Shown here: positions 1-64,000 of the stretch, piece after piece | Layout: each line of letters opens with the position of its first letter | Numbering within the stretch: the first letter of the stretch is position 1 | Program-made: the position numbers and the translations under genes | NCBI GenBank assembly: GCA_964424455.1 | Contig: CAYRJA010000005.1 | Coordinates: 3,344 to 67,343, forward strand | Source: an uncultured Bifidobacteriaceae bacterium | Lineage (GTDB): Bacteria; Bacteroidota; Bacteroidia; Chitinophagales; UBA10324 | Direction of reading: 5' to 3' | DNA: 64,000 nt | Notes under the pieces: generated by a model | Told to the model about the DNA's origin: nothing | What the model saw: the letters and a program-made list of their open reading frames with translations, nothing else | The model's database searches: none

Positions 1-122
1 GCGTTAGTTGCCGCCGCTTCCGGCTTGTTATCAGGATGTTTTTCCTTCCACAACCATAAGCACGCGATAATAACTAATAGAATAATCACGATGTAAGTGA
101 TTGTTTTTGTTGTCTTGTTCAT
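1..122 (-). CDS. small membrane protein, partial (C-terminus outside the window)
   Basis: The minus-strand ATG (cat at 120-122) opens MNKTTKTITYIVIILLVIIACLWLWKEKHPDNKPEAAATNA, with one hydrophobic helix. It reads off the window edge, so it is absent from the ORF track. Confidence 0.35.
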   Translation of the reverse strand, partial: MNKTTKTITYIVIILLVIIACLWLWKEKHPDNKPEAAATN

Positions 123-131
123 GTGTGAGTT

Positions 132-326
132 TTAAGAAAAAGTCATAGCTCCGCTAGGGATTGTGCCATTGCTGTAATCAATAGAAATTTGTGTGCCTGA
201 TCGCTCAGCTTTATCGGCATTATCATTATTATCTTTGGTCAGTTGCTTTTTTTGTGCAACTAAAGCGATAATGATAATCACCGCTATGGCTCCAAGTGTC
301 CATCCCATCCAAGGTTTCCATTTCAT
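132..326 (-). CDS. small single-helix membrane protein
   Basis: 64 aa with helix WTLGAIAVIIIIALVA. It belongs to a co-directional, tightly packed run of small genes. Confidence 0.5.
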   Translation of the reverse strand: MKWKPWMGWTLGAIAVIIIIALVAQKKQLTKDNNDNADKAERSGTQISIDYSNGTIPSGAMTFS

Positions 327-352
327 AGTATTGAATTTTAAAGTTTAAAAAA

Positions 353-625
353 TTATTGACCGGGTTGTGCTGTGAAAAGACTGTTTTCAGGATCAGCGCC
401 TAATTTACCTGCGTTCAGGTTGTTAGGGTCGGCGCTAATCGGTTTATCCTGCCCTGTTACAGCTTTATGATTCAGCCGGGTAACATGTGCCTCCAGTACT
501 AACCGACCTTTATCAATTTTCAGGCGTTGAAAATCCATATACGCTTTCAATGTCAGGTGAAATACGATAAGGATTAACACCATCATAATCATCACATGCA
601 AAAATTTATTTTGGTAGAAGCTCAT
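353..625 (-). CDS. small single-helix membrane protein
   Basis: 90 aa with N-terminal helix FLHVMIMMVLILIVFHL. Same strand and tight packing as its neighbours. Confidence 0.5.
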   Translation of the reverse strand: MSFYQNKFLHVMIMMVLILIVFHLTLKAYMDFQRLKIDKGRLVLEAHVTRLNHKAVTGQDKPISADPNNLNAGKLGADPENSLFTAQPGQ

Positions 626-666
626 AGCTATTTGAAGTTTATTTATTTAAAAAATCACTTTGTGTT

Positions 667-1137
667 TTAGAATTGATATTTAATTTGTTTAGAAGCGTAA
701 TCGGCATTAACATCACTGCGCTGATCGTAGCTCAGGTTTCCGGTTACAAACTGAGGCAGCGATTGTGATGAGCCGGTTGGCAGACCGAAAAAATATTCCT
801 GCCGTGTACCAAAAGCGGCAATCAGTTGTGTAACATCTGCATCGTTTTTCATTTTCTTGAGTGTTTCCACTGCAGCCGGTTTGTCATCGGAAACGGCGGA
901 ATAGCGCAATGCTTCGTAAATGCTATCGGCATAACCGTTATAAGCGAATTTATCGTAGCTTAATAATGCTTCCTGATGTTTCGCTTTTTTTATGGCTTCG
1001 TCCGCAGTTTCTTCGGCGGCTTTTTCCTCCTTGCTTTTACGAAAAAATTTCAGATAAATAATTAAAGCAATCAGCAGCACGGCTATAATTAACCATGTTG
1101 TTTTGTTGCTTATTATTTTTTGAAATTGTTCGTTCAT
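667..1137 (-). CDS. membrane-anchored hypothetical protein
   Basis: 156 aa with helix TWLIIAVLLIALIIYL followed by a soluble domain. It starts 1 nt after the stop of the upstream gene. Confidence 0.6.
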   Translation of the reverse strand: MNEQFQKIISNKTTWLIIAVLLIALIIYLKFFRKSKEEKAAEETADEAIKKAKHQEALLSYDKFAYNGYADSIYEALRYSAVSDDKPAAVETLKKMKNDADVTQLIAAFGTRQEYFFGLPTGSSQSLPQFVTGNLSYDQRSDVNADYASKQIKYQF

Positions 1138-1138
1138 T

Positions 1139-1528
1139 TTAAGAAGCGGTTAAGGCGCTGTACGATTTTTTAGCTCTATAGTCGTTGTAAATTTTCCAGA
1201 GTTCCTCATGCTTGGCGTTATCAATAGGATCAGTGCCATTTATCTTTAGAACGGATATCGACGAATCTAATACAGCCATGAAGGAGCCGCTCTTGCTACC
1301 TTTATAAACATCGGCTACTTTTTGATCTTTATATCGGGCTAAAACAGTCTCATAGAACCAGGTACCAAGGTTAGGAGCCGCGCTGTCTAACGCCTTGTAA
1401 GTGTCGGCGTCATCAGTGTTAATGGCAGGAGCGGGCACTTTGTCGCGGAAAAGAAAGTACCAAACAGCCAGTCCAATAAGGAGAGCAGCAAGAATGTAGA
1501 GCGGTAAATAGTCTTTCAGATTTTTCAT
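1139..1528 (-). CDS. membrane-anchored hypothetical protein
   Basis: 129 aa with helix LPLYILAALLIGLAVWYFLF. It abuts the next gene. Confidence 0.6.
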   Translation of the reverse strand: MKNLKDYLPLYILAALLIGLAVWYFLFRDKVPAPAINTDDADTYKALDSAAPNLGTWFYETVLARYKDQKVADVYKGSKSGSFMAVLDSSISVLKINGTDPIDNAKHEELWKIYNDYRAKKSYSALTAS

Positions 1529-1540
1529 AATGTATTATTT

Positions 1541-1783
1541 TTATTTTGATTTAAAAACGAGCAAGAGAATAACTATCATAAACACAAGCAGGAATACTCC
1601 TCCGTAGAGTGCAGTGTTGTCCGGCTTATCATCAAATAATCCGGGCGGCACTTGCGCCGGTGTTACCGGTGCGCCTTTTAAAAGTTCTAATACACTTGTT
1701 ATAATTCCCATGCCTGTTGAATTGGTTGAGCCGGATGAATCAGTTTCGGGTAAAAAAGCAGTTGCTTCTCTATTATTAGCCAT
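1541..1783 (-). CDS. small membrane protein (C-terminal helix)
   Basis: 80 aa with C-terminal helix LYGGVFLLVFMIVILLLVF. There is a 1-nt gap to the upstream gene. Confidence 0.55.
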   Translation of the reverse strand: MANNREATAFLPETDSSGSTNSTGMGIITSVLELLKGAPVTPAQVPPGLFDDKPDNTALYGGVFLLVFMIVILLLVFKSK

Positions 1784-1784
1784 G

Positions 1785-2006
1785 TCATCCGGTTTTCTTT
1801 TTACTTAAAAAAAATAATCCTGCTAAAAACATAAGCACTGCCAACACGATAATCACATAGAGGAGCGTATGATCTTGCGGTTTAGCTTGCTCGTTATTCA
1901 TTTTGTTAATGGCATCAGCAATAGCTTGGTTGTAGTTGGCAGTGGCGTTTTTCATTTTCGCTCCGCCAAACACTAACAGCTCTAAATCATCTACAAACTT
2001 GCTCAT
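1785..2006 (-). CDS. small membrane protein (C-terminal helix)
   Basis: 73 aa with helix LLYVIIVLAVLMFLAGLFFL. A 4-nt ATGA-type overlap links it to the upstream gene. Confidence 0.55.
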   Translation of the reverse strand: MSKFVDDLELLVFGGAKMKNATANYNQAIADAINKMNNEQAKPQDHTLLYVIIVLAVLMFLAGLFFLSKKKTG

Positions 2007-2239
2007 GATGCGGTGGCGTTTTTTCTGAGGGAATAAGGAATTAATTCGAAGAAGAAAGGATTTTCATCTCGGGCTAACTGTAACATATAGTCTTGCACTT
2101 CTCCTTCACTCATAGCAGGCCAATCCACGCCGTTTTTGGTAAGCACTTCTAAGACAAAGCCACGATGATTGTGAAGAAGTTCGACAATTAACGCTCTTAA
2201 AAAATCTTCGTATGTATTAAATTGATTGCGCGGTTCCAT
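2003..2239 (-). CDS. small soluble hypothetical protein
   Basis: 78 aa with no hydrophobic helix. It overlaps the downstream gene by 4 nt. Confidence 0.55.
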   Translation of the reverse strand: MEPRNQFNTYEDFLRALIVELLHNHRGFVLEVLTKNGVDWPAMSEGEVQDYMLQLARDENPFFFELIPYSLRKNATAS

Positions 2240-2271
2240 CCTTTATTTAGTTTTTTGTTAAGGAGCAAGTT

Positions 2272-2298
2272 CTGTGAGGCAGCCAAACTGCCTCACAG
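2272..2298 (-). terminator. strong hairpin downstream of the 212-aa ORF
   Basis: Perfect 11-bp stem ctgtgaggcag / ctgcctcacag with loop ccaaa, 42 nt after the stop at 2340. No clear U-tract follows on the minus strand, so it may act as a stabiliser or attenuator rather than a classic terminator. Confidence 0.4.
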
Positions 2299-2339
2299 AT
2301 GCTTATTCCAGTAAAACACCAAACCGAAATTTATTTCGA

Positions 2340-2978
2340 TTAAGGAAGCATCTTCCTATATCCTAAAGTGATGTCGAGTACAGCAGTTGTAACATTACCA
2401 ATAGGCAATGAAGCGGTAAGCGCCGATTCAGCCCGGAACCACTTATTGACCATTACCCAGTTGGCAATAGTAAAATCAGTATCCGTTCTTTTTGGTATCA
2501 CCGTGTTAGGGAAACTGAAGTAGGACCCGCTTGAGTTTTGGTCGGCGACAACGAATTTCAACTTCACGGCGTTCAATGTTGCTTGGCTGTCTGCCTGCAT
2601 TTTCACCGTGGTGAGGAAAAACTTGTTTTCCGCTGTCATATTTTTGATAACGGTGTTGGTATTTGAGCCAAAGTCACCGTCCCAGGTGAGCGTACCGTTA
2701 GTAATGTTATTGGTACCGGCAGCATCACCGATATAAAACACCTGTGCTGTACTCTGAGTGTTGGAGACACGCACCCAGATATAACGCTCTTCGCTCCATG
2801 CTTTGCCAGCAGGTAGGGCGGGTAGGTTTACCGGCGAAACAGGCGAATCCTGCGCACCATTTACATCCCGAAAAGAACCACCGCCTCTGTTGTTAATGGG
2901 CGAAGTGTTTATTGTAAAGAACGCCTTAGTTCGTGCGTTCCCATTCATTTCGCGGGTCAAAAAAGAATATTTTTTCAT
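2340..2978 (-). CDS. beta-rich hypothetical protein (candidate structural/capsid protein)
   Basis: 212 aa with no TM helix, rich in T/N/S/V/G and with alternating beta-like patterns. It is the largest ORF heading the small-membrane-protein run, and hairpins lie on both sides. Confidence 0.6.
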   Translation of the reverse strand: MKKYSFLTREMNGNARTKAFFTINTSPINNRGGGSFRDVNGAQDSPVSPVNLPALPAGKAWSEERYIWVRVSNTQSTAQVFYIGDAAGTNNITNGTLTWDGDFGSNTNTVIKNMTAENKFFLTTVKMQADSQATLNAVKLKFVVADQNSSGSYFSFPNTVIPKRTDTDFTIANWVMVNKWFRAESALTASLPIGNVTTAVLDITLGYRKMLP

Positions 2979-3039
2979 ACTTGAAAAAGTTTGGTTTAAT
3001 GAATTTTAGTGAATTCTGAAAACCAAAATTGAGCATGAT

Positions 3040-3086
3040 TGAAAAACCGTACTTCGTTCAACCCCGATGGCGCTTGATGAACGAAG
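3040..3086 (-). terminator. putative rho-independent terminator after the HTH/SET gene pair
   Basis: 9-bp stem cttcgttca / tgaacgaag (3052-3060 / 3078-3086). On the minus strand it is followed by GTACGGTTTTTC. The loop is long at 17 nt. Confidence 0.35.
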
Positions 3087-3180
3087 AACTTTTCAGTTTA
3101 AACATGAATTTTCGATTTGAATAATCGAAGGTCATTTTATTAAACGATTCGGCGACAGGAGCCGAGGCGGTTCGCCTTTA

Positions 3181-3510
3181 TCACCAGAATTTAATTAAGC
3201 GGATCAAACTATCGTCGCAGGGAAACAACTGTAACAAGTGGCAATAATCGCCAAGGATTTCATCGCCAGGGTGAATATGATGGATGGCATACATGGCTAT
3301 GCCGCCGTTTTCTTTTTTTAAGTAAATATTCGGGCGGTTAAAATGATTGACATTGCTGCCTATCGCCGTTTCAGTGTAACACTGCGCGAATTTTTTTTCC
3401 ATAGATTTTTTCCGGGTAAAGGCATACCCGATAAAATCGTTAGCTTGAATTTCACAATCCGTAAACAATCCGTTGCCATGAAGGGGAGAAGGGGCTACAA
3501 ATAGGGACAT
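3181..3510 (-). CDS. minimal SET-domain protein (putative protein-lysine methyltransferase)
   Basis: 109 aa carrying SET hallmarks: HGNGLFT (GxG region), NHFNRPN (NHxxxPN) and GDEILGDY (ELxxDY-like). Confidence 0.75.
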   Translation of the reverse strand: MSLFVAPSPLHGNGLFTDCEIQANDFIGYAFTRKKSMEKKFAQCYTETAIGSNVNHFNRPNIYLKKENGGIAMYAIHHIHPGDEILGDYCHLLQLFPCDDSLIRLIKFW

Positions 3511-3749
3511 TATTCGTCAACATCTATTTCGGGGTGACCTAACCCTGATTCGTTATTAAAAATTAGCCGCACAAATCGAGGATAAATTCGATTTCTTTTT
3601 TTCCAATAGGAGACCGACATGCCTTTAATCCGAAGAAGTGCGATTTCTTTTCCGAGTGTGGCTACCGATACTTCATACAGGCGCGCCAATTCAATCTTAG
3701 TGTAAGTCTTAATTGGCGCCGGCTCTTTGCGAGCGTATTTATCCGACAT
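3510..3749 (-). CDS. small helix-turn-helix DNA-binding protein (DUF4248-like by recollection)
   Basis: 79 aa with HTH-like YTKIELARLYEVSVATLGKEI. Its stop overlaps the SET gene start by 1 nt (TAATG). Confidence 0.55.
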   Translation of the reverse strand: MSDKYARKEPAPIKTYTKIELARLYEVSVATLGKEIALLRIKGMSVSYWKKRNRIYPRFVRLIFNNESGLGHPEIDVDE

Positions 3750-3842
3750 ATTGGCTGATTAGATAGGCAAAAATAAACTTAATTTGCAACAATAGACGAA
3801 TCGGCTACCTTTGTTTGTATTAATCAACAAAAAACGATTACC

Positions 3843-4166
3843 ATGTTTGGATTAGATATTTCAAAATTAGCGGGAAAAATGATTACCCCCGATGTAATCA
3901 AAGGACTATTATTGACTACCATTGAACCACAGTTGCAACAAAATGAAATGTACTCGCTGCTAATGAGCAGCGACAGGAAGCGAGTGATTCTTTTCAAGTG
4001 CGTTTTCGCGTTGTCAGACGATGGGAAAATGGCAATAACCCACTCAACAGAAGTGGACATAGATCAACTAATAGCCAAAATAAAAGAGAGCATCATCGGC
4101 AAATCATCGATGAGCGAAGCCGACAAGAAAGAGTTAGACGAATTTCAAAAAAAGTTTGAGCAATGA
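3843..4166 (+). CDS. hypothetical protein
   Basis: 107 aa, divergent from the HTH gene. A 4-nt overlap links it to the next gene. Confidence 0.55.
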   Translation: MFGLDISKLAGKMITPDVIKGLLLTTIEPQLQQNEMYSLLMSSDRKRVILFKCVFALSDDGKMAITHSTEVDIDQLIAKIKESIIGKSSMSEADKKELDEFQKKFEQ

Positions 4167-5089
4167 AAAAAATTTTATACGAAACAGCAGAGCCATCCGC
4201 ACCTGCTACGCCCATCGCTTCTGCGCCGGCTGCGCCTTCTGTGCCACTCGATGTTCCCGATCATGCTCCAGCTGCTACATCAGCGCCATCAGCGCCATCA
4301 ACACCACCGGAAAAATCTGTGCTTAGCATTATTGAGGCGCTCAACAAACCGACAGCATCGGAAGTAACGCCGCCATCCGTTTCAGCTACCGGAACGGAAA
4401 AAATAAAGCAGGAAATTATTCAGGAAGCGGCTTCTGATTCCGGCGCGACTGCTCCCGGAGCGTCTGTTACACCAAAGCCATTGACTGCAGCAGATATTGC
4501 GCTGAATAAGATGTTCGCCCGCTCCATGGTGGAAGGAGCGGACGAACTTAACAGTTTCGGCTGCAAAGAAGTCAGCGGCGAGGAGAAGAAGGAAATATTT
4601 CAGGCAGCCGACAAAAACAAGGATGAACTGGCACAGTTCATTGTTTTGATAATGGAGAAAAACGGCGGCAAGGTACCGATATGGCTTTACGGTATATGGC
4701 TGGCAGGCAAAACTTTCGGTCCACCTTGGATATTAGTCGTGAAGCTTCGCGGCAAAAACAAGCTGATAAAAAAGCTGACTCAAGAAGCCGAAGCAGCCAA
4801 GAATAACACTTCTGATGAGTTGCGTAAAAAAGAGGAGGAGATAGCGCGGCTGAAAACGGATTTGGAGGCGACACAAAAAGCGAATGTGGAAGTAAAAACG
4901 GATTTAATTCCTGGCGATGAAAAGAAAAAGCATATTGAAAAAATTGCTGCGGAATTAGATAACGCGGAAATTCCATTGCTGCCCGGTCAAAAGCAAAAGG
5001 ACGGGACGATTTATGCGCCTTACGGGCTTAAACCGGACGGCACTGTTAAGCGAAGCAATGGCGGTAGAAAACCAAAATCAAATTCTTAA
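4163..5089 (+). CDS. hypothetical protein with Pro/Ala-rich N-terminus, hydrophobic segment and coiled-coil/basic C-terminus
   Basis: 308 aa with APSAPATPIASAPAAPSVP-type low complexity, a hydrophobic PIWLYGIWLAGKTFGPPWILVV segment and a charged heptad-like tail. Confidence 0.6.
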   Translation: MKKILYETAEPSAPATPIASAPAAPSVPLDVPDHAPAATSAPSAPSTPPEKSVLSIIEALNKPTASEVTPPSVSATGTEKIKQEIIQEAASDSGATAPGASVTPKPLTAADIALNKMFARSMVEGADELNSFGCKEVSGEEKKEIFQAADKNKDELAQFIVLIMEKNGGKVPIWLYGIWLAGKTFGPPWILVVKLRGKNKLIKKLTQEAEAAKNNTSDELRKKEEEIARLKTDLEATQKANVEVKTDLIPGDEKKKHIEKIAAELDNAEIPLLPGQKQKDGTIYAPYGLKPDGTVKRSNGGRKPKSNS

Positions 5090-5208
5090 TTGATTTCTTA
5101 TAAATCAATTTATTAATAGGAAAATGATTTTTCCACTCAAAAACCCACAGGGAAGGGGGGTATAAATCCAATAAATTGATTTTTATAATTGAATAATAAA
5201 ATGAATTT

Positions 5209-5844
5209 ATGAATGAGATAGAGCGGGAAGATTTCTTTAACAAATGCTACATAGTAGCTGGCACCAATAACACTGGAAAAACCAGAACTGTCATCAGTAT
5301 CATTGAACAATTGACCACGTTACGAACATTAGTATTAGACCCGGGCGAAGTAAAAAAATGGAATTCCTATCCGACCTTAGATTTAAAAAACATATCCACT
5401 TTTACAGCAATCAAAAAATGGAGACCCGACACCGATCTATCAAAATCTCTCCGAGAAAAAGGCGGCAAGATGTTACAGTTTGTCATCAATCATTACCAAA
5501 CCGGCGTACTTGTAGTGGATGATGCCCGCATGATAGTTGACGCAGGGCTATCGGACGCTATGGTGCAATTAACCGTAAAACGAAAGAATAACGAGTTGAT
5601 TACCTTCCTGATATTCCATTCTCTCGGACAGGTGCCACCACGTGTTTACGATCACAGCACCCATATCATGCTTTTCCAAACAAGCGACAACAAAAGTAAG
5701 TGGTGGGATAAAGTACCCGGCGACCAGAAGATATATGAACAGTGGATAAACCGCGTGAACGAGCGCGCCTCCGCTACGCCCGGTTATTTTGAGATATTAG
5801 AACTGCAGGATTTTTACAAGTGGAAAAAAATAGGATTGCAGTAA
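5209..5844 (+). CDS. small P-loop NTPase
   Basis: 211 aa with Walker A AGTNNTGKT and Walker B VLVVDDA. Confidence 0.7.
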   Translation: MNEIEREDFFNKCYIVAGTNNTGKTRTVISIIEQLTTLRTLVLDPGEVKKWNSYPTLDLKNISTFTAIKKWRPDTDLSKSLREKGGKMLQFVINHYQTGVLVVDDARMIVDAGLSDAMVQLTVKRKNNELITFLIFHSLGQVPPRVYDHSTHIMLFQTSDNKSKWWDKVPGDQKIYEQWINRVNERASATPGYFEILELQDFYKWKKIGLQ

Positions 5845-5870
5845 TCATCTTTTTTAAAAGCAAGGCAAAA

Positions 5871-5916
5871 CATCCCCAATCCCTCTCTATGCAGCTAAGA
5901 GGGTTGGGGATGTTTT
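5871..5916 (+). terminator. rho-independent terminator
   Basis: Stem catccccaatccctct / agagggttggggatg followed by tttt, 27 nt after the ATPase stop. Confidence 0.65.
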
Positions 5917-6028
5917 AGAGCCGTGTATTTTGCGTTAGGGATTGCAGCGGAAATCCTTTTTTGTTTTTCACAAAAAAGATTGAAGCGGAAAGCCCGACGG
6001 CATTGTGCCAACAGAGCCGCAGCAGGAT

Positions 6029-6176
6029 AAAATCAATTTTTCTTTTTTCGGAATTTGGCGCAAAAAAAACAAAATGAATGCTGCGCCGCATGAAGGCGAC
6101 CATGCGAAGCGGGAAAGCGAAATAAGGAGCAGGATTCATCCGACAATCAATTTCCGAAAAAAGAAAAATTGATTTT
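6029..6176. repeat. perfect 25-bp inverted repeat flanking a 98-bp spacer
   Basis: aaaatcaatttttcttttttcggaa (6029-6053) is the exact reverse complement of ttccgaaaaaagaaaaattgatttt (6152-6176), checked base by base. Confidence 0.85.
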
Positions 6177-6217
6177 TATGGAAGGGAGCGGCACGGTTGG
6201 CGCTATGCCGGAACGCC

Positions 6218-6736
6218 CTATGATAAACGGATTTGTTCTAAGTATTCCATCGTAATTTTATGTTTACTCCACACGCGCTTTTTAATTTTTGCAAGTGAAA
6301 TGACATCTTCTTCATTATAGCGCAAGACGATTTTCCTCTTTATCGGGTCTCGCCAGTCGTGGAATACTTCAAAAATGCTTTGTTTATATTTTATAGTATC
6401 GCGCTTATAGCCGAATTTTTCTTCAAAATCGCACAACTTGTAACGGCTTTCATTGGGATATAAATCTTTGAAGACTTTCAGCAGATTTATACAGAGGTAT
6501 TTCTGGCGTATATTAAGATTGAATTCTTTCTCTAACATTCCTATATCAGGTCCATAAAAGAAAAGGCAGCCGTAGCGAGCAGGGCGCAATAACTGTAACA
6601 CTTTTTTTCGTGAAATCATTTTGCCGTAATACTGACCACTGATAATTGGCTTTCGGAAATGATGGTCTGCATACGCGTATCCGATCAGAAATATTTTCTG
6701 ACTGATATACCATTCTGCATCAAGGTATAAATCCAT
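6218..6736 (-). CDS. RNase H-fold (YprB/PolB-exonuclease-like) domain protein
   Basis: 172 aa. The N-terminal LYLDAEW, then YGPDIGML and YNEEDV, give a DEDD-like acidic pattern. The family assignment is from recollection only. Confidence 0.55.
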   Translation of the reverse strand: MDLYLDAEWYISQKIFLIGYAYADHHFRKPIISGQYYGKMISRKKVLQLLRPARYGCLFFYGPDIGMLEKEFNLNIRQKYLCINLLKVFKDLYPNESRYKLCDFEEKFGYKRDTIKYKQSIFEVFHDWRDPIKRKIVLRYNEEDVISLAKIKKRVWSKHKITMEYLEQIRLS

Positions 6737-6751
6737 GCCGAAAGGTATCAG

Positions 6752-7168
6752 CTACCGGAGTAGCTGACATAGAAGAGAACGGCAAAGATTTTCGCGGCGT
6801 TTTAGCTCTGCGCTAATTTTCTGATGTATATGGGTGAAGTTTTCCATGCGCTCAATGGCAAAAGAGAAATGTTCGTAGCGTTGCCTGGCTTTGACTTCGC
6901 CGAGTTCAATGGTTTGAATTAGTTCGTATTTTCGAATGAACGGAATAACAGAACCGATTAAATCACGCTCGAATATTTTCGCTTTCCAAAGTCCGAAACA
7001 AAGCCAGAAGTAAAATTCGAGTTCTTCATAGCTGTCCGTCGCAAAGACAAAGCAGTTGGCGTTGGGAGAGTGTGCAGGGCGACCTGCGTTTTTCCCTTTG
7101 TTTAGGATAAAAAAATGATGTTGCGGCAGCGTATTTGCCGGGTTGTAGGTGCTGATTTTTTTGTGCAT
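6752..7168 (-). CDS. hypothetical protein (weak resemblance to a single restriction-modification specificity/TRD half-domain)
   Basis: 138 aa, 15 nt upstream of the exonuclease-like gene. The pattern FFILNKGKNAGRP...CFVF...LEFYFWL...GSVIPFI resembles Methylase_S-type TRDs, but this is not verified. Confidence 0.45.
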   Translation of the reverse strand: MHKKISTYNPANTLPQHHFFILNKGKNAGRPAHSPNANCFVFATDSYEELEFYFWLCFGLWKAKIFERDLIGSVIPFIRKYELIQTIELGEVKARQRYEHFSFAIERMENFTHIHQKISAELKRRENLCRSLLCQLLR

Positions 7169-7609
7169 AACAGAAAAGTTTTTATCACTTTTCCATCATG
7201 CGCAGGGGTATCTGTCAAGGGTGCTGTTGCCCCATCACGAGATAAAACAGCACTTGTCTTGCCCTTGACTGATACATCAGAAGGGCATAATTTTGTGATA
7301 AAAATTTACTGTTATAGCAAGGGTTAATCAGCACAGGAAACAGAGCTGTAATGCAGGCGCAGATACTCTTTCAGCAACATATCAAGCGGCAAGAATGTTT
7401 AAAAACTCGCTCAGGTTTGATAGTTCGAAAATGGAAGTGTCGGGGGTACATAGCAAGAATCAGTAACAAGAACAACCTTGCTTCAATAATTATACTGGAG
7501 TAAAAGAGCAGAAGATAAAGATTGGTTCCTGCTATATAGTTGTTAAATTCTACAGTCTGTCAGAAGTTGTAATTTTCTACTGAGCTATCTGTTAATCTCT
7601 CATAGTTCT

Positions 7610-9280
7610 CTATCTCACAATAGCTACTTTTCCATAATAATTATATCCCTGTCCACTAAGCCGCATGATGTAAATGCCGTTAGGTAACAGGGCGGGTAAT
7701 CGTAATGACTTGATATTGGAACCATGTGATGACTGGATGATTTGGTTATGTACCTGACGACCATCGGTAGCATATACCATGATTTGCAACTCACCACGAA
7801 TTTCGGAACTGTAATCAATTGTAATCTCATCCTTGACAGGGTTTGGATACATCTTCAGAAGCTGACTTGATTGTGGGGTTTCAATTGAAGTTGTGATGGT
7901 ATCACCAAAACTCCAAAGTTCTTCGTAGGTTAAGTATCGGGCTTTATAGAATAATTTATTATTAAGTCCTGCAAATCCAGGCGGAATTCCAATTCCGTAA
8001 CTACCTGTGTACCATGACGGCTGGTGCCATGTGGTGTTTTCAGGGCTGCCGTCACTTTGAAACAAAACCTGATCACCTTGTGCGTTTTTGGCAGAAAAGT
8101 AAAGCTGTCCTTTGTAAGTATAAAACGCATCGGGGTTCGTAAGTGAATCCTGCGGAAGAAGCAGTTGTGTTCCTTCTTCTGTACCATCACTTAACCAAAG
8201 TAAATAGGGGTCTAAAAAATTTGGCATCTGCTTAGATAAAAAGTATAGGTGCTGATTGTACACATACAAATCATCGGGAAATCCGGAGAGTGTAAAAGAA
8301 GGTACAATATCTTTTAACAAGACTGTTCCTGAGGCGGTACCGTCGGTTTTCCATATTTCATAAGAATACTCCGGCTTATTTGCCACGAAATAAATATGAT
8401 CATCAATCGCTGCAATTTTTCCTGGCATTAAATCAACACCTGACGCACTTCCGGGGTTGAGGTCAAGCAACATTTGAGTACCGGCGACAGTTCCGTCGGT
8501 GTACCAAAGTTCTTCTCCATGAATACTATCATTGGCTGAAAAATAGGCTTTACCTCCCATCTCTGCAACTGCAAACACAGCACCAAAAGCGCTTCCATTC
8601 GGGTTGATATCTTTAAGCAGTTTGGTACCTACGGAGGTGCCATCGGTAGTCCATAGTTCGTGGCCAACTGTACCGTTATCGGCGATAAAGAGCAATTTTC
8701 CGGACAGCACAAAAAAGTGTGTTGGCAAAGCTGAGGCACTTCCCGGATTTATATCTTTCAACAGTTGAGTACCGGATTCACTACCATCAGTTACCCATAA
8801 TTCGTGACCTGAAAGCCCGTCATCAGCACCAAAATAACACTTCCCGTTAAAACTGAATACTTCAAAAATATCTGTGGAACCATTTGGATAGGGTTGAGTG
8901 TTAATCTCTTTTACAAGGTGGGTTCCCTGTGGGCTGCCATCAGTAACCCATAAACCACCACCACTGCTAACATGCTGCGCTTTTGCCTCCATAAAAAGTA
9001 AATTGTCGCCTATCCCAAATATTTTGTTTACAAACAGGTAGTTTCCCTGGCTGTCAAGTACAGCCGTTGGAGTGGTAGAAGAGCCGTCGGTGTAATATAA
9101 CACGGAGTTCATCGAGTCATTGTCGGCAAAAAAATATATCCGGTCTTTGAATACAGTCAGGTGCCGGGGGTTGGTATTGCGCGTTTTTGTAGTCTCATAT
9201 CTTACGAAGTATTGTGAAAAAACAGGAGCGGTGGTTCCAAGAAACATTGCCAGTAAAATGAGTAGTCGGATTTTATTCAT
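7610..9280 (-). CDS. ELWxxDGT-repeat secreted protein with T9SS C-terminal sorting domain
   Basis: 556 aa with signal peptide MNKIRLLILLAMFLGTTAPVFSQ. Repeats include GHELWVTDGSESGTQLLKDINPG and GHELWTTDGTSVGTKLLKDINP. The C-terminal KMYPNPVKDEITI...GIYIMRLS...GKVAIVR is Por-type. Confidence 0.85.
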   Translation of the reverse strand: MNKIRLLILLAMFLGTTAPVFSQYFVRYETTKTRNTNPRHLTVFKDRIYFFADNDSMNSVLYYTDGSSTTPTAVLDSQGNYLFVNKIFGIGDNLLFMEAKAQHVSSGGGLWVTDGSPQGTHLVKEINTQPYPNGSTDIFEVFSFNGKCYFGADDGLSGHELWVTDGSESGTQLLKDINPGSASALPTHFFVLSGKLLFIADNGTVGHELWTTDGTSVGTKLLKDINPNGSAFGAVFAVAEMGGKAYFSANDSIHGEELWYTDGTVAGTQMLLDLNPGSASGVDLMPGKIAAIDDHIYFVANKPEYSYEIWKTDGTASGTVLLKDIVPSFTLSGFPDDLYVYNQHLYFLSKQMPNFLDPYLLWLSDGTEEGTQLLLPQDSLTNPDAFYTYKGQLYFSAKNAQGDQVLFQSDGSPENTTWHQPSWYTGSYGIGIPPGFAGLNNKLFYKARYLTYEELWSFGDTITTSIETPQSSQLLKMYPNPVKDEITIDYSSEIRGELQIMVYATDGRQVHNQIIQSSHGSNIKSLRLPALLPNGIYIMRLSGQGYNYYGKVAIVR

Positions 9281-9514
9281 AGTGTGTTTTTTTATAGAGT
9301 GATAGAGACAAATATAAAAATTTCTAAGTTCAACTAATTGTATATGATATGATTTATGAATAAAGAATAATATTTTGGATATAAGACAATTTTAAATTGT
9401 AACACTGATTATCTTTTCGATTATTTTCAGTTAGATGCGGGTTCAAGTCAGCAAAGAAGTATCAAGTCAGGTATTTAACTATCAGATATAAAGGTATTTG
9501 TCATACTATTGCGT

Positions 9515-9707
9515 CATTCAAAGGGTGTATGAATATTTGCAGCAACAATTATATTGCTCCGCAGGAGCAAAGGTTTGGTAATAACTTGAATGAGAAGGTT
9601 GTTGCGTCCCTTCGGGACGCTTCAGAGTCTCTGTATTGGTTTTTTTACCAAGCTCTTATGCCTACGGCATAAGTAATCCCTGCTATTATTCATACACCCC
9701 ATTCAAA
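9515..9707. mobile_element. MITE-like 177-bp element (9523-9699) with terminal inverted repeats and an 8-bp direct duplication
   Basis: CATTCAAA|GGGTGTATGAATA ... TATTCATACACCC|CATTCAAA. The 13-bp TIR is perfect and extends to 18 of 20 matches. Three internal 7-8-bp hairpins sit at 9554-9570, 9604-9620 and 9655-9673. Confidence 0.55.
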
Positions 9708-9778
9708 ATGCCTATAAAACTTTGGATTACTTTTTGTAAAATACGCTTCAAAAATTTAATCGGTTTATAAAAATATTT

Positions 9779-10783
9779 ATGGAATTAATAACACCAGCCG
9801 TTGACATCTCTGCTCTGAATGAGCGGATTAAAGAAGAAAGTTCTTTTGTGGATTTGCTGAATCTTGAATTAGGTAAATCTATTGTAGGACAAAAGTATAT
9901 GATTGAGCGACTGATGCTTGCTTTGCTTTCCAACGGACATATTCTTTTGGAAGGAGTTCCGGGTTTGGCAAAAACACTGGCTATCAAAACACTGGCATCG
10001 GCAACGCATGTAAAATTTTCGCGCATTCAGTTTACACCTGATTTACTTCCTGCGGATTTAATCGGTACTATGATTTTCAATCAGAAAGAAAATGATTTCT
10101 CAGTGAAGAAAGGACCCATTTTCGCCAATTTTATTTTAGCGGATGAAATCAACCGTGCGCCGGCAAAAGTGCAATCGGCATTGTTGGAAGCTATGCAGGA
10201 AAAACAGGTGACTATTGGCGATAAAACATTTCCGCTGGAAGAACCTTTCCTTGTACTGGCTACACAAAACCCGATTGAGCAGGAAGGAACTTATCCATTA
10301 CCTGAAGCACAGGTGGATCGCTTTATGCTGAAAGCAGTAATTGGCTATCCTAAAAAAGAGGAAGAGCAAATGATTATCCGTCAGAATATGCAGTTGACTT
10401 TAAGTAAAATTAACCCTGTTGTAACACAGGAACAAATACTGAAAGCCCGCAAAACAGTTCGTGAAGTTTACATGGATGAAAAAATTGAGCGGTACATTCT
10501 GGATATTGTTTTTGCTTCACGCAATCCGGAGGATTACAAGCTCACCAAACTGAAATCATATATAAGCTATGGCGGATCACCCCGCGCAAGTATTAATCTT
10601 GCCCTTGCTTCTAAAGCTTATGCATTTATTAAGCGGCGCGGTTATGTGATTCCGGAAGATGTTCGTGCTGTTTGCTACGATGTAATGCGGCATAGAATCG
10701 GGTTAACTTATGAAGCCGAAGCAGAAAATATAACTGCTGAAGAAGTGATAAGTGATATTTTAAATGCGGTAGAAGTCCCATAG
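9779..10783 (+). CDS. moxR: MoxR-family AAA+ ATPase
   Basis: 334 aa with Walker A GVPGLAKT and Walker B ILADEINRA. It is the first gene of the Bat operon. Confidence 0.9.
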   Translation: MELITPAVDISALNERIKEESSFVDLLNLELGKSIVGQKYMIERLMLALLSNGHILLEGVPGLAKTLAIKTLASATHVKFSRIQFTPDLLPADLIGTMIFNQKENDFSVKKGPIFANFILADEINRAPAKVQSALLEAMQEKQVTIGDKTFPLEEPFLVLATQNPIEQEGTYPLPEAQVDRFMLKAVIGYPKKEEEQMIIRQNMQLTLSKINPVVTQEQILKARKTVREVYMDEKIERYILDIVFASRNPEDYKLTKLKSYISYGGSPRASINLALASKAYAFIKRRGYVIPEDVRAVCYDVMRHRIGLTYEAEAENITAEEVISDILNAVEVP

Positions 10784-10825
10784 TGGTTTTTGACCTTATC
10801 TTATAGTTAAAATATAATTGAAGTT

Positions 10826-11743
10826 GTGGCAAAGACTGTAGAAAATAATCAGGAAGAAAAAAGAAGGAAGCTTAGAAGGATTGAAATAAAAACGAGAAAA
10901 TTATCTAACCAGATTTTCTCAGGAAGTTACCATTCTGCATTTAAGGGTAGGGGAATTTCATTCAGCGAAGTACGAGAGTATCAATATGGTGATGATGTAA
11001 GGGCTATTGACTGGAATGTTACAGCCCGGAACAGAAAACCGTTTGTGAAAATATTTGAAGAAGAAAGAGAACTTACTATGATGTTGTTGATTGATGTAAG
11101 TCAGTCTTCTTTCTTCGGAACACAAACTGAGTTTAAGAATCATATCATTGCAGAAATCAGCGGCATCCTTGCTTTCTCTGCAATTAACAACAACGATAAA
11201 GTAGGAGTGATTTTTTTTAGCAGTGAAGTAGAAAAATTCATTCCACCGAAAAAAGGTAAGACACATATTCTCAGAATCATATCGGAGATATATGATTTCA
11301 CTCCGAAAAATAAGGGAACTAACATAGCAGAGGCACTGAAGTATTTGAACAATGTGGTGAAGAAAAAATGTATCGTGTTTATGTTGTCTGATTTTATTAT
11401 TTCTGCTTCTAAGAATGGAGATTATGAAGATATAAAAAAGTCACTCAGGATTGTTGGCAGAAAGCATGATTTAATCGGATTTCATATTTATGATGAGCGC
11501 GAAGCATCGCTTCCGAATATCGGATTGATGAAAGTAAAAGATGCTGAAACGGGCAAAGAGTTATGGATTGATTCTTCACAAAAATCATTACGCGACAAGC
11601 ATGCAAAGGATTTTCAGATTAACCTGCGGACGATGAAAGATTTGTTTGGTAAGAGCGGCTCTCAGTTACAATCTATCAAAACGGAAGATAATTATGTAAT
11701 AGCGCTGATGAATATGTTTAAACAAAGAGAGATGAGAAGATGA
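10826..11743 (+). CDS. DUF58 domain protein (MoxR partner)
   Basis: 305 aa with a GTG start, REYQYGDDVRAIDWNVTAR, and the canonical position after moxR. Confidence 0.85.
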   Translation: MAKTVENNQEEKRRKLRRIEIKTRKLSNQIFSGSYHSAFKGRGISFSEVREYQYGDDVRAIDWNVTARNRKPFVKIFEEERELTMMLLIDVSQSSFFGTQTEFKNHIIAEISGILAFSAINNNDKVGVIFFSSEVEKFIPPKKGKTHILRIISEIYDFTPKNKGTNIAEALKYLNNVVKKKCIVFMLSDFIISASKNGDYEDIKKSLRIVGRKHDLIGFHIYDEREASLPNIGLMKVKDAETGKELWIDSSQKSLRDKHAKDFQINLRTMKDLFGKSGSQLQSIKTEDNYVIALMNMFKQREMRR

Positions 11744-12714
11744 GCGCAGTGCACAGAAAAATATTAATGAAGAATAGAAAATGGCTATTAGCTGTTTTTG
11801 CACTATGTATTTTTGTTTGCTGTAACACAAATTTATTTGCCCAGGAAATATCAGCAACTATAAAAGCAGATTCAACTCATATAGTAATCGGTGACTTTCT
11901 TAATGTAAAACTTACAGTTAAAGCGCCAAAAGATATTGCTGTTACAATTCCTGTGGTTACTGATACAGTGGGTAATATGGAATTGGTGAAAACAGCCAAG
12001 ATGGATACAGTCACAAATGGCAATGAAAATATCTATACACAGACTTATACCGTTTCGGCGTATGATTCAGGCAGCTATCATGCGGGTCCGCTGAAAATTT
12101 TCACAAAGGATAAAAACGGAGCTATTGATACCATTGTTTCTGATTTTGTATTTGTAAGTGTTACAACAGTTGCGGTGGACACTACAAAACCATTTAAGCC
12201 GATTAAAGCCCCGATAGATGTTCCTTATTCATGGCAGGAGTTTATTCCTTATATCATTGGAGGAATTGTTTTGCTGGCATTAATTGCTGCACTGATTTAT
12301 TTTTTTGTTTTTAGAAAGCAGAAAGTAACTGTTACAGAGGAAAGACCTAAACCCAAAGAACCTGCTGAAATATGGGCAAACAGTGAACTAAGAAAATTAG
12401 ATGATGAAAAACTATGGCAGCAAAATCAAGTCAAAAAATTCTACAGCCGGTTGAGTGAAATACTCCGGATGTATCTTGAATACCGCTACAGTTGGTTCGC
12501 ACTTGAATCTACTACTGAAGAGATTTCTGATAAGATAGATTCTTATAAAATCTCTGAGGAGGCAAAAGAGTCGTTACTATTTATTTTATCCAATGCTGAT
12601 TTGGTAAAGTTTGCAAAGATGAATCCTTCAGCAGATGTAAATATGAAAGCAATGGAAAACGGTTTCAGGTTTGTTGAGCTTACAAAACCCAATGAATTAT
12701 CCACGGAAGCATAA
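11740..12714 (+). CDS. Bat-operon membrane protein (hypothetical)
   Basis: 324 aa with a signal peptide and one TM helix IPYIIGGIVLLALIAALIYFFVF. It overlaps the upstream gene by 4 nt and the downstream gene by 1 nt. Confidence 0.65.
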   Translation: MSAVHRKILMKNRKWLLAVFALCIFVCCNTNLFAQEISATIKADSTHIVIGDFLNVKLTVKAPKDIAVTIPVVTDTVGNMELVKTAKMDTVTNGNENIYTQTYTVSAYDSGSYHAGPLKIFTKDKNGAIDTIVSDFVFVSVTTVAVDTTKPFKPIKAPIDVPYSWQEFIPYIIGGIVLLALIAALIYFFVFRKQKVTVTEERPKPKEPAEIWANSELRKLDDEKLWQQNQVKKFYSRLSEILRMYLEYRYSWFALESTTEEISDKIDSYKISEEAKESLLFILSNADLVKFAKMNPSADVNMKAMENGFRFVELTKPNELSTEA

Positions 12715-13727
12715 TGTTCAATAATCTTTCACATATCACCTTTGCTGATAAATGGGTACTATGGTTTATACCTGTTACAGTTGTGTTGGGAATATTGTGG
12801 TGGTACTTCTTATCAAAGAAAAATTCTGCTGAGATAAAGTTTTCATCAACAAATTCATTTGCCGGATTTACTCACCCGGTTAAAGCAACACTCAAGAGGT
12901 TTCTTCCTTTGCTGCGTGTCATTACTATTATTTTATTAATTGTAGCAATAGCACGACCGCAAACTTCTTACGACGAAGAAAAAATTACGACTGAAGGAAT
13001 TGATATAGTGATTACGCTGGATCTTTCTGCTTCAATGCTGGCAAAGGATTTTTCGCCAAATAGAATTGAAGCAGCAAAAAAAGAAGCAATGAACTTTATT
13101 GATGAAAGACCTCACGACAGAATCGGACTTGTTGTTTTTGCAGGAGAAAGTTTTACGCAGTGCCCTGTTACAATTGACCATGCCATTTTGAAAAAACAAT
13201 TGTCACAGGTTAAGACAGGTCAGTTGGAAGACGGAACTGCAATCGGAATGGGTTTGGCAACTGCAGTGCAACGGTTAAAAGAAAGCGAGTCAAAAAGTAA
13301 AGTGATTATTCTGATGACAGATGGAGTAAACAACAGAGGACTGATAGATCCGTTAACTGCCTGCGATCTGGCTATGCAGTATGGAATACGGGTTTACACC
13401 ATCGGTATTGGTACAAATGGCAAAGCAATGACACCTGTTGCCATGACAAGATCCGGAGAATTAATCTATGATTATGCAGATGTTCAGATTGATGAGGCAT
13501 TGCTGAAAGATATTGCAAAGAAAACAGGAGGACAATATTTTCGTGCAACCAATAACAATAAGCTGAAGGAGATTTATTCTCAGATTGATAAACTGGAGAA
13601 GACAAAAATTCAGGTGAATGCCTTTGAGCGCAAAACGGAGAAATTTTATGCTTTCGCTTTTCTTGCGGCAATGTTTTTGCTTACGGAACTGTTACTGAGA
13701 TATTCCTTTTTAAAAAGTATTCCATAA
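12714..13727 (+). CDS. batA: VWA-domain aerotolerance protein BatA
   Basis: 337 aa with N- and C-terminal TM helices and the MIDAS motif DIVITLDLSASM. Confidence 0.85.
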   Translation: MFNNLSHITFADKWVLWFIPVTVVLGILWWYFLSKKNSAEIKFSSTNSFAGFTHPVKATLKRFLPLLRVITIILLIVAIARPQTSYDEEKITTEGIDIVITLDLSASMLAKDFSPNRIEAAKKEAMNFIDERPHDRIGLVVFAGESFTQCPVTIDHAILKKQLSQVKTGQLEDGTAIGMGLATAVQRLKESESKSKVIILMTDGVNNRGLIDPLTACDLAMQYGIRVYTIGIGTNGKAMTPVAMTRSGELIYDYADVQIDEALLKDIAKKTGGQYFRATNNNKLKEIYSQIDKLEKTKIQVNAFERKTEKFYAFAFLAAMFLLTELLLRYSFLKSIP

Positions 13728-14744
13728 ATGTTTCGGTTCGAACACATAGAATATTTATGGCTGCTGACGGCAGTGATTCCGGCAACAGGATTATTTATCT
13801 ATTTTATTTTCTGGCGAAGAAGGGCAATCGCAAAGTTTGGAAACAGACAGTTGGTGTTACAGTTAATACCCGGCTTTTCAGTTAGTAAGCCATTTGTAAA
13901 GTTTACTCTTATTACACTTGCATATATCTTTATTATTCTGGGATTAGCTAACCCGCAGATCGGCACCAAGCAGGAGAAAGTAAAGCGGCAGGGAATAGAT
14001 GTGATAATAGCATTGGATGTTTCTAATTCCATGTTAAGTGATGATGTGAAACCTAACCGGCTTGAAAGGTCAAAAAATTTTATCTCCAATTTTATTGATA
14101 AACTAAATAACGACCGGTTAGGGTTGATTGTATTTGCGGGTAATGCTTATTTACAGATGCCCCTCACAGTGGATTACAGTGCGGCGAAAATGTACCTTCG
14201 TACTATCAATCCACAGTTAGTACCTGCACAAGGAACTAATATTGCAGAAGCAATTAACCTTGCCGGAGAATCTTTTGTGAAAGAGGATAACAGCCATAAA
14301 GCGCTTATTATTATTACAGACGGAGAGGACAATGAAGGAGGCGTAGAAGACGCAATTGATAAGGCAGAAAAAGAAGGAATGAAAGTTTATACCATTGGAG
14401 TCGGCTCAGAAAATGGTTCACCGATTCCGATGGAGAATAATTTCAAAAGAGATGAAAGCGGGAATATTGTTCTTTCCAAACTAAATAAAGAAATGCTGAA
14501 AGATATTGCATCAAAGGGCAATGGTAAATTTTATATGATGGGAAGTGGGAATGAAGATGTAAACTCACTTTTAAAAGATTTGAAAGGAATCAGCTCTAAG
14601 CAGTTTGAAGAATTGGTATTTACTGATTTCAATGATCAGTTTCAATGGTGTCTTGCAATTGCTGCTATACTTTTGTTAGCTGAGTGGTGGCTGAGTGAGA
14701 GAAAAAGTAAATTGAATATTAAATTACTGACGGGCAATGAGTAA
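13728..14744 (+). CDS. batB: VWA-domain aerotolerance protein BatB
   Basis: 338 aa with MIDAS motif DVIIALDVSNSM and flanking TM helices. Confidence 0.85.
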   Translation: MFRFEHIEYLWLLTAVIPATGLFIYFIFWRRRAIAKFGNRQLVLQLIPGFSVSKPFVKFTLITLAYIFIILGLANPQIGTKQEKVKRQGIDVIIALDVSNSMLSDDVKPNRLERSKNFISNFIDKLNNDRLGLIVFAGNAYLQMPLTVDYSAAKMYLRTINPQLVPAQGTNIAEAINLAGESFVKEDNSHKALIIITDGEDNEGGVEDAIDKAEKEGMKVYTIGVGSENGSPIPMENNFKRDESGNIVLSKLNKEMLKDIASKGNGKFYMMGSGNEDVNSLLKDLKGISSKQFEELVFTDFNDQFQWCLAIAAILLLAEWWLSERKSKLNIKLLTGNE

Positions 14745-15519
14745 GACGAACTTATATATTTTTAGCAAGCAAATGATTGCTGTTACAGTAATCCTTTTTT
14801 TCCCTTTCCGTTTTTCATTTGCACAGACAACTCTGTCCACTCAAAAAGATAAAGTGAACACTCGCATAGGGAATAGTCAATACAAAAAAGGTAATTATTC
14901 TGATGCAGAAGCAAGCTACAAGAAGGCGCTTGATATAAAGAATAATATGCCTGAAGCCACCTTTAATTTGGGAGATGCTATTTACGAACAGAAAAGATAT
15001 GACGATGCACAGAAGCAATTTCAACTCACTGCTCAGACCAATAATAATCCGGAAGTAAAAGCGGATGCATATCACAATCTTGGAAACTCTTATCTGCAAC
15101 AAAAAAAATATCAGGAAGCAGTAAAAGCATTTAAAGATGCTTTGAAACTAAATCCCAAAGATGCAGATACGAAGTACAATCTGGCTTATGCTAATGAAAT
15201 GTTAAAACAAAATAAAAGCGGAGAAGGAAAAGACAACAAAGAGCAAAAAGATAAACAAGACCAGCAAGAATCGAAGGATAAGCAGCAGCAAAACAATAAA
15301 GATCAAAATCAGAAGGAACAGAAAGATCAACAGAATCAGCAAAAGCAGAACGAAAAGGAGCAGCAGGAAAAACAACAACAAGATCAGCAATCCAAACTAT
15401 CGAAGGAAGAGGCGGAGAAACTGTTACAGGCGTTGTCAAATGAAGAACAAAAGACAGCTCAGAAGATGCAACAGAAGCAGATGAAGTCAGAAAAGATTAG
15501 AATAAAAAAGGACTGGTGA
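14737..15519 (+). CDS. batC: TPR-repeat protein BatC with Q/K-rich tail
   Basis: 260 aa with TPR-like GNSQYKKGNYSDAEASYKKALDI repeats and a long KDQ/QQ low-complexity C-terminus. Confidence 0.75.
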   Translation: MSKTNLYIFSKQMIAVTVILFFPFRFSFAQTTLSTQKDKVNTRIGNSQYKKGNYSDAEASYKKALDIKNNMPEATFNLGDAIYEQKRYDDAQKQFQLTAQTNNNPEVKADAYHNLGNSYLQQKKYQEAVKAFKDALKLNPKDADTKYNLAYANEMLKQNKSGEGKDNKEQKDKQDQQESKDKQQQNNKDQNQKEQKDQQNQQKQNEKEQQEKQQQDQQSKLSKEEAEKLLQALSNEEQKTAQKMQQKQMKSEKIRIKKDW

Positions 15520-15549
15520 TAAACAATTAAAATTGAGAACAGCTATAAG

Positions 15550-17445
15550 ATGCAGAATAGAATAAACAGAGAATTGAATCTGAACTTATCCGGAAAATCT
15601 ATTATAGTTTTTTTGATTGTATTTCTATTTTTCAATATTAACTTTTCCATTGCACAACAATTTTCAGCTTCAGCGCCCAAGTCTGTTCCGGAGAATCAGA
15701 ATTTTAAATTAAGTTTTACATTAGAAAATACACAAGGCAGCAACCTGCAACTGCCACAGTTAAATGATTTTACTATTGTAGGTGGTCCGAGTACATCAAC
15801 CAATATGCAGATTATTAATGGGAGTATGTCCCAGTCGCAGACTTATACTTATTCACTTCGTCCTAAAAAGCAAGGCACATTTAAAATCGGAAAAGCGAGT
15901 ATCAATGCTAATGGCGCAACACTTCATTCCAATGAATTGACAATAAGTGTAACAGCCCCTTCTTCCAAACCTCAGCGACAACAACAGCAGTATGACCCAT
16001 TTGATCCATTTGGGCAAATGGAGCAGGATGACGAACCTCAAACTTCTTCTTCTGATTTGGCGAAGCAGATTAAGGATGATGTATTTGTAAAATGTGTACT
16101 CAGCAAAAGTTCAGTATATAAAGGAGAAATGCTTACCGCTACTTTCAAACTTTATTTCCGGCAAAATATAGCAGGATACAATCTGTCTAAATCACCACAA
16201 ATGGATGGCTTCTGGAGTAAGGAAGTAACACTGGATCCTAACCGAAGACAGACGGTAGAGAACATTAATGGAAAACAGTATTATGCCGTTGATATTCTTA
16301 AATACAATTTATTCCCTCAGAGAACAGGCAGTTTACAAATATCCCCTGCAGAAATGTCTGTTACAGCACAGGTAACTACTTCAAGGTCTAATGATCCCTT
16401 TGGTGGTTTTTTCGGATTTGGGCAAACGCAAAATGTTCCACTGACTTTAAAAACAAATCAGGCAACTGTAACAGTAAAAGAATTTCCGGTAACTGACAAG
16501 CCCAAAAGCTTTGCAGGAGCAGTCGGAAAATTTAATTATAGCTCTTCTCTTTCAGGTAAGGATGCAAAAACAGACAATCCGGTTACTTATACTATAAAGA
16601 TTTCAGGAGAAGGAAATCTGAATTTGATTGATGCACCTGTCATTCAGATGCCGGATGGATTTGAAGTGTATGATCCGAAAGTGAAAGAAAACATTTCCAA
16701 CACTACAGCAGGAGTGAACGGCAGTAAGCAATATGACTATTTGATAATCCCACGCCAGCCCGGAAATTATAAAATTGCCGGACAAACCTTTTCTTACTTT
16801 GATCCTGAAACCGGTAAATACACTACTATTAACACCCCTGAGTATTCACTGAAAGTCACAGGAGAGCCGTCTAAGAGCTATAATACTTCATCTTCATCTT
16901 CTACAAATCAGCAAGATGTATCTCTGCTTAATGAAGACATTCGTTATATCAAAACAACTTCTCCGGAATTCAGAAAAGACAATAACTCATTTATCGGTAC
17001 TGCAGGTTTTATTACACTTTATACACTTCCTTTCTTAGCTTTTATCGGACTGATTGCTGTAAGAAGGAGGAATGAAAACCTCGCATCAGATATAACCGGA
17101 ACAAAAAGAAGGAGAGCGCTTAAACTCGCTAAGAAAAGATTGAGAGTTGCAGAGAAGTATCTCACTCAATCGGATAAGAAAAACTTTTACAGTGAAGTGT
17201 CGCGTGCTGTCTGGGGTTATTTAGGTGACAGACTGAATATTGATATGGCTCAACTCTCAAAAGATAATGTAACAGAGAAATTATCTGTCAGAAATGTAAA
17301 ACCGGAAACTGTAACAGGTTTACTAAACCTTCTCAACTCTTGTGAAATCTCGCTTTATGCACCGGGCAGTGATAGCGAAATGAAAAAGGATTACACTACT
17401 ACCTTAAACTTAATAGCTGACATTGAAGATGAAATCAGTAAATAA
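15550..17445 (+). CDS. batD: BatD-family (oxygen tolerance) membrane protein
   Basis: 631 aa with a signal peptide, a large extracytoplasmic region, the TM helix FITLYTLPFLAFIGLIAV, and the expected operon position. Confidence 0.8.
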   Translation: MQNRINRELNLNLSGKSIIVFLIVFLFFNINFSIAQQFSASAPKSVPENQNFKLSFTLENTQGSNLQLPQLNDFTIVGGPSTSTNMQIINGSMSQSQTYTYSLRPKKQGTFKIGKASINANGATLHSNELTISVTAPSSKPQRQQQQYDPFDPFGQMEQDDEPQTSSSDLAKQIKDDVFVKCVLSKSSVYKGEMLTATFKLYFRQNIAGYNLSKSPQMDGFWSKEVTLDPNRRQTVENINGKQYYAVDILKYNLFPQRTGSLQISPAEMSVTAQVTTSRSNDPFGGFFGFGQTQNVPLTLKTNQATVTVKEFPVTDKPKSFAGAVGKFNYSSSLSGKDAKTDNPVTYTIKISGEGNLNLIDAPVIQMPDGFEVYDPKVKENISNTTAGVNGSKQYDYLIIPRQPGNYKIAGQTFSYFDPETGKYTTINTPEYSLKVTGEPSKSYNTSSSSSTNQQDVSLLNEDIRYIKTTSPEFRKDNNSFIGTAGFITLYTLPFLAFIGLIAVRRRNENLASDITGTKRRRALKLAKKRLRVAEKYLTQSDKKNFYSEVSRAVWGYLGDRLNIDMAQLSKDNVTEKLSVRNVKPETVTGLLNLLNSCEISLYAPGSDSEMKKDYTTTLNLIADIEDEISK

Positions 17446-18187
17446 GATAATCGTCATTTTGTTTATAGCATTTAGCTGTGTGTTTACAGTTAATGGACAA
17501 TCTGCTCAGGAACTTTACAAAAAAGCAAATGATGCATATAAAGCTAACCAATTTCAGCAGGCAGCAGATGATTATGAAAAAATAGTTTCACAAGGACACA
17601 AGAGTTCAGATGTTTATTACAATCTCGGTAACTGTTATTACAAACTGAATATTATTTCAAAATCTATTCTCAACTATGAACGAGCGCTAAAACTTTCTCC
17701 CAAAGATGATGATATCATTCACAATCTAAAAATAACTCAGTTAAAAGCAGTTGATCGTATCCAGCCAGTTCCACAACTTTCTGTTATTATATGGTGGAAT
17801 AATTTTATTTCATCTTATTCATCTAAAGGGTGGGGGATATATGCGCTTATTTTCGTTTGGGTAGCTTTGATTTGTTATGTAGTTGCTTACTTCATAGGTG
17901 TACGAAAACTTTTCCATTCATTAATGCTTGTTTTTTTAGTTCTATCTCTTTCATCACTTGCACTTTCAATACATCAAAAAAACAATGAGCAGAGTTCCGA
18001 TTCAGCAATTCTTATGGTTTCGAGTTCATATATAAAAAGCGCACCTGATGCCGGCGCTAATGATTTATTCTTGATTCATGAAGGCATAAAGTTTCAGTTA
18101 CTTGATAAAATCGGGGAATGGAGTAAAATTCGCCTTGCTGACGGAAAAATCGGTTGGGTAGAAAATAATAATTTCACTGTAATCTGA
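17423..18187 (+). CDS. batE: TPR + SH3-domain protein BatE
   Basis: 254 aa with N-terminal TPRs, TM helices and a C-terminal SH3b-like GEWSKIRLADGKIGWVENNNF. Confidence 0.75.
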   Translation: MKMKSVNKIIVILFIAFSCVFTVNGQSAQELYKKANDAYKANQFQQAADDYEKIVSQGHKSSDVYYNLGNCYYKLNIISKSILNYERALKLSPKDDDIIHNLKITQLKAVDRIQPVPQLSVIIWWNNFISSYSSKGWGIYALIFVWVALICYVVAYFIGVRKLFHSLMLVFLVLSLSSLALSIHQKNNEQSSDSAILMVSSSYIKSAPDAGANDLFLIHEGIKFQLLDKIGEWSKIRLADGKIGWVENNNFTVI

Positions 18188-18230
18188 TTAGTCTGTTACA
18201 GTTTTATTTCAGGTATTAGATAAAAGGCAT

Positions 18231-18238
18231 TATATTTG
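18231..18238 (+). promoter_or_regulatory. Bacteroidota -7 promoter box (TAnnTTTG)
   Basis: TATATTTG is an exact match to the consensus, 14 nt upstream of the ATG at 18252. No clean -33 TTTG was found. Confidence 0.35.
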
Positions 18239-18251
18239 CAAAGTCATTGAT

Positions 18252-18626
18252 ATGCAGAAAATTATCTCCTTATTATTCCTTGTGATTTTTCTGGCAAGCA
18301 CAACCGGTGTGATTGTAGAATCTCATTATTGTGAGATGAAGAAATGCAAGACGGAGAACTCTGTAAAGAAAAAATGCTGCAGCGATAAAACGGAAAAACA
18401 TACTAAGGGATGCTGCAAGAACGAAATAAAAGTTATAAAAATATCAGACAACTTCAGGTCTGTTCAGCATGAAAAGCAATTTATCCCTGTTGCTGTTTCG
18501 CTGCTGATTCCGGAATACAGCAATTATTATATAGATAACGATAGAGCATTATCCTTTCTAAAACTGGATGAATCCCCGCCGGATCAATTATCCTCTCCAT
18601 CCTTTTTGCAGGTATTTCGTATTTGA
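18252..18626 (+). CDS. Cys-rich small protein (HYC_CC_PP-type, by recollection)
   Basis: 124 aa with a signal/anchor helix and the motifs ESHYCEM, KKCCSD, GCCKNE and ESPPDQ. It lies directly upstream of the TonB-dependent receptor. Confidence 0.6.
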   Translation: MQKIISLLFLVIFLASTTGVIVESHYCEMKKCKTENSVKKKCCSDKTEKHTKGCCKNEIKVIKISDNFRSVQHEKQFIPVAVSLLIPEYSNYYIDNDRALSFLKLDESPPDQLSSPSFLQVFRI

Positions 18627-18734
18627 TTAAGTGATTTTAGCTGTGACTGTTACAGCTATAGTCTGATATGATGTGAATATAAAGTTATGTCATTCAGCAG
18701 AGCAGAAATGTTTTCATTTACTTAATCTTCTATT

Positions 18735-20930
18735 ATGAAAAAAGTGATTCTAATTTTAATTATGTTAATCTCTGCATACGGATTACATGCACAGCATGTG
18801 ATGGGCACTGTAACAGAGGATGAAAACGGGAAAGAAATTCCTGTTATTGGTGCTTCAGTAATTTTTGTTGGAACATCAGTTGGAACGAGAACTGATGAAA
18901 TGGGCATGTTTCATCTGGATAAACCGGATAAAAATGCCACTCAGCTTGTGATCAGCTATGTCGGGTACAAGAATGATACTATTCCTGCCGAAGGTACGGA
19001 TATAAAAGTGGTGTTACAGAAGTCAATTGAACTGCAAGGTGTAGAAATAACAGCTAAGGATAATGGATCCTACATATCTCAACTTAAACCATTAAAAACA
19101 GAAGTACTTACGACTAATGAACTAAGAAAAAATGCTTGTTGTAACCTCTCTGAAAGTTTTGAGTCAAATCCGACTGTTGATGTGGCATTTTCTGATGCTG
19201 TAACAGGTGCAAAACAGATTCAACTGTTAGGTCTGTCCGGAGTTTATGTTCAGACACTGACAGATGTACTGCCAACTTTACGGGGGCTGGCTACTACTTA
19301 TGGACTTACTTACATTCCCGGCTCATGGATAGAATCTATTCAAATGAATAAAGGAACCGGCTCAGTAGCCAACGGTTATGAGTCAATCACAGGGCAAATA
19401 AATGTAGAGCTGAAAAAGCCGGAGATTAGTGATAAACTTTTTGTTAATCTATATACAAATTCGGAACAGCGTGGAGAAGCTAACCTGTTATGGTCGCACA
19501 AGCTGAACAGCAAGTGGAGTACAATGCTGCTCACACATGGTAGTGGGTTGCAACAAAAAATAGATCACAACCGAGATGGATTTTTAGACATTCCATTGAG
19601 CAAACAATTAAATGTTTTTAACCGATGGAAATTTGAGTCAGGTAAGCATATAGAGGCAATGTTTGGCGCTAAAGCATTGGTTGACCAGAAGAAAGCAGGT
19701 CAGACAATTTTTAACTTCGCTGATGCTCGTCCTGATTCTTCGCGTTATGGAATTAATCTGAACACTACAAGGGTGGAAGCTTTTTTGAAAAGCAGTTACA
19801 CTTCATTAACGAAGGAATATCAGAGTGTAGGAATCCAGCTTTCAGGGATATATCATCAGCAGGATGGATTTTACGGAGTGAGAAATTATTCAGGTACTGA
19901 AAATTATTTCTATTCCAATATGATTTTTCAATCTGCTTTTGACAATACAATGCATACATACAGAACAGGATTGAGTTTTGTGTATGACGATATTGATGAA
20001 AAGTTTGGAGAGTTGAATTTAAGAAGAACCGAAATTGTACCGGGAGCATTTTTTGAATACACATTAGACAATTCTAAAAACTTTGCAATGGTGGCAGGTG
20101 TTCGTGGTGATTACAATAGTACTTTTGGTTTTGTATTCACTCCGCGTGTTCATGTAAAATACAATCTAACAAAGACTACCGTGTTAAGAGCATCAGCAGG
20201 CAATGGATTCAGAACAGTAAATATTTTCTCAGAGAATGCTGCATTTCTTGCCAGCTCAAGAGAATTTATTATTAAAGAGAAATTGAATCCCGAACGGGCA
20301 TGGAATGGCGGAGTCAATCTTACACAAAACTTTCATATAGGTAACAGAGAGGGAACATGGGGCGTTGATTTTTACAGAACACAGTTTCAGAATAAAATAA
20401 TCGCAGATGTATATTCTAATCCACAGCAGATTGTGTTTTACAATCTGAGAGGAGAGTCTTATGCCAACAGTTTTCAGACAGATATAAATATGGAGGTGGT
20501 AAAAAATCTGAATGTCCGGCTGGCTTATAAATACAATGATGTGAAAGAAACCATAAATGGAAAACTTTCTGATAAGCCATTAGTGCCTAAGCAAAGAGCT
20601 TTGTTTAATATTGCTTACGACACACCGGATAAACACTGGAAGTTTGATTTTACTACACAGTGGGTTGGCGAACAGCAGTTGCCTGTTACAGAAAGCATAT
20701 TCCAGATTCCGGATCATTCTCCCGATTATTTCCGGCTGCTTGGTCAGGTTACATACATGATGAAGAAATGGGAATTCTATGTCGGTGGAGAAAATTTGAC
20801 AGATTATACCCAGTCCAATCCTATTATTGCAAGTAATGATCCTTTTGGTCCCTATTTTGATTCTTCCGTAGTATGGGGACCAATCACAGGACGAATGTTC
20901 TACGGAGGATTACGATTCACAATTAAATAA
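18735..20930 (+). CDS. TonB-dependent receptor with N-terminal carboxypeptidase-regulatory-like domain
   Basis: 731 aa with a signal peptide, a CarboxypepD_reg-like GTVTEDENGKEIPVIGASVIFVGTSVGTRTDEMGMFHL, plug and barrel regions, and a C-terminal GRMFYGGLRFTIK. Confidence 0.85.
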   Translation: MKKVILILIMLISAYGLHAQHVMGTVTEDENGKEIPVIGASVIFVGTSVGTRTDEMGMFHLDKPDKNATQLVISYVGYKNDTIPAEGTDIKVVLQKSIELQGVEITAKDNGSYISQLKPLKTEVLTTNELRKNACCNLSESFESNPTVDVAFSDAVTGAKQIQLLGLSGVYVQTLTDVLPTLRGLATTYGLTYIPGSWIESIQMNKGTGSVANGYESITGQINVELKKPEISDKLFVNLYTNSEQRGEANLLWSHKLNSKWSTMLLTHGSGLQQKIDHNRDGFLDIPLSKQLNVFNRWKFESGKHIEAMFGAKALVDQKKAGQTIFNFADARPDSSRYGINLNTTRVEAFLKSSYTSLTKEYQSVGIQLSGIYHQQDGFYGVRNYSGTENYFYSNMIFQSAFDNTMHTYRTGLSFVYDDIDEKFGELNLRRTEIVPGAFFEYTLDNSKNFAMVAGVRGDYNSTFGFVFTPRVHVKYNLTKTTVLRASAGNGFRTVNIFSENAAFLASSREFIIKEKLNPERAWNGGVNLTQNFHIGNREGTWGVDFYRTQFQNKIIADVYSNPQQIVFYNLRGESYANSFQTDINMEVVKNLNVRLAYKYNDVKETINGKLSDKPLVPKQRALFNIAYDTPDKHWKFDFTTQWVGEQQLPVTESIFQIPDHSPDYFRLLGQVTYMMKKWEFYVGGENLTDYTQSNPIIASNDPFGPYFDSSVVWGPITGRMFYGGLRFTIK

Positions 20931-20939
20931 CTAAATACT

Positions 20940-21299
20940 ATGAAAACAATCAACATCATTTCAGCTCTTTTAGTACTTCTTTCCTTTCAGAATGCCTTTT
21001 CAGCATCCTTTAGTGGAGGAAAAGAAAAAGTGGTAATTCAGACTTCTGCAACTTGCGAGTCGTGCCAAAGCAGGATAGAGAACGCATTAAACAACCTTAA
21101 GGGCGTAAAGTCCTGTTCTCTGAATCTTGACGATAAGAAAGTAACAGTAGTTTACAACCCGAAAAAAACTACAGTAGAGCAGATTAAGAAAACAATTTCA
21201 GACACAGGTTACGATGCAGATGAAGTGAATGCAAATCAAAATGCTTATAACAAACTGCCGGGATGTTGCAAGAAAGGCGGTCACGGAGATAATCATTAA
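20940..21299 (+). CDS. heavy-metal-associated (HMA) domain protein
   Basis: 119 aa with a signal peptide, the CxxC motif TCESCQSRIENAL, and the C-terminal CCKKGGHGDNH. Confidence 0.8.
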   Translation: MKTINIISALLVLLSFQNAFSASFSGGKEKVVIQTSATCESCQSRIENALNNLKGVKSCSLNLDDKKVTVVYNPKKTTVEQIKKTISDTGYDADEVNANQNAYNKLPGCCKKGGHGDNH

Positions 21300-21339
21300 G
21301 TTTGCAGAAAATTTCTAAATCATTTTTAATTCGCTAATC

Positions 21340-21633
21340 ATGAAGTTGTTAAAAATCTTTTCAGCAGGACTATTAGTAGTTCTCATCGCTTGTAATCAAC
21401 AAAGTACAAAGCCGGAAGTTGTTACAGATACTCCTGCAAACACAATGGAGCAGGATGAATCTCTTATCAATGTGGACATAGCTAAACTCGCAGGCGATAA
21501 AGATTTAGTCTGCGGCATGTCGCTGAAAGGAGGCATTGCAGACACTGTAACACACAGCAGCAAACTCTATGGGTTTTGCAGTACCGAATGTAAAGATGAG
21601 TTTATTAAAAACCCTTCTCAGTATCTGAAATAA
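21340..21633 (+). CDS. YHS/TRASH-type metal-binding lipoprotein
   Basis: 97 aa with lipobox-like LIACN, plus LVCGMSL and YGFCSTECKDEFIKNPSQYL. Confidence 0.7.
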   Translation: MKLLKIFSAGLLVVLIACNQQSTKPEVVTDTPANTMEQDESLINVDIAKLAGDKDLVCGMSLKGGIADTVTHSSKLYGFCSTECKDEFIKNPSQYLK

Positions 21634-21636
21634 GCT

Positions 21637-22296
21637 GTGGAATTAAAAAATATAAAACCGTACCATTACATCTATGTTTTGGTAGTTATTGTAGTGGTTG
21701 TAGGTGCATGGTTTTCGTATAACAGTTCGAAACCGGTTATGCTGCTACCTATTTATGGAGAACTGAACGCAGACAGTAGTTATCATTCTATTCCTGCGTT
21801 CAGTTTTACAGACCAGTCAGGTGTAACAGTTACTAATCAAACATTTGACAGCGGTGTTTATTTAACTGATTTTTTCTTTACACATTGCCCGTCTATATGC
21901 CCGAAGATGTCCGGTAATTTGGAAGAACTTGCAGGAGAATTTAAAGATGAGCCACGGTTGAAAATCTTATCTCACACAGTTGACCCTATGAGAGATTCCG
22001 TTTCAGTTCTGTTGAAGTATTCCAAAAAGTACAATGCCAATCCTGAACAGTGGCATTTTGTAACAGGTGCAAAGAGTGATTTATACGATATTGCCAGAAA
22101 AGGATATTATCTGTCAGCAACTCAGGGAGATGGCGGTGAAAATGATTTTGTACATACACAGAATATGGCTCTTGTGGATTGGAACAGACACATCCGTGGG
22201 TTTTATGACGGTACAGACAAAATTGCAATGAAAAAATGTGCAACGGATATTAAGCTATTGCTAAAAGAGTACGACTGGAAGAAGAACAATAAATAG
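21637..22296 (+). CDS. SCO1/SenC-family copper chaperone
   Basis: 219 aa with a GTG start, a TM anchor and the thioredoxin-fold motif FFFTHCPSICPKM. Confidence 0.85.
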   Translation: MELKNIKPYHYIYVLVVIVVVVGAWFSYNSSKPVMLLPIYGELNADSSYHSIPAFSFTDQSGVTVTNQTFDSGVYLTDFFFTHCPSICPKMSGNLEELAGEFKDEPRLKILSHTVDPMRDSVSVLLKYSKKYNANPEQWHFVTGAKSDLYDIARKGYYLSATQGDGGENDFVHTQNMALVDWNRHIRGFYDGTDKIAMKKCATDIKLLLKEYDWKKNNK

Positions 22297-22301
22297 CTGA
22301 T

Positions 22302-22826
22302 TTATTTTTTGATACATACCACCTCGCTGAGTTTATCATGCCATGTTTGCTTTTTGTCTGAAACAAAGTAGGCAAGACAACTGAGTATAGAAGGGATAAC
22401 TGCGATTATAATAAATACTAAATATACCCAAGAGCGTATCATAAAATTCCTGTAGGGAGGCATACCTAATGTATGTTCTGATACGAGTTTAATGCCCACT
22501 ATTCGTTTTCCCACTGTACCACCGGATGCTTCCATAAGTGGTGAATAAAGCAGAACCCAAATCATAATTGCCAAAGCAGGCATTGCCTGACTTAAGCCGG
22601 TCATGATATAATCTGCATTATAAATCTCATCTTTCTTTATAAAATAAAATGCAACAATCTGAATACTATATGTAATTAATAAAATGATGGCAGTATCAAT
22701 CAACCGGGAAATTACTCTCTGTAAAAAGCTGGCATATACAGGAGGGTTAGTTTCCTTTTCCACCTCTTCTATGATGTGATTCAGAAACTTTTCTACCGGA
22801 TCATTTTGTGCTGTAGGAGATACCAT
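22302..22826 (-). CDS. RDD-family membrane protein
   Basis: 174 aa with RLIDTAIILLI, GTVGKRIVGIKLV and WHDKLSEVVCI. Confidence 0.7.
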   Translation of the reverse strand: MVSPTAQNDPVEKFLNHIIEEVEKETNPPVYASFLQRVISRLIDTAIILLITYSIQIVAFYFIKKDEIYNADYIMTGLSQAMPALAIMIWVLLYSPLMEASGGTVGKRIVGIKLVSEHTLGMPPYRNFMIRSWVYLVFIIIAVIPSILSCLAYFVSDKKQTWHDKLSEVVCIKK

Positions 22827-22873
22827 ACTGATTTAATATCAAAAGTAATAAATAGAAAAAACAATAGAATCGT

Positions 22874-23377
22874 TCATTCGATACTATTTCTTTTCCCAAG
22901 TTCAATCACTTCAAGATTCTTTATTATTCCATTGTCAATTTCAAATTTCACAATAGTGCGCATAATATGAAAACCACTCTTGCCTGCTGCTCCGGGATTG
23001 ATGTGAAGCAAGTTGAGTTTCTTATCAGGCATAACTTTGAGAATATGAGAGTGCCCGCAAATAAAAAGTTTAGGAGGGTTCTTATAAATTTCTTCCTTCA
23101 CCTTTATATCGTAATGACCCGGATAACCGCCAATATGAGTCATCCATACATCTAAGCCCTCTATCGTAAAACGGCTATTGAGAGGAAACTGCTGTCGGAT
23201 TTCACTTCCATCAATATTACCATAAACACCCCTCAATGGTTTAAACTCTTCTAATGTTTTGGCAACATCAGGTCCGAAATCTCCGGCGTGCCATATTTCA
23301 TCGCAAGAACAGAAGTGATCAAGAACTCTTTCATCGAGATAACCGTGCGTGTCAGAAAGCAGTCCGATTCTTTTCAA
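22874..23377 (-). CDS. YfcE/MJ0936-family metallophosphoesterase
   Basis: 167 aa with LSDTHG, WHAGD, GNID and CGHSH. Confidence 0.85.
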   Translation of the reverse strand: MKRIGLLSDTHGYLDERVLDHFCSCDEIWHAGDFGPDVAKTLEEFKPLRGVYGNIDGSEIRQQFPLNSRFTIEGLDVWMTHIGGYPGHYDIKVKEEIYKNPPKLFICGHSHILKVMPDKKLNLLHINPGAAGKSGFHIMRTIVKFEIDNGIIKNLEVIELGKRNSIE

Positions 23378-23396
23378 GAAAAATTTTTATATCAGA

Positions 23397-25202
23397 TTAA
23401 ACATAAAGTTTACTGTCAATCAACTCCTGATAAGTATAGGTTTTAGAGATTGCACCTTCTGACACTTCATATATTCTTGAACATTTTTTGAGTGTAGTAT
23501 AGCGGTGGGCAATCATTAACACGGTCTTTTTTTCACCGAAAAGATTGTTAATGGTTTCTATAATTTCATTTTCAGTTTTACTGTCAAGTGCACTGGTAGC
23601 TTCGTCAAACAATATTATTTCTGAATCATGATAAAGAGCACGCGCAATGGCAATTCTCTGTTTTTGACCACCTGATAATTTACCCCCGTGCTCACCAATG
23701 TTTGATTCAATTCCCTTAGGAAGACTATTTATGAAATCAGTTAATGATGCCCTGTTAATACAGTCATTCAACTTTTCATAATCAATCTTCTTTTGTCCAA
23801 CTCCAAAAGCAATATTCTGAGCCAATGAGGTATCAAGCAAGTAATAGTCCTGCCTGACATAGCCAATTAAATGCCGCCATCCTGCTATATGGTTTGCAGC
23901 AAGGGGTTTACCATCTACTAAAAACCTGCCTGAGTTTTCAGCCAACAGCCGGAGAATAATGTTGAAGATAGTTGACTTGCCCGAACCGGAAGTTCCGATA
24001 AAACCTACTATCTCGCCTTTATTAATTTCAAAAGACAAATTGTTTAATACTAATTTAGAGTCGGGAGAATAACGATAAGATATGTTATCAAAGCTTATAC
24101 TCTTGTTAAACTCAGGGATTTCATCTTTCGCATCATTTAAATATTCTTTTAAGGCATGTGCTTCTGATAACTGAGGTAATCCGTTCAGTACTGTAAATGT
24201 GTATTGCCCTGATTTTATTTTAACAAGGGATGACATCATTCTGTTTATGGAAGGCATCAGTCTATAGGCAGCTACAGCGAAAAACATAAGATAATTCATA
24301 ACATAAGTCATACTCAGGTCAGTTATGTATGAATATATGAATATCAGGAAGATCCCTAAAATAGCAGCAACTTCAATAAATTTAGTAGGAGAGAATTCAA
24401 TAACAAGCAGCAAGGTGCTGTGTTTGTAAAGACTCCTTAATTGCACAAAATATTTTTTTAGAAAGAATGATACTTTATTATTAAGTAATACATCAATATG
24501 CCCATGAATATTCTGATACAATAGTTGATAAACCATATAACGATCCTGATTTTTTGCTTTACCCAATGCCTGTGATCGTTTTTTTATGACCCGATAGAAT
24601 AATATAGTCGCAGGGAATAAAATCAATACTAATATGAATAAGATATTAATCATTGTAAGTGCAATACCGGCAATAATTAATATCAACACTATTAATTCAG
24701 AAAAGAAACTGAACAGCGGCATCAATATGGTTGTAGAGAAATCAATGGGAATCGTAGTGATATTATTAGAGGTAATGTTTGAGTTCTCATTTCTTACTCT
24801 TAAGAAATCCCATGTAAAGAACTCACTGAATTTCCTTTCTGTAAGATTCTCGGAAACCTGATATGCAAACCGTGATGTGATATGGAAAATGTAAAGTGTA
24901 ATAATATTCTTAATTAAAAAGAATACTACCAATCCACCCACTAGCATAAACAGGAAGTTCTGTTCAGAATTAAATTTAAAGAGATTGTAAACGGAGTTAA
25001 TGATTTCATTTGTATGAATAATAGAAATATTGGTTGCCATATTTATTATACCAAAAAGTAAACCCAATCCGATAATATCAAGTATGCCGCTTACTAAGAT
25101 GATAATAATCATCAAATATGATTTCCTGCGATGCTCAGGCGATAGCAGTTGGTAGGTTTGCTTTACAGTCTGGTATATAATATTGCTTTGTATAAACTTC
25201 AT
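23397..25202 (-). CDS. ABC transporter, fused permease/ATP-binding (MsbA-like exporter)
   Basis: 601 aa with six-helix N-terminal half, Walker A GTSGSGKST, signature LSGGQKQRIAIARAL and Walker B ILFDEATSALD. Confidence 0.9.
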   Translation of the reverse strand: MKFIQSNIIYQTVKQTYQLLSPEHRRKSYLMIIIILVSGILDIIGLGLLFGIINMATNISIIHTNEIINSVYNLFKFNSEQNFLFMLVGGLVVFFLIKNIITLYIFHITSRFAYQVSENLTERKFSEFFTWDFLRVRNENSNITSNNITTIPIDFSTTILMPLFSFFSELIVLILIIAGIALTMINILFILVLILFPATILFYRVIKKRSQALGKAKNQDRYMVYQLLYQNIHGHIDVLLNNKVSFFLKKYFVQLRSLYKHSTLLLVIEFSPTKFIEVAAILGIFLIFIYSYITDLSMTYVMNYLMFFAVAAYRLMPSINRMMSSLVKIKSGQYTFTVLNGLPQLSEAHALKEYLNDAKDEIPEFNKSISFDNISYRYSPDSKLVLNNLSFEINKGEIVGFIGTSGSGKSTIFNIILRLLAENSGRFLVDGKPLAANHIAGWRHLIGYVRQDYYLLDTSLAQNIAFGVGQKKIDYEKLNDCINRASLTDFINSLPKGIESNIGEHGGKLSGGQKQRIAIARALYHDSEIILFDEATSALDSKTENEIIETINNLFGEKKTVLMIAHRYTTLKKCSRIYEVSEGAISKTYTYQELIDSKLYV

Positions 25203-25208
25203 ATCCTC

Positions 25209-26186
25209 TTACTGTAATCTTGTAAATTCTTTTAATAATTTTTCTCTGTTTACCGGAACAACACCGGACTCTTCACAGACTAATCCTCCTGCAATATTAG
25301 CAAGCGTCATTGTTTCGTGTAATGGTAACTGTGCAGCAAAAGCAACTGCAACCGTTGCAATTACCGTATCACCTGCTCCTGAAACATCTGATATATTCCG
25401 TATATGAGCCGGAAGTATATAACTCCTTTTTCCGTCGTGGTAGTAAACGCCCTTGTCGGAAAGTGTAACCATCAGTATCTTATTGTTAATTTTCTTTCGA
25501 AGTGTTACAGCAGTTCTGTTAAGCGATTCTACATCACTGCCGGAAATACTCATCGCTTCTTTTATTTCACGGAGATTTGGCTTGAATAAAAAAGCATTTT
25601 TGAATTCAAAGAAATTCTTCTTCTTGGGATCAACTACAAATAGAATGTTATTTTTCTGAAGAAGTGTGATAGATGAGTTAATAAAATCTTTTGATAATAG
25701 TCCTTTATTGTAATCTTCATAAATTACAACATCAGGTTTTCTCTTAATGATTTCATCTTTTAAAGTATTCAAAAGAAGTGTTGTCTCTTGATTTGATATA
25801 TCGTCTGTTATTTCTTCATCGAAGCGGAGCAACTGATGGTTACTGCTGATAACCCGTGATTTGACAGTAGTTTTTCTCTCTGATGAAGTAAGAACACCGT
25901 TTGATTCAATTTTATTTTTCTTTAAAAGCGAAATCAAAACCTTACCTGCTTCGTCTTTACCACACACGGAAATAAGAGATACTTCAGAGCCAAGTCCTTT
26001 TATATTAAGAGCTACATTGGCTGCACCTCCAAGTCGTGTTTCTATGTTCGTAACATTCACTACCGGAACAGGAGCTTCAGGAGAGATTCTTTCTACAGGA
26101 CCTTTAATATAACGGTCAAGTATTGAATCGCCGATAATCAATACCCGAATATTCTTAAACCTATCGAACAACTCTTCCTGTGTCAT
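25209..26186 (-). CDS. PfkB-family sugar kinase, RfaE domain-I-like (heptose 7-phosphate kinase-like)
   Basis: 325 aa with VLIIGDSILDRYI..ISPEAPVPVV..RLGGAANVA and a C-terminal GAGDTVIA. Confidence 0.75.
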   Translation of the reverse strand: MTQEELFDRFKNIRVLIIGDSILDRYIKGPVERISPEAPVPVVNVTNIETRLGGAANVALNIKGLGSEVSLISVCGKDEAGKVLISLLKKNKIESNGVLTSSERKTTVKSRVISSNHQLLRFDEEITDDISNQETTLLLNTLKDEIIKRKPDVVIYEDYNKGLLSKDFINSSITLLQKNNILFVVDPKKKNFFEFKNAFLFKPNLREIKEAMSISGSDVESLNRTAVTLRKKINNKILMVTLSDKGVYYHDGKRSYILPAHIRNISDVSGAGDTVIATVAVAFAAQLPLHETMTLANIAGGLVCEESGVVPVNREKLLKEFTRLQ

Positions 26187-27376
26187 GATAATTTCTGAAG
26201 AGCAGATTTTATTCTTTTTAGCGCTTCTGTTAATTTTTCTTCAGAAGCAGCATAAGAAATACGAATACAATTCTTTTCCCCGAAAGCGGTTCCTGTTACA
26301 ACGGAAACATTGCCTTCATGCAGTAAGTACATGCACAAATCATCAGCAGAATTGATAGTGTGATTCTGATACTTTTTTCCAAAGTAGGAACTTACATCAG
26401 GAAAAAAATAAAAAGCGCCTTCTGGATGGTTTATTTTTATCTCTGGGATTTCTTTCAGCAGTACTTCAACTAAATTTCTTCTTTTTAAGAACGCATCCCG
26501 CATCTTGTAGGTTTCCGATAAATCACCATTGAGTGCAGCAAGCGCTGCCCGCTGAGATACCGAAGAAGTTCCGGAGGTTACTTGCCCCTGAACCTTTTCA
26601 CATGCAATTGCGACTTCTTTATTTGCTGCTATATATCCGACACGCCAACCAGTCATTGCAAAACCTTTTGAACACCCGTTTACAATGATTGTCCGTTCTC
26701 TGATATTGTCGAATTGTGCGATGGATTCATGCTTACCTGAAAAATTGATATGTTCATAAATCTCATCACTGATAACGAAAATATTTTCGTAGCCGGTAAG
26801 CATATCTGCCAATGCACGAAGCTCTTCCTTATTGTAAACAGCGCCTGTTGGATTGCAGGGAGAAGAAAAACACAACAACTTTGTTTTGGGAGTGATGGCC
26901 GCCTTTAACTCTTTGGCTGTAATCTTGAATTCATTTTCAAGTTTCGTATCCACTTTTACAAGTACTCCACCTGCAAGTTTCACCATTTCACGATAGCTTA
27001 CCCAATAAGGACTCGGGCAGATTACTTCATCGCCCGGGTTAAGAAGCGCCAGCATGGTGTTGGCAAGACTTTGTTTTGCACCTGTACTTACAACTATCTG
27101 GTCAGGGGTGAAAGTGAGATTGTTTTCACGAAGAAATTTTTCTGCAATTGCTTTTCTGAGTTCTAAAAAACCTGCAACAGGAGTGTATTTTGTATATCCA
27201 TCATCAATTGCCTTCTTAGCGGCTTCTTTAATAAATTTTGGAGTATCGAAATCCGGCTCGCCCAAACTTAAATCAATAATATCATGACCTTGAGATTTTA
27301 ATTCCCGGCTCAACTTAGCCATTTGCAAGGTCTCAGATTCAGCCAGTAAGCTTATTCGTTCGGATATAAAGTTCAT
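26183..27376 (-). CDS. PLP-dependent aminotransferase (aspartate aminotransferase class I)
   Basis: 397 aa with SLGEPDFDTP and the PLP-lysine context NGCSKGFAMTGWRVGY. Confidence 0.9.
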   Translation of the reverse strand: MNFISERISLLAESETLQMAKLSRELKSQGHDIIDLSLGEPDFDTPKFIKEAAKKAIDDGYTKYTPVAGFLELRKAIAEKFLRENNLTFTPDQIVVSTGAKQSLANTMLALLNPGDEVICPSPYWVSYREMVKLAGGVLVKVDTKLENEFKITAKELKAAITPKTKLLCFSSPCNPTGAVYNKEELRALADMLTGYENIFVISDEIYEHINFSGKHESIAQFDNIRERTIIVNGCSKGFAMTGWRVGYIAANKEVAIACEKVQGQVTSGTSSVSQRAALAALNGDLSETYKMRDAFLKRRNLVEVLLKEIPEIKINHPEGAFYFFPDVSSYFGKKYQNHTINSADDLCMYLLHEGNVSVVTGTAFGEKNCIRISYAASEEKLTEALKRIKSALQKLS

Positions 27377-27414
27377 AGGAAAATTCAGAGGTTGCGAAAA
27401 TAGAGAAAAATACT

Positions 27415-27969
27415 TTGAGCTATGTCTTATTTACTCCTTATTATTATATTAAGAGTTATGTTTCTGTAAATTCGCAGAAAGTTTATAAAAGAGTGAAAAC
27501 TGAAAATATAGAAAACGGGTTATCTTATTTTTTTGCGGATGAAGTTTTGTACGATTTACCAGATGAGAAAGAAGAGATTGTATTTGAAGGGGGAAATAAA
27601 AAAAGGATATTGTTACTCTTTAATAATTCATTGACAGAAAAAATTTCAGGAACAGAGAAAGAAATTCTGACACGATTACTCACCGCTTTAAAGTCTTCAA
27701 TAGATGATATTGCGATTGTGAATACAGCTTTCTCAAATCAGGTGAGTTTCAGACAACTTGATAAACAATTCAAATTCGATTCATTAACAGCTTTCGGTGT
27801 TACACCAACTGAAATAAAGCTGAATATTGAAGCGCCATTGTATCAAACGGTTCATTTTGGAGCAAGTAAATTATTATTCTGTGAATCACTTATTGTGATT
27901 GATAAGAATAAAGACACCAAATTGAAATTCTGGACTCATTTTTCTCCATTATTTTTTGCTGAAAAATAA
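27415..27969 (+). CDS. hypothetical protein
   Basis: 184 aa starting at TTG. No motif was recognised and the true start is uncertain. Confidence 0.45.
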   Translation: MSYVLFTPYYYIKSYVSVNSQKVYKRVKTENIENGLSYFFADEVLYDLPDEKEEIVFEGGNKKRILLLFNNSLTEKISGTEKEILTRLLTALKSSIDDIAIVNTAFSNQVSFRQLDKQFKFDSLTAFGVTPTEIKLNIEAPLYQTVHFGASKLLFCESLIVIDKNKDTKLKFWTHFSPLFFAEK

Positions 27970-27975
27970 TTTGAA

Positions 27976-28548
27976 TTGAAATTATTATTTGCTACACAAA
28001 ACAGAAACAAGGCAGCCGAAATAATGCGTATGGCGGAACAGGCACAAGAAATAGTAACACTACAAGAGTTGAACTATACTGAGGAACTGCCAGAAACACA
28101 TTTTACACTTGAGGAAAACGCCATAGAGAAAGCAAGATTTGTTTACCATCTTTTTCATCAAAACTGTTTTGCAGAGGACACAGGGTTAGAGGTGAATGCA
28201 CTCGGTGGAGCGCCGGGAGTTTTTTCCGCCCGATATGGTGGTGAAGAGAAAAATCCTGAAAAAAATATTGAAAGACTGCTCAACGAAATGAAAAATGAAT
28301 CAGATCGCAGAGCATGTTTCAGAACGGTTATTGCATTAATAATAAACGGAGAAGAACATATATTTCAGGGAGAAGTAACAGGGATGATTTTAAAAGAGGA
28401 GAGAGGAGCAGGAGGTTTTGGTTACGATCCTGTTTTTCAGCCGGATGGATTTAATAAGAGCTTTGCAGAAATGAGTAAAGAAGTGAAAGACAACATTAGT
28501 CACCGTGCGGCAGCATTTCAAAAGATGATTGAGTTTTTGAGAAAGTAA
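27976..28548 (+). CDS. rdgB: non-canonical purine NTP pyrophosphatase (RdgB/HAM1)
   Basis: 190 aa with a TTG start, FATQNRNKAAEI, FGYDPVFQP and SHRAAAF. Confidence 0.9.
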   Translation: MKLLFATQNRNKAAEIMRMAEQAQEIVTLQELNYTEELPETHFTLEENAIEKARFVYHLFHQNCFAEDTGLEVNALGGAPGVFSARYGGEEKNPEKNIERLLNEMKNESDRRACFRTVIALIINGEEHIFQGEVTGMILKEERGAGGFGYDPVFQPDGFNKSFAEMSKEVKDNISHRAAAFQKMIEFLRK

Positions 28549-28650
28549 GTTCTGTATCTTCTATTCACACCCTGCTGTACATACTTAAACAATTCTTTTT
28601 CGCAAATGCAACGAAAGTCATTACTTTTAAGTCCTTTAAACTGACAACAG

Positions 28651-29232
28651 ATGAGTCTCTGGAGAAAGGAGAAACAAACATACACTGATGAGGAACTTAT
28701 TCTTGGATGCATCCGTGAGGAACGGAAGTTTCAGGAGGAGCTTTACAAAAAATATTCACCTGTGATGTTTGTCATCTGTCTTAGGTATGCTGTGGATTAT
28801 TGTCAGGCAGAAGACATTTTGCAGGAAGGATTCATAAGAGTATTTGGCAATATTAACCGGTTTAGAAACGAAGGATCATTTGAGGGCTGGATGAAAAGAA
28901 TTTTTGTGAACATGTCTATTGAATGGCTGAGGCGACATAAAGTAATGAATGAAATGAAGGATGTTGAAAATACTCCCATGACTTCTTATCAGCAGGATGA
29001 TTTCCACCACCTTGCCACAGAAGATTTAATTAATATGATTCAATCGCTTTCACCCGGCTATCGCACTGTATTCAATCTTTACGCAATTGAAGGATATGCT
29101 CATCATGAGATTGCAAAGATGCTGGGCATCAGTGAAGGCACTTCTAAATCACAATTAGCAAGAGCGCGCTATCTGTTACAGAAAATGGTTGCTCACTCCA
29201 ATAAAATAAAATATGCAGCAGCAGTTCTTTGA
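28651..29232 (+). CDS. ECF-type RNA polymerase sigma-70 factor
   Basis: 193 aa with region 2 EDILQEGFIRVF and region 4 HTH HHEIAKMLGISEGTSKSQLARARYLL. Confidence 0.85.
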   Translation: MSLWRKEKQTYTDEELILGCIREERKFQEELYKKYSPVMFVICLRYAVDYCQAEDILQEGFIRVFGNINRFRNEGSFEGWMKRIFVNMSIEWLRRHKVMNEMKDVENTPMTSYQQDDFHHLATEDLINMIQSLSPGYRTVFNLYAIEGYAHHEIAKMLGISEGTSKSQLARARYLLQKMVAHSNKIKYAAAVL

Positions 29233-30448
29233 TATTAATCCTATTGATAAGGAATTTCGTAATGGGCTGAGCAATTTCAGGGAACAACCACGAAAGCGGG
29301 TATGGTATAGAATATCCAATATTTTAGATCAACAGACAATAAGAAGGGTAGGGAGGAGAAAATTATTTTTTGTTATCAGTGCAGTGGTTGTAACAGCAAT
29401 AACTGTAACAGCAGTATTGATCCCCGAATCAATTAAAACAATTACTAAGGATAAAATAAAGAATGAAGTTGCTTTTAGTGCTTCATCTGTAAAACAACAG
29501 AGCCAAGAATCTAATAATACATTCGGTAATAATATTACATTAGTTTCCCGTCAGCAGTTAGAAACGCTGAACAGTAATATAAAAAGTACTGTAAAATATC
29601 TTGATGGTATTCTGAATAAAGTAAACAGAGCAGAAGCAGGGGAGATGGATAAAATAGCCCGGCATCCGTTTACATGGTTGAAAGAAAAAGAACCGGGGAC
29701 AAAAGAAATTACACTGAAACATAGTCAACCAAAACAGGAGCGGATAACATCTCAAAAATATCATACAAAAAAATCAGGGATAACCGACCTGAAACTGCCA
29801 GTATCAAATAGTTTATGTATAAAAGGATTTTATGTCGGAGCAGGATCTGCGATAAACTTCACTAAGTTGATAGACGAGAAAGCAAAGAACAATGATAACT
29901 TTCATTATTTCTTTACAACAGGAACAGCTTATACTGTAAAAGCAGGTTACAATTTTTCTGAAAGGGTAGGAGTGGAAGCAGGATGGAATATAAAATCCAC
30001 AGAGGGACAGAAATATAATTTTATTCCTTACACTGTTGCGCGTTTAGATGCTGACCAGATGAAAAACAAAATAACACTGAACTATACGCAGGTTCCTGTT
30101 ACAGTTAAATACAAATTCAGTAAAATCAGTAATGTAACACAATCTCCTGTAGTGCTGAATGTAGAAACAGGTGTTCAATATGGTTATCTGAAATCAGTTA
30201 CAAAAACTTTTCAGAGCAGTTTAACTCAGAATGATAAATTCAGAAAAAGCGAAGTAGCTGCAGTAGCAGGCATAGGTTATGATATTTATTTCGGTAAAAA
30301 TATCGCATTGAATCTGGGTACAAGAGTAACTTACGGAACAAATATCTTCCAATCACCGGTATCTGAATACAACGAATTTTCTGCTCCGCATAATTTGACC
30401 GCAGGTATCAATGCGGGCTTGACCTATTTAATTCCGGGTTGCAGGTAA
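29213..30448 (+). CDS. putative anti-sigma factor with TM helix and C-terminal outer-membrane beta-barrel-like domain
   Basis: 411 aa overlapping the sigma gene by 20 nt. It has the TM helix LFFVISAVVVTAITVTAVLI and a C-terminus with alternating beta-strand patterns (GAGSAINF.., GYNFSERVGVEAGW..). Confidence 0.6.
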   Translation: MQQQFFDINPIDKEFRNGLSNFREQPRKRVWYRISNILDQQTIRRVGRRKLFFVISAVVVTAITVTAVLIPESIKTITKDKIKNEVAFSASSVKQQSQESNNTFGNNITLVSRQQLETLNSNIKSTVKYLDGILNKVNRAEAGEMDKIARHPFTWLKEKEPGTKEITLKHSQPKQERITSQKYHTKKSGITDLKLPVSNSLCIKGFYVGAGSAINFTKLIDEKAKNNDNFHYFFTTGTAYTVKAGYNFSERVGVEAGWNIKSTEGQKYNFIPYTVARLDADQMKNKITLNYTQVPVTVKYKFSKISNVTQSPVVLNVETGVQYGYLKSVTKTFQSSLTQNDKFRKSEVAAVAGIGYDIYFGKNIALNLGTRVTYGTNIFQSPVSEYNEFSAPHNLTAGINAGLTYLIPGCR

Positions 30449-30474
30449 TTCGATATAATCGTAGCTACGCCTCT

Positions 30475-32475
30475 TTATCTCCCCTCAAATTCTACCTTCT
30501 TTCCAATAGAACTTAAGCCCAGCAGTGCGTCTGCAGTGGAAAAGACGGTGATTAATTCGTTCAATTCTGACTTGCTTCCCTTTTGTTCTTCAATCAGTTT
30601 GTCTGCAATTCGCAGCGCGACAGGGGCTTTGCTTCTAATTGTTTTGCAAAGTTTGTCTGCCTCTTCTTTTGGTAATACCGTATTCTCACATTGCTTTAAT
30701 AAAAATTTATCAATAGAATTTGTATTAAAGAAATTTTCAATTGCTTTCCATTTCTCATCCAATGTTCTTTTTCCTGCAGCCGGGACCAATTTTTCTCCAT
30801 TCAACAATTCAAACATTTCTTCCGGAGATATTATTCCGTCAATTAATCCTATTTCATTCGCTTCTTTCGCATGAAGTATTTTCCCTGTCAGGATTAAATA
30901 TTTAGCCAGATTCTTTCCGGCTCTCTTAACTGAACGCTGCGTACCTCCAAGCCCCGGATAAATTCCTATTCCTGTTTCGGGAAACGCAACAGTTGTTTTA
31001 GGGACTGCAAGGATAACATCCGCACAAAGAGCAAGTTCCACTCCTCCGCCAAGCGCCATTCCATTGAGAAGGGCAACAACTTTCTTTTCTGATTTATCAA
31101 TCTTCTCAAAAACATGTTGACCGTAACTTGTGAAATCCACAATATTGCTGAGTGATTTATTTCTGATGTTTTTTACAAAGAATTTTATATCTGCCCCTGC
31201 AACAAATGCCTTCCCGCTGCCAGTGATAAAAATGGTTTTTACGGCCGTATCATTTTCTGCTTCTGAAAATTTTGCATCTAATTGCTTCATTACCTCTTCG
31301 TTCAGTGCGTTCAGATCTTCGGGCCGGTTCATGGTGATGACAGCTCTGTCTCCGTTTTTTTCTAATGTTATAAACTCCATTTCCCATAGAGAAGAAGAAA
31401 CATTGGGATACTTTTCGTTATAAATTTTGCAGTAGTTCTCTATCAGTCTTCTCGTTTCCGCTTCACCAAACTGTTTCATTAAATCTACAGGACCTCGCTT
31501 CCATTTTAACCCGATTTTTGAACCTTTATTCAAATCAATGGCGCTACAGGTTTTCTCCTCCAATATCTGCGAGCAGACAAAGAATACGCAGCCCAGCATC
31601 CGCTCTGAAATCTTTTTTTCAATCTCAGGATTAATTGTACTGTTACTTATATCTCCAATCAGCCAGTTTTCTTTTCTCTCCACCTGTTGCACAAGCTGAT
31701 CTGCAACCTTGTAGGATGGACCGAAAGGTTCTAAGGTGCGCTGTGCATGCATTGCAATAGGAACACCGGTTGCGTTCATCAGGACAAAAGGTCCCATTCC
31801 TATTCCAAAAGTTTTCATGCACACTGCATCAATAATTTCAGTGCCGGCAATTCCTTCGCCAAGAAGTTTGGCAGATTCATTCAGCCACGGAACAAAGAAC
31901 CGGTTCACAGCAAAACCATAAACATCTTTAGTATAAATCGGATCCTTCCCTGACAGAACGGAAAACCGGTAAGTTGTTTTTGTTGTGGCTTCAGAAGTTT
32001 TTTTGCCGGGAACTATTTCAACCAGGCGGTTTTTTGCTGCATGATAGAAATAATGCAATCCGATAAACCGTTCCGGATTTTTTACGGATGCTGCAAGCTC
32101 TGTTACAGAAAACGATGAAGTGTTAGTAGCAAGAATGGTGTCGGACGGAACAATTTCAGAAAGTGTTTTGAACAGATCTGACTTTACCCTGAAATCTTCA
32201 AAAATAGCTTCAATGATTATATCACAAACTTTTAAATCTTGAAGATTATCTGTTCCCGTCAGGTTGGAAAGAAATCCATTCACTTGCTCACCGGAAAAAA
32301 CTTTTTTCTCTATGCCTTCATGCAGCATGGATTTTATTCCGCTTAATCCTTTCTCCACAAACTTCATTTCACGGTCAGCGAGGATTACTTTGAATCCTTC
32401 CTGAGCAAATTTTTGCGCCAATGCTGAACCCATAGTTCCTGCACCAACTACACCAACTGTTTTTATGGTTTTCAT
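30475..32475 (-). CDS. fused 3-hydroxyacyl-CoA dehydrogenase / enoyl-CoA hydratase
   Basis: 666 aa with an N-terminal Rossmann VGVVGAGTMGSALAQ and a C-terminal crotonase KAFVAGADIKFF. It is the last gene of the operon. Confidence 0.85.
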   Translation of the reverse strand: MKTIKTVGVVGAGTMGSALAQKFAQEGFKVILADREMKFVEKGLSGIKSMLHEGIEKKVFSGEQVNGFLSNLTGTDNLQDLKVCDIIIEAIFEDFRVKSDLFKTLSEIVPSDTILATNTSSFSVTELAASVKNPERFIGLHYFYHAAKNRLVEIVPGKKTSEATTKTTYRFSVLSGKDPIYTKDVYGFAVNRFFVPWLNESAKLLGEGIAGTEIIDAVCMKTFGIGMGPFVLMNATGVPIAMHAQRTLEPFGPSYKVADQLVQQVERKENWLIGDISNSTINPEIEKKISERMLGCVFFVCSQILEEKTCSAIDLNKGSKIGLKWKRGPVDLMKQFGEAETRRLIENYCKIYNEKYPNVSSSLWEMEFITLEKNGDRAVITMNRPEDLNALNEEVMKQLDAKFSEAENDTAVKTIFITGSGKAFVAGADIKFFVKNIRNKSLSNIVDFTSYGQHVFEKIDKSEKKVVALLNGMALGGGVELALCADVILAVPKTTVAFPETGIGIYPGLGGTQRSVKRAGKNLAKYLILTGKILHAKEANEIGLIDGIISPEEMFELLNGEKLVPAAGKRTLDEKWKAIENFFNTNSIDKFLLKQCENTVLPKEEADKLCKTIRSKAPVALRIADKLIEEQKGSKSELNELITVFSTADALLGLSSIGKKVEFEGR

Positions 32476-33260
32476 TTAGTCAGTTCTTTTTTATTTTCCC
32501 AAACTGGTTTTCTTTTTTCAAGGAAAGCATGAATGCCTTCGTTTGCATCATGTGTTTCCATTAACTGTCTTACATACATGGTTTCTAATTGCGGCAGAAA
32601 ATTAGACAGTACATGATTGAATTTTGAGCGAACCGCCTTCACACCAAACCGAAGCGAGGAAGCGCTCTTTGGAACAATATGAGTTTCAATCCATTTTTCA
32701 AATTCAGTATCAAGCGTAGCTCTGTCGTCATACACTTCATTTACAAAGCCAAGTAATTTTGCTTCATCAGCAGAAATAATTTTTCCAGTAAGCAACATAT
32801 CTTCTGCTTTTGCCAGACCAATTTTTTCAGGAAGGATTAAAGATGCGGGTGGAGGAAAAACACCTAAAACTATTTCGGGCTGACCGAATTTTGCGGTTTT
32901 GTCGGTAAAAATAAAATTACACATAATTGCCAGCTCCATACCCCCGCCCAAGCATTGCCCGCTGACTACTGCTGCTGTTGGCACCGCTAAATCTCTCAGC
33001 GTAAAAAACAACTTGTGAAAACCATTAAGCATGGCAGCGGCAAATTCTTTCTTATGTTCTTCCACGCTGGCGCCAAACGAAAAATGTTTTCCCGCACCTT
33101 CAAAAGTGATGAGCTTTAATCCGTGATTTTCTTTAAAGCTATCAAGCAGTAACTGCAACTCTTCCATCATCATGTAATCAAGCACATTGCCTTTTCCATC
33201 GGTAAGTAAGATGCGCGCAACCGTGTTTTCGTGTGTGTATTTTACTGAAACCTTATTCAT
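32472..33260 (-). CDS. dch: crotonase-family hydratase, cyclohexa-1,5-diene-1-carbonyl-CoA hydratase-like
   Basis: 262 aa with GKHFSFGASVEEH and GQCLGGGMELAIMC. It has 4-nt overlaps on both sides and sits in Had/Oah/Bcr context. Confidence 0.65.
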   Translation of the reverse strand: MNKVSVKYTHENTVARILLTDGKGNVLDYMMMEELQLLLDSFKENHGLKLITFEGAGKHFSFGASVEEHKKEFAAAMLNGFHKLFFTLRDLAVPTAAVVSGQCLGGGMELAIMCNFIFTDKTAKFGQPEIVLGVFPPPASLILPEKIGLAKAEDMLLTGKIISADEAKLLGFVNEVYDDRATLDTEFEKWIETHIVPKSASSLRFGVKAVRSKFNHVLSNFLPQLETMYVRQLMETHDANEGIHAFLEKRKPVWENKKELTK

Positions 33261-34354
33261 ACTTTTTCTTTTTGAAATTGAGGAGAGATCAGTTTGTGCA
33301 TTTCATCATTCCATTCTTTACCTTCTGCAAGCAACTTACGGAGTTTAATGAAATCCACTTCGCGGTTTTCTTTAGTACCTTCATTAAACGCTCTGAATCC
33401 GGCTTTTGCTTCTGTCATCATGTTCAGAGCAAGCCATTCGCGGCTTGATTCTTTATTTTTATCCCAATGTTCCAGTTTAAATTTTCTAACTTCTGATATG
33501 GTTTTATTTGTGCAATTGGGAAAGGTGTGGAGTAGCTTTGAACACAGTTTATTCACAGTACTATCTAATAAACTCAAATCAGTTTCTGCCGAGGCGACCA
33601 TCTCTTTCGCCTTCTTCAGTTCATCTCCGGTTTTCTGAGCGCCAAAAATTATTTTTCCATATTCATCAGTAATTCTGTCTGTAACAACCATCGGATTAGG
33701 AATAAATTTTCCATTGACTTTAAGTACAGGAACAATATCTGTAACAATGCCATAATAGTATGCCTGATGTGCATTGAATGGATCGCATAAGGTGAGTGAA
33801 CCCATTGCACGCTCAATGCCCATATATAAAGGAAGAAAATCAGTAGCACCACCAATTGGGGCACTGCCATGTCTGGGTCCCGCCTGACCAAAGCGTGCCA
33901 TATCGCTTGTGATGGAGAAGTCGCATGCCATTCCAATCTCCTGACCGCCGCCAATGCGCATTCCGTTCACGCGGCAGATTACGGGCTTCTCACATTTCAA
34001 AATAGCGCTTACCATATCGTTAAACAAGCGCATGTATTGTGAATATTCCTGTGGATTACCGGAGTAGTACTCAGCATATTCCTTTGTGTTTCCTCCAGTG
34101 CAGAAAGCTTTATCGCCAACGGCAGTGAAAACAACCGCTACCACGCTGCGGTCATTTGATGCTTCGCCAAAAGCAAGAATGATTTCTTTGACGGCAGTTG
34201 TTGTGTAAGAGTTAAATTGTTTCGGATTGTTCAACCATATCCATGCATTGTAAAGTCCTTCCACCTCATCGCCGTCATGGTTCAGACAGGGACGTTTTTC
34301 AAAAATGATTTCGCGGTATTTTGCTTCTGTTAAATTATGATTTTTAAGTTCCAT
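33257..34354 (-). CDS. oah: 6-oxocyclohex-1-ene-1-carbonyl-CoA hydrolase-like ring-cleaving crotonase (Oah/BamA-type)
   Basis: 365 aa, long for a crotonase. Motifs are WIWLNNPKQFNSYTT, VGDKAFCTGGNTKEYAEYY and GGGQEIGMACDF, matching my recollection of Oah/BamA. Confidence 0.7.
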   Translation of the reverse strand: MELKNHNLTEAKYREIIFEKRPCLNHDGDEVEGLYNAWIWLNNPKQFNSYTTTAVKEIILAFGEASNDRSVVAVVFTAVGDKAFCTGGNTKEYAEYYSGNPQEYSQYMRLFNDMVSAILKCEKPVICRVNGMRIGGGQEIGMACDFSITSDMARFGQAGPRHGSAPIGGATDFLPLYMGIERAMGSLTLCDPFNAHQAYYYGIVTDIVPVLKVNGKFIPNPMVVTDRITDEYGKIIFGAQKTGDELKKAKEMVASAETDLSLLDSTVNKLCSKLLHTFPNCTNKTISEVRKFKLEHWDKNKESSREWLALNMMTEAKAGFRAFNEGTKENREVDFIKLRKLLAEGKEWNDEMHKLISPQFQKEKV

Positions 34355-34374
34355 ATTCAGTTAAGATTAATTGA

Positions 34375-35337
34375 TTAATGAATAATTTGAATTTTTTTAG
34401 TGAAACAATTTTCACTATTATTATAAGTTAAAAAATAAAGTCCTGTATTTACGTTAATGTTAATGGACTCTGTTCGCTTTCCTGATGTGTTTTTACCTCG
34501 GGTTATATAAACCAATTCTCCTAATAGATTGTGAATTTCTAATTTGTATGTATCACTGGTACTTGTTGCTGTTTCAACTTGAAACATACCGGTTGAGGGA
34601 TTAGGATAAACAATTATTCCCTCTGCTAAATCCTCAATATCAGTAACTCCCGTAATATACGACACACTTACATCATCAACTAATAAAGTACTGCCGGGAA
34701 CAGGGTTATGGTCGAGTGATGAAGAACTCATCAGAATGTATAATGTGTCAGGTGTTTGCGTGTCAATATAATCAAACACGATAGTAGCTTGCTGCCAAGT
34801 TGAGCCGGTCGCATTGAATAATTTCACAGCGCCTCCTCCTTGCGGATTTTTGTTTTTTACAAGCAGGGCACGACACTCAGCAGTATCATTTCCCTGCGGA
34901 TAATATTGATACCAGAAACTGAGAGTTGAAATTTTTTGAGTGAAAGGAATGCCGGGTTTATAGGTGGCTGCAATTTCGTTTGTGGTGCCGTTAAATAATA
35001 TTCCGAGCGTATCTAAGTAGCTGTGACCAATGAAAGGGATACCCCAGGGAGCATTAAGCGAGTGTGAAGCCGGTGTATAAACAACTGATTTAATGCGTGC
35101 AGAATATAAACCGGAATGAGCCGTATCACAGCGAAAGACTGATATAGGGCTGCTTCCCAGAACAGGACTGCTAAACATATTATAGGTCCACCATCCGTTA
35201 GAATTGTTGCCACTGTTCGGATTCATTGAAGCAGGTGCAAGTAAATCAGAAGACCATATTTCAAAGCCGGGATTTACCAATTGAGCGTGTAATGAAGTTG
35301 CAACAAGCAACAGAAGTAGTGTAATTATCTTTTTCAT
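34375..35337 (-). CDS. secreted protein with T9SS C-terminal sorting domain
   Basis: I place the start at the internal ATG (35337), which gives MKKIITLLLLLVATSLHAQ. The ORF-track start at 35418 would overlap the upstream gene by 71 nt. The C-terminus is IIVYPNPSTGMFQVE...GLYFLTY...KKIQIIH. Confidence 0.75.
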   Translation of the reverse strand: MKKIITLLLLLVATSLHAQLVNPGFEIWSSDLLAPASMNPNSGNNSNGWWTYNMFSSPVLGSSPISVFRCDTAHSGLYSARIKSVVYTPASHSLNAPWGIPFIGHSYLDTLGILFNGTTNEIAATYKPGIPFTQKISTLSFWYQYYPQGNDTAECRALLVKNKNPQGGGAVKLFNATGSTWQQATIVFDYIDTQTPDTLYILMSSSSLDHNPVPGSTLLVDDVSVSYITGVTDIEDLAEGIIVYPNPSTGMFQVETATSTSDTYKLEIHNLLGELVYITRGKNTSGKRTESININVNTGLYFLTYNNSENCFTKKIQIIH

Positions 35338-35347
35338 ATTTATTGTG

Positions 35348-36415
35348 TTAAATAAAGTCAGGTACAAGTACCGAGCGTTTGGTGTACTTATGTTCGAGCG
35401 TGTTTGTAAAGACTTCATTGATTTTGCTCATCGGGAAGGTTTGCACAAACTGTGAGATTTTCAGTTTATCTTTTGCAATAAGGTCAAGCACTTCGGGATA
35501 CAACTCTGCCCGGCAGCCCCATGTGCCGATGAGCTTTGCATCAAAAGCCATCAGATTACTCAGGCGAACCTCTACCTTATCCATTGTGAAACCAACGATG
35601 GAAAGTGTGGAAGTAAAAGTAACAAGGTTAAATGCCAGTTCCTGTCCTGCTTTCGTTCCGCTAATCTCAAAAATTTTCCATCCATACTTTGGCGCTTTGA
35701 TTTCTTTCGCTAATTCTTTTACTTTTTCCTTTATTGTTTTTGTGTCGATTCCTTTAATATTTAATGTGGCATCAACTCCGTTTGTTTTTGCAGTTGCTAA
35801 CTTATCTTCATTAATATCAAGTGCGATAACCTTTGCTCCGGATATTTTTGCAATGAGCGCACCGTAAACACCCACTCCGCCCACACCAATCACAATGGCG
35901 AGATCACCTGCTTCCAACTCTGATTTTTTAACCACCTGATAAGGTGTGGAAATAGCATCAGCTATTACTGCCAACTGTTCTAAAGGATATTTTTTCAGCA
36001 CCTCCTCCGGCACTTCACACAAAAATTTAGAAGGTGTTTTAATATGTGAGGCAAATCCACCGTGAAAATCATTTCCCGGCATCAGTTGGTTTCTGCAAAT
36101 ATTGCTTCTTCCTTTCTTACACAACTCACATTCACCGCAGGGCAATACCGCAGGTATAATTACTTTTTTGTTAATCCAACTGCTTTCACCGGCTACAACT
36201 GTTCCTGATATTTCATGACCGAGTGTAAGCGGCAAAGTGTGTTTTGTTTGAACTCCCGAGTGCCAGAAACTTAAATCGGTGTGACAAACACCGCAACCGG
36301 CGACTTTTACAAGCACCTCGCCCTCTTTTAATTCAGGATAATTTTCTTCAGCAAGTTTGAATTCTTTGTTGAGTTCAACCATTTGCCATTGATAAATTTT
36401 GTTATTCGTACTCAT
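35348..36415 (-). CDS. had: Zn-dependent alcohol dehydrogenase family, 6-hydroxycyclohex-1-ene-1-carbonyl-CoA dehydrogenase-like
   Basis: 355 aa with GCGVCHTDLSFWH, GHEISGTVV and the Rossmann motif GVGGVGVYG. Context is between the thiolase and oah. Confidence 0.65.
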   Translation of the reverse strand: MSTNNKIYQWQMVELNKEFKLAEENYPELKEGEVLVKVAGCGVCHTDLSFWHSGVQTKHTLPLTLGHEISGTVVAGESSWINKKVIIPAVLPCGECELCKKGRSNICRNQLMPGNDFHGGFASHIKTPSKFLCEVPEEVLKKYPLEQLAVIADAISTPYQVVKKSELEAGDLAIVIGVGGVGVYGALIAKISGAKVIALDINEDKLATAKTNGVDATLNIKGIDTKTIKEKVKELAKEIKAPKYGWKIFEISGTKAGQELAFNLVTFTSTLSIVGFTMDKVEVRLSNLMAFDAKLIGTWGCRAELYPEVLDLIAKDKLKISQFVQTFPMSKINEVFTNTLEHKYTKRSVLVPDFI

Positions 36416-37668
36416 AGATTTATGTTTTCAAACAGTATAGCCGTTCCTTGTCCGCCACCGATACAAGCCGATGCAATTCCATATTTTACTTTTCTGCGAA
36501 TCATTTCTTTTGAAATAGTCAGTGATAGACGTGTGCCCGTTGCTGCAAGAGGATGACCGATTGCAATAGCTCCGCCGTTTACATTTAATTTATTTCTATC
36601 AAGGTTCAATTCTCTTTCGCAGCCGATAACCTGTGCGGAGAATGCTTCGTTAATCTCGAATAATCCAATATCGGCAATACTTATTCCGGTCATTTCGAGC
36701 AACAAGCGGATTGCAGGTACAGGACCTAACCCCATAACCTTGGGATCTATGCCGCAGCTTGCTCCGGCAATAATTTTTGAAAGAGGTTTTAAATCTTTTT
36801 TCAGGATTGAATTTTTACCGGCAACCACCACACCTGCTGCTGCGTCCACAATGCCGCTGCAGTTTCCGGCTGTAAGTACACCGGTTTTGTCAAAAACTGT
36901 CGGGAGTTTTGAAAGCGCTTCTATGGTTGTGGCACGTATATGTTCGTCTGCAGAAAAATCTTTCACATCTTTCGGCAGAAATACCTTTCTTGATTTCAAT
37001 TCTGCTGCCTCAAACACAGTTGAATTGAGCGGAATAATTTCTTCTGTAAACTTATTTTTTGCCGCCATAGCTTTTTGAAAAGAGTGTGCAGCAAATTCAT
37101 CGCACTCCTGTCGTGTAATGGAATATTTCTTTGCAACATTTTCAGCAGTATATCCCATCGGATATCCCGCAGCGGTATCGTCCAGCGCTTCCCAAAGCAT
37201 ATCTTTGAATACCGGTCTTCCCAGTGGATATCCCATTCTGTTTCCAAAGGAAACTGTAGGCGCCAGCGACATATTTTCTGCTCCTACACACAAAACGGTT
37301 TGTGCCTTTCCCAAACTGATTTGTTCTGCACCGGTAATGATGGTTTCAAAACCGGAGCCACATATTCTTTGAACCATTAGAGCAGGAACCTCTGCTGGAA
37401 TACCTGCAAACAACGATATGTGCCGTGGAAGGAAATAAGCATCTGAAGAACTCTGTCCGATGTTGGCTGCAATGAACTGGTCAATTTCATCTGCTTTCAC
37501 ATTTGATTTTTCCAGCGCAGCGCGTGAAGCGTAAATGCCAAGATCCGTAGGCGAGATATTCGCCAGTGTGCCGCAATACTTACCGAAAGGAGTTCTTGCT
37601 CCATTGACTAAATAAATATCATCGAATACCATTCCGATTCCCCTTTCCTTATGATGAAATCCTTTCAT
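36412..37668 (-). CDS. acetyl-CoA C-acyltransferase (thiolase)
   Basis: 418 aa with active-site QRICGSGFE and C-terminal CIGGGQGTA. The true start may be the Met at 37632 (MVFDDIYLVNGARTPFGKY). Confidence 0.9.
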   Translation of the reverse strand: MKGFHHKERGIGMVFDDIYLVNGARTPFGKYCGTLANISPTDLGIYASRAALEKSNVKADEIDQFIAANIGQSSSDAYFLPRHISLFAGIPAEVPALMVQRICGSGFETIITGAEQISLGKAQTVLCVGAENMSLAPTVSFGNRMGYPLGRPVFKDMLWEALDDTAAGYPMGYTAENVAKKYSITRQECDEFAAHSFQKAMAAKNKFTEEIIPLNSTVFEAAELKSRKVFLPKDVKDFSADEHIRATTIEALSKLPTVFDKTGVLTAGNCSGIVDAAAGVVVAGKNSILKKDLKPLSKIIAGASCGIDPKVMGLGPVPAIRLLLEMTGISIADIGLFEINEAFSAQVIGCERELNLDRNKLNVNGGAIAIGHPLAATGTRLSLTISKEMIRRKVKYGIASACIGGGQGTAILFENINL

Positions 37669-37686
37669 ACTTGTTTTCTTATTGTG

Positions 37687-37836
37687 TTACAGTATTTGCT
37701 TGTTTTCTTTTATAATATCAAACGGCTTATTTTTATCTGCATAGTTTCTTAAAACTCTGGTGTAATTATCCATCCGTATAGTGTAAGAAAAGATGACAGG
37801 AAGAGAAACATAACTCAGCATAATCCTTCTGCTCAT
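37687..37836 (-). CDS. possible 49-aa small ORF, translationally coupled
   Basis: I translated it by hand as MSRRIMLSYVSLPVIFSYTIRMDNYTRVLRNYADKNKPFDIIKENKQIL. Its ATG overlaps the TGA of the upstream gene (ATGA). It is below the ORF-track size cutoff and has no recognisable motif. Confidence 0.25.
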   Translation of the reverse strand: MSRRIMLSYVSLPVIFSYTIRMDNYTRVLRNYADKNKPFDIIKENKQIL

Positions 37837-39680
37837 GAAACAACATTTTTTTCTTTAGTTGTTTCCTTAGTTATACTTTGGTTTGTTTCAGCCGGGTTCT
37901 TTGCATTGAGAAAATGGTCTCTCGCAATTAATGCTGCTCCAAAAGAAACTACATACTGTGGTTCCTCCAGTACAGAAATTTTTTGATTGAAATTTTCCTC
38001 CAGCATTTTCTTTAAATACGGATGGTGTGCGATGACACCACCAATCATTACAGTGGGAATGGATGGAGCAATACGCATCTTCGCCACACGGCTTCCGATA
38101 GAGAGGTATATTCCTTTAGCAAGGTTTTCAATTGGCTGTCCGTCAAAAATCCATTTCATTATTTCTGTTTTAGCGAACACGGTACAGAAACTGTTCAACT
38201 CCTGTTTGTAGTCCGATTGTTCGGCAAGGCGGCTCATCTCTTTTATGTCAATTCCCGCACGCTCCGCAATTTCTGTAAGGAAGGCTCCGGTTCCTGCAGC
38301 GCATTTATCGTTGAGATAAAAATTTTCCACCTTACCTTCTTTATCCGTATGGATAACTTTGATGTCTTCGCCGCCTATATCAAGTATATTTTTTTCTCCT
38401 GGGATAATTTCATTCACACCTTCTGCCGCACAATTAATTTCTGTTTTAACAATATCGCCATCAGGGAAATTTTTTCTTCCATATCCCGTTGCGCAGGAAA
38501 ACTTAACCGGAAACTCTTCCATAATGGCATTGATGATATGTTTGGAAGCGATTTTGTCGCGGTTCAGTGTCTTTAACAGGTAACGGAATACGATGTGTTT
38601 CTCTTCGTCAATCACCGTAAACTTGGTATATGCCGACCCCAGATCAATTCCGAGAAAGCAATTACCTTTTGGATGAATATGTTTTTTGAGAGAGATTTTT
38701 GATTTGGAAACATTAGCTTGCTGATGCGATACTTCCGACAGAATATTTTTCTGTGTCATCGCTTTCACCATATTCACCATAGATAGATTCAGCGGTGTAC
38801 GGATATAGTGCTTTCTTCCATATTCTACCAGTTTGCCATTCATATAATCAATCTCGGTCTGGCGGTTGTTCATTAAATCTCCTGCAAGCGATGGATAGTG
38901 ATTGCCGCCTTTGCGCAGGTATCTTAAACAGTTGCGAATGAAATCATCGGGGAAACGAATTTTTTCAGCTTCTGCTACACGAACTGCTTCCTCTATTATT
39001 TGTTCAATGAGTTCAATGGTATCGGGGAATGCCATTGCTTCAGCCATAGTGAAGCGTCCTATTCCGCACAATGCGGAGAGGGATGAATTTAAAATCGTTT
39101 TCTCCCAAGCACATTTTGTTAACTCAAAAGAGGATATGGATTTTGTTTCTAATTGAACGCTGTTCAGAATTGAAGCAATTTCGTCTGTAATGTTTTTCCT
39201 GCTTTCATCCAGTGGTGCAATATAGTTTGGAGGATTGAAGAAGGTAACTTTCACCGTATTAGGAGCAGAAAGATTCCCCGCAAAATTGATGACCATTCTT
39301 CCGGTTCTCTTCTCTCCGGCTTTATCCGCCAGGATATGCTCTACATCAATGCCGTTTTGTGCAGAAATAAAAAACGAAGTACTGTCTTGGGGTATATCAT
39401 TCAGAATACTTTCCACCTGATATGATTTCAGGCATACAAAAACTATTTCCGGATGCTGCTTTAGTAATTCTGCTGCTGATGGATATATTTTTTCAAATCG
39501 TGCTTTTTTCTCAATCGCATTTTCGAGCCGGATTCCTTCATTCTTAATTTGATTTGCTTTTATTCTGTCATTGTCACAAATCAGAACATTGCAGCCTGCC
39601 TCCTGAAAGTGCACGGCAAGAATCATCCCGACGGGACCTAAGCCGACGATTCCGATTGTTTTATTTTTTTCTGTACTCAT
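37833..39680 (-). CDS. fusion protein: ketopantoate-reductase (ApbA/PanE) family oxidoreductase + BcrAD/BadFG-type activase ATPase
   Basis: 615 aa. The N-terminal half has IGIVGLGPVGMILA, WEKTILNS and PSLAGDLMNNRQTEIDYMNGKLVEYG (PanE family). The C-terminal half has LGIDLGSAYTKF, NDKCAAGTGAFL and FCTVFAKTEI (activator cluster cysteines). Confidence 0.8.
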   Translation of the reverse strand: MSTEKNKTIGIVGLGPVGMILAVHFQEAGCNVLICDNDRIKANQIKNEGIRLENAIEKKARFEKIYPSAAELLKQHPEIVFVCLKSYQVESILNDIPQDSTSFFISAQNGIDVEHILADKAGEKRTGRMVINFAGNLSAPNTVKVTFFNPPNYIAPLDESRKNITDEIASILNSVQLETKSISSFELTKCAWEKTILNSSLSALCGIGRFTMAEAMAFPDTIELIEQIIEEAVRVAEAEKIRFPDDFIRNCLRYLRKGGNHYPSLAGDLMNNRQTEIDYMNGKLVEYGRKHYIRTPLNLSMVNMVKAMTQKNILSEVSHQQANVSKSKISLKKHIHPKGNCFLGIDLGSAYTKFTVIDEEKHIVFRYLLKTLNRDKIASKHIINAIMEEFPVKFSCATGYGRKNFPDGDIVKTEINCAAEGVNEIIPGEKNILDIGGEDIKVIHTDKEGKVENFYLNDKCAAGTGAFLTEIAERAGIDIKEMSRLAEQSDYKQELNSFCTVFAKTEIMKWIFDGQPIENLAKGIYLSIGSRVAKMRIAPSIPTVMIGGVIAHHPYLKKMLEENFNQKISVLEEPQYVVSFGAALIARDHFLNAKNPAETNQSITKETTKEKNVVS

Positions 39681-40897
39681 TGATACACTTTTGATGATTC
39701 TATCTGCTCAATAAATGTTTCAATCTTTGTTATGCTCTGCCCTTCGGAGAAAAACCTCAGGTCGCATAAATCACCTTCAATAACTAAATAAGGAACGCCG
39801 GTTATTTCTCTCAGGCGCTGTGGCATACCAAACTTGGCGTTTGAATTATTGAAGCAGGTTTTTGTATCATGAAACAATATTCCGTCGCATTGATATTCTT
39901 TCAACCACGATGCCAGCATTTTCATTTTGGCTTTTTCACTTCGGTTGATAAATATTTTTGTATAGGCAAGCGCTGAAGATTCGAACGGCTCATTCTCATC
40001 AAACTCATCAAACACCCAACTGCTGCAATAAGTGGAAGCCACCACAGAAGTACGGTTTTCAATGAACAAGTCCGACAACATTCTGATTTTTCCCCATATA
40101 GGCATTCCTTCCCAGAAAAGCCGGCACTGTTCATTCTTTACCGCTCCGGTATGATTCTTAACATTCTCCTGAAGTTCCTGTAACAGCTTCGCATAATAAT
40201 CTTTTGCCTGCTCTGTTCCGCGCATCACTACAATTGGACCCATGTGAATGACTCCATCGAAGAAGCTGAGAGGTGCGGGAGAAGCTGTTGAAGTTTTCAG
40301 TACTTGTTGCCAAAGAAGTGTAGCTTCTTTGCTGAGGAGAATCGTGTGTTTGAACCGATCTAAATCGAAATTGTTCCCACTTGTCTGTTCACAAAGGGGA
40401 ATTATTTTTTTGAACTGTTCAATGACTAATGCGATTTCATCTTTCGTTACTTCATCCACATAACGCGGCGGGTGTATTCCCGCAATGGGGCAATTAAATT
40501 CTTTAGCAAAAAAACTGAACCAGTCCTGCACTTCACGGCATTGGTTGGTATTGTAAACAATCAAGTCGGGCTTGGGAATGGAAGTCATTCCATAGTGCTT
40601 CTGAAGCGGAGTTTGTTTTTTTAAATAGGAGCCAATGTCAGAGGTAGTATAAGAGCAAATGTGATTGGAATAACCATAAGTGGCTGCTTCTGGAATAAGA
40701 TCCATAGCAGTGCGGGTTGCACCTAATAGCGCTCCGTGGTTTTCAGGGAAATAAACTTCAAAGCCAAACGAACGAAGTAATTCGGCAGGACCCACACTGG
40801 TACACCAGGCAACAGGATTACCATCCGACCCGAGCGACCGGAAATAGTTGCCCATCAGATTTTTCAAAAGCGCCGTTGATTTTATTTCATACATCAT
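39677..40897 (-). CDS. 2-hydroxyacyl-CoA dehydratase / benzoyl-CoA reductase B/C-family subunit (orphan single subunit)
   Basis: 406 aa with VAWCTSVGPAELLRSFGFEVYFPENHGA, typical of the HgdA/B and BcrB/C family. It overlaps the fusion gene by 4 nt. Confidence 0.8.
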   Translation of the reverse strand: MMYEIKSTALLKNLMGNYFRSLGSDGNPVAWCTSVGPAELLRSFGFEVYFPENHGALLGATRTAMDLIPEAATYGYSNHICSYTTSDIGSYLKKQTPLQKHYGMTSIPKPDLIVYNTNQCREVQDWFSFFAKEFNCPIAGIHPPRYVDEVTKDEIALVIEQFKKIIPLCEQTSGNNFDLDRFKHTILLSKEATLLWQQVLKTSTASPAPLSFFDGVIHMGPIVVMRGTEQAKDYYAKLLQELQENVKNHTGAVKNEQCRLFWEGMPIWGKIRMLSDLFIENRTSVVASTYCSSWVFDEFDENEPFESSALAYTKIFINRSEKAKMKMLASWLKEYQCDGILFHDTKTCFNNSNAKFGMPQRLREITGVPYLVIEGDLCDLRFFSEGQSITKIETFIEQIESSKVYQ

Positions 40898-40911
40898 TGT
40901 ACATATATTAG

Positions 40912-42678
40912 TTATACCGGTTGTTTCAGATTTAAAGAGTTTAACTCATTCGCATCGCGCAGATAGACAACATATACCTTTTCTTTTAGTCTGTTATCAC
41001 CGTTGTAAAGATTTTCCAATTCAGCTTTATATGCTTTGAATACATTGTTGGGTGCTACTTTCATTGACGGAGTAAGTGTTCCTTTATCAATGGACAGTTC
41101 ATCATCAATAATCAATGCTGCTTTTATTTTGGCAAACTTTTGTTTCACTCCACAGTTTGCATCATTCAGGCATCCTTGCAGGCAATGACTAAGTTCATTC
41201 AAATTGCGCGGACAAAAGCATCCTTCAAGCGGCGAGACCTCGTAGTCGGGATTTTCAATTAGTTTTTTGTTCGGAAATAATAATGCCACAGGATATTCTC
41301 TTCCACCACCGGTAACCACAGCAAATGAAATGTAATGACATTTACTTTGAATGATGGATTCCATTTCTGTTGGAATCACTTTTTCACCATTGGTTAATTT
41401 AAAAATACGGTCTTTGCGGGTAATCAGCTTCAATCCTTTTTCTGTTATCTCACCAACATCACCGGTTCTGAACCATCCGTCAGCCGTAAAGATGTCTTTA
41501 TTGGCTTCATCGTTTTTGTAATAGCCGCACATCACATTAGGTCCTTTCACCTGAATTTCATTCTCTTCACCCAACCGTATGCTCACACCCGGAATTGGTT
41601 TTCCGACCACTCCGGCTTCGCGTTTTATTTTCGGATTCGTCAGAGTGCAGCAAGGTGATGTTTCCGTTAATCCCCAACCTTCTATCACTGGAATTTTTCG
41701 TTTCTCAAATTCACGGGATAGGTTTTCTGGCATAGGCGCAGCGGCAGTAAAGACAAACTTTAATCCTGAATGGAAAAATAATTCTTCTGCTTCTCTACTT
41801 TCTTTAGTAAGTTCAAACAATGCCTGATAAACCTTTGGTACACTGAAAAATACTGTAGGTTTAATTTTTTTCCAGTTTTCAAAAATCATCCCTGTATCTT
41901 TTCCATAACCTGACTCCAGCGAATACACAGCGCCGCGATATACAGCATTGAACAATTCAAAGATTCCGCCAAAACTATGATGCCATGGCAGGTAGGAAAG
42001 AAAGCGGTCATTTTCATTCAGGTCCCACCAATCCACTCCATCTAATGCTGCCTGTTGCGATAAAATATTTTTGTGTGAAAGCCGTACACATTTTGGAATA
42101 CCCATTGTGCCTGAAGTGTACATTTCCAGACATATTTCATCGGGTGGTGCATTGAAGTTCAGTAAGAAGTTATTATCGCTCCGTTCCTTTTTTAATTTTT
42201 CAAATTCAACAATGTTTTTAAAATTTAATGGGTTAATGTTTTTTTCAAATACAAATATTTTCTTCAGAGAGATTTCATCAGGAATGTTACTGAGTTGCTG
42301 TTCACCTTCAACAGCAAGATATCCGGCTTCTGAATGGTTAATCAGCAATTCGGCGGTATCTTTCTTAAAGCCCGCAAAAATTGGAACGGCAATTCCACCT
42401 ACAGACATTACGGCTAATTCCATTTCCAGCATTGCCTTACAGTTGCGTGAAAAGATGACCATCTTTTCACCTTCTGAAAATCCAAGTTGTTTCAGATTAT
42501 ATGCAATATTCAGAATATCGTTGTAGCTATCTTTCCATGTGATGCCCGTATAGTTACCTTCAACTTTCTCCTGAAAAATAATTCGTTCCTCAAAACGGTG
42601 TACATTATTTCTCAGCATCGTAGAAATATTCGGAACGATGTTGCCTGACTTATTATCTGATTCGAGTATCACGGGCAC
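40912..42678 (-). CDS. AMP-dependent acyl-CoA synthetase/ligase
   Basis: 588 aa with YTSGTMGIPKCV, GWGLTETS and GWFRTGDVG. The substrate cannot be read from the sequence. Confidence 0.85.
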   Translation of the reverse strand: MPVILESDNKSGNIVPNISTMLRNNVHRFEERIIFQEKVEGNYTGITWKDSYNDILNIAYNLKQLGFSEGEKMVIFSRNCKAMLEMELAVMSVGGIAVPIFAGFKKDTAELLINHSEAGYLAVEGEQQLSNIPDEISLKKIFVFEKNINPLNFKNIVEFEKLKKERSDNNFLLNFNAPPDEICLEMYTSGTMGIPKCVRLSHKNILSQQAALDGVDWWDLNENDRFLSYLPWHHSFGGIFELFNAVYRGAVYSLESGYGKDTGMIFENWKKIKPTVFFSVPKVYQALFELTKESREAEELFFHSGLKFVFTAAAPMPENLSREFEKRKIPVIEGWGLTETSPCCTLTNPKIKREAGVVGKPIPGVSIRLGEENEIQVKGPNVMCGYYKNDEANKDIFTADGWFRTGDVGEITEKGLKLITRKDRIFKLTNGEKVIPTEMESIIQSKCHYISFAVVTGGGREYPVALLFPNKKLIENPDYEVSPLEGCFCPRNLNELSHCLQGCLNDANCGVKQKFAKIKAALIIDDELSIDKGTLTPSMKVAPNNVFKAYKAELENLYNGDNRLKEKVYVVYLRDANELNSLNLKQPV

Positions 42679-42699
42679 ATTTGTTTTTAGGTTAATATT

Positions 42700-43572
42700 T
42701 TATCCTGTAACAGCAGCTTCTTTTTCCTTTAATTTTCTATCTCTGTATCCGCCCCACAATGCCGCACCAATGGCTCCCGCATAAATTGAATCGGGATGTG
42801 CCAGCACTTCAAACTTCTTGTTGCCTTCTTCTATTGCTTCCTCAATAGCTCTTAGCATACCACTATTTAAAGCCATGCCTCCTGTAAGTACTATCGGTGA
42901 TTCTGATTTGAGCGAACTCATCAGTTTAATGATTCGTGAAGCGATGGAGATATGAATTCCTTTGATAATGTCAGGTGTTTTTACTCCTCTTGAAACCATA
43001 TTAATTACATCAGTCTCCGCTAATACAGCACAAATTCCTGAAGAAACTTCCGGCTGTTCCGACTGCTTAGATATGTCACCCAGCTCTTCAATGGATAAGC
43101 CGAGATAACGGGAAATGTTTTCTAAAAACTGCCCCGAACCGGATGCGCACTGTCCTGTCATTTTGTAATCCATTACACGTGCGCTATCAGAAATTTTTAT
43201 AGCACGAACATATAGTGCACCCATATCAATAACGGTTTTTGCGTTCGGGAAAAGATATTTGGCGCCTTTAGCATGAGTAGTCATACCATAAAAATGTCCG
43301 CGCTTCCTTTTTACTAAATCGCCTTCACCGGTAGATGCGAGATAAGCAATGTCTTCATATTTCAGATTATGTTTTGCGAGCATGGCTTTAATCATGTCGT
43401 CTGAAACCTGCGAAGGATCTCGCTTGCGAATTTTTTCGGTTTGTCTGTCAAGCAATTTTGACTGCAAACCTTCATCGTCCTCATTTGAATGAGATGTGGT
43501 GTATTCCATCAAAACCAACTTGATGTAGTTACTGCCGACATCAATTCCCATTGTTAAAAAATCTGAATTCAT
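42700..43572 (-). CDS. bcrD: benzoyl-CoA reductase ATPase subunit, BcrD/BadG-like
   Basis: 290 aa with MGIDVGSNYIKLV, GQCASGSGQFLE and ICAVLAETDVI. It is the second of two different BcrAD_BadFG ATPases in tandem. Confidence 0.7.
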   Translation of the reverse strand: MNSDFLTMGIDVGSNYIKLVLMEYTTSHSNEDDEGLQSKLLDRQTEKIRKRDPSQVSDDMIKAMLAKHNLKYEDIAYLASTGEGDLVKRKRGHFYGMTTHAKGAKYLFPNAKTVIDMGALYVRAIKISDSARVMDYKMTGQCASGSGQFLENISRYLGLSIEELGDISKQSEQPEVSSGICAVLAETDVINMVSRGVKTPDIIKGIHISIASRIIKLMSSLKSESPIVLTGGMALNSGMLRAIEEAIEEGNKKFEVLAHPDSIYAGAIGAALWGGYRDRKLKEKEAAVTG

Positions 43573-43621
43573 AGCGCTTCGTTTTTTACAATTTTATTGT
43601 ATCAATTAATTGAATGATTAT

Positions 43622-45049
43622 TTAAGCGTTCACTGCCTTCTTCGCACTGGGTAACTCTACCTTTTCATTCCTGCGCGCAAACATTGCTCCGCCCAAAGCT
43701 CCCATAAAAATGGAATCGGTATGAATGTTTATTGTGATTGTATCACCGTAGTTATCCCGTACCAATTTCTGCAAGTGATTTACCACCGCCACATTTCTTG
43801 CCACACCACCTGTGAAAGTAAATTCGTTAAATACGCCGCCCGATCTTGCCAGCAGCGACATTGCACGCATAACAATTGCTTTGTGCAATCCGCCTAAAAT
43901 ATCTTCGCGCTTCTCTCCGAGATTGGTTAGTTCGCGTAATTCAGCGCCGGCAAATACGGTACAAGTTGAGCAGATGCTGACTTCTTTCTGTGCATTGTTT
44001 GCCATAGGACCAAGTTCGTTAAGAGAGATGCTCATTTCATCAGCGATATAACCAAGATAACGTCCGCATCCTGCAGCACAACGGTCGTTCATCTGGAAAC
44101 TGGTAACCAGACCGTACTTGTCCACCTGAATGGCTTTGGTATCCTGTCCGCCAATATCCAGTACTGTTCTTGTATTTGGGAAGAATGCGTGTGCGCCAAA
44201 AGCGTGACACAAAATTTCGGAGCGGATGCACTCCTGCGGGAACGGAAGCAACGCCCTTCCATATCCGGTGCCTGTCATATTCTCAATATTAAATTCCAGG
44301 TCAGCAACTTCATCAATATGGTTGCGCAGCGACTCAGATACATTTTTGAAATCGCCTTTGAGTAAATACATTTCCATATCAAAAGCATCTTCATCTTTTA
44401 TTTCCACATCGGCTGGTTTGTCCGGCAGATTGTCGTACTTATCTTTCAACACTTCCATTGCCTGATGAACAAGTCCTTTGAAATCAAAATTGATGACTTC
44501 ATTTTCAGCAGGGGTAATACTTTTATCCCACACTGTCATTAAAGGTTCAAAGAGGGAAATATCTAATTTGGCAACTTCTTCATTGTATTTCTCGGAAACG
44601 ATATCACGGAAGAATTGATTTTTTGCACCGAGGTTATTGTAGAGATAGTCGTGTTTAATCTTAGGTTTGAAAGATCTGCGGATGTTTCTAAGATGTTCCA
44701 CCATTTTATTCTGAGTGGCTTCATCTTTGAAAAAGGTTTTGCAGGTTTTCAGCAACTGCTCGCCTAAGTTGTCCAACCGGATTTTAAATTGTTCATACTG
44801 AAAAACACTCTCCAAATCGGAAATGTATTTTTTGTATTCCGGCTTCTCCCTTATTTCAGCATCCATATTTTTTTTGAGAACATAAAAGCGGGCGTTGTAA
44901 GTTGCTTCCATACGGGCAATGTCAGCAGCCACACTGTAATTAGCACGGGTGTTAGTGATACCGCGTCCGATAATTTCATCCTGCTCGTTGATGATTACTG
45001 CTTTGGATGTGGTTGAACCAAGGTCAACTCCTAAATAATATTTACTCAT
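43622..45049 (-). CDS. bcrA: benzoyl-CoA reductase ATPase subunit, BcrA/BadF-like
   Basis: 475 aa with YLGVDLGSTTSKAVI, a large insertion, then DRCAAGCGRYL and CTVFAGAEL. Confidence 0.7.
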   Translation of the reverse strand: MSKYYLGVDLGSTTSKAVIINEQDEIIGRGITNTRANYSVAADIARMEATYNARFYVLKKNMDAEIREKPEYKKYISDLESVFQYEQFKIRLDNLGEQLLKTCKTFFKDEATQNKMVEHLRNIRRSFKPKIKHDYLYNNLGAKNQFFRDIVSEKYNEEVAKLDISLFEPLMTVWDKSITPAENEVINFDFKGLVHQAMEVLKDKYDNLPDKPADVEIKDEDAFDMEMYLLKGDFKNVSESLRNHIDEVADLEFNIENMTGTGYGRALLPFPQECIRSEILCHAFGAHAFFPNTRTVLDIGGQDTKAIQVDKYGLVTSFQMNDRCAAGCGRYLGYIADEMSISLNELGPMANNAQKEVSICSTCTVFAGAELRELTNLGEKREDILGGLHKAIVMRAMSLLARSGGVFNEFTFTGGVARNVAVVNHLQKLVRDNYGDTITINIHTDSIFMGALGGAMFARRNEKVELPSAKKAVNA

Positions 45050-45098
45050 AATGTTGAATTGCTTAGGTTTATAAAATCATTTCTTTTGTGTTCTTCTT

Positions 45099-46394
45099 TC
45101 ATGCTGTTTCCTGTGCAAGAATAGTTTTTCTCTGTTCCAGCATCTGGAAATAACTCTCCAAACGGTTTTTGATATTGGCGTAAGAGAAGTAGCGTGGATC
45201 TACCAAATCACTTTCAATAAATCCGACAGGTATGCTGAGCCGTTGTTCAATTTCGCGCATCATCAATAATTGTCCTGCCGAGAATGAGTTGCAACTCTTG
45301 ATGGAGTTGATTAAAAAACCATCTGCCTGATATTCTTTGATGTATTTCTCCAATAAATTAACCCGCTGCGGGAGATTCAAATTAGTGTAACAGCTCATAC
45401 AATATCTTGCTAAACTTTCAAGCGGTTTGGATGAATCGTGGCGGAAACCAAAGTCATAAAAGCCGCCTACTTTCGTGTAGGTGGAGGCAACAATGACTGC
45501 TCCCATATCATAAAATATTTTCCAGAACTCGCGGAAGTTGGTCCAGTTCGGAGGACCCTCAACAACGAGACGAAATTTTTCTTCTTTCAGAACTCCTTCC
45601 GGTGTAATGGGCAGCAGACCTTGTTTTATCCTATCGCTTACTTCATTATACAACTCCTTGTAATATCCCACAGCAGTTTCAGTTCCTCTGAATGCTGTAT
45701 TCATTGGTCCCATATAATACACTCCGGCGAAGTAAGCATCAATGGGTGAAGGTTTGTTCTTAGCGCTTTCCAACACTTTCACCCAATAGTCTTCCGCTTC
45801 GGCAGAGTTATCCATCATTTTTGCAAGGCGTTCATAATCCAGTTTTTTACCTGCTACCTGTTCCATCTTAGGAATCACCTCTTCCTTCAACTGTTTCACC
45901 ATATAATCTACCATCTGTTGTGTGATTTGACCATTCTCCTGATAAGGGGTATGCAGCATGGCAACCGGAACGCCAGGATACAAACGCTCTAAATTCTCAA
46001 ACCACTTCATAAAGGTGAAACAGCCGGTATAACTCAGCAGCAGTAAATCAGGGTTGGGTATTTTTTCTCCGGAAGGACCGACATTTCCATTCAGCATCAT
46101 TCCGATATCGCACTTGACATAGGTACACACATCTTCAGAGTGTCCCATCTTTTCGGCATCTTTGATAAACGCTCCCGAACGCTTTCGCATACCTGATTGC
46201 AGTGCATTAATCTCGGGATAAACGGGCAACATATCCAAAGCGAGTATTAATTCGGTAAGGTTGCCGGGCACAAAAGTGTAAACCACTTTTTTTCCGGTTT
46301 CTTTGGCCGTGCTTAATTCTTTAAAGAGGTTGCTCAGCATTTCCTTCTGGAGCACCATGCTTTTTTCTTTGATGACTTCTTTAGTAGTACTCAT
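45099..46394 (-). CDS. bcrB: benzoyl-CoA reductase subunit, BcrB/BadE-like (HgdB-family)
   Basis: 431 aa with dehydratase-family architecture. Size and position match the B subunit of the bcrCBAD order. Confidence 0.7.
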   Translation of the reverse strand: MSTTKEVIKEKSMVLQKEMLSNLFKELSTAKETGKKVVYTFVPGNLTELILALDMLPVYPEINALQSGMRKRSGAFIKDAEKMGHSEDVCTYVKCDIGMMLNGNVGPSGEKIPNPDLLLLSYTGCFTFMKWFENLERLYPGVPVAMLHTPYQENGQITQQMVDYMVKQLKEEVIPKMEQVAGKKLDYERLAKMMDNSAEAEDYWVKVLESAKNKPSPIDAYFAGVYYMGPMNTAFRGTETAVGYYKELYNEVSDRIKQGLLPITPEGVLKEEKFRLVVEGPPNWTNFREFWKIFYDMGAVIVASTYTKVGGFYDFGFRHDSSKPLESLARYCMSCYTNLNLPQRVNLLEKYIKEYQADGFLINSIKSCNSFSAGQLLMMREIEQRLSIPVGFIESDLVDPRYFSYANIKNRLESYFQMLEQRKTILAQETA

Positions 46395-46447
46395 AGGTTC
46401 TACAGATTAAGTGTGATTTTTATTTACATTTCATTTTTCATCCGCGA

Positions 46448-47611
46448 CTAAGCCCACAGTTTTATGGAGTCGGCAAAAGTTCCAGTCTGTTCTTTGATGA
46501 CTTTAAACTGTCCTGTATTTTCATTGAATTGAAAATTGATGTGATTGAGTCCCGCATCATCGCATGCTTTCTGTAGTTGCGGTTGGTCTAATAATGCAGG
46601 ATCGCAGAAACTTGCTGCACAGAAAATCACACCGTCTGCATTTCTATTCTTCGCTTTATTCACTAACCGTTTTCCTTTCGGGTTTCCTACATCATAAAGT
46701 GCGGAAGAGAAATCACTCTTTGTCAAGAATGCTTTTGTCAATGCGTTAATCGGATCTTCAGTTGTTGCATCCACATCGCCTTTAATCCAACGTGAGCCGA
46801 GCATGAAATCATCATCTACGATGTAACATCCTGACATTTCTATTGACTTAATTAAGCCGACAGGCGGCTGTTCACAGAAAGAGCCGCTCACCACTACACG
46901 GATGTTATCCATCGGCTCGCCGCTTTCTTCCTGCAAATAATTACTCACCTGTTCCAGCATTTCGTTATGCTTTTCTACATTAATTACCATACCCGCTCTT
47001 ACGATATGATATAAATCCGCTGCTGATATTCTCCACGGGAATTCTGAACGGATGTCATACAGTTGTTCTATCAGTTTTCTATTTTTATTGTAGAGCTTAA
47101 TAGCGTGATTCAGCTTTTCGGTTGTAATCTTTACACCATTTATTTCATACATATCCTGAATAATTTCACCCAGCATTTTCTGATAAAAAACACCGCCTAT
47201 CTCCGGGTCAAAATTTTGCGGATAATCAAAGTATCGGGTGAACTTTCCCTTTTTTGCCAGCTTAAACATACCGGACAGGTTACGAATGCAATCACATATA
47301 GCAGGGAATAAGAATCCATCAAAGCCATCAAAGTTTGTATCAAGAGCCAGTTCTATTATTCCTCTCGGCAAATGGCAGATATAAGATTGGTAATATGCAT
47401 CGCCTTTGATGATTTGCTTCCGGTCACCCACACCCATTGTGCCGACAGCAAGACCGTTTGCAGCATATACAATTTCTCTTGGTATGTAAATGGGGAGATA
47501 TCCGACTAAAATTCTATCGTTACTTTCTGCCTTCCATTTTTTTGCGAATGTAAAATTCAGGTCAAAGGCAAGTTCCTTGCATTCTGTTATAATCTCCTGA
47601 AGTGATGCCAT
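46448..47611 (-). CDS. bcrC: benzoyl-CoA reductase subunit, BcrC/BadD-like
   Basis: 387 aa, dehydratase family, and the first gene of the operon. Size and position match the C subunit. Confidence 0.7.
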   Translation of the reverse strand: MASLQEIITECKELAFDLNFTFAKKWKAESNDRILVGYLPIYIPREIVYAANGLAVGTMGVGDRKQIIKGDAYYQSYICHLPRGIIELALDTNFDGFDGFLFPAICDCIRNLSGMFKLAKKGKFTRYFDYPQNFDPEIGGVFYQKMLGEIIQDMYEINGVKITTEKLNHAIKLYNKNRKLIEQLYDIRSEFPWRISAADLYHIVRAGMVINVEKHNEMLEQVSNYLQEESGEPMDNIRVVVSGSFCEQPPVGLIKSIEMSGCYIVDDDFMLGSRWIKGDVDATTEDPINALTKAFLTKSDFSSALYDVGNPKGKRLVNKAKNRNADGVIFCAASFCDPALLDQPQLQKACDDAGLNHINFQFNENTGQFKVIKEQTGTFADSIKLWA

Positions 47612-47631
47612 AATTTATTGAACTTTATAGA

Positions 47632-47639
47632 CAAACTTA
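47632..47639 (-). promoter_or_regulatory. Bacteroidota -7 promoter box for the bcr operon
   Basis: The minus strand reads TAAGTTTG, an exact TAnnTTTG match, ending 21 nt upstream of the bcrC ATG. Confidence 0.4.
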
Positions 47640-47661
47640 ATTTTATCCCCACTTTATTAAT

Positions 47662-47699
47662 ATGACTTTAGTCATGTTTATACTTATGATTAAAATCAT
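47662..47699. promoter_or_regulatory. two FNR/CRP-like palindromes in the divergent promoter region
   Basis: ATGAC-TTTA-GTCAT lies at 47662-47675 and ATGAT-TAAA-ATCAT at 47686-47699, with centres 24 bp apart. The second contains the TGAT-N4-ATCA core of the FNR box TTGAT-N4-ATCAA. Confidence 0.35.
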
Positions 47700-47777
47700 T
47701 TCCTGTAATTCTGTTTTTTTTGTTCTTTCACAATCAAACTATTTGAAAAGTTGGGTATCCGGAACGGAAAACAAGAA

Positions 47778-48413
47778 ATGAAAACATCAGCGATAATTCT
47801 TGCAGGTGGAAAATCCGAGAGGATGAATTTTCCCAAACCGTTTCTCTTGTTCAACGAGAAGAAAAATTTTCTGCAACAGATAATTGATGAATACATCCGC
47901 TTCGGCAGCAATGAAATTTTACTTGTGTTCAATCATGAATTGCTTGACAATAAATGGCGGAAATATTCAGAGCATCTGCCTCTGTGTGTTACAGTAGTTC
48001 CCAATCATTTTCCGGACTCGGGACGCTTTTTTTCTCTGAAACTTGGATTGTCTAAATTAAATAATACTTCATTCTGTTTCGTGCAGGATGTAGATAATCC
48101 GTTTGTAACAGAAGCACTATTGAAATTGCTTTTTAAAAACAAAAACGAAAACGGTTACTCCGCACCTTACCATACTTCTCTTTCTGCTGATGGCAAAACA
48201 GAGGTCAAATCAGGCGGTCATCCGGTTCTTCTTTCAAAAAAAATTATTGACTTCATTAAAAATACAAAGCAGGATAATTTGAACCTGAAAGAGGTGATAC
48301 AGAAATTTGATAAAACACCTGTAGAAGTTTCAGATAAAAACATTCTGGTCAATATCAATACCCCCTTTGAGTATGAAAAATTTTTTGGCAGAAAATACCA
48401 AGCAATTATTTAA
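47778..48413 (+). CDS. mocA: MobA/MocA-like molybdenum cofactor nucleotidyltransferase
   Basis: I place the start at ATG 47778 (MKTSAIILAGGKSERM) rather than the TTG at 47751. It has the NTP_transf_3-type glycine-rich loop. Confidence 0.75.
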   Translation: MKTSAIILAGGKSERMNFPKPFLLFNEKKNFLQQIIDEYIRFGSNEILLVFNHELLDNKWRKYSEHLPLCVTVVPNHFPDSGRFFSLKLGLSKLNNTSFCFVQDVDNPFVTEALLKLLFKNKNENGYSAPYHTSLSADGKTEVKSGGHPVLLSKKIIDFIKNTKQDNLNLKEVIQKFDKTPVEVSDKNILVNINTPFEYEKFFGRKYQAII

Positions 48414-48457
48414 ACACATGAATACTTAATCCACTCGTTTCTCTGTAAATTGATAAA

Positions 48458-49261
48458 TTGAAAACGCTATACGAAAAAATATTACAGATTATAAACAGCG
48501 ATGATAAAGCGGCGCTTTGCACCATTATCTCAACAAATGGCTCAACTCCTTTGAAGGCAGGCGCTAAGATGATTGTGTGGAACGACGGAAAAATTTTTGG
48601 AACAATAGGAGGAGGCAGCTTGGAAAAAAAAGTAACAGAGGATGCAATAGAAATATGCCAAAGCCGGCAGGCGCAGGTTTTTACTCATGAGCTATTGCGC
48701 CAGCACAGCATGTGTTGTGGCGGAACGGTGGAAGTTTTTATAGAACCGGTACTGAACCAACCTCAACTCTATATTTTCGGAGCAGGACATGTCGGAAAAG
48801 CATTATCGGGTTATGCAAAAGATATGGGTTTCAGAGTAACACTTATTGATGAGAGAAAAGAAATTTTTTATAATGTGCCTTTGGAAAATATTACAGTTGC
48901 CAATACTTCTCACCAGGATTTTCTCGATTCAATAAAATTTGATAAAAACGTATTTGTCGTGATTTGCACACATATCCATGCTTACGACCGTGAAATATTA
49001 TCCCGCTGCATCAAACAACCTTTGACTTATCTCGGAATGATAGGCAGCATGCGTAAAGTGAAGGTCACCCGAAAGATGTTTCTGTCAAGCGGTACTGTAA
49101 CAGAGGAAGAATTAAACAAAGTGGACATGCCCATAGGGTTCGATATAGGAGGAAACACTCCCGGCGAAATCGCCATCAGTATATTGGCAAAAATGATTGC
49201 AGTAAAAAATAATCGTCCGGTAAATGTGACGAACACATTTTTAGAAACTTTAAATCCCTGA
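48458..49261 (+). CDS. xdhC: XdhC/CoxI-family molybdoenzyme maturation protein
   Basis: 267 aa with AALCTIISTNGSTPLKAGAKMIV and the Rossmann-like IFGAGHVGKAL. Confidence 0.85.
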   Translation: MKTLYEKILQIINSDDKAALCTIISTNGSTPLKAGAKMIVWNDGKIFGTIGGGSLEKKVTEDAIEICQSRQAQVFTHELLRQHSMCCGGTVEVFIEPVLNQPQLYIFGAGHVGKALSGYAKDMGFRVTLIDERKEIFYNVPLENITVANTSHQDFLDSIKFDKNVFVVICTHIHAYDREILSRCIKQPLTYLGMIGSMRKVKVTRKMFLSSGTVTEEELNKVDMPIGFDIGGNTPGEIAISILAKMIAVKNNRPVNVTNTFLETLNP

Positions 49262-49266
49262 TAATA

Positions 49267-49782
49267 ATGTATTCAAAAGCAACACAGATTTTATTTGATG
49301 AACACGAAGTGATTCTCAAAGCAATTGAACAGGCGAGCGCCATTCTACAGCAGAATGATTTATCTGCACACAAAGACGAACTGCTCTGGTATGTCCGGTT
49401 CTTTAGAGAATATGGCGATGAGTATCATCACCAGAAAGAAGAGGAAATCCTGTTCCGGTTCATTGAAGAAAATAATGAGATGCTCGGTGGAGGGCTTATC
49501 AGTTCGCTTACCGATCATCACAATGAATTTCGCGAAGCTCTTCGCAATGCACAGGACGCTCTTCTGAATGCTCAGTGGGATAGTGCGAAAAAGATTCTCA
49601 ATGCTTATTTCTCTGATATGAGAGACCACATTGGAGCGGAGAATGATGAACTGTTCATCAGTTCTGATACTATGCTGAGTGATCAGGAGAAAGAAACTAT
49701 TTATTTCAGATTCATGGATAAAGACAGGGAACTTGGTGATGAGAGAAAAAGTGATTTAGAAAATAAGATAAATAAAAGTTAA
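49267..49782 (+). CDS. hemerythrin-like domain protein
   Basis: 171 aa with His/Glu/Asp-rich helices HHQKEEEILF, DHHNEF and RDHIGAENDELF. Confidence 0.7.
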   Translation: MYSKATQILFDEHEVILKAIEQASAILQQNDLSAHKDELLWYVRFFREYGDEYHHQKEEEILFRFIEENNEMLGGGLISSLTDHHNEFREALRNAQDALLNAQWDSAKKILNAYFSDMRDHIGAENDELFISSDTMLSDQEKETIYFRFMDKDRELGDERKSDLENKINKS

Positions 49783-49784
49783 CA

Positions 49785-50519
49785 ATGAAGCGTATTGCTG
49801 TTGTAACAGGCGCTGCAAAAGGAATCGGCAAAGCCATTGCCGAAAGGTTGGTGGCTGATCAATTCTTTGTGGTGCTAGCGGATATTGATGAAGCAAACGG
49901 AAAATCGCTTGCGGAAAAACTGGGAAAAGAAAATGCAGCATTTTATCCCTGTGATATAGTCAGTGACAACTCCGTAAGCGAACTCTTTCAGAAAATTTTG
50001 AACCGGTTCAAACGATTAGATACGGTAGTAAATAATGCAGGAATCATCCGCGATAACATGATATGGAAAATGAATTCTGAAGATTTTGATATGGTACTGA
50101 ATGTTAATCTTAAAGGTGTATGGCTGATGTGCCGTGAAGCAGCAAAAATTTTCAGGGAGCAAAAGAACGGCTGCATTGTAAATATTTCTTCGCGTGCATG
50201 GCTCGGCAACAAAGGACAGAGCAATTATTCCGCATCCAAAGCTGGAGTGGTTGCGCTTACCCGTGTTCTTGCTCTGGAGTTGGGTAAATACAATGTTTCG
50301 GTAAATGCGGTTGCCCCCGGACTGATTGATACACCATTGACAAAGAAATTGGAAGAAGATGTTTTGCAAAAATTAATTGAGGCACAGCCCACAAAGACGA
50401 TGGGTAAACCTGAAGATGTAGCGAATGCTGTTTCTTTTCTTGTGTCTGACAAAACACATTTCATCACCGGTCAAACGATTTATGTAGATGGCGGGAAAAG
50501 CATCGGTGCAGGAATTTAG
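49785..50519 (+). CDS. short-chain dehydrogenase/reductase (FabG-like)
   Basis: 244 aa with VTGAAKGIGKAIA, NNAG and YSASKAG. Confidence 0.85.
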   Translation: MKRIAVVTGAAKGIGKAIAERLVADQFFVVLADIDEANGKSLAEKLGKENAAFYPCDIVSDNSVSELFQKILNRFKRLDTVVNNAGIIRDNMIWKMNSEDFDMVLNVNLKGVWLMCREAAKIFREQKNGCIVNISSRAWLGNKGQSNYSASKAGVVALTRVLALELGKYNVSVNAVAPGLIDTPLTKKLEEDVLQKLIEAQPTKTMGKPEDVANAVSFLVSDKTHFITGQTIYVDGGKSIGAGI

Positions 50520-50561
50520 CAAGAGAACAAGAGAGGAGATGAAACATAATATTCAGAAAAT

Positions 50562-53390
50562 ATGAAGCAACTGAAATTAACAATCAACGGGAAGCAAATA
50601 GAATTATTAGTTGGCGAGCACGAAATGCTCTCATCTGTGATTCGTGAAAAAGCAGGATTCACCGGAACAAAAATCGGTTGTGAGCAGGGTAGTTGCGGAG
50701 CGTGTACAGTGCTGATCAATAATGAACCCGTGTTGAGTTGTATCACTCCTGCAATGCGTTGCAATGAATCGGATATTTTAACGATAGAAGGAGTGGCAAC
50801 CAGTGCAAACCTGCATAAACTGCAGGAAAAATTTGTAGAAAAGGGAGCCACACAGTGCGGCTTCTGTACGCCCGGAATGGTGTTGACCTCACTGGATTTC
50901 ATCAACAATAATCCTAAGGCGACGGTCAATGAAATCAAAGAAGCATTATCCGGTAATCTCTGCCGATGTACAGGGTACAAAAAAATAATAGAAGCGGTTG
51001 CTGAATATTCTGATGAGCAATTTAACAGTCAATCAGATATATCTTCAACAAAACGACAAACGAATAATGAAGCGTTCAATACAATTGGCGCTCCGAGACC
51101 TTATATAGAAGCAGGAAAAAAGGTGCAGGGCATTGCCGAATATGCAGATGATGTGCGGGTAAAAAATTCTCTGCATTGTAAATTTTTAAAAAGTGTTCAT
51201 GCTCATGCAATAATCGAGAACATAGATATTTCAGCAGCAGAAAAATTAAGCGGTGTACGAGGTATCTGCATAGGATCTGAACTGCCGGCAAAATTTGGTG
51301 TGCTGCCTATTTCTCAGGATGAAGCAGCTATGGCAATTGAGAAAACCAGATACATCGGAGAGATTGTTGCTGCAGTTGCTGCCGACACAGAGGGAATTGC
51401 AGAGCAGGCATGCAAACTGATTAAAGTAAAATATAAACCACTCAAAGAATATTTCACTATAGAAAGTTCTTTGAACGACATCGGAAAGAATGAAAAAATT
51501 CATTCTCACACCAGACAGAACAACAACATACACAAAAAAGCAGAGTTGCGTTTTGGTAATCAGCAACAAGGACTGGCTGAAGCAGATGTTCGCAGCAAAA
51601 TGAGTTTTGAGTTTGAAGGAGTGAGTCATGGATTTACCGAACCACATGCTGCTACTGCTTATTGGGATGAGAATGGATTAACCATAATTTCTGCTACACA
51701 AGTTCCGCATTACCTGCACAGAGCATTGGCAAAAGTTCTTGAACTTCCTTTGGCAAGAGTTCGGGTTATCAAGCCGGTAGTAGGTGGTGGATTTGGCGGC
51801 AAAAGTGATCCCTTCCCCCATGAAATCATCATCGCATATTTAGCACGAAAAACGGGTAAGCCGGTACGTGTTCGTTTGAACAGGGAAGAGGTATTCATCA
51901 CCAATCACGGACGACACCCTTCAAAAATGACAATTGAAATGGGCGTTTCAAAAGAAGGTGAATTTAAAGTACTGGATGCGGATATTACCATTGACGGCGG
52001 CGCTTATGGAAGTTTTGGTGTGGTTACTTCTTACTATAACGGAGTGCTGTTACAGGCACCTTACAAGATTGACAATCTCGGCTTTCGTACATTCAGGGTA
52101 TATACCAACAAACCGCAATGCGGCGCTATGCGCGGACACGGGGCAGTAAATTCCCGCTTTGCAGTGGAATGTATTATTGACGAACTGGCTGAGAAAATAA
52201 ATGCCGATCCCTGTGAACTGAGAATGAAAAATTTTCTTTCCTCCAACACCCTCACTGTCGGACAATACCGGATTACCTCCAACGGCAGCCGTGAAAGTTT
52301 ACAAACAGTGATGAACCAATCGGAATGGAAAAACAAATTCCGCAAGCTTCCTTTCGGTCATGGTATCGGTGTGGGTTGTGGTTTTTTCATCAGCGGCAGC
52401 GCTCTGCCTATCATTTGGAATGAGTTGCCCCAATCTACCGTACATCTTAAAGTTGACTTCGATGGCAGAGTACTGATTACTTCGGGAGCAAGCGATATCG
52501 GTCAGGGAAGCGATACCATGCTGGCAATTATTGTGGCGGAAGTACTGGGAATTTCTATGGATAAAATTTTTGTTCTTGCTGCAGATACCTTGCTGACACC
52601 CGTTGATCTGGGCAGCTATTCCAGCCGTGTAACTTTTATGGCGGGCAATGCAGCAAAGAATGCCGCAGAGAATTTGAAAAAAGAAATGTTACAGTCCATT
52701 TCTCAGAAAAAGAATATCGAAGAATCTGAATTGAATTTTTCTAACGACATGATTTTTTCAAATGACCGTAAAGTAGATTTGAGTTGGGAAGAAGCGATAG
52801 AAATTCTTACAGCAAAACGAGGTGCAGTGAGCGTGAGTGGGAAATACATCTCACCCAAATTAGGGGGTAATTTCAAAGGAGCCGGAGCCGGATTAAGCCC
52901 ATCTTATTCATTTGGCGCCTGTATTGCCGAAGTCAAAGTAGATACGGAAACAGGACTTGTGAAATTGCTGAATGTTTGGGGTGCACATGATTGCGGAAAA
53001 GCCATTAACCCATTGGCAGTAGAGGGGCAACTTGAGGGCTCATGGCACATGGGTATCGGGCAGGCAATAAGTGAGCAGATGAAATATTATGGCGGGTTAC
53101 TATTGAATAATAATTTTCTCGATTATAAAATTCCAACCACATTGGAAACACCGGATTTTTGTACGAACATCATTGAAAGCAATGATCCGGAAGGTCCCTT
53201 CGGAGCAAAAGAATGTGGCGAAGGCGCTTTGCATCCGGTGATGCCGGCAATAGCTAATGCCATTTATGATGCGGTAGGGGTTAGGGTAAGCAAGTTACCG
53301 GTCAGTGCGGAAGAAATTTTAGTGAAACTCACGGAAGCAGATATCGAATCATCAGGAGCAATCATGAATAAAACAAAACAACCAGGATGA
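50562..53390 (+). CDS. fused [2Fe-2S] + molybdopterin-binding subunit of a xanthine-oxidase-family enzyme (4-hydroxybenzoyl-CoA reductase gamma-alpha-like)
   Basis: 942 aa. The N-terminus has CEQGSCGACTV, CGFCTPGM and CRCTGY (two 2Fe-2S sites), followed by a roughly 770-aa Mo domain with VVGGGFGGKSDP. Confidence 0.8.
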   Translation: MKQLKLTINGKQIELLVGEHEMLSSVIREKAGFTGTKIGCEQGSCGACTVLINNEPVLSCITPAMRCNESDILTIEGVATSANLHKLQEKFVEKGATQCGFCTPGMVLTSLDFINNNPKATVNEIKEALSGNLCRCTGYKKIIEAVAEYSDEQFNSQSDISSTKRQTNNEAFNTIGAPRPYIEAGKKVQGIAEYADDVRVKNSLHCKFLKSVHAHAIIENIDISAAEKLSGVRGICIGSELPAKFGVLPISQDEAAMAIEKTRYIGEIVAAVAADTEGIAEQACKLIKVKYKPLKEYFTIESSLNDIGKNEKIHSHTRQNNNIHKKAELRFGNQQQGLAEADVRSKMSFEFEGVSHGFTEPHAATAYWDENGLTIISATQVPHYLHRALAKVLELPLARVRVIKPVVGGGFGGKSDPFPHEIIIAYLARKTGKPVRVRLNREEVFITNHGRHPSKMTIEMGVSKEGEFKVLDADITIDGGAYGSFGVVTSYYNGVLLQAPYKIDNLGFRTFRVYTNKPQCGAMRGHGAVNSRFAVECIIDELAEKINADPCELRMKNFLSSNTLTVGQYRITSNGSRESLQTVMNQSEWKNKFRKLPFGHGIGVGCGFFISGSALPIIWNELPQSTVHLKVDFDGRVLITSGASDIGQGSDTMLAIIVAEVLGISMDKIFVLAADTLLTPVDLGSYSSRVTFMAGNAAKNAAENLKKEMLQSISQKKNIEESELNFSNDMIFSNDRKVDLSWEEAIEILTAKRGAVSVSGKYISPKLGGNFKGAGAGLSPSYSFGACIAEVKVDTETGLVKLLNVWGAHDCGKAINPLAVEGQLEGSWHMGIGQAISEQMKYYGGLLLNNNFLDYKIPTTLETPDFCTNIIESNDPEGPFGAKECGEGALHPVMPAIANAIYDAVGVRVSKLPVSAEEILVKLTEADIESSGAIMNKTKQPG

Positions 53391-54325
53391 TAACAGAAAG
53401 GATTTACCATAAGGCAAAGACAGTTCAGGAAGCATTGAATCTGGCTTCTCAGTTCAGAGATGATTTCTGCTTTGTTGCAGGAGGAACGGATATAATGGTG
53501 AATAAATTTCAGGGAAATGAAAGTGCTGCCTGCCTGATTGATTTAACCGGCATTGAAGAGTTGAAATCAGTAAAACAGGAAGACGATTATCTGAAAATAG
53601 GTTCATTAGTTCGATTGGCTGATTTGAAAAAGCATGCTGAGATTAATAAAGAATTTCCGATACTGATTGAGGCAGCGCACTCAGTTGCTTCGCCGGTAAT
53701 CAGGCGGACAGCAACGCTTGGTGGAAATATTTTATGCGAAAACCGATGCGTATTTTACAACCAGTCAGAGTGGTGGCGCGAAGCGGTCGGTTACTGTCTG
53801 AAATGCGATGGCGACATTTGCATTGCAACCGGTGGAGCTAAAAATTGTTTCTCAAAGTTCGCTTCAGACACTGCCATTGCATTGATCAGCATGGATGCAA
53901 GCATTGAAATTGCTTCTGCAGATTCAATAAGTATTATCAAACTCACAGACATCTACACCGGAGATGGGATTAATCCACGCAGATTAGACAAGAATATAAT
54001 CATCAAACACATATTGCTTCCACTCCACCGGCAGTTCAGGTGTTCTTACAAAAAATTAAGACAGCGTGAAAGTATGGATTTCAGTTCGCTGACAAGTTGT
54101 GTTTCCATAGATAAAAACGGGAATATCAAAATCGCTCTCGGTGCTGTTGATCCGAAGCCCATTTTAGTAGAGGGCAGCATTAATGACGATAAGAATCTTC
54201 TGATTCAGCAAGCATTCAAAAAAGCACGGGTAATTGACAATGATGTTTTTTCAAGAAAATACAGAAGGGAAATGATTAAGGTATTGCTGGGAAGGAGTTT
54301 TGAAGAAATTGAAAAAGATTCTTGA
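53387..54325 (+). CDS. hcrB: FAD-binding subunit with Cys-rich insertion (4-hydroxybenzoyl-CoA reductase beta-like)
   Basis: 312 aa with FVAGGTDIMV and TLGGNI. The insertion CENRCVFYNQSEWWREAVGYCLKCDGDICIATGGAKNC carries Cys117, 121, 137, 140, 145 and 154. Confidence 0.75.
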   Translation: MITERIYHKAKTVQEALNLASQFRDDFCFVAGGTDIMVNKFQGNESAACLIDLTGIEELKSVKQEDDYLKIGSLVRLADLKKHAEINKEFPILIEAAHSVASPVIRRTATLGGNILCENRCVFYNQSEWWREAVGYCLKCDGDICIATGGAKNCFSKFASDTAIALISMDASIEIASADSISIIKLTDIYTGDGINPRRLDKNIIIKHILLPLHRQFRCSYKKLRQRESMDFSSLTSCVSIDKNGNIKIALGAVDPKPILVEGSINDDKNLLIQQAFKKARVIDNDVFSRKYRREMIKVLLGRSFEEIEKDS

Positions 54326-54533
54326 AAATAGTTGTTTGAATGTTAATAAAATAGTTAATATATAATAATAAAAAGTCTATTAAATCTTTTGACCGGAATT
54401 CATGAATTATTATCGTGAAAATGTAACAAATCAAATATTTTTTAGTTAAGAAAGCTAAGTTTTTAGTTAATTTTGAGTAGCTGAAATTAATTAATAAATT
54501 TTCAGTAAGAAAAAACTAAAAGCACCACCACGC

Positions 54534-57500
54534 TTGATAAATTTTTTTACAAGGTTTTATTTGTTTCTATATGTATGTGTCATCGTATTGATGATGACAG
54601 CAAGCCTGCCGGTATTTGCGCAGAGCTATAACATGAAGAATGGACAAATTAATACTTGTGGGGGAACATTCTACGACTCAGGAGGACCATCAAATAAATA
54701 TGGGACAAATGAAAACTTTACATTAACATTCTGTTCCAACTCACCCGGCCAAACTATAAAGGTCGTTTTTACAAACTTTAATACAAGATCTAATGCCGGC
54801 GTACTCACCATCTATGATGGAGTGAATGCGAGCGGAACTTTAATTGGAAGTTACAGCGGTAATCTGGGAAGTGGTGGTCCCACGGTTACCGCTACTTCCG
54901 GTTGTTTAACTTTTAATTTTAAGAGCAATAACAGTTCAACGGCTACAGGTTGGGTTGCAACTATTAGTTGTGTTACAGTTCCATCTAATGATAATTGCAG
55001 CGGAGCTACACCTTTGCCTGTAAATTCAATTTGCAATTATACCACCTCATCCAATCTTAATGCAACCAATTCAAGTAGCGTACCTGCTCCGGGTTGCGGC
55101 GGATATTCAGGAGGAGATGTGTGGTTTTCATTTGTTGTTCCGTCAACCGGCATAGCACATATAAAAACAAAAGCGATGACTGTTACAGATGGTGCTATGG
55201 CATTGTATAGCGGTACTTGCGGTTCACTTTCACTTATTACTTGTAATAATAATGGAGTTGGAAATGGTCTTATGCCTGATATTGTGCAAAGCGGGCTTAC
55301 TCCGGGACAAACTTTGTATATTCGTTCTTGGGATAATGGCAACAAGGTATTTGGTGATTTTGGAATATGTATTACTTCTGTAAATTGTGGTTGTCCTAAC
55401 GGAGGAATCCCTCCGGTAAACGACAATTGTTCAGGCGCACAAAATGTGGGTACACTACCAACACCGGCCGCCTGTCCTGCAAGCGGTATAGGTAATGCTG
55501 TTACAATTGACGGATCAAATATTTGTGCAACGGCATCTAACCCTTATAGCGCTCAGAATAGTTGTAATCCAAGTGGGAATCAGGCAACACCTGCAGCCGA
55601 TGTTTGGTATAAATTCGTAATGACAGGTTCAAAGTTGAATGTATCACTTTCAGGAGGATTGACTCAGCCCAATATTGCAATTTACTCCGGAAGCAGTTGT
55701 ACAAATCTAATAGGGCGGGGATGTGCAATTGGAAATAATTCAGGATTGACCACTTCCTTTAAAGCGCTGGAACCGGGAACTTACTGGATGCAAGTTAGTG
55801 GAGGTAATCTGAATGATCAATGTGATTTTACGCTGAGAATTTCAAATGACAATGACTGTTCAGCATGTGTAAAAGGTACAAGTTTTACAGCTAATCCGGC
55901 ACCGGTGAATGGTGTTTATCAGCCGGGTACAACAGTTAACTTTTGCCTGACGGTTAATGATTATAATCAAACATCTATTAACTGGCTTCATGGTATAGTG
56001 CCAAAATTCGCTGAGGGATGGGATCTTTCTACTTTTCAGGCGATTTCAATGCCTCCCTCTTGTGACGGACATGGTTATTGGTCCTATTACAATTCTACAA
56101 TAACAGGATATGAAAGAGGCCTTGTTGTAGGTCCGGGGTTTTTCTATGAATCGAATTTAGGTGAACCTAATGGGGTGAATGGAAACGGAAATAACAATTG
56201 TTGTTGGGATAGTAATCCCGGTAACAACTATGGTGACAATAATTCCAGCAATCTGTGTGATTGGACTTTCTGCTGGTCAATTACCACTAAGCCGCTAAAC
56301 CAATGTGTGCAAGGCGCAAGTTTGAATGTGGATGTTTACAAATATGGTGACGGACAATCCGGCTCATGGACATCGTTCGCCTGCGATGGTGATCCGCCAA
56401 ACACTTTATATGCTGTAATGCAATGTTGTCCTAATCCTGTTGTTACTCCAGTGAATGCTAATTGCGGAAGTGCAGATGGAACAGCCACTGCTTTGGGAGG
56501 TAATTTCGGACCATGGTCTTATCAATGGTATAACGGAAGCAATAACCTGATAAGAACTTCAGCAACGGTGAATGGCGCTGATCAGATTACAGGATTAGCT
56601 TATGGAAATTATTACGTTGTTGCTACCAATTCGTTGGGCTGTGCAGCAACTACAAGTTTTAGTATCTCTCAATCAGGCAGTTTGCCTATACCTTATGTTA
56701 AATCAGATGTAAGTTGTAATGGAAATACAGATGGAATTATTACAATAAATGTTACGGGCGGTGTTGCTCCTTACAATTATCAATGGGCAAATGGTGCGGC
56801 AACATCCGTATTAAGTTCGCTTGTTCAGGGTACTTATGCTGTTACAGTTTCTGACGCAGGAACCTGTACAGGAAGTGTCAGTGTGGTTATTAATGAACCG
56901 GCAGTTCTTTCTGTTCTCAGTACCCAGACAAATGTTTTGTGTTTTGGTAATTCAACAGGCAGCATTAATCTCAATGCCAGCGGCGGGAATGTGCCCTATA
57001 CTTATAAATGGTCTAACGGATTATCAACGCAAAATTTATCGGGGCTTTCTTCAGGAACATATACTGTTACTGTTACAGATTCAAAAGGATGTTCTGCAAC
57101 AGGCAGTTCCATTATTACTCAGCCGGCTTCTCCGCTGAGTTTGGCCGCAGTTCCGGTTAATGTGCTTTGCAATGGAGAGAATACCGGAGAAATAAATATT
57201 ATCCCATCCGGCGGAGTTCCTAATTACACCTATTCATGGTCAAACGGAACCTCGGCAAAAGATCTGATGAATATTATAGCAGGAACTTATACTGTTACAG
57301 TACAAGATGCAAATAATTGCTCTGATATTTCTACGAATACTGTTACACAGCCGTCTGCCCTTTCTCTTTCCTATTCACAAGTGAATGTAAAATGTTATGG
57401 AGACGCTTCCGGAAACATATATTTAACTCCTTCCGGAGGCACACCTAACTACACATACACATGGTCAAATGGAGCTGTTACTCAGGACTTAACCAATGTT

Positions 57501-60500
57501 GTTGCCGGAACATATACTGTTACAGTAAATGATGCTAATAATTGTACTTTTGTGCAACCCTTTACCATTACTGAAAATCCTTTAATCACGCTTTCCGCGA
57601 TACCATCGTCTGCTAAATGCGGGAAAGCAAACGGAGCAATAGATTTGTCAGTTGCGGGGGGTGTCCCGCCTTATACTTATCTGTGGTCTAACAATGCAGT
57701 AACACAGGATATAACCAATGTTCCTGCTGGTAATTACTCAGTAACTGTAACAGGAGCAAGTGGTTGTACAAAGGATTTAAGTGTTTCTGTAAGCAATATA
57801 GGAAGTCCGGTACTCTCTGCAACTTCAACAGATGTAACATGCAATGGAGGTAATAATGGAAGTATAGATTTGACCATCAGTGGAGGTACTCCGCCCTATA
57901 CCTATAACTGGTCAAACGGAGGCAATACTGAAGATATAGCAAACCTTAGTGCAGATAATTACTTTGTAACAGTAACAGATAATAATGCATGTAAAGTAAC
58001 CTATAATGCAGCCATCAGTGAGCCCTCTGCCATTAGTCTGGCTACAACAATAGCCAGTGCAAAATGTGGAAATGCGAACGGCGCGGTTAATCTTATTGTT
58101 TCAGGAGGAACTCCTGCGTACACCTACCATTGGGATAATGGTGCGACAGTACAGAATTTAACAGGAATATTAGCCGGAACTTATTCCGTTACTGTTTCAG
58201 ATGCCAATGCATGTACGGCAAATGTTTATCCCAGCCCGGCAGTAAGCAATATCAACGGACCTTCTGTTACAGCAAGCGTTAGTCCTGTATTGTGTAAAGG
58301 CGATTCAAACGGTTCAGTAAATCTTACAGTAACAGATGGAACACCAGGATATACTTTTTCGTGGAGCAATGGCGATGCAGTCAGGGATTTAAATAATATA
58401 GCTGCAGGCACTTATCAGGTGACAGTTACAGATGCAAACGGATGTTCTTCTTTATCCGTTCCACCATCAATAGTGCCGGATCCTGCTATTATTGATTTTG
58501 CGGGTACTCCGGTTAATTCAACTTGTGGCAATGCTAATGGAGCAGTTAATGTTACAACTCCGACTGGTGGAACTCCGGCATATTTTTATGCATGGTCAAA
58601 TGGCACTATTACAAAGGATTTGTCTAATGTGCTTTCCGGGATATACTCTCTTACTGTCAGTGATATTAATAACTGTGTCAGCGTTAAATCCTTTACAGTT
58701 AATAATATAGCCGGACCGGATTTGAACACTATTCCATCATCGGTGCTTTGCAATGGAGGATCAACAGGATATATTAATTTGTCTGTTTCCGGCGGTACAC
58801 CTGCATTTACATATTTGTGGAGTAATGGAAGCACTCTTCAGAATGCTACAGGGTTGGGTATAGGAAATTATGGCGTATTAGTTACTGACGGTAACGGATG
58901 TATTGCCAATGCTTCTGCATCAGTTTCAGAGCCGGATGTTCTTTCGCTTTCTTCATCTGTAGTAAATACAAGTTGTTTTGGAATGAATGACGGGAGTATT
59001 GATGTAACAGTTGCAGGCGGAATTGCCCCTTATTTATATCAATGGTCAACAGGCGAAACTTCAGAGGATATTTCAGGATTATTGGCGACCGATTATTCTG
59101 TTACAGTTACGGATGCTAACGGATGTTCGGCAAAGTTAAAGAGTACTGTAACAGAACCACAGATTCTAACCGTTGATTTAACTCCGGTTGATGCTACCTG
59201 CGGCAATAATAACGGAGGTGTTTCGCTGATAGCAGGGGGAGGATCCTTTCCTTATATTTATAAATGGAGCACCGGTTCAACAACACAGAATATAAACAAT
59301 CTCTCGCCGGGTTTATTCTCTGTTACAGTAACAGATGTTAACGGGTGCGAAGTAAACGGAAATAACACAATTATAAATCTTCCCGGACCCACACTCCATC
59401 CGAGTATAACTTCTTCCACCTGCGGGTACAGTAATGGTATGGTTAATCTGAATATTACAGGTGGAGCAAGCCCATTTGCTTATAAATGGAGCAATGGACA
59501 GACGGATGTGAATATCAGCGGATTGGCGATAGGTACTTATGATGTTACAGTTACAGATATGAACAATTGTTCATCTATTGCAAGTGCTGTAGTCAATAAT
59601 ATACCGGGAGTTACATTAACCAGTTCACACGTAAATGTTTTGTGTAATAGCAGTGCAACAGGTTCAGTTGATATATCAACACCGATTGGAACTTCTCCTT
59701 TCAGTTATTCATGGAACAACGGAGCAACAACAGAAGATGTACAGGGATTACAAATAGGCGTTTATTCTGTTACGGTTACAGATGCTAATAATTGTACAGA
59801 TGTAACCTCAGCAACAATTACTGAACCCCCTGCAATAACCATTACTTACAGTCAGGTAAATATATTATGTAATGGAAGTTCTACGGGCAGTATTGATTTG
59901 AATGTGAATGGGGGAGTGCCGCCATATAATTATTCTTGGAGTAGCAGCGCTAATACTCAGGATATATCAAACCTTGCAGCAGGTGCTTATACTGTTACTG
60001 TTACAGATGCCAATAATTGTACAGCAATAATCTCTGTAACAATTTCTCAGCCGGCAATTTTATCTTTAACAACTTCAAAGGTTGATGTACTATGTAATGG
60101 AGAATCTGCCGGCAGTATAGACTTAACAGTGTCAGGAGGAGTTAGCCCTTATGTATATCAATGGATGAATGGAATGTTTGCAGAAGATATAACAAACATT
60201 CCTGCCGGAAACTATATGGTGACTGTTACAGATGCCAATAGCTGCTCTGCTGTTACTTCAGTTACTATTACAGAACCATCATCTTTAATAGTAAATGCTG
60301 TCGCGACAAATACTACTTGCGGAGCTGCTAATGGAAGCATTAATCTTAGTGTAACAGGGGGAAATTCTCCTTATGTATATAGATGGGATAATGGTTCTAC
60401 GACTCAGAATATCAGTAATCTCTCAGCAGGCAATTATGTTGTATCAGTTACAGATAACGTAAACTGCTTGTCTGTTTCCACTGCAAGCATCAGCAATACA

Positions 60501-63500
60501 GGTGGACCATCTCTTTCACATTTATCTGTTGATGTATTATGTAATGGAAATGCTACAGGAAGTATTGATTTGCAAGTCTCAGGAGGAACAAGCCCATATA
60601 CTTTTAACTGGTCAAATGGTGCTGTAACAGAAGACTTATCTAACATCTTCGCGGGTAATTATACAGTTACTGTAACAGATTTCAATAATTGTATTGCTAC
60701 TGATGCTGTTATCATCATTGAGCCGGCCGCACTTTCTTTGCTGACCAATCCGGTTAATATATTGTGTAATGGAAATGCAACAGGAAGCATTGGATTGATG
60801 GTGAACGGAGGAAGTCCGGGATTTACTTATCAATGGTCAAATTCAGCTACAACACAGAACCTTACTGGAATTTCCTCAGGAAATTATTCTGTTACTGTTA
60901 AAGACTCACATAATTGCTCAACCACCGCCTCTGTAAATATCAGTCAACCGGCTGCTCTTATTACATCTTTATCAAAAACAGATATTCTTTGTAAGGGAAT
61001 ATTGACTGGAGGCATTGATCTGACAGTAAATGGAGGTGTTAATCTATATACCTATAGCTGGAGTAACGGAAACATTACAGAGGATATATCAAACCTTTCA
61101 GCCGGCTTATACAGTGTGACTGTTACAGATGCTAATAATTGCTCTGTGGTTTCTTTAACGACCATTACTGAACCGGATATACTTTCATTGTCGAGTGTAC
61201 AGGCGGATGTTTTATGTAAAGGAGATATGACAGGCAGTATTGACTTAACCGTTTCCGGAGGAACTGCTCCTTATTCCTATAGCTGGAGTAATGGCGTTCA
61301 AACGGAAGATTTGTTAAATCTTTTTGCAAATATTTATTCTATAACAGTAACTGATTCTCATAATTGCACCGCTGATTTATCAGTGGTTATCACAGAGCCA
61401 GACACTCTTTCAGCAATAACCTCACCAGTTAATGTCTTATGCAACGGATATTCAACAGGAGCAGTCAGTTTGGCAGTAAGCGGAGGCATAATTCCTTATA
61501 CCTATACATGGTCTAACGGAGCAATGACAAAAGATATTACCGGAATTCCGGAAGGTATTTATTCAGTAACAGTTAATGATGCTAACAACTGTAAATACAA
61601 TACTTCAGCAACTGTAACGCAGCCGGCACAACTGAATATAATCGCTTCACCGATAGATGTATTATGCAATGGAAATGCTTCAGGAGGTGTAGCTTTGAGT
61701 GTAACAGGCGGAGCCCTCGGTTATCGTTACAACTGGTCAAACGGACAGGCTTCTTCAGGTATTCTAAATGTGTTGGCTGGAAATTATGCTGTAACAGTTG
61801 CAGATGCTAATAACTGCACGATAACTGCCTCTGCTGTTGTTAATGAGCCATTGGCATTAACCGCCAATTCAACCGCGACTGCAATTCTGTGCAATGGAGA
61901 CAGTTCAGTAATTACAGTTTCGGCAACAGGCGGAACTTTACCATATACAGGAACAGGTGTATATACCCGTGCATCGGGCACCTATAACTTCACTGTTACA
62001 GATGCAAACGGATGCACTGCCTCAACATCAATAACGATTGATGAGCCGTTAGCATTGACATCCAATTCAATCGCGACTGCAATTCTATGCAATGAAGACA
62101 GTTCAGTAATTACGGTTTCGGCAACAGGTGGAACTTTACCATATACAGGAACAGGTGTATATACCCGTGCATCGGGCACCTATAACTTCACTGTTACAGA
62201 TGCAAACGGATGCACTGCCTCAACATCAATAACGATTGATGAGCCATTAGCATTAACCGCCAATTCAATCGCGACTGCAATTCTATGCAATGGAGACAGT
62301 TCAGTAATTACGGTTTCGGCAACAGGCGGGACTTTACCATATACAGGAACAGGTGTATATACCCGTGCATCGGGCACTTATAACTTCACTGTTACAGATG
62401 CAAACGGATGCACTGCCTCAACATTTGTTACTGTTTTAGAACCGGCTATTCTTTCATTCTCTGCTGTAAAATCGGATATAATATGCTTTGGTGGTTCTAC
62501 TGGAGAGATTAATCTAAATGTATCTGGCGGAACAAATCCTTACAAATTCAATTGGTCAAATGGCAGCACTATTGAAAATCTGACAAATATTTCTGCGGGG
62601 AATTACTCAGTTACAATTACTGATAGTAACGGCTGTAGGGTTTATGCTAATGAAACAATAATTCAGAATCCGGATATAGTGCTTTCTACATCACATTCAG
62701 ATGCAACTTGTGGCAGTTCTAATGGAGAGGTTACTCTTAGTGTCAGTGGTGGTGTTACGCCTTATACTTTCGGTTGGAGTAATGGATCAAGTTCTCAGAA
62801 TCTTAATAATGTGAACGCAGGGAATTATCAGGTGACAGTGACAGATGGAAAAGGATGTTTTAAAACAGGAACTGAATCAGTCAGTAACAGTGGCGCCCCT
62901 GTGCTTACTCATAGTTCAGTACACGAAAATTGTAATGGAGAGCATATTGGTAGTATTTCCCTTACTGTAAATGGTGGAACTGCACCATATTCTTACAACT
63001 GGAGTAATAATGACACAACAGAGAATCTGACAAACCTTTCTGCAGGAAATTATGCTGTTACTGTAACAGATGCAAATCATTGCATAGCTACTGATAATAT
63101 TACAATAACGGAACCGGCTGATATTAATATTACATCTATTCAAATCAATAGTACCTGTGGATATGCCAACGGTGCAATAGATATAACTGTTTCCGGTGGT
63201 ACTGCGCCTTATGCCTATTACTGGAGTAATTCAGCAATAACAGAAGATATTAATAATACCTTGTCAGGAACTTATACAGTTACTATTACAGACCAGAATG
63301 GCTGCACTGCTTCAACTGCAATACAAGTGAATAATACAGATGGACCTACAGCAAGTGTTACTGTTAATAATGTTAAATGCTACGGATTGAATACCGGTTC
63401 TGTCACAGTTTCTGCTGTAGGTGGAACAGCTCCGTACAGCTATAAGTGGTCAACGGGATCCGGCTTTCCTACTATCTTTGCCCTTGCACCGGATACTTAT

Positions 63501-64000
63501 ACTGTAACAGTTACTGATAAAAACAATTGTCAGTCAGTAGTTTCGGGAACAGTTACTCAGCCGCAGCAACTGATACTAAATACAACAGGTAACCTGACTA
63601 CATGTGGCAATTCAAACGGAAGTATTAAATTGAATGTTAATGGAGGAACAGCGCCATTTACTTATTTATGGAGTAACGGTTCAACAACAGAAGACCTTAC
63701 GAATATTTCAGCAGGATTATATTTGATAACTGTCACAGACAGTAATAATTGCAAGTCAAATTCATCAGTTTCTATTTCAGATATTTCAGGTCCTGTATTG
63801 ACTTACACATTATATAATGCAACTTGCGGATATGCCAATGGAGCAATTGATTTATCGGTGACGAGCGGAGTAAGCCCCTATCAATATAATTGGAGTAATT
63901 CGGAGCTAACAAAGGATATATCCAGCCTGAGCACAGGAACTTATACTGTTACAGTTTCAGATGCAAATAATTGTACAAAGGAATTGGCTGTAGTAATCAA
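54534..64000 (+). CDS. giant SprB-repeat cell-surface protein, 5' partial (continues beyond the window)
   Basis: The frame is open from the stop at 54495-54497 to 64000; I checked codons at the start and end. No same-frame ORF fragments appear in the track, as expected if it runs off the edge. A TTG start at 54534 (or 54561) gives a signal peptide ...FLYVCVIVLMMTASLPVFAQ, whereas the in-frame ATGs at 54591/54594 would truncate it. About 30 units of 75-78 aa of type CNG..G.I.L.V.GG..PY.Y.WSNG..T.D...L.AG.Y.VTVTDANGC follow. Confidence 0.85.
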   Translation, partial: MINFFTRFYLFLYVCVIVLMMTASLPVFAQSYNMKNGQINTCGGTFYDSGGPSNKYGTNENFTLTFCSNSPGQTIKVVFTNFNTRSNAGVLTIYDGVNASGTLIGSYSGNLGSGGPTVTATSGCLTFNFKSNNSSTATGWVATISCVTVPSNDNCSGATPLPVNSICNYTTSSNLNATNSSSVPAPGCGGYSGGDVWFSFVVPSTGIAHIKTKAMTVTDGAMALYSGTCGSLSLITCNNNGVGNGLMPDIVQSGLTPGQTLYIRSWDNGNKVFGDFGICITSVNCGCPNGGIPPVNDNCSGAQNVGTLPTPAACPASGIGNAVTIDGSNICATASNPYSAQNSCNPSGNQATPAADVWYKFVMTGSKLNVSLSGGLTQPNIAIYSGSSCTNLIGRGCAIGNNSGLTTSFKALEPGTYWMQVSGGNLNDQCDFTLRISNDNDCSACVKGTSFTANPAPVNGVYQPGTTVNFCLTVNDYNQTSINWLHGIVPKFAEGWDLSTFQAISMPPSCDGHGYWSYYNSTITGYERGLVVGPGFFYESNLGEPNGVNGNGNNNCCWDSNPGNNYGDNNSSNLCDWTFCWSITTKPLNQCVQGASLNVDVYKYGDGQSGSWTSFACDGDPPNTLYAVMQCCPNPVVTPVNANCGSADGTATALGGNFGPWSYQWYNGSNNLIRTSATVNGADQITGLAYGNYYVVATNSLGCAATTSFSISQSGSLPIPYVKSDVSCNGNTDGIITINVTGGVAPYNYQWANGAATSVLSSLVQGTYAVTVSDAGTCTGSVSVVINEPAVLSVLSTQTNVLCFGNSTGSINLNASGGNVPYTYKWSNGLSTQNLSGLSSGTYTVTVTDSKGCSATGSSIITQPASPLSLAAVPVNVLCNGENTGEINIIPSGGVPNYTYSWSNGTSAKDLMNIIAGTYTVTVQDANNCSDISTNTVTQPSALSLSYSQVNVKCYGDASGNIYLTPSGGTPNYTYTWSNGAVTQDLTNVVAGTYTVTVNDANNCTFVQPFTITENPLITLSAIPSSAKCGKANGAIDLSVAGGVPPYTYLWSNNAVTQDITNVPAGNYSVTVTGASGCTKDLSVSVSNIGSPVLSATSTDVTCNGGNNGSIDLTISGGTPPYTYNWSNGGNTEDIANLSADNYFVTVTDNNACKVTYNAAISEPSAISLATTIASAKCGNANGAVNLIVSGGTPAYTYHWDNGATVQNLTGILAGTYSVTVSDANACTANVYPSPAVSNINGPSVTASVSPVLCKGDSNGSVNLTVTDGTPGYTFSWSNGDAVRDLNNIAAGTYQVTVTDANGCSSLSVPPSIVPDPAIIDFAGTPVNSTCGNANGAVNVTTPTGGTPAYFYAWSNGTITKDLSNVLSGIYSLTVSDINNCVSVKSFTVNNIAGPDLNTIPSSVLCNGGSTGYINLSVSGGTPAFTYLWSNGSTLQNATGLGIGNYGVLVTDGNGCIANASASVSEPDVLSLSSSVVNTSCFGMNDGSIDVTVAGGIAPYLYQWSTGETSEDISGLLATDYSVTVTDANGCSAKLKSTVTEPQILTVDLTPVDATCGNNNGGVSLIAGGGSFPYIYKWSTGSTTQNINNLSPGLFSVTVTDVNGCEVNGNNTIINLPGPTLHPSITSSTCGYSNGMVNLNITGGASPFAYKWSNGQTDVNISGLAIGTYDVTVTDMNNCSSIASAVVNNIPGVTLTSSHVNVLCNSSATGSVDISTPIGTSPFSYSWNNGATTEDVQGLQIGVYSVTVTDANNCTDVTSATITEPPAITITYSQVNILCNGSSTGSIDLNVNGGVPPYNYSWSSSANTQDISNLAAGAYTVTVTDANNCTAIISVTISQPAILSLTTSKVDVLCNGESAGSIDLTVSGGVSPYVYQWMNGMFAEDITNIPAGNYMVTVTDANSCSAVTSVTITEPSSLIVNAVATNTTCGAANGSINLSVTGGNSPYVYRWDNGSTTQNISNLSAGNYVVSVTDNVNCLSVSTASISNTGGPSLSHLSVDVLCNGNATGSIDLQVSGGTSPYTFNWSNGAVTEDLSNIFAGNYTVTVTDFNNCIATDAVIIIEPAALSLLTNPVNILCNGNATGSIGLMVNGGSPGFTYQWSNSATTQNLTGISSGNYSVTVKDSHNCSTTASVNISQPAALITSLSKTDILCKGILTGGIDLTVNGGVNLYTYSWSNGNITEDISNLSAGLYSVTVTDANNCSVVSLTTITEPDILSLSSVQADVLCKGDMTGSIDLTVSGGTAPYSYSWSNGVQTEDLLNLFANIYSITVTDSHNCTADLSVVITEPDTLSAITSPVNVLCNGYSTGAVSLAVSGGIIPYTYTWSNGAMTKDITGIPEGIYSVTVNDANNCKYNTSATVTQPAQLNIIASPIDVLCNGNASGGVALSVTGGALGYRYNWSNGQASSGILNVLAGNYAVTVADANNCTITASAVVNEPLALTANSTATAILCNGDSSVITVSATGGTLPYTGTGVYTRASGTYNFTVTDANGCTASTSITIDEPLALTSNSIATAILCNEDSSVITVSATGGTLPYTGTGVYTRASGTYNFTVTDANGCTASTSITIDEPLALTANSIATAILCNGDSSVITVSATGGTLPYTGTGVYTRASGTYNFTVTDANGCTASTFVTVLEPAILSFSAVKSDIICFGGSTGEINLNVSGGTNPYKFNWSNGSTIENLTNISAGNYSVTITDSNGCRVYANETIIQNPDIVLSTSHSDATCGSSNGEVTLSVSGGVTPYTFGWSNGSSSQNLNNVNAGNYQVTVTDGKGCFKTGTESVSNSGAPVLTHSSVHENCNGEHIGSISLTVNGGTAPYSYNWSNNDTTENLTNLSAGNYAVTVTDANHCIATDNITITEPADINITSIQINSTCGYANGAIDITVSGGTAPYAYYWSNSAITEDINNTLSGTYTVTITDQNGCTASTAIQVNNTDGPTASVTVNNVKCYGLNTGSVTVSAVGGTAPYSYKWSTGSGFPTIFALAPDTYTVTVTDKNNCQSVVSGTVTQPQQLILNTTGNLTTCGNSNGSIKLNVNGGTAPFTYLWSNGSTTEDLTNISAGLYLITVTDSNNCKSNSSVSISDISGPVLTYTLYNATCGYANGAIDLSVTSGVSPYQYNWSNSELTKDISSLSTGTYTVTVSDANNCTKELAVVI
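61845..62424 (+). repeat. about 2.9 tandem copies of a near-identical 198-bp (66-aa) unit inside the giant ORF
   Basis: Units 61982-62179 and 62180-62377 differ at only about 8 positions by eye. A third copy lies upstream from about 61845 and a 47-nt partial copy downstream. The same triplication is visible as three near-identical antisense ORFs in the track. Confidence 0.9.

Follow-up and report, generated by a model that had tools for sequence, protein, structure and literature searches.

Several families of tailless phages offer the closest described parallels to the locus examined here. The Corticoviridae and the broader Vinavirales (PM2 and the PM2-like proviruses) have small genomes of ~10-15 kb that are often integrated in aquatic bacteria; PM2 itself carries a P9 ATPase (218 aa) belonging to phrog_2666 (the P9 family; E 3e-50), a cluster of tiny membrane-protein genes between its coat and spike genes, and divergent early and late operons with small regulators. 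The Tectiviridae (PRD1, Bam35, phiG2) combine a P9 packaging ATPase (227 aa, phrog_2666, E 1e-64) with many small membrane proteins, a virion-associated muramidase and transglycosylase, and a spike complex. Among the Matshushitaviridae and Helvetiavirae, the Thermus phages P23-77 and IN93 have a ~17-kb genome, a 224-aa packaging ATPase, endolysins, many small structural proteins, and the coat proteins VP16 (173 aa) and VP17 (291 aa), which the literature describes as single jelly rolls. Finally, the Finnlakeviridae (the Flavobacterium phage FLiP group) are small, lipid-containing phages of Bacteroidota whose major capsid protein (MCP) sequence comparison fails to detect; their members include putative Bacteroidetes prophages (PMC5894146).

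The locus lies at the left end of a 64,000-nucleotide stretch of DNA (the window) from a member of the Bacteroidota in sludge, a relative of Chitinophagales/'Sphingobacteriales', and resembles each of these groups in the traits listed, its candidate coat protein falling in the same size class as VP16 and VP17. We read it, with a probability of roughly 0.6, as a temperate provirus from a not-yet-sampled lineage of tailless phage, probably an internal-membrane-containing one. It also differs from each of them. The PM2 MCP, P2 (269 aa, a double jelly roll), resembles no protein here; the PM2 ATPase gene sits just upstream of the MCP gene on the same strand, whereas here the two candidates are 2.2 kb apart on opposite strands; no RCR Rep was seen at this locus; and the hosts of PM2 are Proteobacteria rather than Bacteroidota. 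PRD1 has a 395-aa double jelly roll MCP and a linear genome with terminal protein and PolB that is not tRNA-integrated. In the P23-77/IN93 group two adjacent MCP genes directly follow the ATPase gene, unlike the single candidate on the opposite strand found here, and hhalign gave a probability below 1% for this candidate against VP16 and VP17. The FLiP group has ssDNA and an M13-like RCR Rep, and lacks a packaging ATPase. At the sequence level, tblastn against Corticoviridae and Vinavirales returned no match, the FLiP group gave neither a DNA nor a protein match, similarity to Tectiviridae was confined to a weak ATPase profile match, and no relatives were found in IMG/VR or among GenBank phages.

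Positions 1-7443 are the right-hand part of an integrated element at the 3' end of a tRNA gene, very probably a mobile one. The right border (attR side, 7443-7450) is the junction 7443|7444, which is crossed by a contig from the source sample itself (X1). A near-identical host strain is present in another sludge run (X6), where 50 identical contigs cover the host and depth over 1-7443 is close to zero except for a low-depth variant at 1603-2670. There, a single 720-nt contig at host depth (4.8) documents the empty site: it matches 7444-7621 exactly, and the sequence directly before that match, ...GCCGGTTCGATTCCGGCTCC, ends in the T-arm and acceptor end of a tRNA. The heptamer GGGTACA (7444-7450) is common to the right border and the tRNA 3' end at the empty site. 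Host DNA (30001-40000) was present in X1, X6 and X7 (word shares 1.0, 0.56 and 0.37), and element DNA (1-6000) only in X1 and the wetland/soil runs X2-X5; identical pieces of the element occur in X2, X4 and X5, from all of which host DNA is absent. Given this absence at strain level and the precise junction at a tRNA end, the block is not core genome. It is an integrated mobile element, and its lysis genes are of phage type. In the visible part of the element we saw no integrase, replication protein, attL, direct repeat or left border. Depth in X1 (6.7-7.6 for the element, 6.1-7.4 for the flank) makes the element single-copy relative to the host, with no excess coverage or circular junction found. 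The impression by eye that the block is GC-richer than the Bat operon is borne out, modestly: GC is 0.416 over 1-7443, 0.369 in the Bat operon and 0.389 in the rest of the window.

A second copy of the element is carried by L001, a 12.1-kb contig from a different sample. It is collinear with all 15 genes at 38-80% amino acid identity, which indicates that these ORFs are real genes. The original prediction ended the block at 5844, but it extends to 7443, taking in two minus-strand genes left of the junction that are also the right-hand neighbours in L001: a 172-aa RNase_H_2 family protein with a PolB-exonuclease-like RNase H fold (6218-6736; PF13482, E 3e-11; 76% identity in L001) and a 138-aa DUF6943 protein (6752-7168; PF22105, E 6e-37), into whose C-terminus the L001 similarity runs. 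Between these and the ATPase gene, on the plus strand, lie a terminator-like hairpin with 16-nt arms (5867-5916), matched at the same place in L001 by a hairpin with changed stem bases, and a Flavo-1 RNA motif (RF01705; 5927-6003; 64.2 bits, gathering score 42), of which L001 has a copy at the same position (40.6 bits) with a compensated central stem. To the left of the window, L001 shows further small membrane proteins, a TM-anchored PG_binding_1 protein, an endolysin (a phage-type glucosaminidase; phrog_3513, E 2e-49) and a signal-peptide-bearing secreted repeat protein; its coat-candidate gene is followed by ~19 tightly packed ORFs, including ~13 small ones with a predicted TM helix. The ORF at the end of L001 is cut at 264 aa.

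The two operons diverge from an intergenic region (3750-3842) with a promoter ahead of the rightward operon, TTTG (3783-3786) and TAccTTTG (3806-3813) separated by a 19-nt spacer, which follows the Bacteroidetes-type consensus; the corresponding site in L001 reads TActTTTG. The rightward operon opens with a 107-aa protein (3843-4166, plus strand; 55% identity in L001). Next comes a 308-aa protein (4163-5089, plus strand), which has no family match in Pfam or PHROG and in alignment has a Pro/Ala/Ser-rich N-terminus, a conserved core with a hydrophobic WLYGIWL segment, a coiled coil and a basic C-terminus. The third gene encodes a 211-aa P-loop ATPase (5209-5844, plus strand) with the AGTNNTGKT and VLVVDDA motifs already noted in the original prediction. 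Its sole PHROG match is phrog_2666 (E 1e-4, residues 15-163, ~150 aligned), as is that of the L001 orthologue (E 7e-5), in which Walker A is deviant (GTNGSQKT); at 211 aa the ATPase is also close in length to the P9 proteins of PM2 and PRD1 (218 and 227 aa). A self-built eight-member P9 profile gave the two ATPases the top single-domain scores among 2,788 Bacteroidota ORF fragments, at 15-20 bits, only ~2-4 bits above UvrA P-loops; hhalign against single P9 sequences stayed below 20% probability, and neither a Pfam A32 nor an FtsK match was found. The phrog_2666 match is weak but specific, and the ATPase, which does not group with cellular NTPases, is a candidate P9/A32-type packaging enzyme.

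P9-type ATPases share a superfamily with conjugative translocases, and the annotation of one P9 homologue from a corticovirus reads 'type IV secretory system conjugative DNA transfer family protein'. It is conceivable, if unlikely, that the locus is a non-viral integrative element (a genomic island, or a small element of mobilisable or conjugative-like type) in which an FtsK/HerA-type ATPase moves DNA between cells and a minimal transfer apparatus is built from the membrane proteins, the PG hydrolase and the surface protein. Insertion at a tRNA and presence/absence polymorphism would suit any integrative element, secretion and transfer systems also come with PG hydrolases, and searches with the 212-aa protein described below gave no capsid fold. 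Yet Pfam searches of the window and L001 proteins found no relaxase, VirB4, TraG or other Tra family; all complete ORFs in both copies are shorter than 310 aa, whereas conjugation machines require large ones; the hydrolase has its matches in endolysin families of phages; and identical element DNA in host-free samples suits a particle better.

The leftward operon, on the minus strand throughout, begins with a 79-aa basic protein (3510-3749; 67% identity in L001), a candidate regulator whose HTH label comes from a sequence pattern, since Pfam returned no HTH match. It is followed by a 109-aa minimal SET-domain protein (3181-3510; 58% identity in L001), for which Pfam confirms the domain originally proposed (E 3.5e-7; 31 bits, cut-off 22.4) and the MLL1 SET domain in PDB was matched weakly. 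Both genes had been described as divergent from the 212-aa gene but lie upstream of it in the same direction; divergence is confined to the 107-aa, 308-aa and ATPase ORFs. The 212-aa protein itself (2340-2978; basic, pI 9.6) is the candidate major capsid protein. It has neither a TM helix nor a signal peptide, and it is nearly an orphan, with three family members in ~5.8 billion clusters. Foldseek, PDB and hhalign gave no structural or sequence match, and two AlphaFold runs yielded low-confidence models (pLDDT 38 and 33); these models suggest the beta-rich make-up that had been claimed together with the lack of TM helices, the latter now confirmed by a TM scan. Directly 3' of the gene (2271-2330) come a conserved 29-nt non-coding block (2302-2330), identical at 27 of 29 bases in L001, and a perfect 12-bp hairpin (2271-2299), whose L001 counterpart is very different in sequence; together they probably act as a terminator or an attenuator, or stabilise the RNA.

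Downstream, the run of short ORFs comprises seven complete and one truncated (not eight and one, as first counted), of which six complete ORFs and the truncated one have a single hydrophobic helix. With L001 identities in brackets, they encode a 78-aa acidic soluble protein without TM helix, pI 4.8 (2003-2239; 53%); two proteins with a C-terminal TM helix, of 73 aa (1785-2006; 58%) and 80 aa (1541-1783; 40%); two membrane-anchored proteins, of 129 aa (1139-1528; 67%) and 156 aa (667-1137; 80%), the latter the most strongly conserved of the small proteins and without a family in Pfam or PHROG; two with an N-terminal TM helix, of 90 aa (353-625; 79%) and 64 aa (132-326; 47%); and, by translation and TM scan, the 5' part of a single-TM ORF (1-122, start at 122) that runs off the window edge and whose L001 orthologue spans 8705-8971 (88 aa; 38%). 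The packing is as tight as first described, with 1-nt gaps at 1137/1139 and 1783/1785 and a 4-nt overlap at 2003/2006. Such a preponderance of membrane proteins, with no recognisable MCP found by sequence, structure or profile searches, might also fit a capsid-less pleomorphic virus (plasmavirus- or pleolipovirus-like) or a satellite, whose genome exits in a membrane-protein-studded vesicle and for which the 212-aa protein would be spike or matrix rather than icosahedral coat. Pleolipoviruses also have a small P-loop NTPase. We nevertheless consider this quite improbable: the ATPase matches only the family of P9 packaging enzymes from icosahedral membrane phages, the presence of endolysin and PG-binding genes implies exit by lysis and not by budding, and the 212-aa protein has neither TM helix nor signal peptide.

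About equally doubtful is a decayed or domesticated prophage remnant, particle-less and vertically inherited in part of the lineage. Coverage equal to that of the host, the lack of visible integrase and replication genes, the right-hand neighbours shared with L001 and the deviant Walker A of the L001 ATPase would accord with it; but the 15 ORFs have all stayed intact in two copies whose proteins have diverged by 20-60%, a sign of purifying selection, and the element is missing from a near-identical strain and found without the host in other biomes. An ordinary non-mobile envelope cluster of the host core genome is extremely improbable, since equal X1 coverage and a GC that exceeds that of the remaining window by just 2.7 points are outweighed by the empty site at host depth in X6, the occurrence of the element without its host, the absence of the 212-aa motif from 185,579 species-representative genomes, and the fact that the 80 nearest genomes have nothing resembling 1-9750 ahead of their Bat operon.

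The original reading of an integrated tailless virus or mobile element therefore stands as to integration and mobility, given the empty site and tRNA junction, while the virion itself may have an internal membrane and a jelly-roll capsid. In a temperate provirus of this kind, the integrase and replication genes would be expected at the left end beside the tRNA, outside the visible sequence. The leftward operon would lead from the HTH-like regulator and the SET protein to the candidate coat protein and the single-pass membrane proteins, and, beyond the window, to the PG-binding membrane protein, the glucosaminidase endolysin and the secreted, possibly spike-like repeat protein. The rightward operon, driven from the Bacteroidetes-type promoter, would supply the 107-aa and 308-aa proteins together with the putative P9/A32-type ATPase, which may translocate the genome into an already assembled procapsid lined by membrane.

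The first 7,443 nucleotides of the window are very probably a mobile element of some kind. The original prediction had suggested as much, in the form of an integrated virus or an undescribed mobile element, and a second sludge metagenome (run X6) bears this out with a host strain in which the site is empty and the junction, at 7444, is precise. The window itself comes from a sludge metagenome, run X1; two further sludge runs contain part of its host stretch 30001–40000 (10 kb), X6 with 56% of the words and X7 with 37%. Fifty X6 contigs on host positions 20001–40000 are identical to the window, at depths of 1–5.5, and X6 depth over 1–7443 is essentially nil apart from a low-depth variant at 1603–2670. 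One X6 contig of 720 nt, whose depth of 4.8 equals that of the host, matches 7444–7621 exactly; ahead of this match it has 542 nt with no counterpart in the window. This foreign part ends in the 30 nt TGCAAATCGTGCCGGTTCGATTCCGGCTCC, which together with the adjoining GGGTACA make up the 3' end of a tRNA, with T-stem GCCGG/CCGGC, T-loop TTCGATT and acceptor strand, and the empty site reads ...GCCGG-TTCGATT-CCGGC-TCC|GGGTACA, joined at 7444. Neither a tRNA nor this X6 tRNA-end sequence occurs within the window. Because an independent contig from X1 (1,255 nt, depth 7.4) crosses 7443|7444, the junction is not chimeric, and an assembly artifact is ruled out. The block thus combines strain-level presence and absence with a precise tRNA-3'-end junction, as a tRNA-integrating element does. 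Depth in X1 is 6.7–7.6 over the element versus 6.1–7.4 over the flank, which indicates a single integrated copy per genome and gives no hint of replication. Immediately within the right border, positions 7414–7443 (AGTTCGAAAATGG...GTGTCGG) loosely resemble the T-arm of the empty-site tRNA (GGTTCGATTCCGG...CTCC) at a 5-nt offset; this may be a vestige of attP–tRNA homology, or chance.

The block does not end at 5844, as first proposed, but at 7443, and the RNase_H_2 and DUF6943 genes therefore lie inside it. In line with this placement, both genes also occur at the end of L001, which is a 12,122-bp metagenome contig from another sample and carries a second, diverged copy. The left border, attL, any integrase and any replication gene fall outside both the window and L001; among the visible ORFs of the two, both of which are without the element's left end, there is no integrase. 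Host-free occurrence is seen in other habitats: the wetland and soil runs X2–X5 share 6–8% of words with positions 1–6000, a stretch for which neither X6 nor X7 is listed, and X2, X4 and X5 contain element fragments at 100% identity with no host DNA at ≥97% likeness over 20 kb. No RNA runs containing the element were found. The X6 variant at 1603–2670 (2–3x, few base differences) occurs beside the empty site, and an X7 contig matches the window up to about position 357 and then diverges, which suggests that sludge contains several variants of the element, or mosaic relatives of it.

Nothing like 1–9750 stands beside the Bat operon of the nearest species-representative genomes, a 'Sphingobacteriales bacterium' MAG (83% MoxR identity) and Flavipsychrobacter (79%), in keeping with the original view of the block as something other than conserved core genome. 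The block is also more GC-rich than the Bat operon, as had been judged by eye, although the difference is small (0.416 for 1–7443 versus 0.369; the rest of the window is at 0.389, and host windows of 7.4 kb span 0.359–0.412). The host flank has features of its own. The gene at 7610–9280 (minus strand) specifies a secreted protein of 556 aa in which ELWxTDGTxxGTxLLKDINPG units recur and the C-terminus resembles, by eye, a T9SS-type sorting domain; no such protein turned up next to the Bat operon in the 80 nearest genomes. Between its gene and the Bat operon lies a MITE-like unit of 177 bp (9523–9699) with 20-nt inverted repeats GGGTGTATGAATATTTGCAG and CTGCTATTATTCATACACCC. Its depth in X1 is 60–100x versus about 7x for the host, its two ends (9522/9523 and 9699) are exact breakpoints of X6 contigs, and the window contains no second copy.

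The left part of the element is a run of small minus-strand ORFs. Seven of these are complete (132–2239; 64, 90, 156, 129, 80, 73 and 78 aa) and one is truncated at the window edge (start 122), rather than the eight and one originally counted. The map of these ORFs otherwise fits that description: the junctions at 1137/1139, 1783/1785 and 2003/2006 are tight, and a hydropathy scan gives a single hydrophobic helix in seven ORFs (six complete ones and the truncated one), with none in the 78-aa ORF or in the 212-aa ORF that heads the run. The SET domain reported for the 109-aa ORF is likewise present (Pfam, E 3.5e-7). However, the pair of HTH-like and SET genes is not divergent from the 212-aa gene, as had been described, but lies upstream of it on the same strand; the divergent genes are those for the 107-aa and 308-aa proteins and the ATPase alone. 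The 94-bp divergent region contains TTTG and, after 19 nt, TAccTTTG, 30 nt ahead of the 107-aa ORF (TActTTTG in the L001 equivalent), which we take to be a match to the Bacteroidetes primary-sigma promoter consensus.

Window positions 122–6775 are collinear with L001 8971–27 by tblastx and pairwise alignments, and all 15 ORFs have L001 orthologues of equal length and equal TM placement, at 38–80% identity. On this comparative evidence, the collinear second copy shows the predicted ORFs of the block to be real genes. L001 has in addition three ORFs between the SET and 212-aa homologues and one further extra ORF of 55 aa. Its ends do not overlap, so it is not evidently circular, and it continues for 3.4 kb past the point matching window position 1, bringing the length of the element to at least 10.9 kb (7,443 + 3,432). 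This extension encodes more small ORFs with TM segments, a 146-aa protein that has a TM anchor and a PG_binding_1 domain, and a glucosaminidase matching phage endolysin PHROGs (E 2e-49). A further product, at least 264 aa long, carries a signal peptide and is internally repetitive. L001 has about 13 single-TM ORFs to the window's seven, a gene content consistent with an internal-membrane virion.

Several accessory features accompany these genes. The minimal SET-domain protein (3181–3510, minus; L001 orthologue 3656–3988) is reminiscent of vSET, a small protein packaged in chlorovirus virions. After the orthologue in L001 comes one of the three extra ORFs (4035–4289), which encodes an 84-aa, Lys/Arg-rich protein of pI 12 and histone-like composition; this gene is missing from the window copy. 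We know of no established role in a mobile element for either a minimal SET protein or the Flavo-1 RNA. Flavo-1 (RF01705) lies downstream of the ATPase gene, at window 5927–6003 (plus strand, 64.2 bits) and at L001 1158–1230 (minus strand, 40.6 bits), and is widely distributed in Bacteroidetes, with no known function (PMC2864571, PMC9723704). In L001 its central stem is swapped for a different, still paired sequence, a compensatory change, and a hairpin located between the ATPase gene and Flavo-1 is likewise present in the two copies, its stems compensated. The 64-kb window contains no other Flavo-1; at this spot metagenome depth goes up, which fits a multi-copy motif. Flavo-1 is ruled out as the attachment site, since the element runs 1.4 kb past it. 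Between Flavo-1 and the RNase_H_2 gene is a 29-nt inverted repeat (6029–6057 and 6148–6176, 97% complementary, 90 nt between arms) that is apparently not conserved in L001. The RNase_H_2 gene (PF13482, PolB-exonuclease-like; 6218–6736) and the DUF6943 gene (6752–7168) are on the minus strand, attR-proximal and convergent with the ATPase operon. Neither product matches a PADLOC defence model or a phage record, neither gives anything significant in PDB sequence searches, and PADLOC models gave no meaningful match overall; these genes could be cargo, or could serve replication or repair.

The divergent operon encodes the 211-aa ATPase, in which the predicted Walker motifs are present (AGTNNTGKT and VLVVDDA). 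As a single-domain protein of 211 aa with GTNNTGKT and VLVVDD, it has the size and motifs of an A32/P9-type viral packaging ATPase of the FtsK/HerA superfamily (P9 is 218 aa in PM2 and 227 aa in PRD1). Among 38,880 PHROG profiles, the sole match of the ATPase and of its 57%-identical L001 orthologue is phrog_2666 (E 1e-4 over residues 15–163, and 7e-5 over residues 15–174, respectively), an alignment that carries the similarity to the P9 family beyond the P-loop. The P9 proteins of PRD1 and PM2 match the same part of this profile at E 1e-64 and 2.6e-50. With our own P9 profile, built from eight ATPases (PM2, PRD1, three more Vinavirales, a Vibrio corticovirus, tectivirus phiG2 and P23-77 ORF13), the two element ATPases score 15.7 and 20.3 bits, in alignments that begin at Walker A, include Walker B and reach the two conserved strands that follow. 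When this profile was run against 2,788 ORF fragments from 1.5 Mb of Bacteroidota DNA, the element ATPases had the best single-domain scores (17.4 and 14.9), with UvrA P-loops next at 13.0–13.4, a weak margin. Pfam gave a sub-threshold AAA_22 hit and no A32 or FtsK match, a PDB sequence search and tblastn against phage records found nothing, and hhalign against single P9 sequences was not significant. The match is specific but weak, and suggests that the ATPase belongs to the P9/A32 family. The L001 orthologue (1307–1939, minus) has a deviant Walker A, GTNGSQKT, with Gln replacing Gly before Lys; in the window copy the motif is canonical (GTNNTGKT).

The 212-aa protein is the candidate coat protein, on circumstantial grounds of size, gene position, and a conserved block and hairpin. 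It is the only TM-free protein of fitting size that may be beta-rich, and its gene heads the run of structural-looking genes with its own 200-bp gap upstream. On its 3' side, a 29-nt block kept in L001 is followed by a GC-rich hairpin, which has the same position and a wholly different sequence in the two copies. Word-indexed searches of 5.8 billion clusters, exhaustive HMMER searches of 1.84 billion representatives and a profile re-search yielded a family of three: the window protein, its closest relative in L001 (66% identical) and a 219-aa protein on a 778-nt contig (28% identical). Peptide patterns and a custom degenerate motif found no further loci in IMG/VR, GTDB genomes or JGI metagenomes, and by these searches the family is nearly orphan. 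AlphaFold2 reached a pLDDT of 38 with a two-sequence alignment and 32.6 with three sequences; in the first model, at that confidence a hint only, a basic, unstructured N-terminus of 60 residues precedes about nine strands, and Foldseek found no match to this model in BFVD beyond one at E 0.02 and TM <0.25. A PDB sequence search with the family gave nothing significant. Comparison by hhalign with PM2 P2, PRD1 P3, P31 and P5, and P23-77 VP16, VP17 and VP11 also gave nothing, with probabilities below 1% for P2, P3, VP16, VP17 and P31.

The best fit to these observations, to which we assign a probability of roughly 0.6, is that the element would be a temperate phage in its integrated state, tailless and with an internal membrane. 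This reading is favored because of the insertion at a tRNA site, the presence and absence between strains, the host-free occurrence and the intact genes in two diverged copies, and because of the phage-type endolysin, the dense arrays of single-pass membrane proteins and an ATPase related only to P9 packaging ATPases. A non-viral island with an FtsK-like translocase would share the tRNA-site insertion and the presence of an ATPase, and is unlikely; no Pfam family for a relaxase, a coupling protein or T4SS components occurs in any ORF of the window block or L001, and the endolysin is of phage type. Still less probable is a capsid-less pleomorphic virus, which would accommodate the membrane-protein arrays and an orphan 212-aa protein, set against the relationship of the ATPase to packaging enzymes. 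A decaying prophage is improbable to the same degree; it would account for the integrated state, set against genes that are intact in both copies. Microviridae, Inoviridae and a tailed prophage are ruled out by the absence of hallmark matches in Pfam and PHROGs.

If the element is an integrated internal-membrane phage, it would, by its genes, work like PM2-, PRD1- and P23-77-type viruses, yet without major capsid protein homology, with another gene order and in another host phylum. No capsid homology to Corticoviridae, Tectiviridae, Finnlakeviridae or Matshushitaviridae was found by tblastn in 50,697 phage records or by hhalign (<1%). The same records gave no blastn or tblastn match to the block, the ATPase, or the 212-aa, RNase_H_2 and DUF6943 proteins, and peptide-pattern scans of IMG/VR (212-aa, ATPase, 156-aa, 308-aa and RNase_H_2 proteins) found no locus. 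As far as we are aware, lipid-containing phages of Bacteroidota have been described only in the FLiP group of ssDNA viruses, which have no packaging ATPase. The element differs from this group, whose members are ssDNA viruses without an ATPase (PMC5894146), in encoding a candidate P9-type ATPase.

The element would be a tRNA-integrated Bacteroidota provirus that pairs a P9-type ATPase with an orphan candidate coat protein. That it was missed by IMG/VR, GenBank phages, 185,579 species genomes and JGI metagenomes suggests that it escapes the virus-detection pipelines now in use. If the coat protein is confirmed, the element could stand for a new family. More tentatively, it may be the founder of an undescribed family or higher taxon of internal-membrane Bacteroidota phages that combine a P9/A32-type ATPase with one small coat protein (about 150 structured residues and a basic disordered N-terminal arm) unrelated in sequence to known capsid proteins. 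That protein would have a new coat fold or else a single jelly roll of extreme divergence, the latter in a one-capsid-protein arrangement unlike that of the two-capsid-protein Helvetiavirae. Should the 212-aa protein prove to be the coat, its fold would bear on the co-evolution of jelly-roll capsids and A32/P9 ATPases, and the element would either add a branch to Varidnaviria or sit beside it.

Follow-up and report, generated by a model that had tools for sequence, protein, structure and literature searches.

The closest described systems include the class I benzoyl-CoA reductases BcrCBAD of Thauera aromatica and BadDEFG of Rhodopseudomonas palustris, and the clusters of Thauera, Rhodopseudomonas and Azoarcus encode a dedicated ferredoxin. 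Also described are the 3-methylbenzoyl-CoA reductase MbdONQP (PDB 9G87, 9GAI), the (R)-2-hydroxyisocaproyl-CoA dehydratase HadBC with its activator HadI (PDB 3O3M, 4EHT), the 4-hydroxybenzoyl-CoA reductase HcrCAB of Thauera aromatica (PDB 1RM6), and the BZD-type class I reductase BzdNOPQ (PDB 8S02; Fuchs et al. 2025, PMC11971306).

The 64,000-nt window analysed here, to whose positions all coordinates refer, contains four contiguous minus-strand open reading frames at 42700-47611, with gaps of 26-53 nt between neighbours. We consider it very probable that the product of this region is a functional class I benzoyl-CoA reductase of the Thauera type (BCR-type) and that the genes are native to a Bacteroidota genome; this assignment draws on the genes present and their family membership, on conserved ligands and synteny, and on purifying selection and the host context. 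The genes are bcrC (46448..47611; 387 aa, gamma subunit, HGD-D family, electron-transfer [4Fe-4S] subunit), bcrB (45099..46394; 431 aa, beta subunit, HGD-D family, catalytic [4Fe-4S] subunit), bcrA (43622..45049; 475 aa, long ATPase subunit with a ~190-aa insertion) and bcrD (42700..43572; 290 aa, short ATPase subunit). PF06050 (HGD-D) matched the 387-aa and 431-aa proteins with E ~1e-67, and PF01869 (BcrAD_BadFG ATPase) matched the 475-aa and 290-aa proteins with E values of 3e-67 and 7e-61. Thresholds for assignment as Bcr were the NCBIfam equivalog cut-offs, whose models are designed to be function-specific. A Bcr model ranked top for all four subunits, with BcrC (TIGR02263, 458 bits, cut-off 421) and BcrB (TIGR02260, 689 bits, cut-off 487; HadB model 196, BzdO model 94) passing, and BcrD (TIGR02261) passing by a margin of 0.35 bits (313.2 against 312.85). 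The top match of BcrA, TIGR02259, scored 434 bits, yet fell below its cut-off of 578. HadB and HadC models reached 165-196 bits and Bzd models 84-138 bits; the latter were far under their cut-offs of 380-454, and a Bzd-type enzyme was rejected on these scores. The first-pass annotation had read four consecutive genes of these lengths as two dehydratase-family proteins and two BcrAD/BadFG ATPases, forming a class I reductase of the Thauera/Rhodopseudomonas type in C-B-A-D order, and this was borne out; the enzyme scored as neither a dehydratase nor a Bzd-type reductase, and the subunits did not branch with dehydratases.

The cysteine motifs listed in that annotation were found verbatim. The 475-aa BcrA carries DRCAAGCG (residue 322) and CTVFAG (residue 363), with C324 and C363 as cluster ligands and DIGGQDTK intact, and PF01869 covers its residues 6-458 against a 271-position model. 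In the 290-aa BcrD, GQCASGSG at residue 140 and ICAVLAE at 180 hold its sole cysteines (C142 and C181), and the family-wide motif DxGAL(Y/H)xR was also present. The motif cysteines of both ATPase subunits occupy, in the alignment, the positions of the cysteines that ligate the cluster in HgdC, HadI and MbdQ. In BcrC, C79, C106 and C336 coincide with cysteine positions of MbdN and HadC; the six-Cys double-cubane set of BzdN is absent from BcrC. BcrB residues C90, C125 and C368 align to BzdO C95, C128 and C380, and these three together with E61 were invariant among 82 family members. Values of dN/dS against the nearest relative were 0.02-0.05 (0.02 for bcrB), with saturated dS, indicating purifying selection.

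Genes for ring cleavage and beta-oxidation were observed on the same strand, in agreement with the earlier proposal of an aromatic-degradation pathway in a Bacteroidota genome. Both had (35348..36415; TIGR03201, 455 bits, cut-off 339) and oah, the ring-cleaving 6-oxocyclohex-1-ene-1-carbonyl-CoA hydrolase (33257..34354; TIGR03200, 595 bits, cut-off 464), passed their models, as did a thiolase (acetyl-CoA C-acyltransferase, 36412..37668; TIGR01930, 384 bits, cut-off 241). The dch-like gene (cyclohexa-1,5-dienecarbonyl-CoA hydratase, 32472..33260) had TIGR03189 as its top match at 220 bits, below the cut-off of 292.5, with the second-ranked family at 142. A FadB-like fused 3-hydroxyacyl-CoA dehydrogenase/enoyl-CoA hydratase (30475..32475; PF02737, PF00725, PF00378) was also present. 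The operon further contains a T9SS-sorted PCMD-domain protein (34375..35418, minus strand; PF18962, PF13201), which is a host marker and no pathway enzyme; the gene also follows had in a 93%-identical relative and was absent from the other 80 loci.

A divergent plus-strand operon encodes a molybdoenzyme and its maturation. It begins with a MocA-like cytidylyltransferase and XdhC for Mo-cofactor maturation (47751..49261; PF12804; PF02625, PF13478; NCBIfam matches), followed by a hemerythrin-domain protein and an SDR oxidoreductase (49267..50519; PF01814; PF13561), the latter two genes being kept in many FCB (Fibrobacterota-Chlorobiota-Bacteroidota) loci. A 4-hydroxybenzoyl-CoA-reductase-like gamma::alpha fusion, comprising two [2Fe-2S] clusters and the Mo subunit (50562..53390), scored 823 bits with TIGR03194, below the cut-off of 995 yet exceeding every xanthine dehydrogenase model by at least 270 bits, and 170 bits with TIGR03193. 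The beta (FAD) subunit, again 4-hydroxybenzoyl-CoA-reductase-like (53387..54325), had 1RM6_B as its top PDB match (E 5.5e-41), retained all four cysteines of the [4Fe-4S] loop, and scored 222 bits with TIGR03195, under the cut-off of 405.

The most interesting point of this analysis is an uncharacterised module after bcrD, again on the minus strand, consisting of a ligase, a HadB-like protein and a fusion protein. This module was observed downstream of bcrD in 37 of 48 clade loci. The AMP-forming acyl-CoA ligase (40912..42678; 588 aa, PF00501 + PF23562), kept after bcrD in 33 of 48 FCB loci, had only a generic ANL enzyme as top PDB match, and benzoate-CoA-ligase models were absent among the best 25 NCBIfam matches listed. 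The extra single HadB-like (alpha-type) HGD-D protein (39677..40897), which has no beta partner, scored 233 bits with the HadB model versus 163 with the BcrB model; its top PDB match was 3O3M_A (E 5e-52), and its orthologues in FCB loci were 65-77% identical. The third gene (37833..39680; PF02558, PF08546, PF01869) fuses an N-terminal PanE/ApbA-like NAD(P)H ketoacid reductase, with the KPR motifs QNG, WEKxxLNS and TEID all intact, to a C-terminal homodimer-type activase with the motifs CAAGTG (C460) and CTVFAK (C499). In FCB MAGs, 685 proteins belong to this fusion family. The first-pass annotation had overlooked both this third activase and the HadB-like subunit directly downstream of the bcr genes.

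BcrB falls in one large clade with Bacteroidota, Ignavibacteria, Chlorobiota and Calditrichota, comprising at least 64 species representatives. All 64 FCB-clade matches were MAGs, and many were already annotated as BcrB. The FCB clade was monophyletic in a neighbour-joining tree, with orders intermixed inside it and the non-FCB sequences in a separate clade; this tree was unbootstrapped and left out Thauera BcrB and R. palustris BadE, so that, having no proteobacterial reference, the placement rests on curated HMMs together with the tree. With the BcrB model, representatives of 50%-identity clusters scored 815, 689 (the window) and 630, then at most 374 bits. The cluster is a member of a large FCB-specific lineage of the Bcr enzyme and no recent import; since dozens of uncultured Bacteroidota genomes already have it annotated, it is unexceptional within a known clade. 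The rarity implied earlier did not hold, given these at least 64 species-level MAGs and the published expression of anaerobic benzoyl-CoA degradation enzymes by a Flavobacteriales MAG (metatranscriptomics; PMC8099898). A candidate Bacteroidota sigma-A -7 promoter element, TAAGTTTG (47632..47639, minus strand), lies 28 nt upstream of the bcrC ATG inside the divergent intergenic region 47612-47750. TAnnTTTG, the established Bacteroidota -7 consensus, was found upstream of bcrC in 19 of 58 FCB loci versus 4.8 +/- 2.0 in shuffles, and in none of 16 non-FCB loci.

Horizontal acquisition had been suggested on first reading, and a recent genomic island imported from Proteobacteria is, on the present evidence, very improbable. 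The by-eye impression of a GC-rich island was numerically right on one side (0.404 at 30.45-54.33 kb against 0.366 in the adjoining 9.5-30.45 kb), and the intermixed orders within the FCB BcrB clade would fit transfers inside the superphylum. However, two of the three flanks have the same GC as the cluster (0.412 at 1-9.5 kb and 0.400 at 54.3-64 kb), and tetranucleotide composition matched the flanks, the 4-kb segments of the cluster correlating at r = 0.91-0.95 with the remainder of the window. We noted no integrase, tRNA or repeat boundary where the cluster begins and ends, the operon holds a T9SS gene and has a Bacteroidota promoter motif ahead of bcrC, and the nearest homologues were all from FCB genomes. 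The cluster resides in a genuine Bacteroidota genome: the window carries a Bat operon, T9SS tails and SprB repeats, as had been pointed out before, the repeats numbering 26, as well as a Flavo-1 RNA. Although the window comes from one 67.6-kb metagenomic contig, a chimera joining a foreign bcr cluster to Bacteroidota flanks, or a binning artefact, has hardly any probability, because the 93%-identical relative has the genes in identical order, with the T9SS gene embedded among them, as a 610-kb contig and at least 20 contigs of independent samples show. The synteny was also common to dozens of FCB MAGs from unrelated studies, and composition was homogeneous across the junctions.

Alternatives that concern the reaction can be weighed in the same way. 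A 2-hydroxyacyl-CoA dehydratase, or another non-reductive radical enzyme of the BCR/HAD family with an unusual heterodimeric activator, would have identical Pfam domains; HadB and HadC also rank second among structural matches, and a genuine HadB-like gene is nearby. We nevertheless regard it as extremely unlikely, as the HadB and HadC scores of 196 and 165 bits compare with cut-offs of 750 and 700 where BcrB and BcrC pass theirs, a long BcrA-type ATPase is present, and genes for Dch, Had and Oah are linked to these four. Somewhat more credible, though still unlikely, is a Bcr-lineage class I reductase acting on a substituted benzoyl-CoA (methyl-, hydroxy-, halo-) or another aryl-CoA, in parallel to MbdONQP with its specialisation in 3-methylbenzoyl-CoA. 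The sub-cut-off BcrA, the conserved accessory genes of the clade's own, including the unusual ligase, and an identity of only 58-61% between BcrB and the most seed-like representatives are consistent with such a substrate. Against it, BcrB, BcrC and BcrD pass function-specific cut-offs, as do the operon's Had and Oah, standard for the unsubstituted ring; the methyl-specialised MbdO was only a distant match (197 bits, versus 689 for the BcrB family model), and the neighbouring 4-hydroxybenzoyl-CoA-reductase-like enzyme would strip a para-hydroxyl ahead of ring reduction.

For the preferred benzoyl-CoA reductase, we infer activity, substrate and electron donor, together with the steps that follow, from homology. 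BcrA and BcrD would form a heterodimeric ATPase with one bridging [4Fe-4S] cluster (ligands A-C324, A-C363, D-C142 and D-C181), reduced by a low-potential donor presumably encoded elsewhere. No CxxCxxCxxxC ferredoxin open reading frame, KGOR, PFOR or flavodoxin gene was found within the window, where the first reading had likewise seen neither a ferredoxin gene nor one for its regeneration, and 76 of 84 related loci had no ferredoxin-like open reading frame within +/-10 kb. ATP hydrolysis would push the electron via the BcrC [4Fe-4S] cluster to BcrB, whose three-Cys catalytic cluster (C90, C125 and C368, with E61 nearby) would reduce benzoyl-CoA to cyclohexa-1,5-diene-1-carbonyl-CoA. The diene would then be taken to 3-hydroxypimeloyl-CoA by the Dch-like, Had and Oah proteins of the same transcription unit, with beta-oxidation probably continued by the FadB-like protein and thiolase. 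The molybdoenzyme of the divergent operon may funnel 4-hydroxybenzoyl-CoA into benzoyl-CoA.

Compared with known systems, HcrCAB was the top family and structure match for 50562-54325, which shares the four-Cys [4Fe-4S] loop of the FAD subunit and has MocA and XdhC maturation genes alongside, but in the window a single protein of 942 aa combines gamma and alpha, none of the three equivalog scores reaches its cut-off, and the hemerythrin and SDR genes are interposed. HadBC and HadI have the same fold families and are the closest model for the HadB-like protein and for the fusion's activase domain. BcrB and BcrC are clearly no HadBC orthologues, and the window differs in that the HadB-like protein has no HadC-like partner gene, that its activase is joined to a ketopantoate-reductase-like domain, and that a CoA ligase takes the place of the CoA transferase. 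BzdNOPQ belongs to the same BCR/HAD superfamily and its catalytic [4Fe-4S] cysteines are kept, while its Bzd models score low here, the six-Cys [8Fe-9S] site of BzdN is missing from BcrC, and BzdO His131 is replaced by Phe. Among solved structures, MbdONQP matched each of the four subunits best (E values: B 5e-57, C 7e-53, A 8e-60, D 9e-37) and has both this Phe and the three-Cys catalytic site in common with the window; the relationship is distant, and both MbdQ and MbdP, at ~270 aa, are short and have no counterpart of the BcrA insertion. The greatest likeness is to BcrCBAD/BadDEFG, with the same C-B-A-D order, subunit sizes and domain families, equivalog-level B, C and D, a long A with insertion, conserved cysteine ligands, and the Thauera-type downstream genes dch-like, had and oah. 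Unlike the Thauera, Rhodopseudomonas and Azoarcus clusters, the window and most related loci have no adjacent ferredoxin gene; the window also differs from BcrCBAD/BadDEFG in its Bacteroidota host and sub-cut-off BcrA, and adds the HadB-like protein, the PanE::activase fusion and an atypical ligase after bcrD.

The four minus-strand genes bcrC (46448-47611, 387 aa), bcrB (45099-46394, 431 aa), bcrA (43622-45049, 475 aa) and bcrD (42700-43572, 290 aa) were contiguous in the ORF map, in the order C-B-A-D and separated by just 26-53 nt. Their lengths agreed with those reported in the first-pass annotation, as did their domains, with two HGD-D proteins (PF06050; BcrC and BcrB) and two BcrAD_BadFG ATPases (PF01869; BcrA and BcrD). 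The gene order and model scores also confirmed its proposal of a bcrCBAD-type class I benzoyl-CoA reductase. Three subunits passed the cut-offs of their NCBIfam equivalogs, namely BcrB (benz_CoA_red_B, 689 bits, cut-off 486.55), BcrC (benz_CoA_red_C, 458 bits, cut-off 421.15) and, marginally, BcrD (benz_CoA_red_D, 313.2 bits, cut-off 312.85). BcrA had benz_CoA_red_A (TIGR02259) as its top match, at 434 bits and under the cut-off of 578. This model was matched in two stretches, with BcrA core residues 241-458 corresponding to model positions 216-432, and the shortfall probably sits in a divergent N-terminal insertion. A long alpha subunit of about 48 kDa, with a large insertion relative to HgdC-type activators, is expected of BCR-type enzymes, and BcrA is of this long type, with PF01869 (271 positions) stretched over residues 6-458 and PDB activators aligning to residues 232-463 only.

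Two other enzyme classes were weighed against the BCR-type assignment. The 50%-identity cluster representatives, searched exhaustively, included two full-length relatives of BcrB at 58-61% identity, followed after a gap by others at 43% or less. The two scored 815 and 630 against the BcrB model and the next clusters 374, 298, 297 and 266, so that the window protein, at 689, falls within the curated BcrB family, well separated from everything else. A tblastn search for proteobacterial reference Bcr sequences in plasmids returned only HAD-family matches (22-27% identical), and looking up the clusters behind the 50%-identity representatives gave no organism names that could serve as references; since no such reference sequences were obtained, family placement rests on the curated HMM scores. 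A 2-hydroxyacyl-CoA dehydratase was rejected on scores of 196 bits against 750 (HadB model, bcrB) and 165 against 700 (HadC model, bcrC); the cluster also encodes two distinct ATPases, versus the single activator gene expected of HadBC/HgdAB systems. These low scores, together with the BcrB-model gap, place the proteins apart from the dehydratases, among which the first-pass annotation had allowed that they might branch. A BZD-type enzyme, of the BzdNOPQ kind, was likewise rejected, as the Bzd models scored 83.7, 94.3, 138.1 and 104.1 bits against cut-offs of 380-454, and the six-Cys double-cubane site of BzdN was absent from aligned BcrC, which lacks the second Cys of the BzdN CxxC and other ligands (PMC11971306).

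The residues expected of a BCR-type enzyme were observed in BcrB and in both ATPases. BcrB C90, C125 and C368 align to BzdO C95, C128 and C380, which coordinate the catalytic [4Fe-4S]-OH2 cluster as described by Fuchs et al. 2025 (PMC11971306), and these three cysteines and E61 are invariant across 82 family members. We infer that E61, which lies in a stretch outside the alignment, is the equivalent of BzdO Glu65. The position of BzdO His131 is Phe both in the window BcrB and in MbdO of the 3-methylbenzoyl-CoA reductase (MbdONQP), and BcrC C79, C106 and C336 are common to MbdN and HadC. All cysteine motif strings read earlier from the ATPases were recovered verbatim, with DRCAAGCG at residue 322 and CTVFAG at residue 363 of BcrA, and GQCASGSG at residue 140 and ICAVLAE at residue 180 of BcrD. 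Each ATPase subunit thereby contributes two cysteines (A-C324 and A-C363; D-C142 and D-C181) to a predicted single bridging [4Fe-4S] cluster; those of BcrD, which has no further cysteines, align to the cluster-ligand cysteines of HgdC, HadI and MbdQ. While DIGGQDTK is intact in BcrA, residues 116-123 of BcrD read DMGALYVR in place of the DIGGQDxK common to BcrA and all solved activators. [quoted passage not shown] The substitution instead implies a built-in asymmetry of the two nucleotide sites. Against the nearest relative, bcrB, bcrA and bcrD had dN of 0.03-0.06 with dS saturated (dN/dS approximately 0.02-0.03), and dN/dS was similarly low for the accessory genes.

Annotation of the flanks bore out a Bacteroidota host, as first proposed from a Bat operon, T9SS proteins and SprB repeats, with a MoxR/DUF58/BatA/BatB/BatD operon, a SusC-like receptor and T9SS-tail proteins observed. 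A giant open frame (54498-64000, plus strand; at least 3167 aa) extends past the window end; it has N-terminal domains resembling CUB and galactose-binding domains, 26 SprB repeats and, internally, a Por_Secre_tail-like match. A Flavo-1 sRNA motif (RF01705; 64 bits, E 1e-11), a Bacteroidota-associated RNA, was found at 5927-6003 (plus strand). Positions 1-7500 also contained small and medium ORFs with no Pfam match (667-1137, 2340-2978, 4163-5089, 5209-5844 and several of 60-130 aa) and an RNase_H-superfamily ORF (6218-6736); this region may be a mobile-element or phage remnant.

Within the operon, a gene for a secreted PCMD-domain protein with a T9SS C-terminal sorting tail (34375-35418, minus strand) was shared only with the closest relative, whose BcrB is 93% identical and whose gene order is identical, including this gene; the relative was observed on a 610-kb contig and on at least 20 contigs from several samples. 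The listed ATG of the PCMD gene gives a 71-nt overlap with had, and the relative's gene encodes 323 aa; the true start is probably downstream. The Bacteroidota -7 consensus TAnnTTTG occurs 28 nt upstream of bcrC, and this element was observed upstream of bcrC in 19 of 58 FCB loci (4.8 +/- 2.0 in shuffles) and in none of 16 non-FCB loci. A k-mer search of the region upstream of bcrC for a conserved operator gave no long shared motif, with only the -7 element enriched, and no transcriptional regulator gene was found in the window cluster. Taken together, the Bacteroidota flanks, Flavo-1, the embedded T9SS gene, the syntenic relative and the -7 motif make chimerism or misbinning very unlikely.

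The first-pass annotation had also suggested a GC-rich island, possibly acquired horizontally. The cluster (GC 0.404) is indeed richer than the adjacent 9.5-30.4 kb (0.366), but its GC is matched by that of 1-9.5 kb (0.412) and 54.3-64 kb (0.400). Tetranucleotide profiles did not show an island, as cluster segments correlated with the rest of the window at 0.91-0.95, as well as the Bat region did; atypical usage was confined to the SprB repeats at 56-64 kb (r approximately 0.64, the most atypical) and to 1-8 kb (r 0.84-0.87). Relatives of BcrB are encoded by at least 591 GTDB species representatives. The 64 best of these (70% identity or more) are all MAGs and almost all Bacteroidota (Chitinophagaceae, Saprospiraceae, Flavobacteriales, Vicingaceae, Bacteroidales and Arcticibacter), together with Ignavibacteria, Chlorobiota and Calditrichaceae. 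In a neighbor-joining tree, built with no bootstraps and without named proteobacterial references, the FCB BcrBs formed one clade with their orders intermixed, while the most seed-like representative fell in a separate clade with Planctomycetota, Acidobacteriota, Myxococcota and Oligoflexia. Recent horizontal acquisition is thus disfavored by the tetranucleotide match to the flanks and by the FCB-wide clade in this unbootstrapped tree. This distribution suggests a long-established lineage, specific to the FCB group and with some exchange among its members, rather than recent import. On the sequence evidence, the BCR-type class I benzoyl-CoA reductase cluster is intact, maintained by selection and native to the Bacteroidota genome in which it lies.

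Downstream steps of the pathway are encoded on the same strand. Had, the dehydrogenase (35348-36415; 455 bits, cut-off 339), and Oah, the ring-cleavage hydrolase (33257-34354; 595 bits, cut-off 464), both passed their models and are separated by the PCMD gene, while the dienoyl-CoA hydratase is Dch-like (32472-33260), with Dch as its top match at 220 bits, under the cut-off of 292.5. A thiolase (36412-37668) and a FadB-like fusion (30475-32475) were also observed on the minus strand. [quoted passage not shown] A divergent plus-strand operon contains MocA-like and XdhC maturation genes, hemerythrin and SDR genes, and molybdoenzyme genes (50562-54325) in which the gamma and alpha subunits are fused into a single 942-aa protein, with a separate beta subunit. 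The 4-hydroxybenzoyl-CoA reductase models were the top matches, all under cut-off (alpha 823 of 995 bits, beta 222 of 405, gamma 170 of 258), and the window beta subunit retains the four-Cys [4Fe-4S] loop of Thauera HcrB (1RM6_B, E 5.5e-41). Thus 4-hydroxybenzoyl-CoA would probably also enter the window route to 3-hydroxypimeloyl-CoA.

Three genes directly follow bcrD (37833-42678, minus strand): an AMP-forming ligase (40912-42678), a single HadB-like HGD-D protein (39677-40897) and a PanE/ApbA::activase fusion (37833-39680). This trio was observed in 37 of the 48 FCB-clade loci with enough flank and in one of seven loci outside the clade, and as a conserved module of FCB bcr clusters it may be previously undescribed. 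The HadB-like protein is nearer to HadB (E 5e-52) than to MbdO, scores 233 bits on the HadB model (under the cut-off of 750), and has its own activase and no beta partner gene. In the fusion, the activase cysteines are canonical (C460, C499), and the PanE-like domain has an intact GxGxxG with the catalytic motifs QNG, WEKxxLNS and TEID. The fusion family has 685 members, whose public annotation is either 2-dehydropantoate 2-reductase or activating ATPase. Since the ketopantoate-reductase family includes D-2-hydroxyacid dehydrogenases, the trio mirrors the clostridial scheme of a reductase, CoA activation and an activated dehydratase. By this analogy, the trio could represent a new (R)-2-hydroxyacyl-CoA dehydratase system, activated by ATP, that leads from Phe and Tyr to benzoyl-CoA by way of aryl-lactates, a speculative reading that we consider rather unlikely. 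Phenylpyruvate and 4-hydroxyphenylpyruvate, from Phe and Tyr, would be converted through the aryl-lactyl-CoAs to cinnamoyl-CoA and 4-coumaroyl-CoA, from which the FadB-like, thiolase and 4-hydroxybenzoyl-CoA reductase-like enzymes would form benzoyl-CoA for the reductase (via 4-hydroxybenzoyl-CoA in the case of coumaroyl-CoA).

The electron donor was searched for throughout the window. No ORF with the ferredoxin CxxCxxCxxxC motif was found by six-frame motif scan, by Pfam annotation of the remaining ORFs or among small gap ORFs, and no flavodoxin, KGOR or PFOR genes were found in the window, in agreement with the first-pass remark that it contains no ferredoxin or ferredoxin-regenerating gene. 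A dedicated ferredoxin gene in the cluster is typical of the BCR-type family but not strictly defining, and 76 of 84 related loci had no ferredoxin-motif ORF within +/-10 kb; one locus (L059) had one small ferredoxin-like ORF. We also considered whether the PanE::activase could feed electrons from NADPH into the reductase, and rejected this on chemical grounds, as it appears to have no flavin or other hydride-to-one-electron converter. Elsewhere in the window, a TonB-dependent receptor gene precedes small ORFs of HMA-like (CxxC) and YHS-like type and a SCO1/SenC gene (18735-22296, plus strand), which looks like a copper-acquisition or copper-chaperone cluster for a cuproenzyme, e.g. a haem-copper oxidase or NosZ. 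The SCO1/SenC and copper-chaperone-like genes (20.9-22.3 kb) hint at respiratory metabolism, which would fit the facultative lifestyle usual among hosts of class I enzymes.

In NCBI and JGI records of Bacteroidota MAGs, many of the related proteins already carry the name 'benzoyl-CoA reductase subunit B', and the titles of relatives' records indicate groundwater, stratified lakes and wastewater plants. The window cluster is an ordinary member of an uncultured clade that has many members and has already been annotated automatically, and it adds little to what automated annotation and MAG surveys show. Surveys report bcrABCD in many phyla, one with a single Bacteroidota MAG, which describes Bacteroidota as 'rarely reported' for mineralising lignin-derived aromatics (PMC11704145), and another with the FCB phylum Krumholzibacteriota (PMC10936416). 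Our literature search found these survey mentions and one metatranscriptome remark bearing on Bacteroidota class I enzymes, on the expression of anaerobic benzoyl-CoA degradation by a Flavobacteriales MAG (Melkonian et al., PMC8099898), and no dedicated study of them, no study of the biochemistry of the FCB clade and no MBR cryo-EM paper. If the enzyme is active, common Bacteroidota, usually seen as polymer degraders, would also mineralise aromatic rings anaerobically, which would bear on carbon-cycle and bioremediation models.

The leads of most worth are the electron donor and the HadB-like/PanE::activase module. To our knowledge, the class I benzoyl-CoA reductases characterised biochemically all come from Proteobacteria, plus one archaeon. 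If the aryl-lactate reading were true, then together with the lack of a ferredoxin gene it would set the Bacteroidota pathway apart as a variant that has a feeder route and an electron supply of its own.
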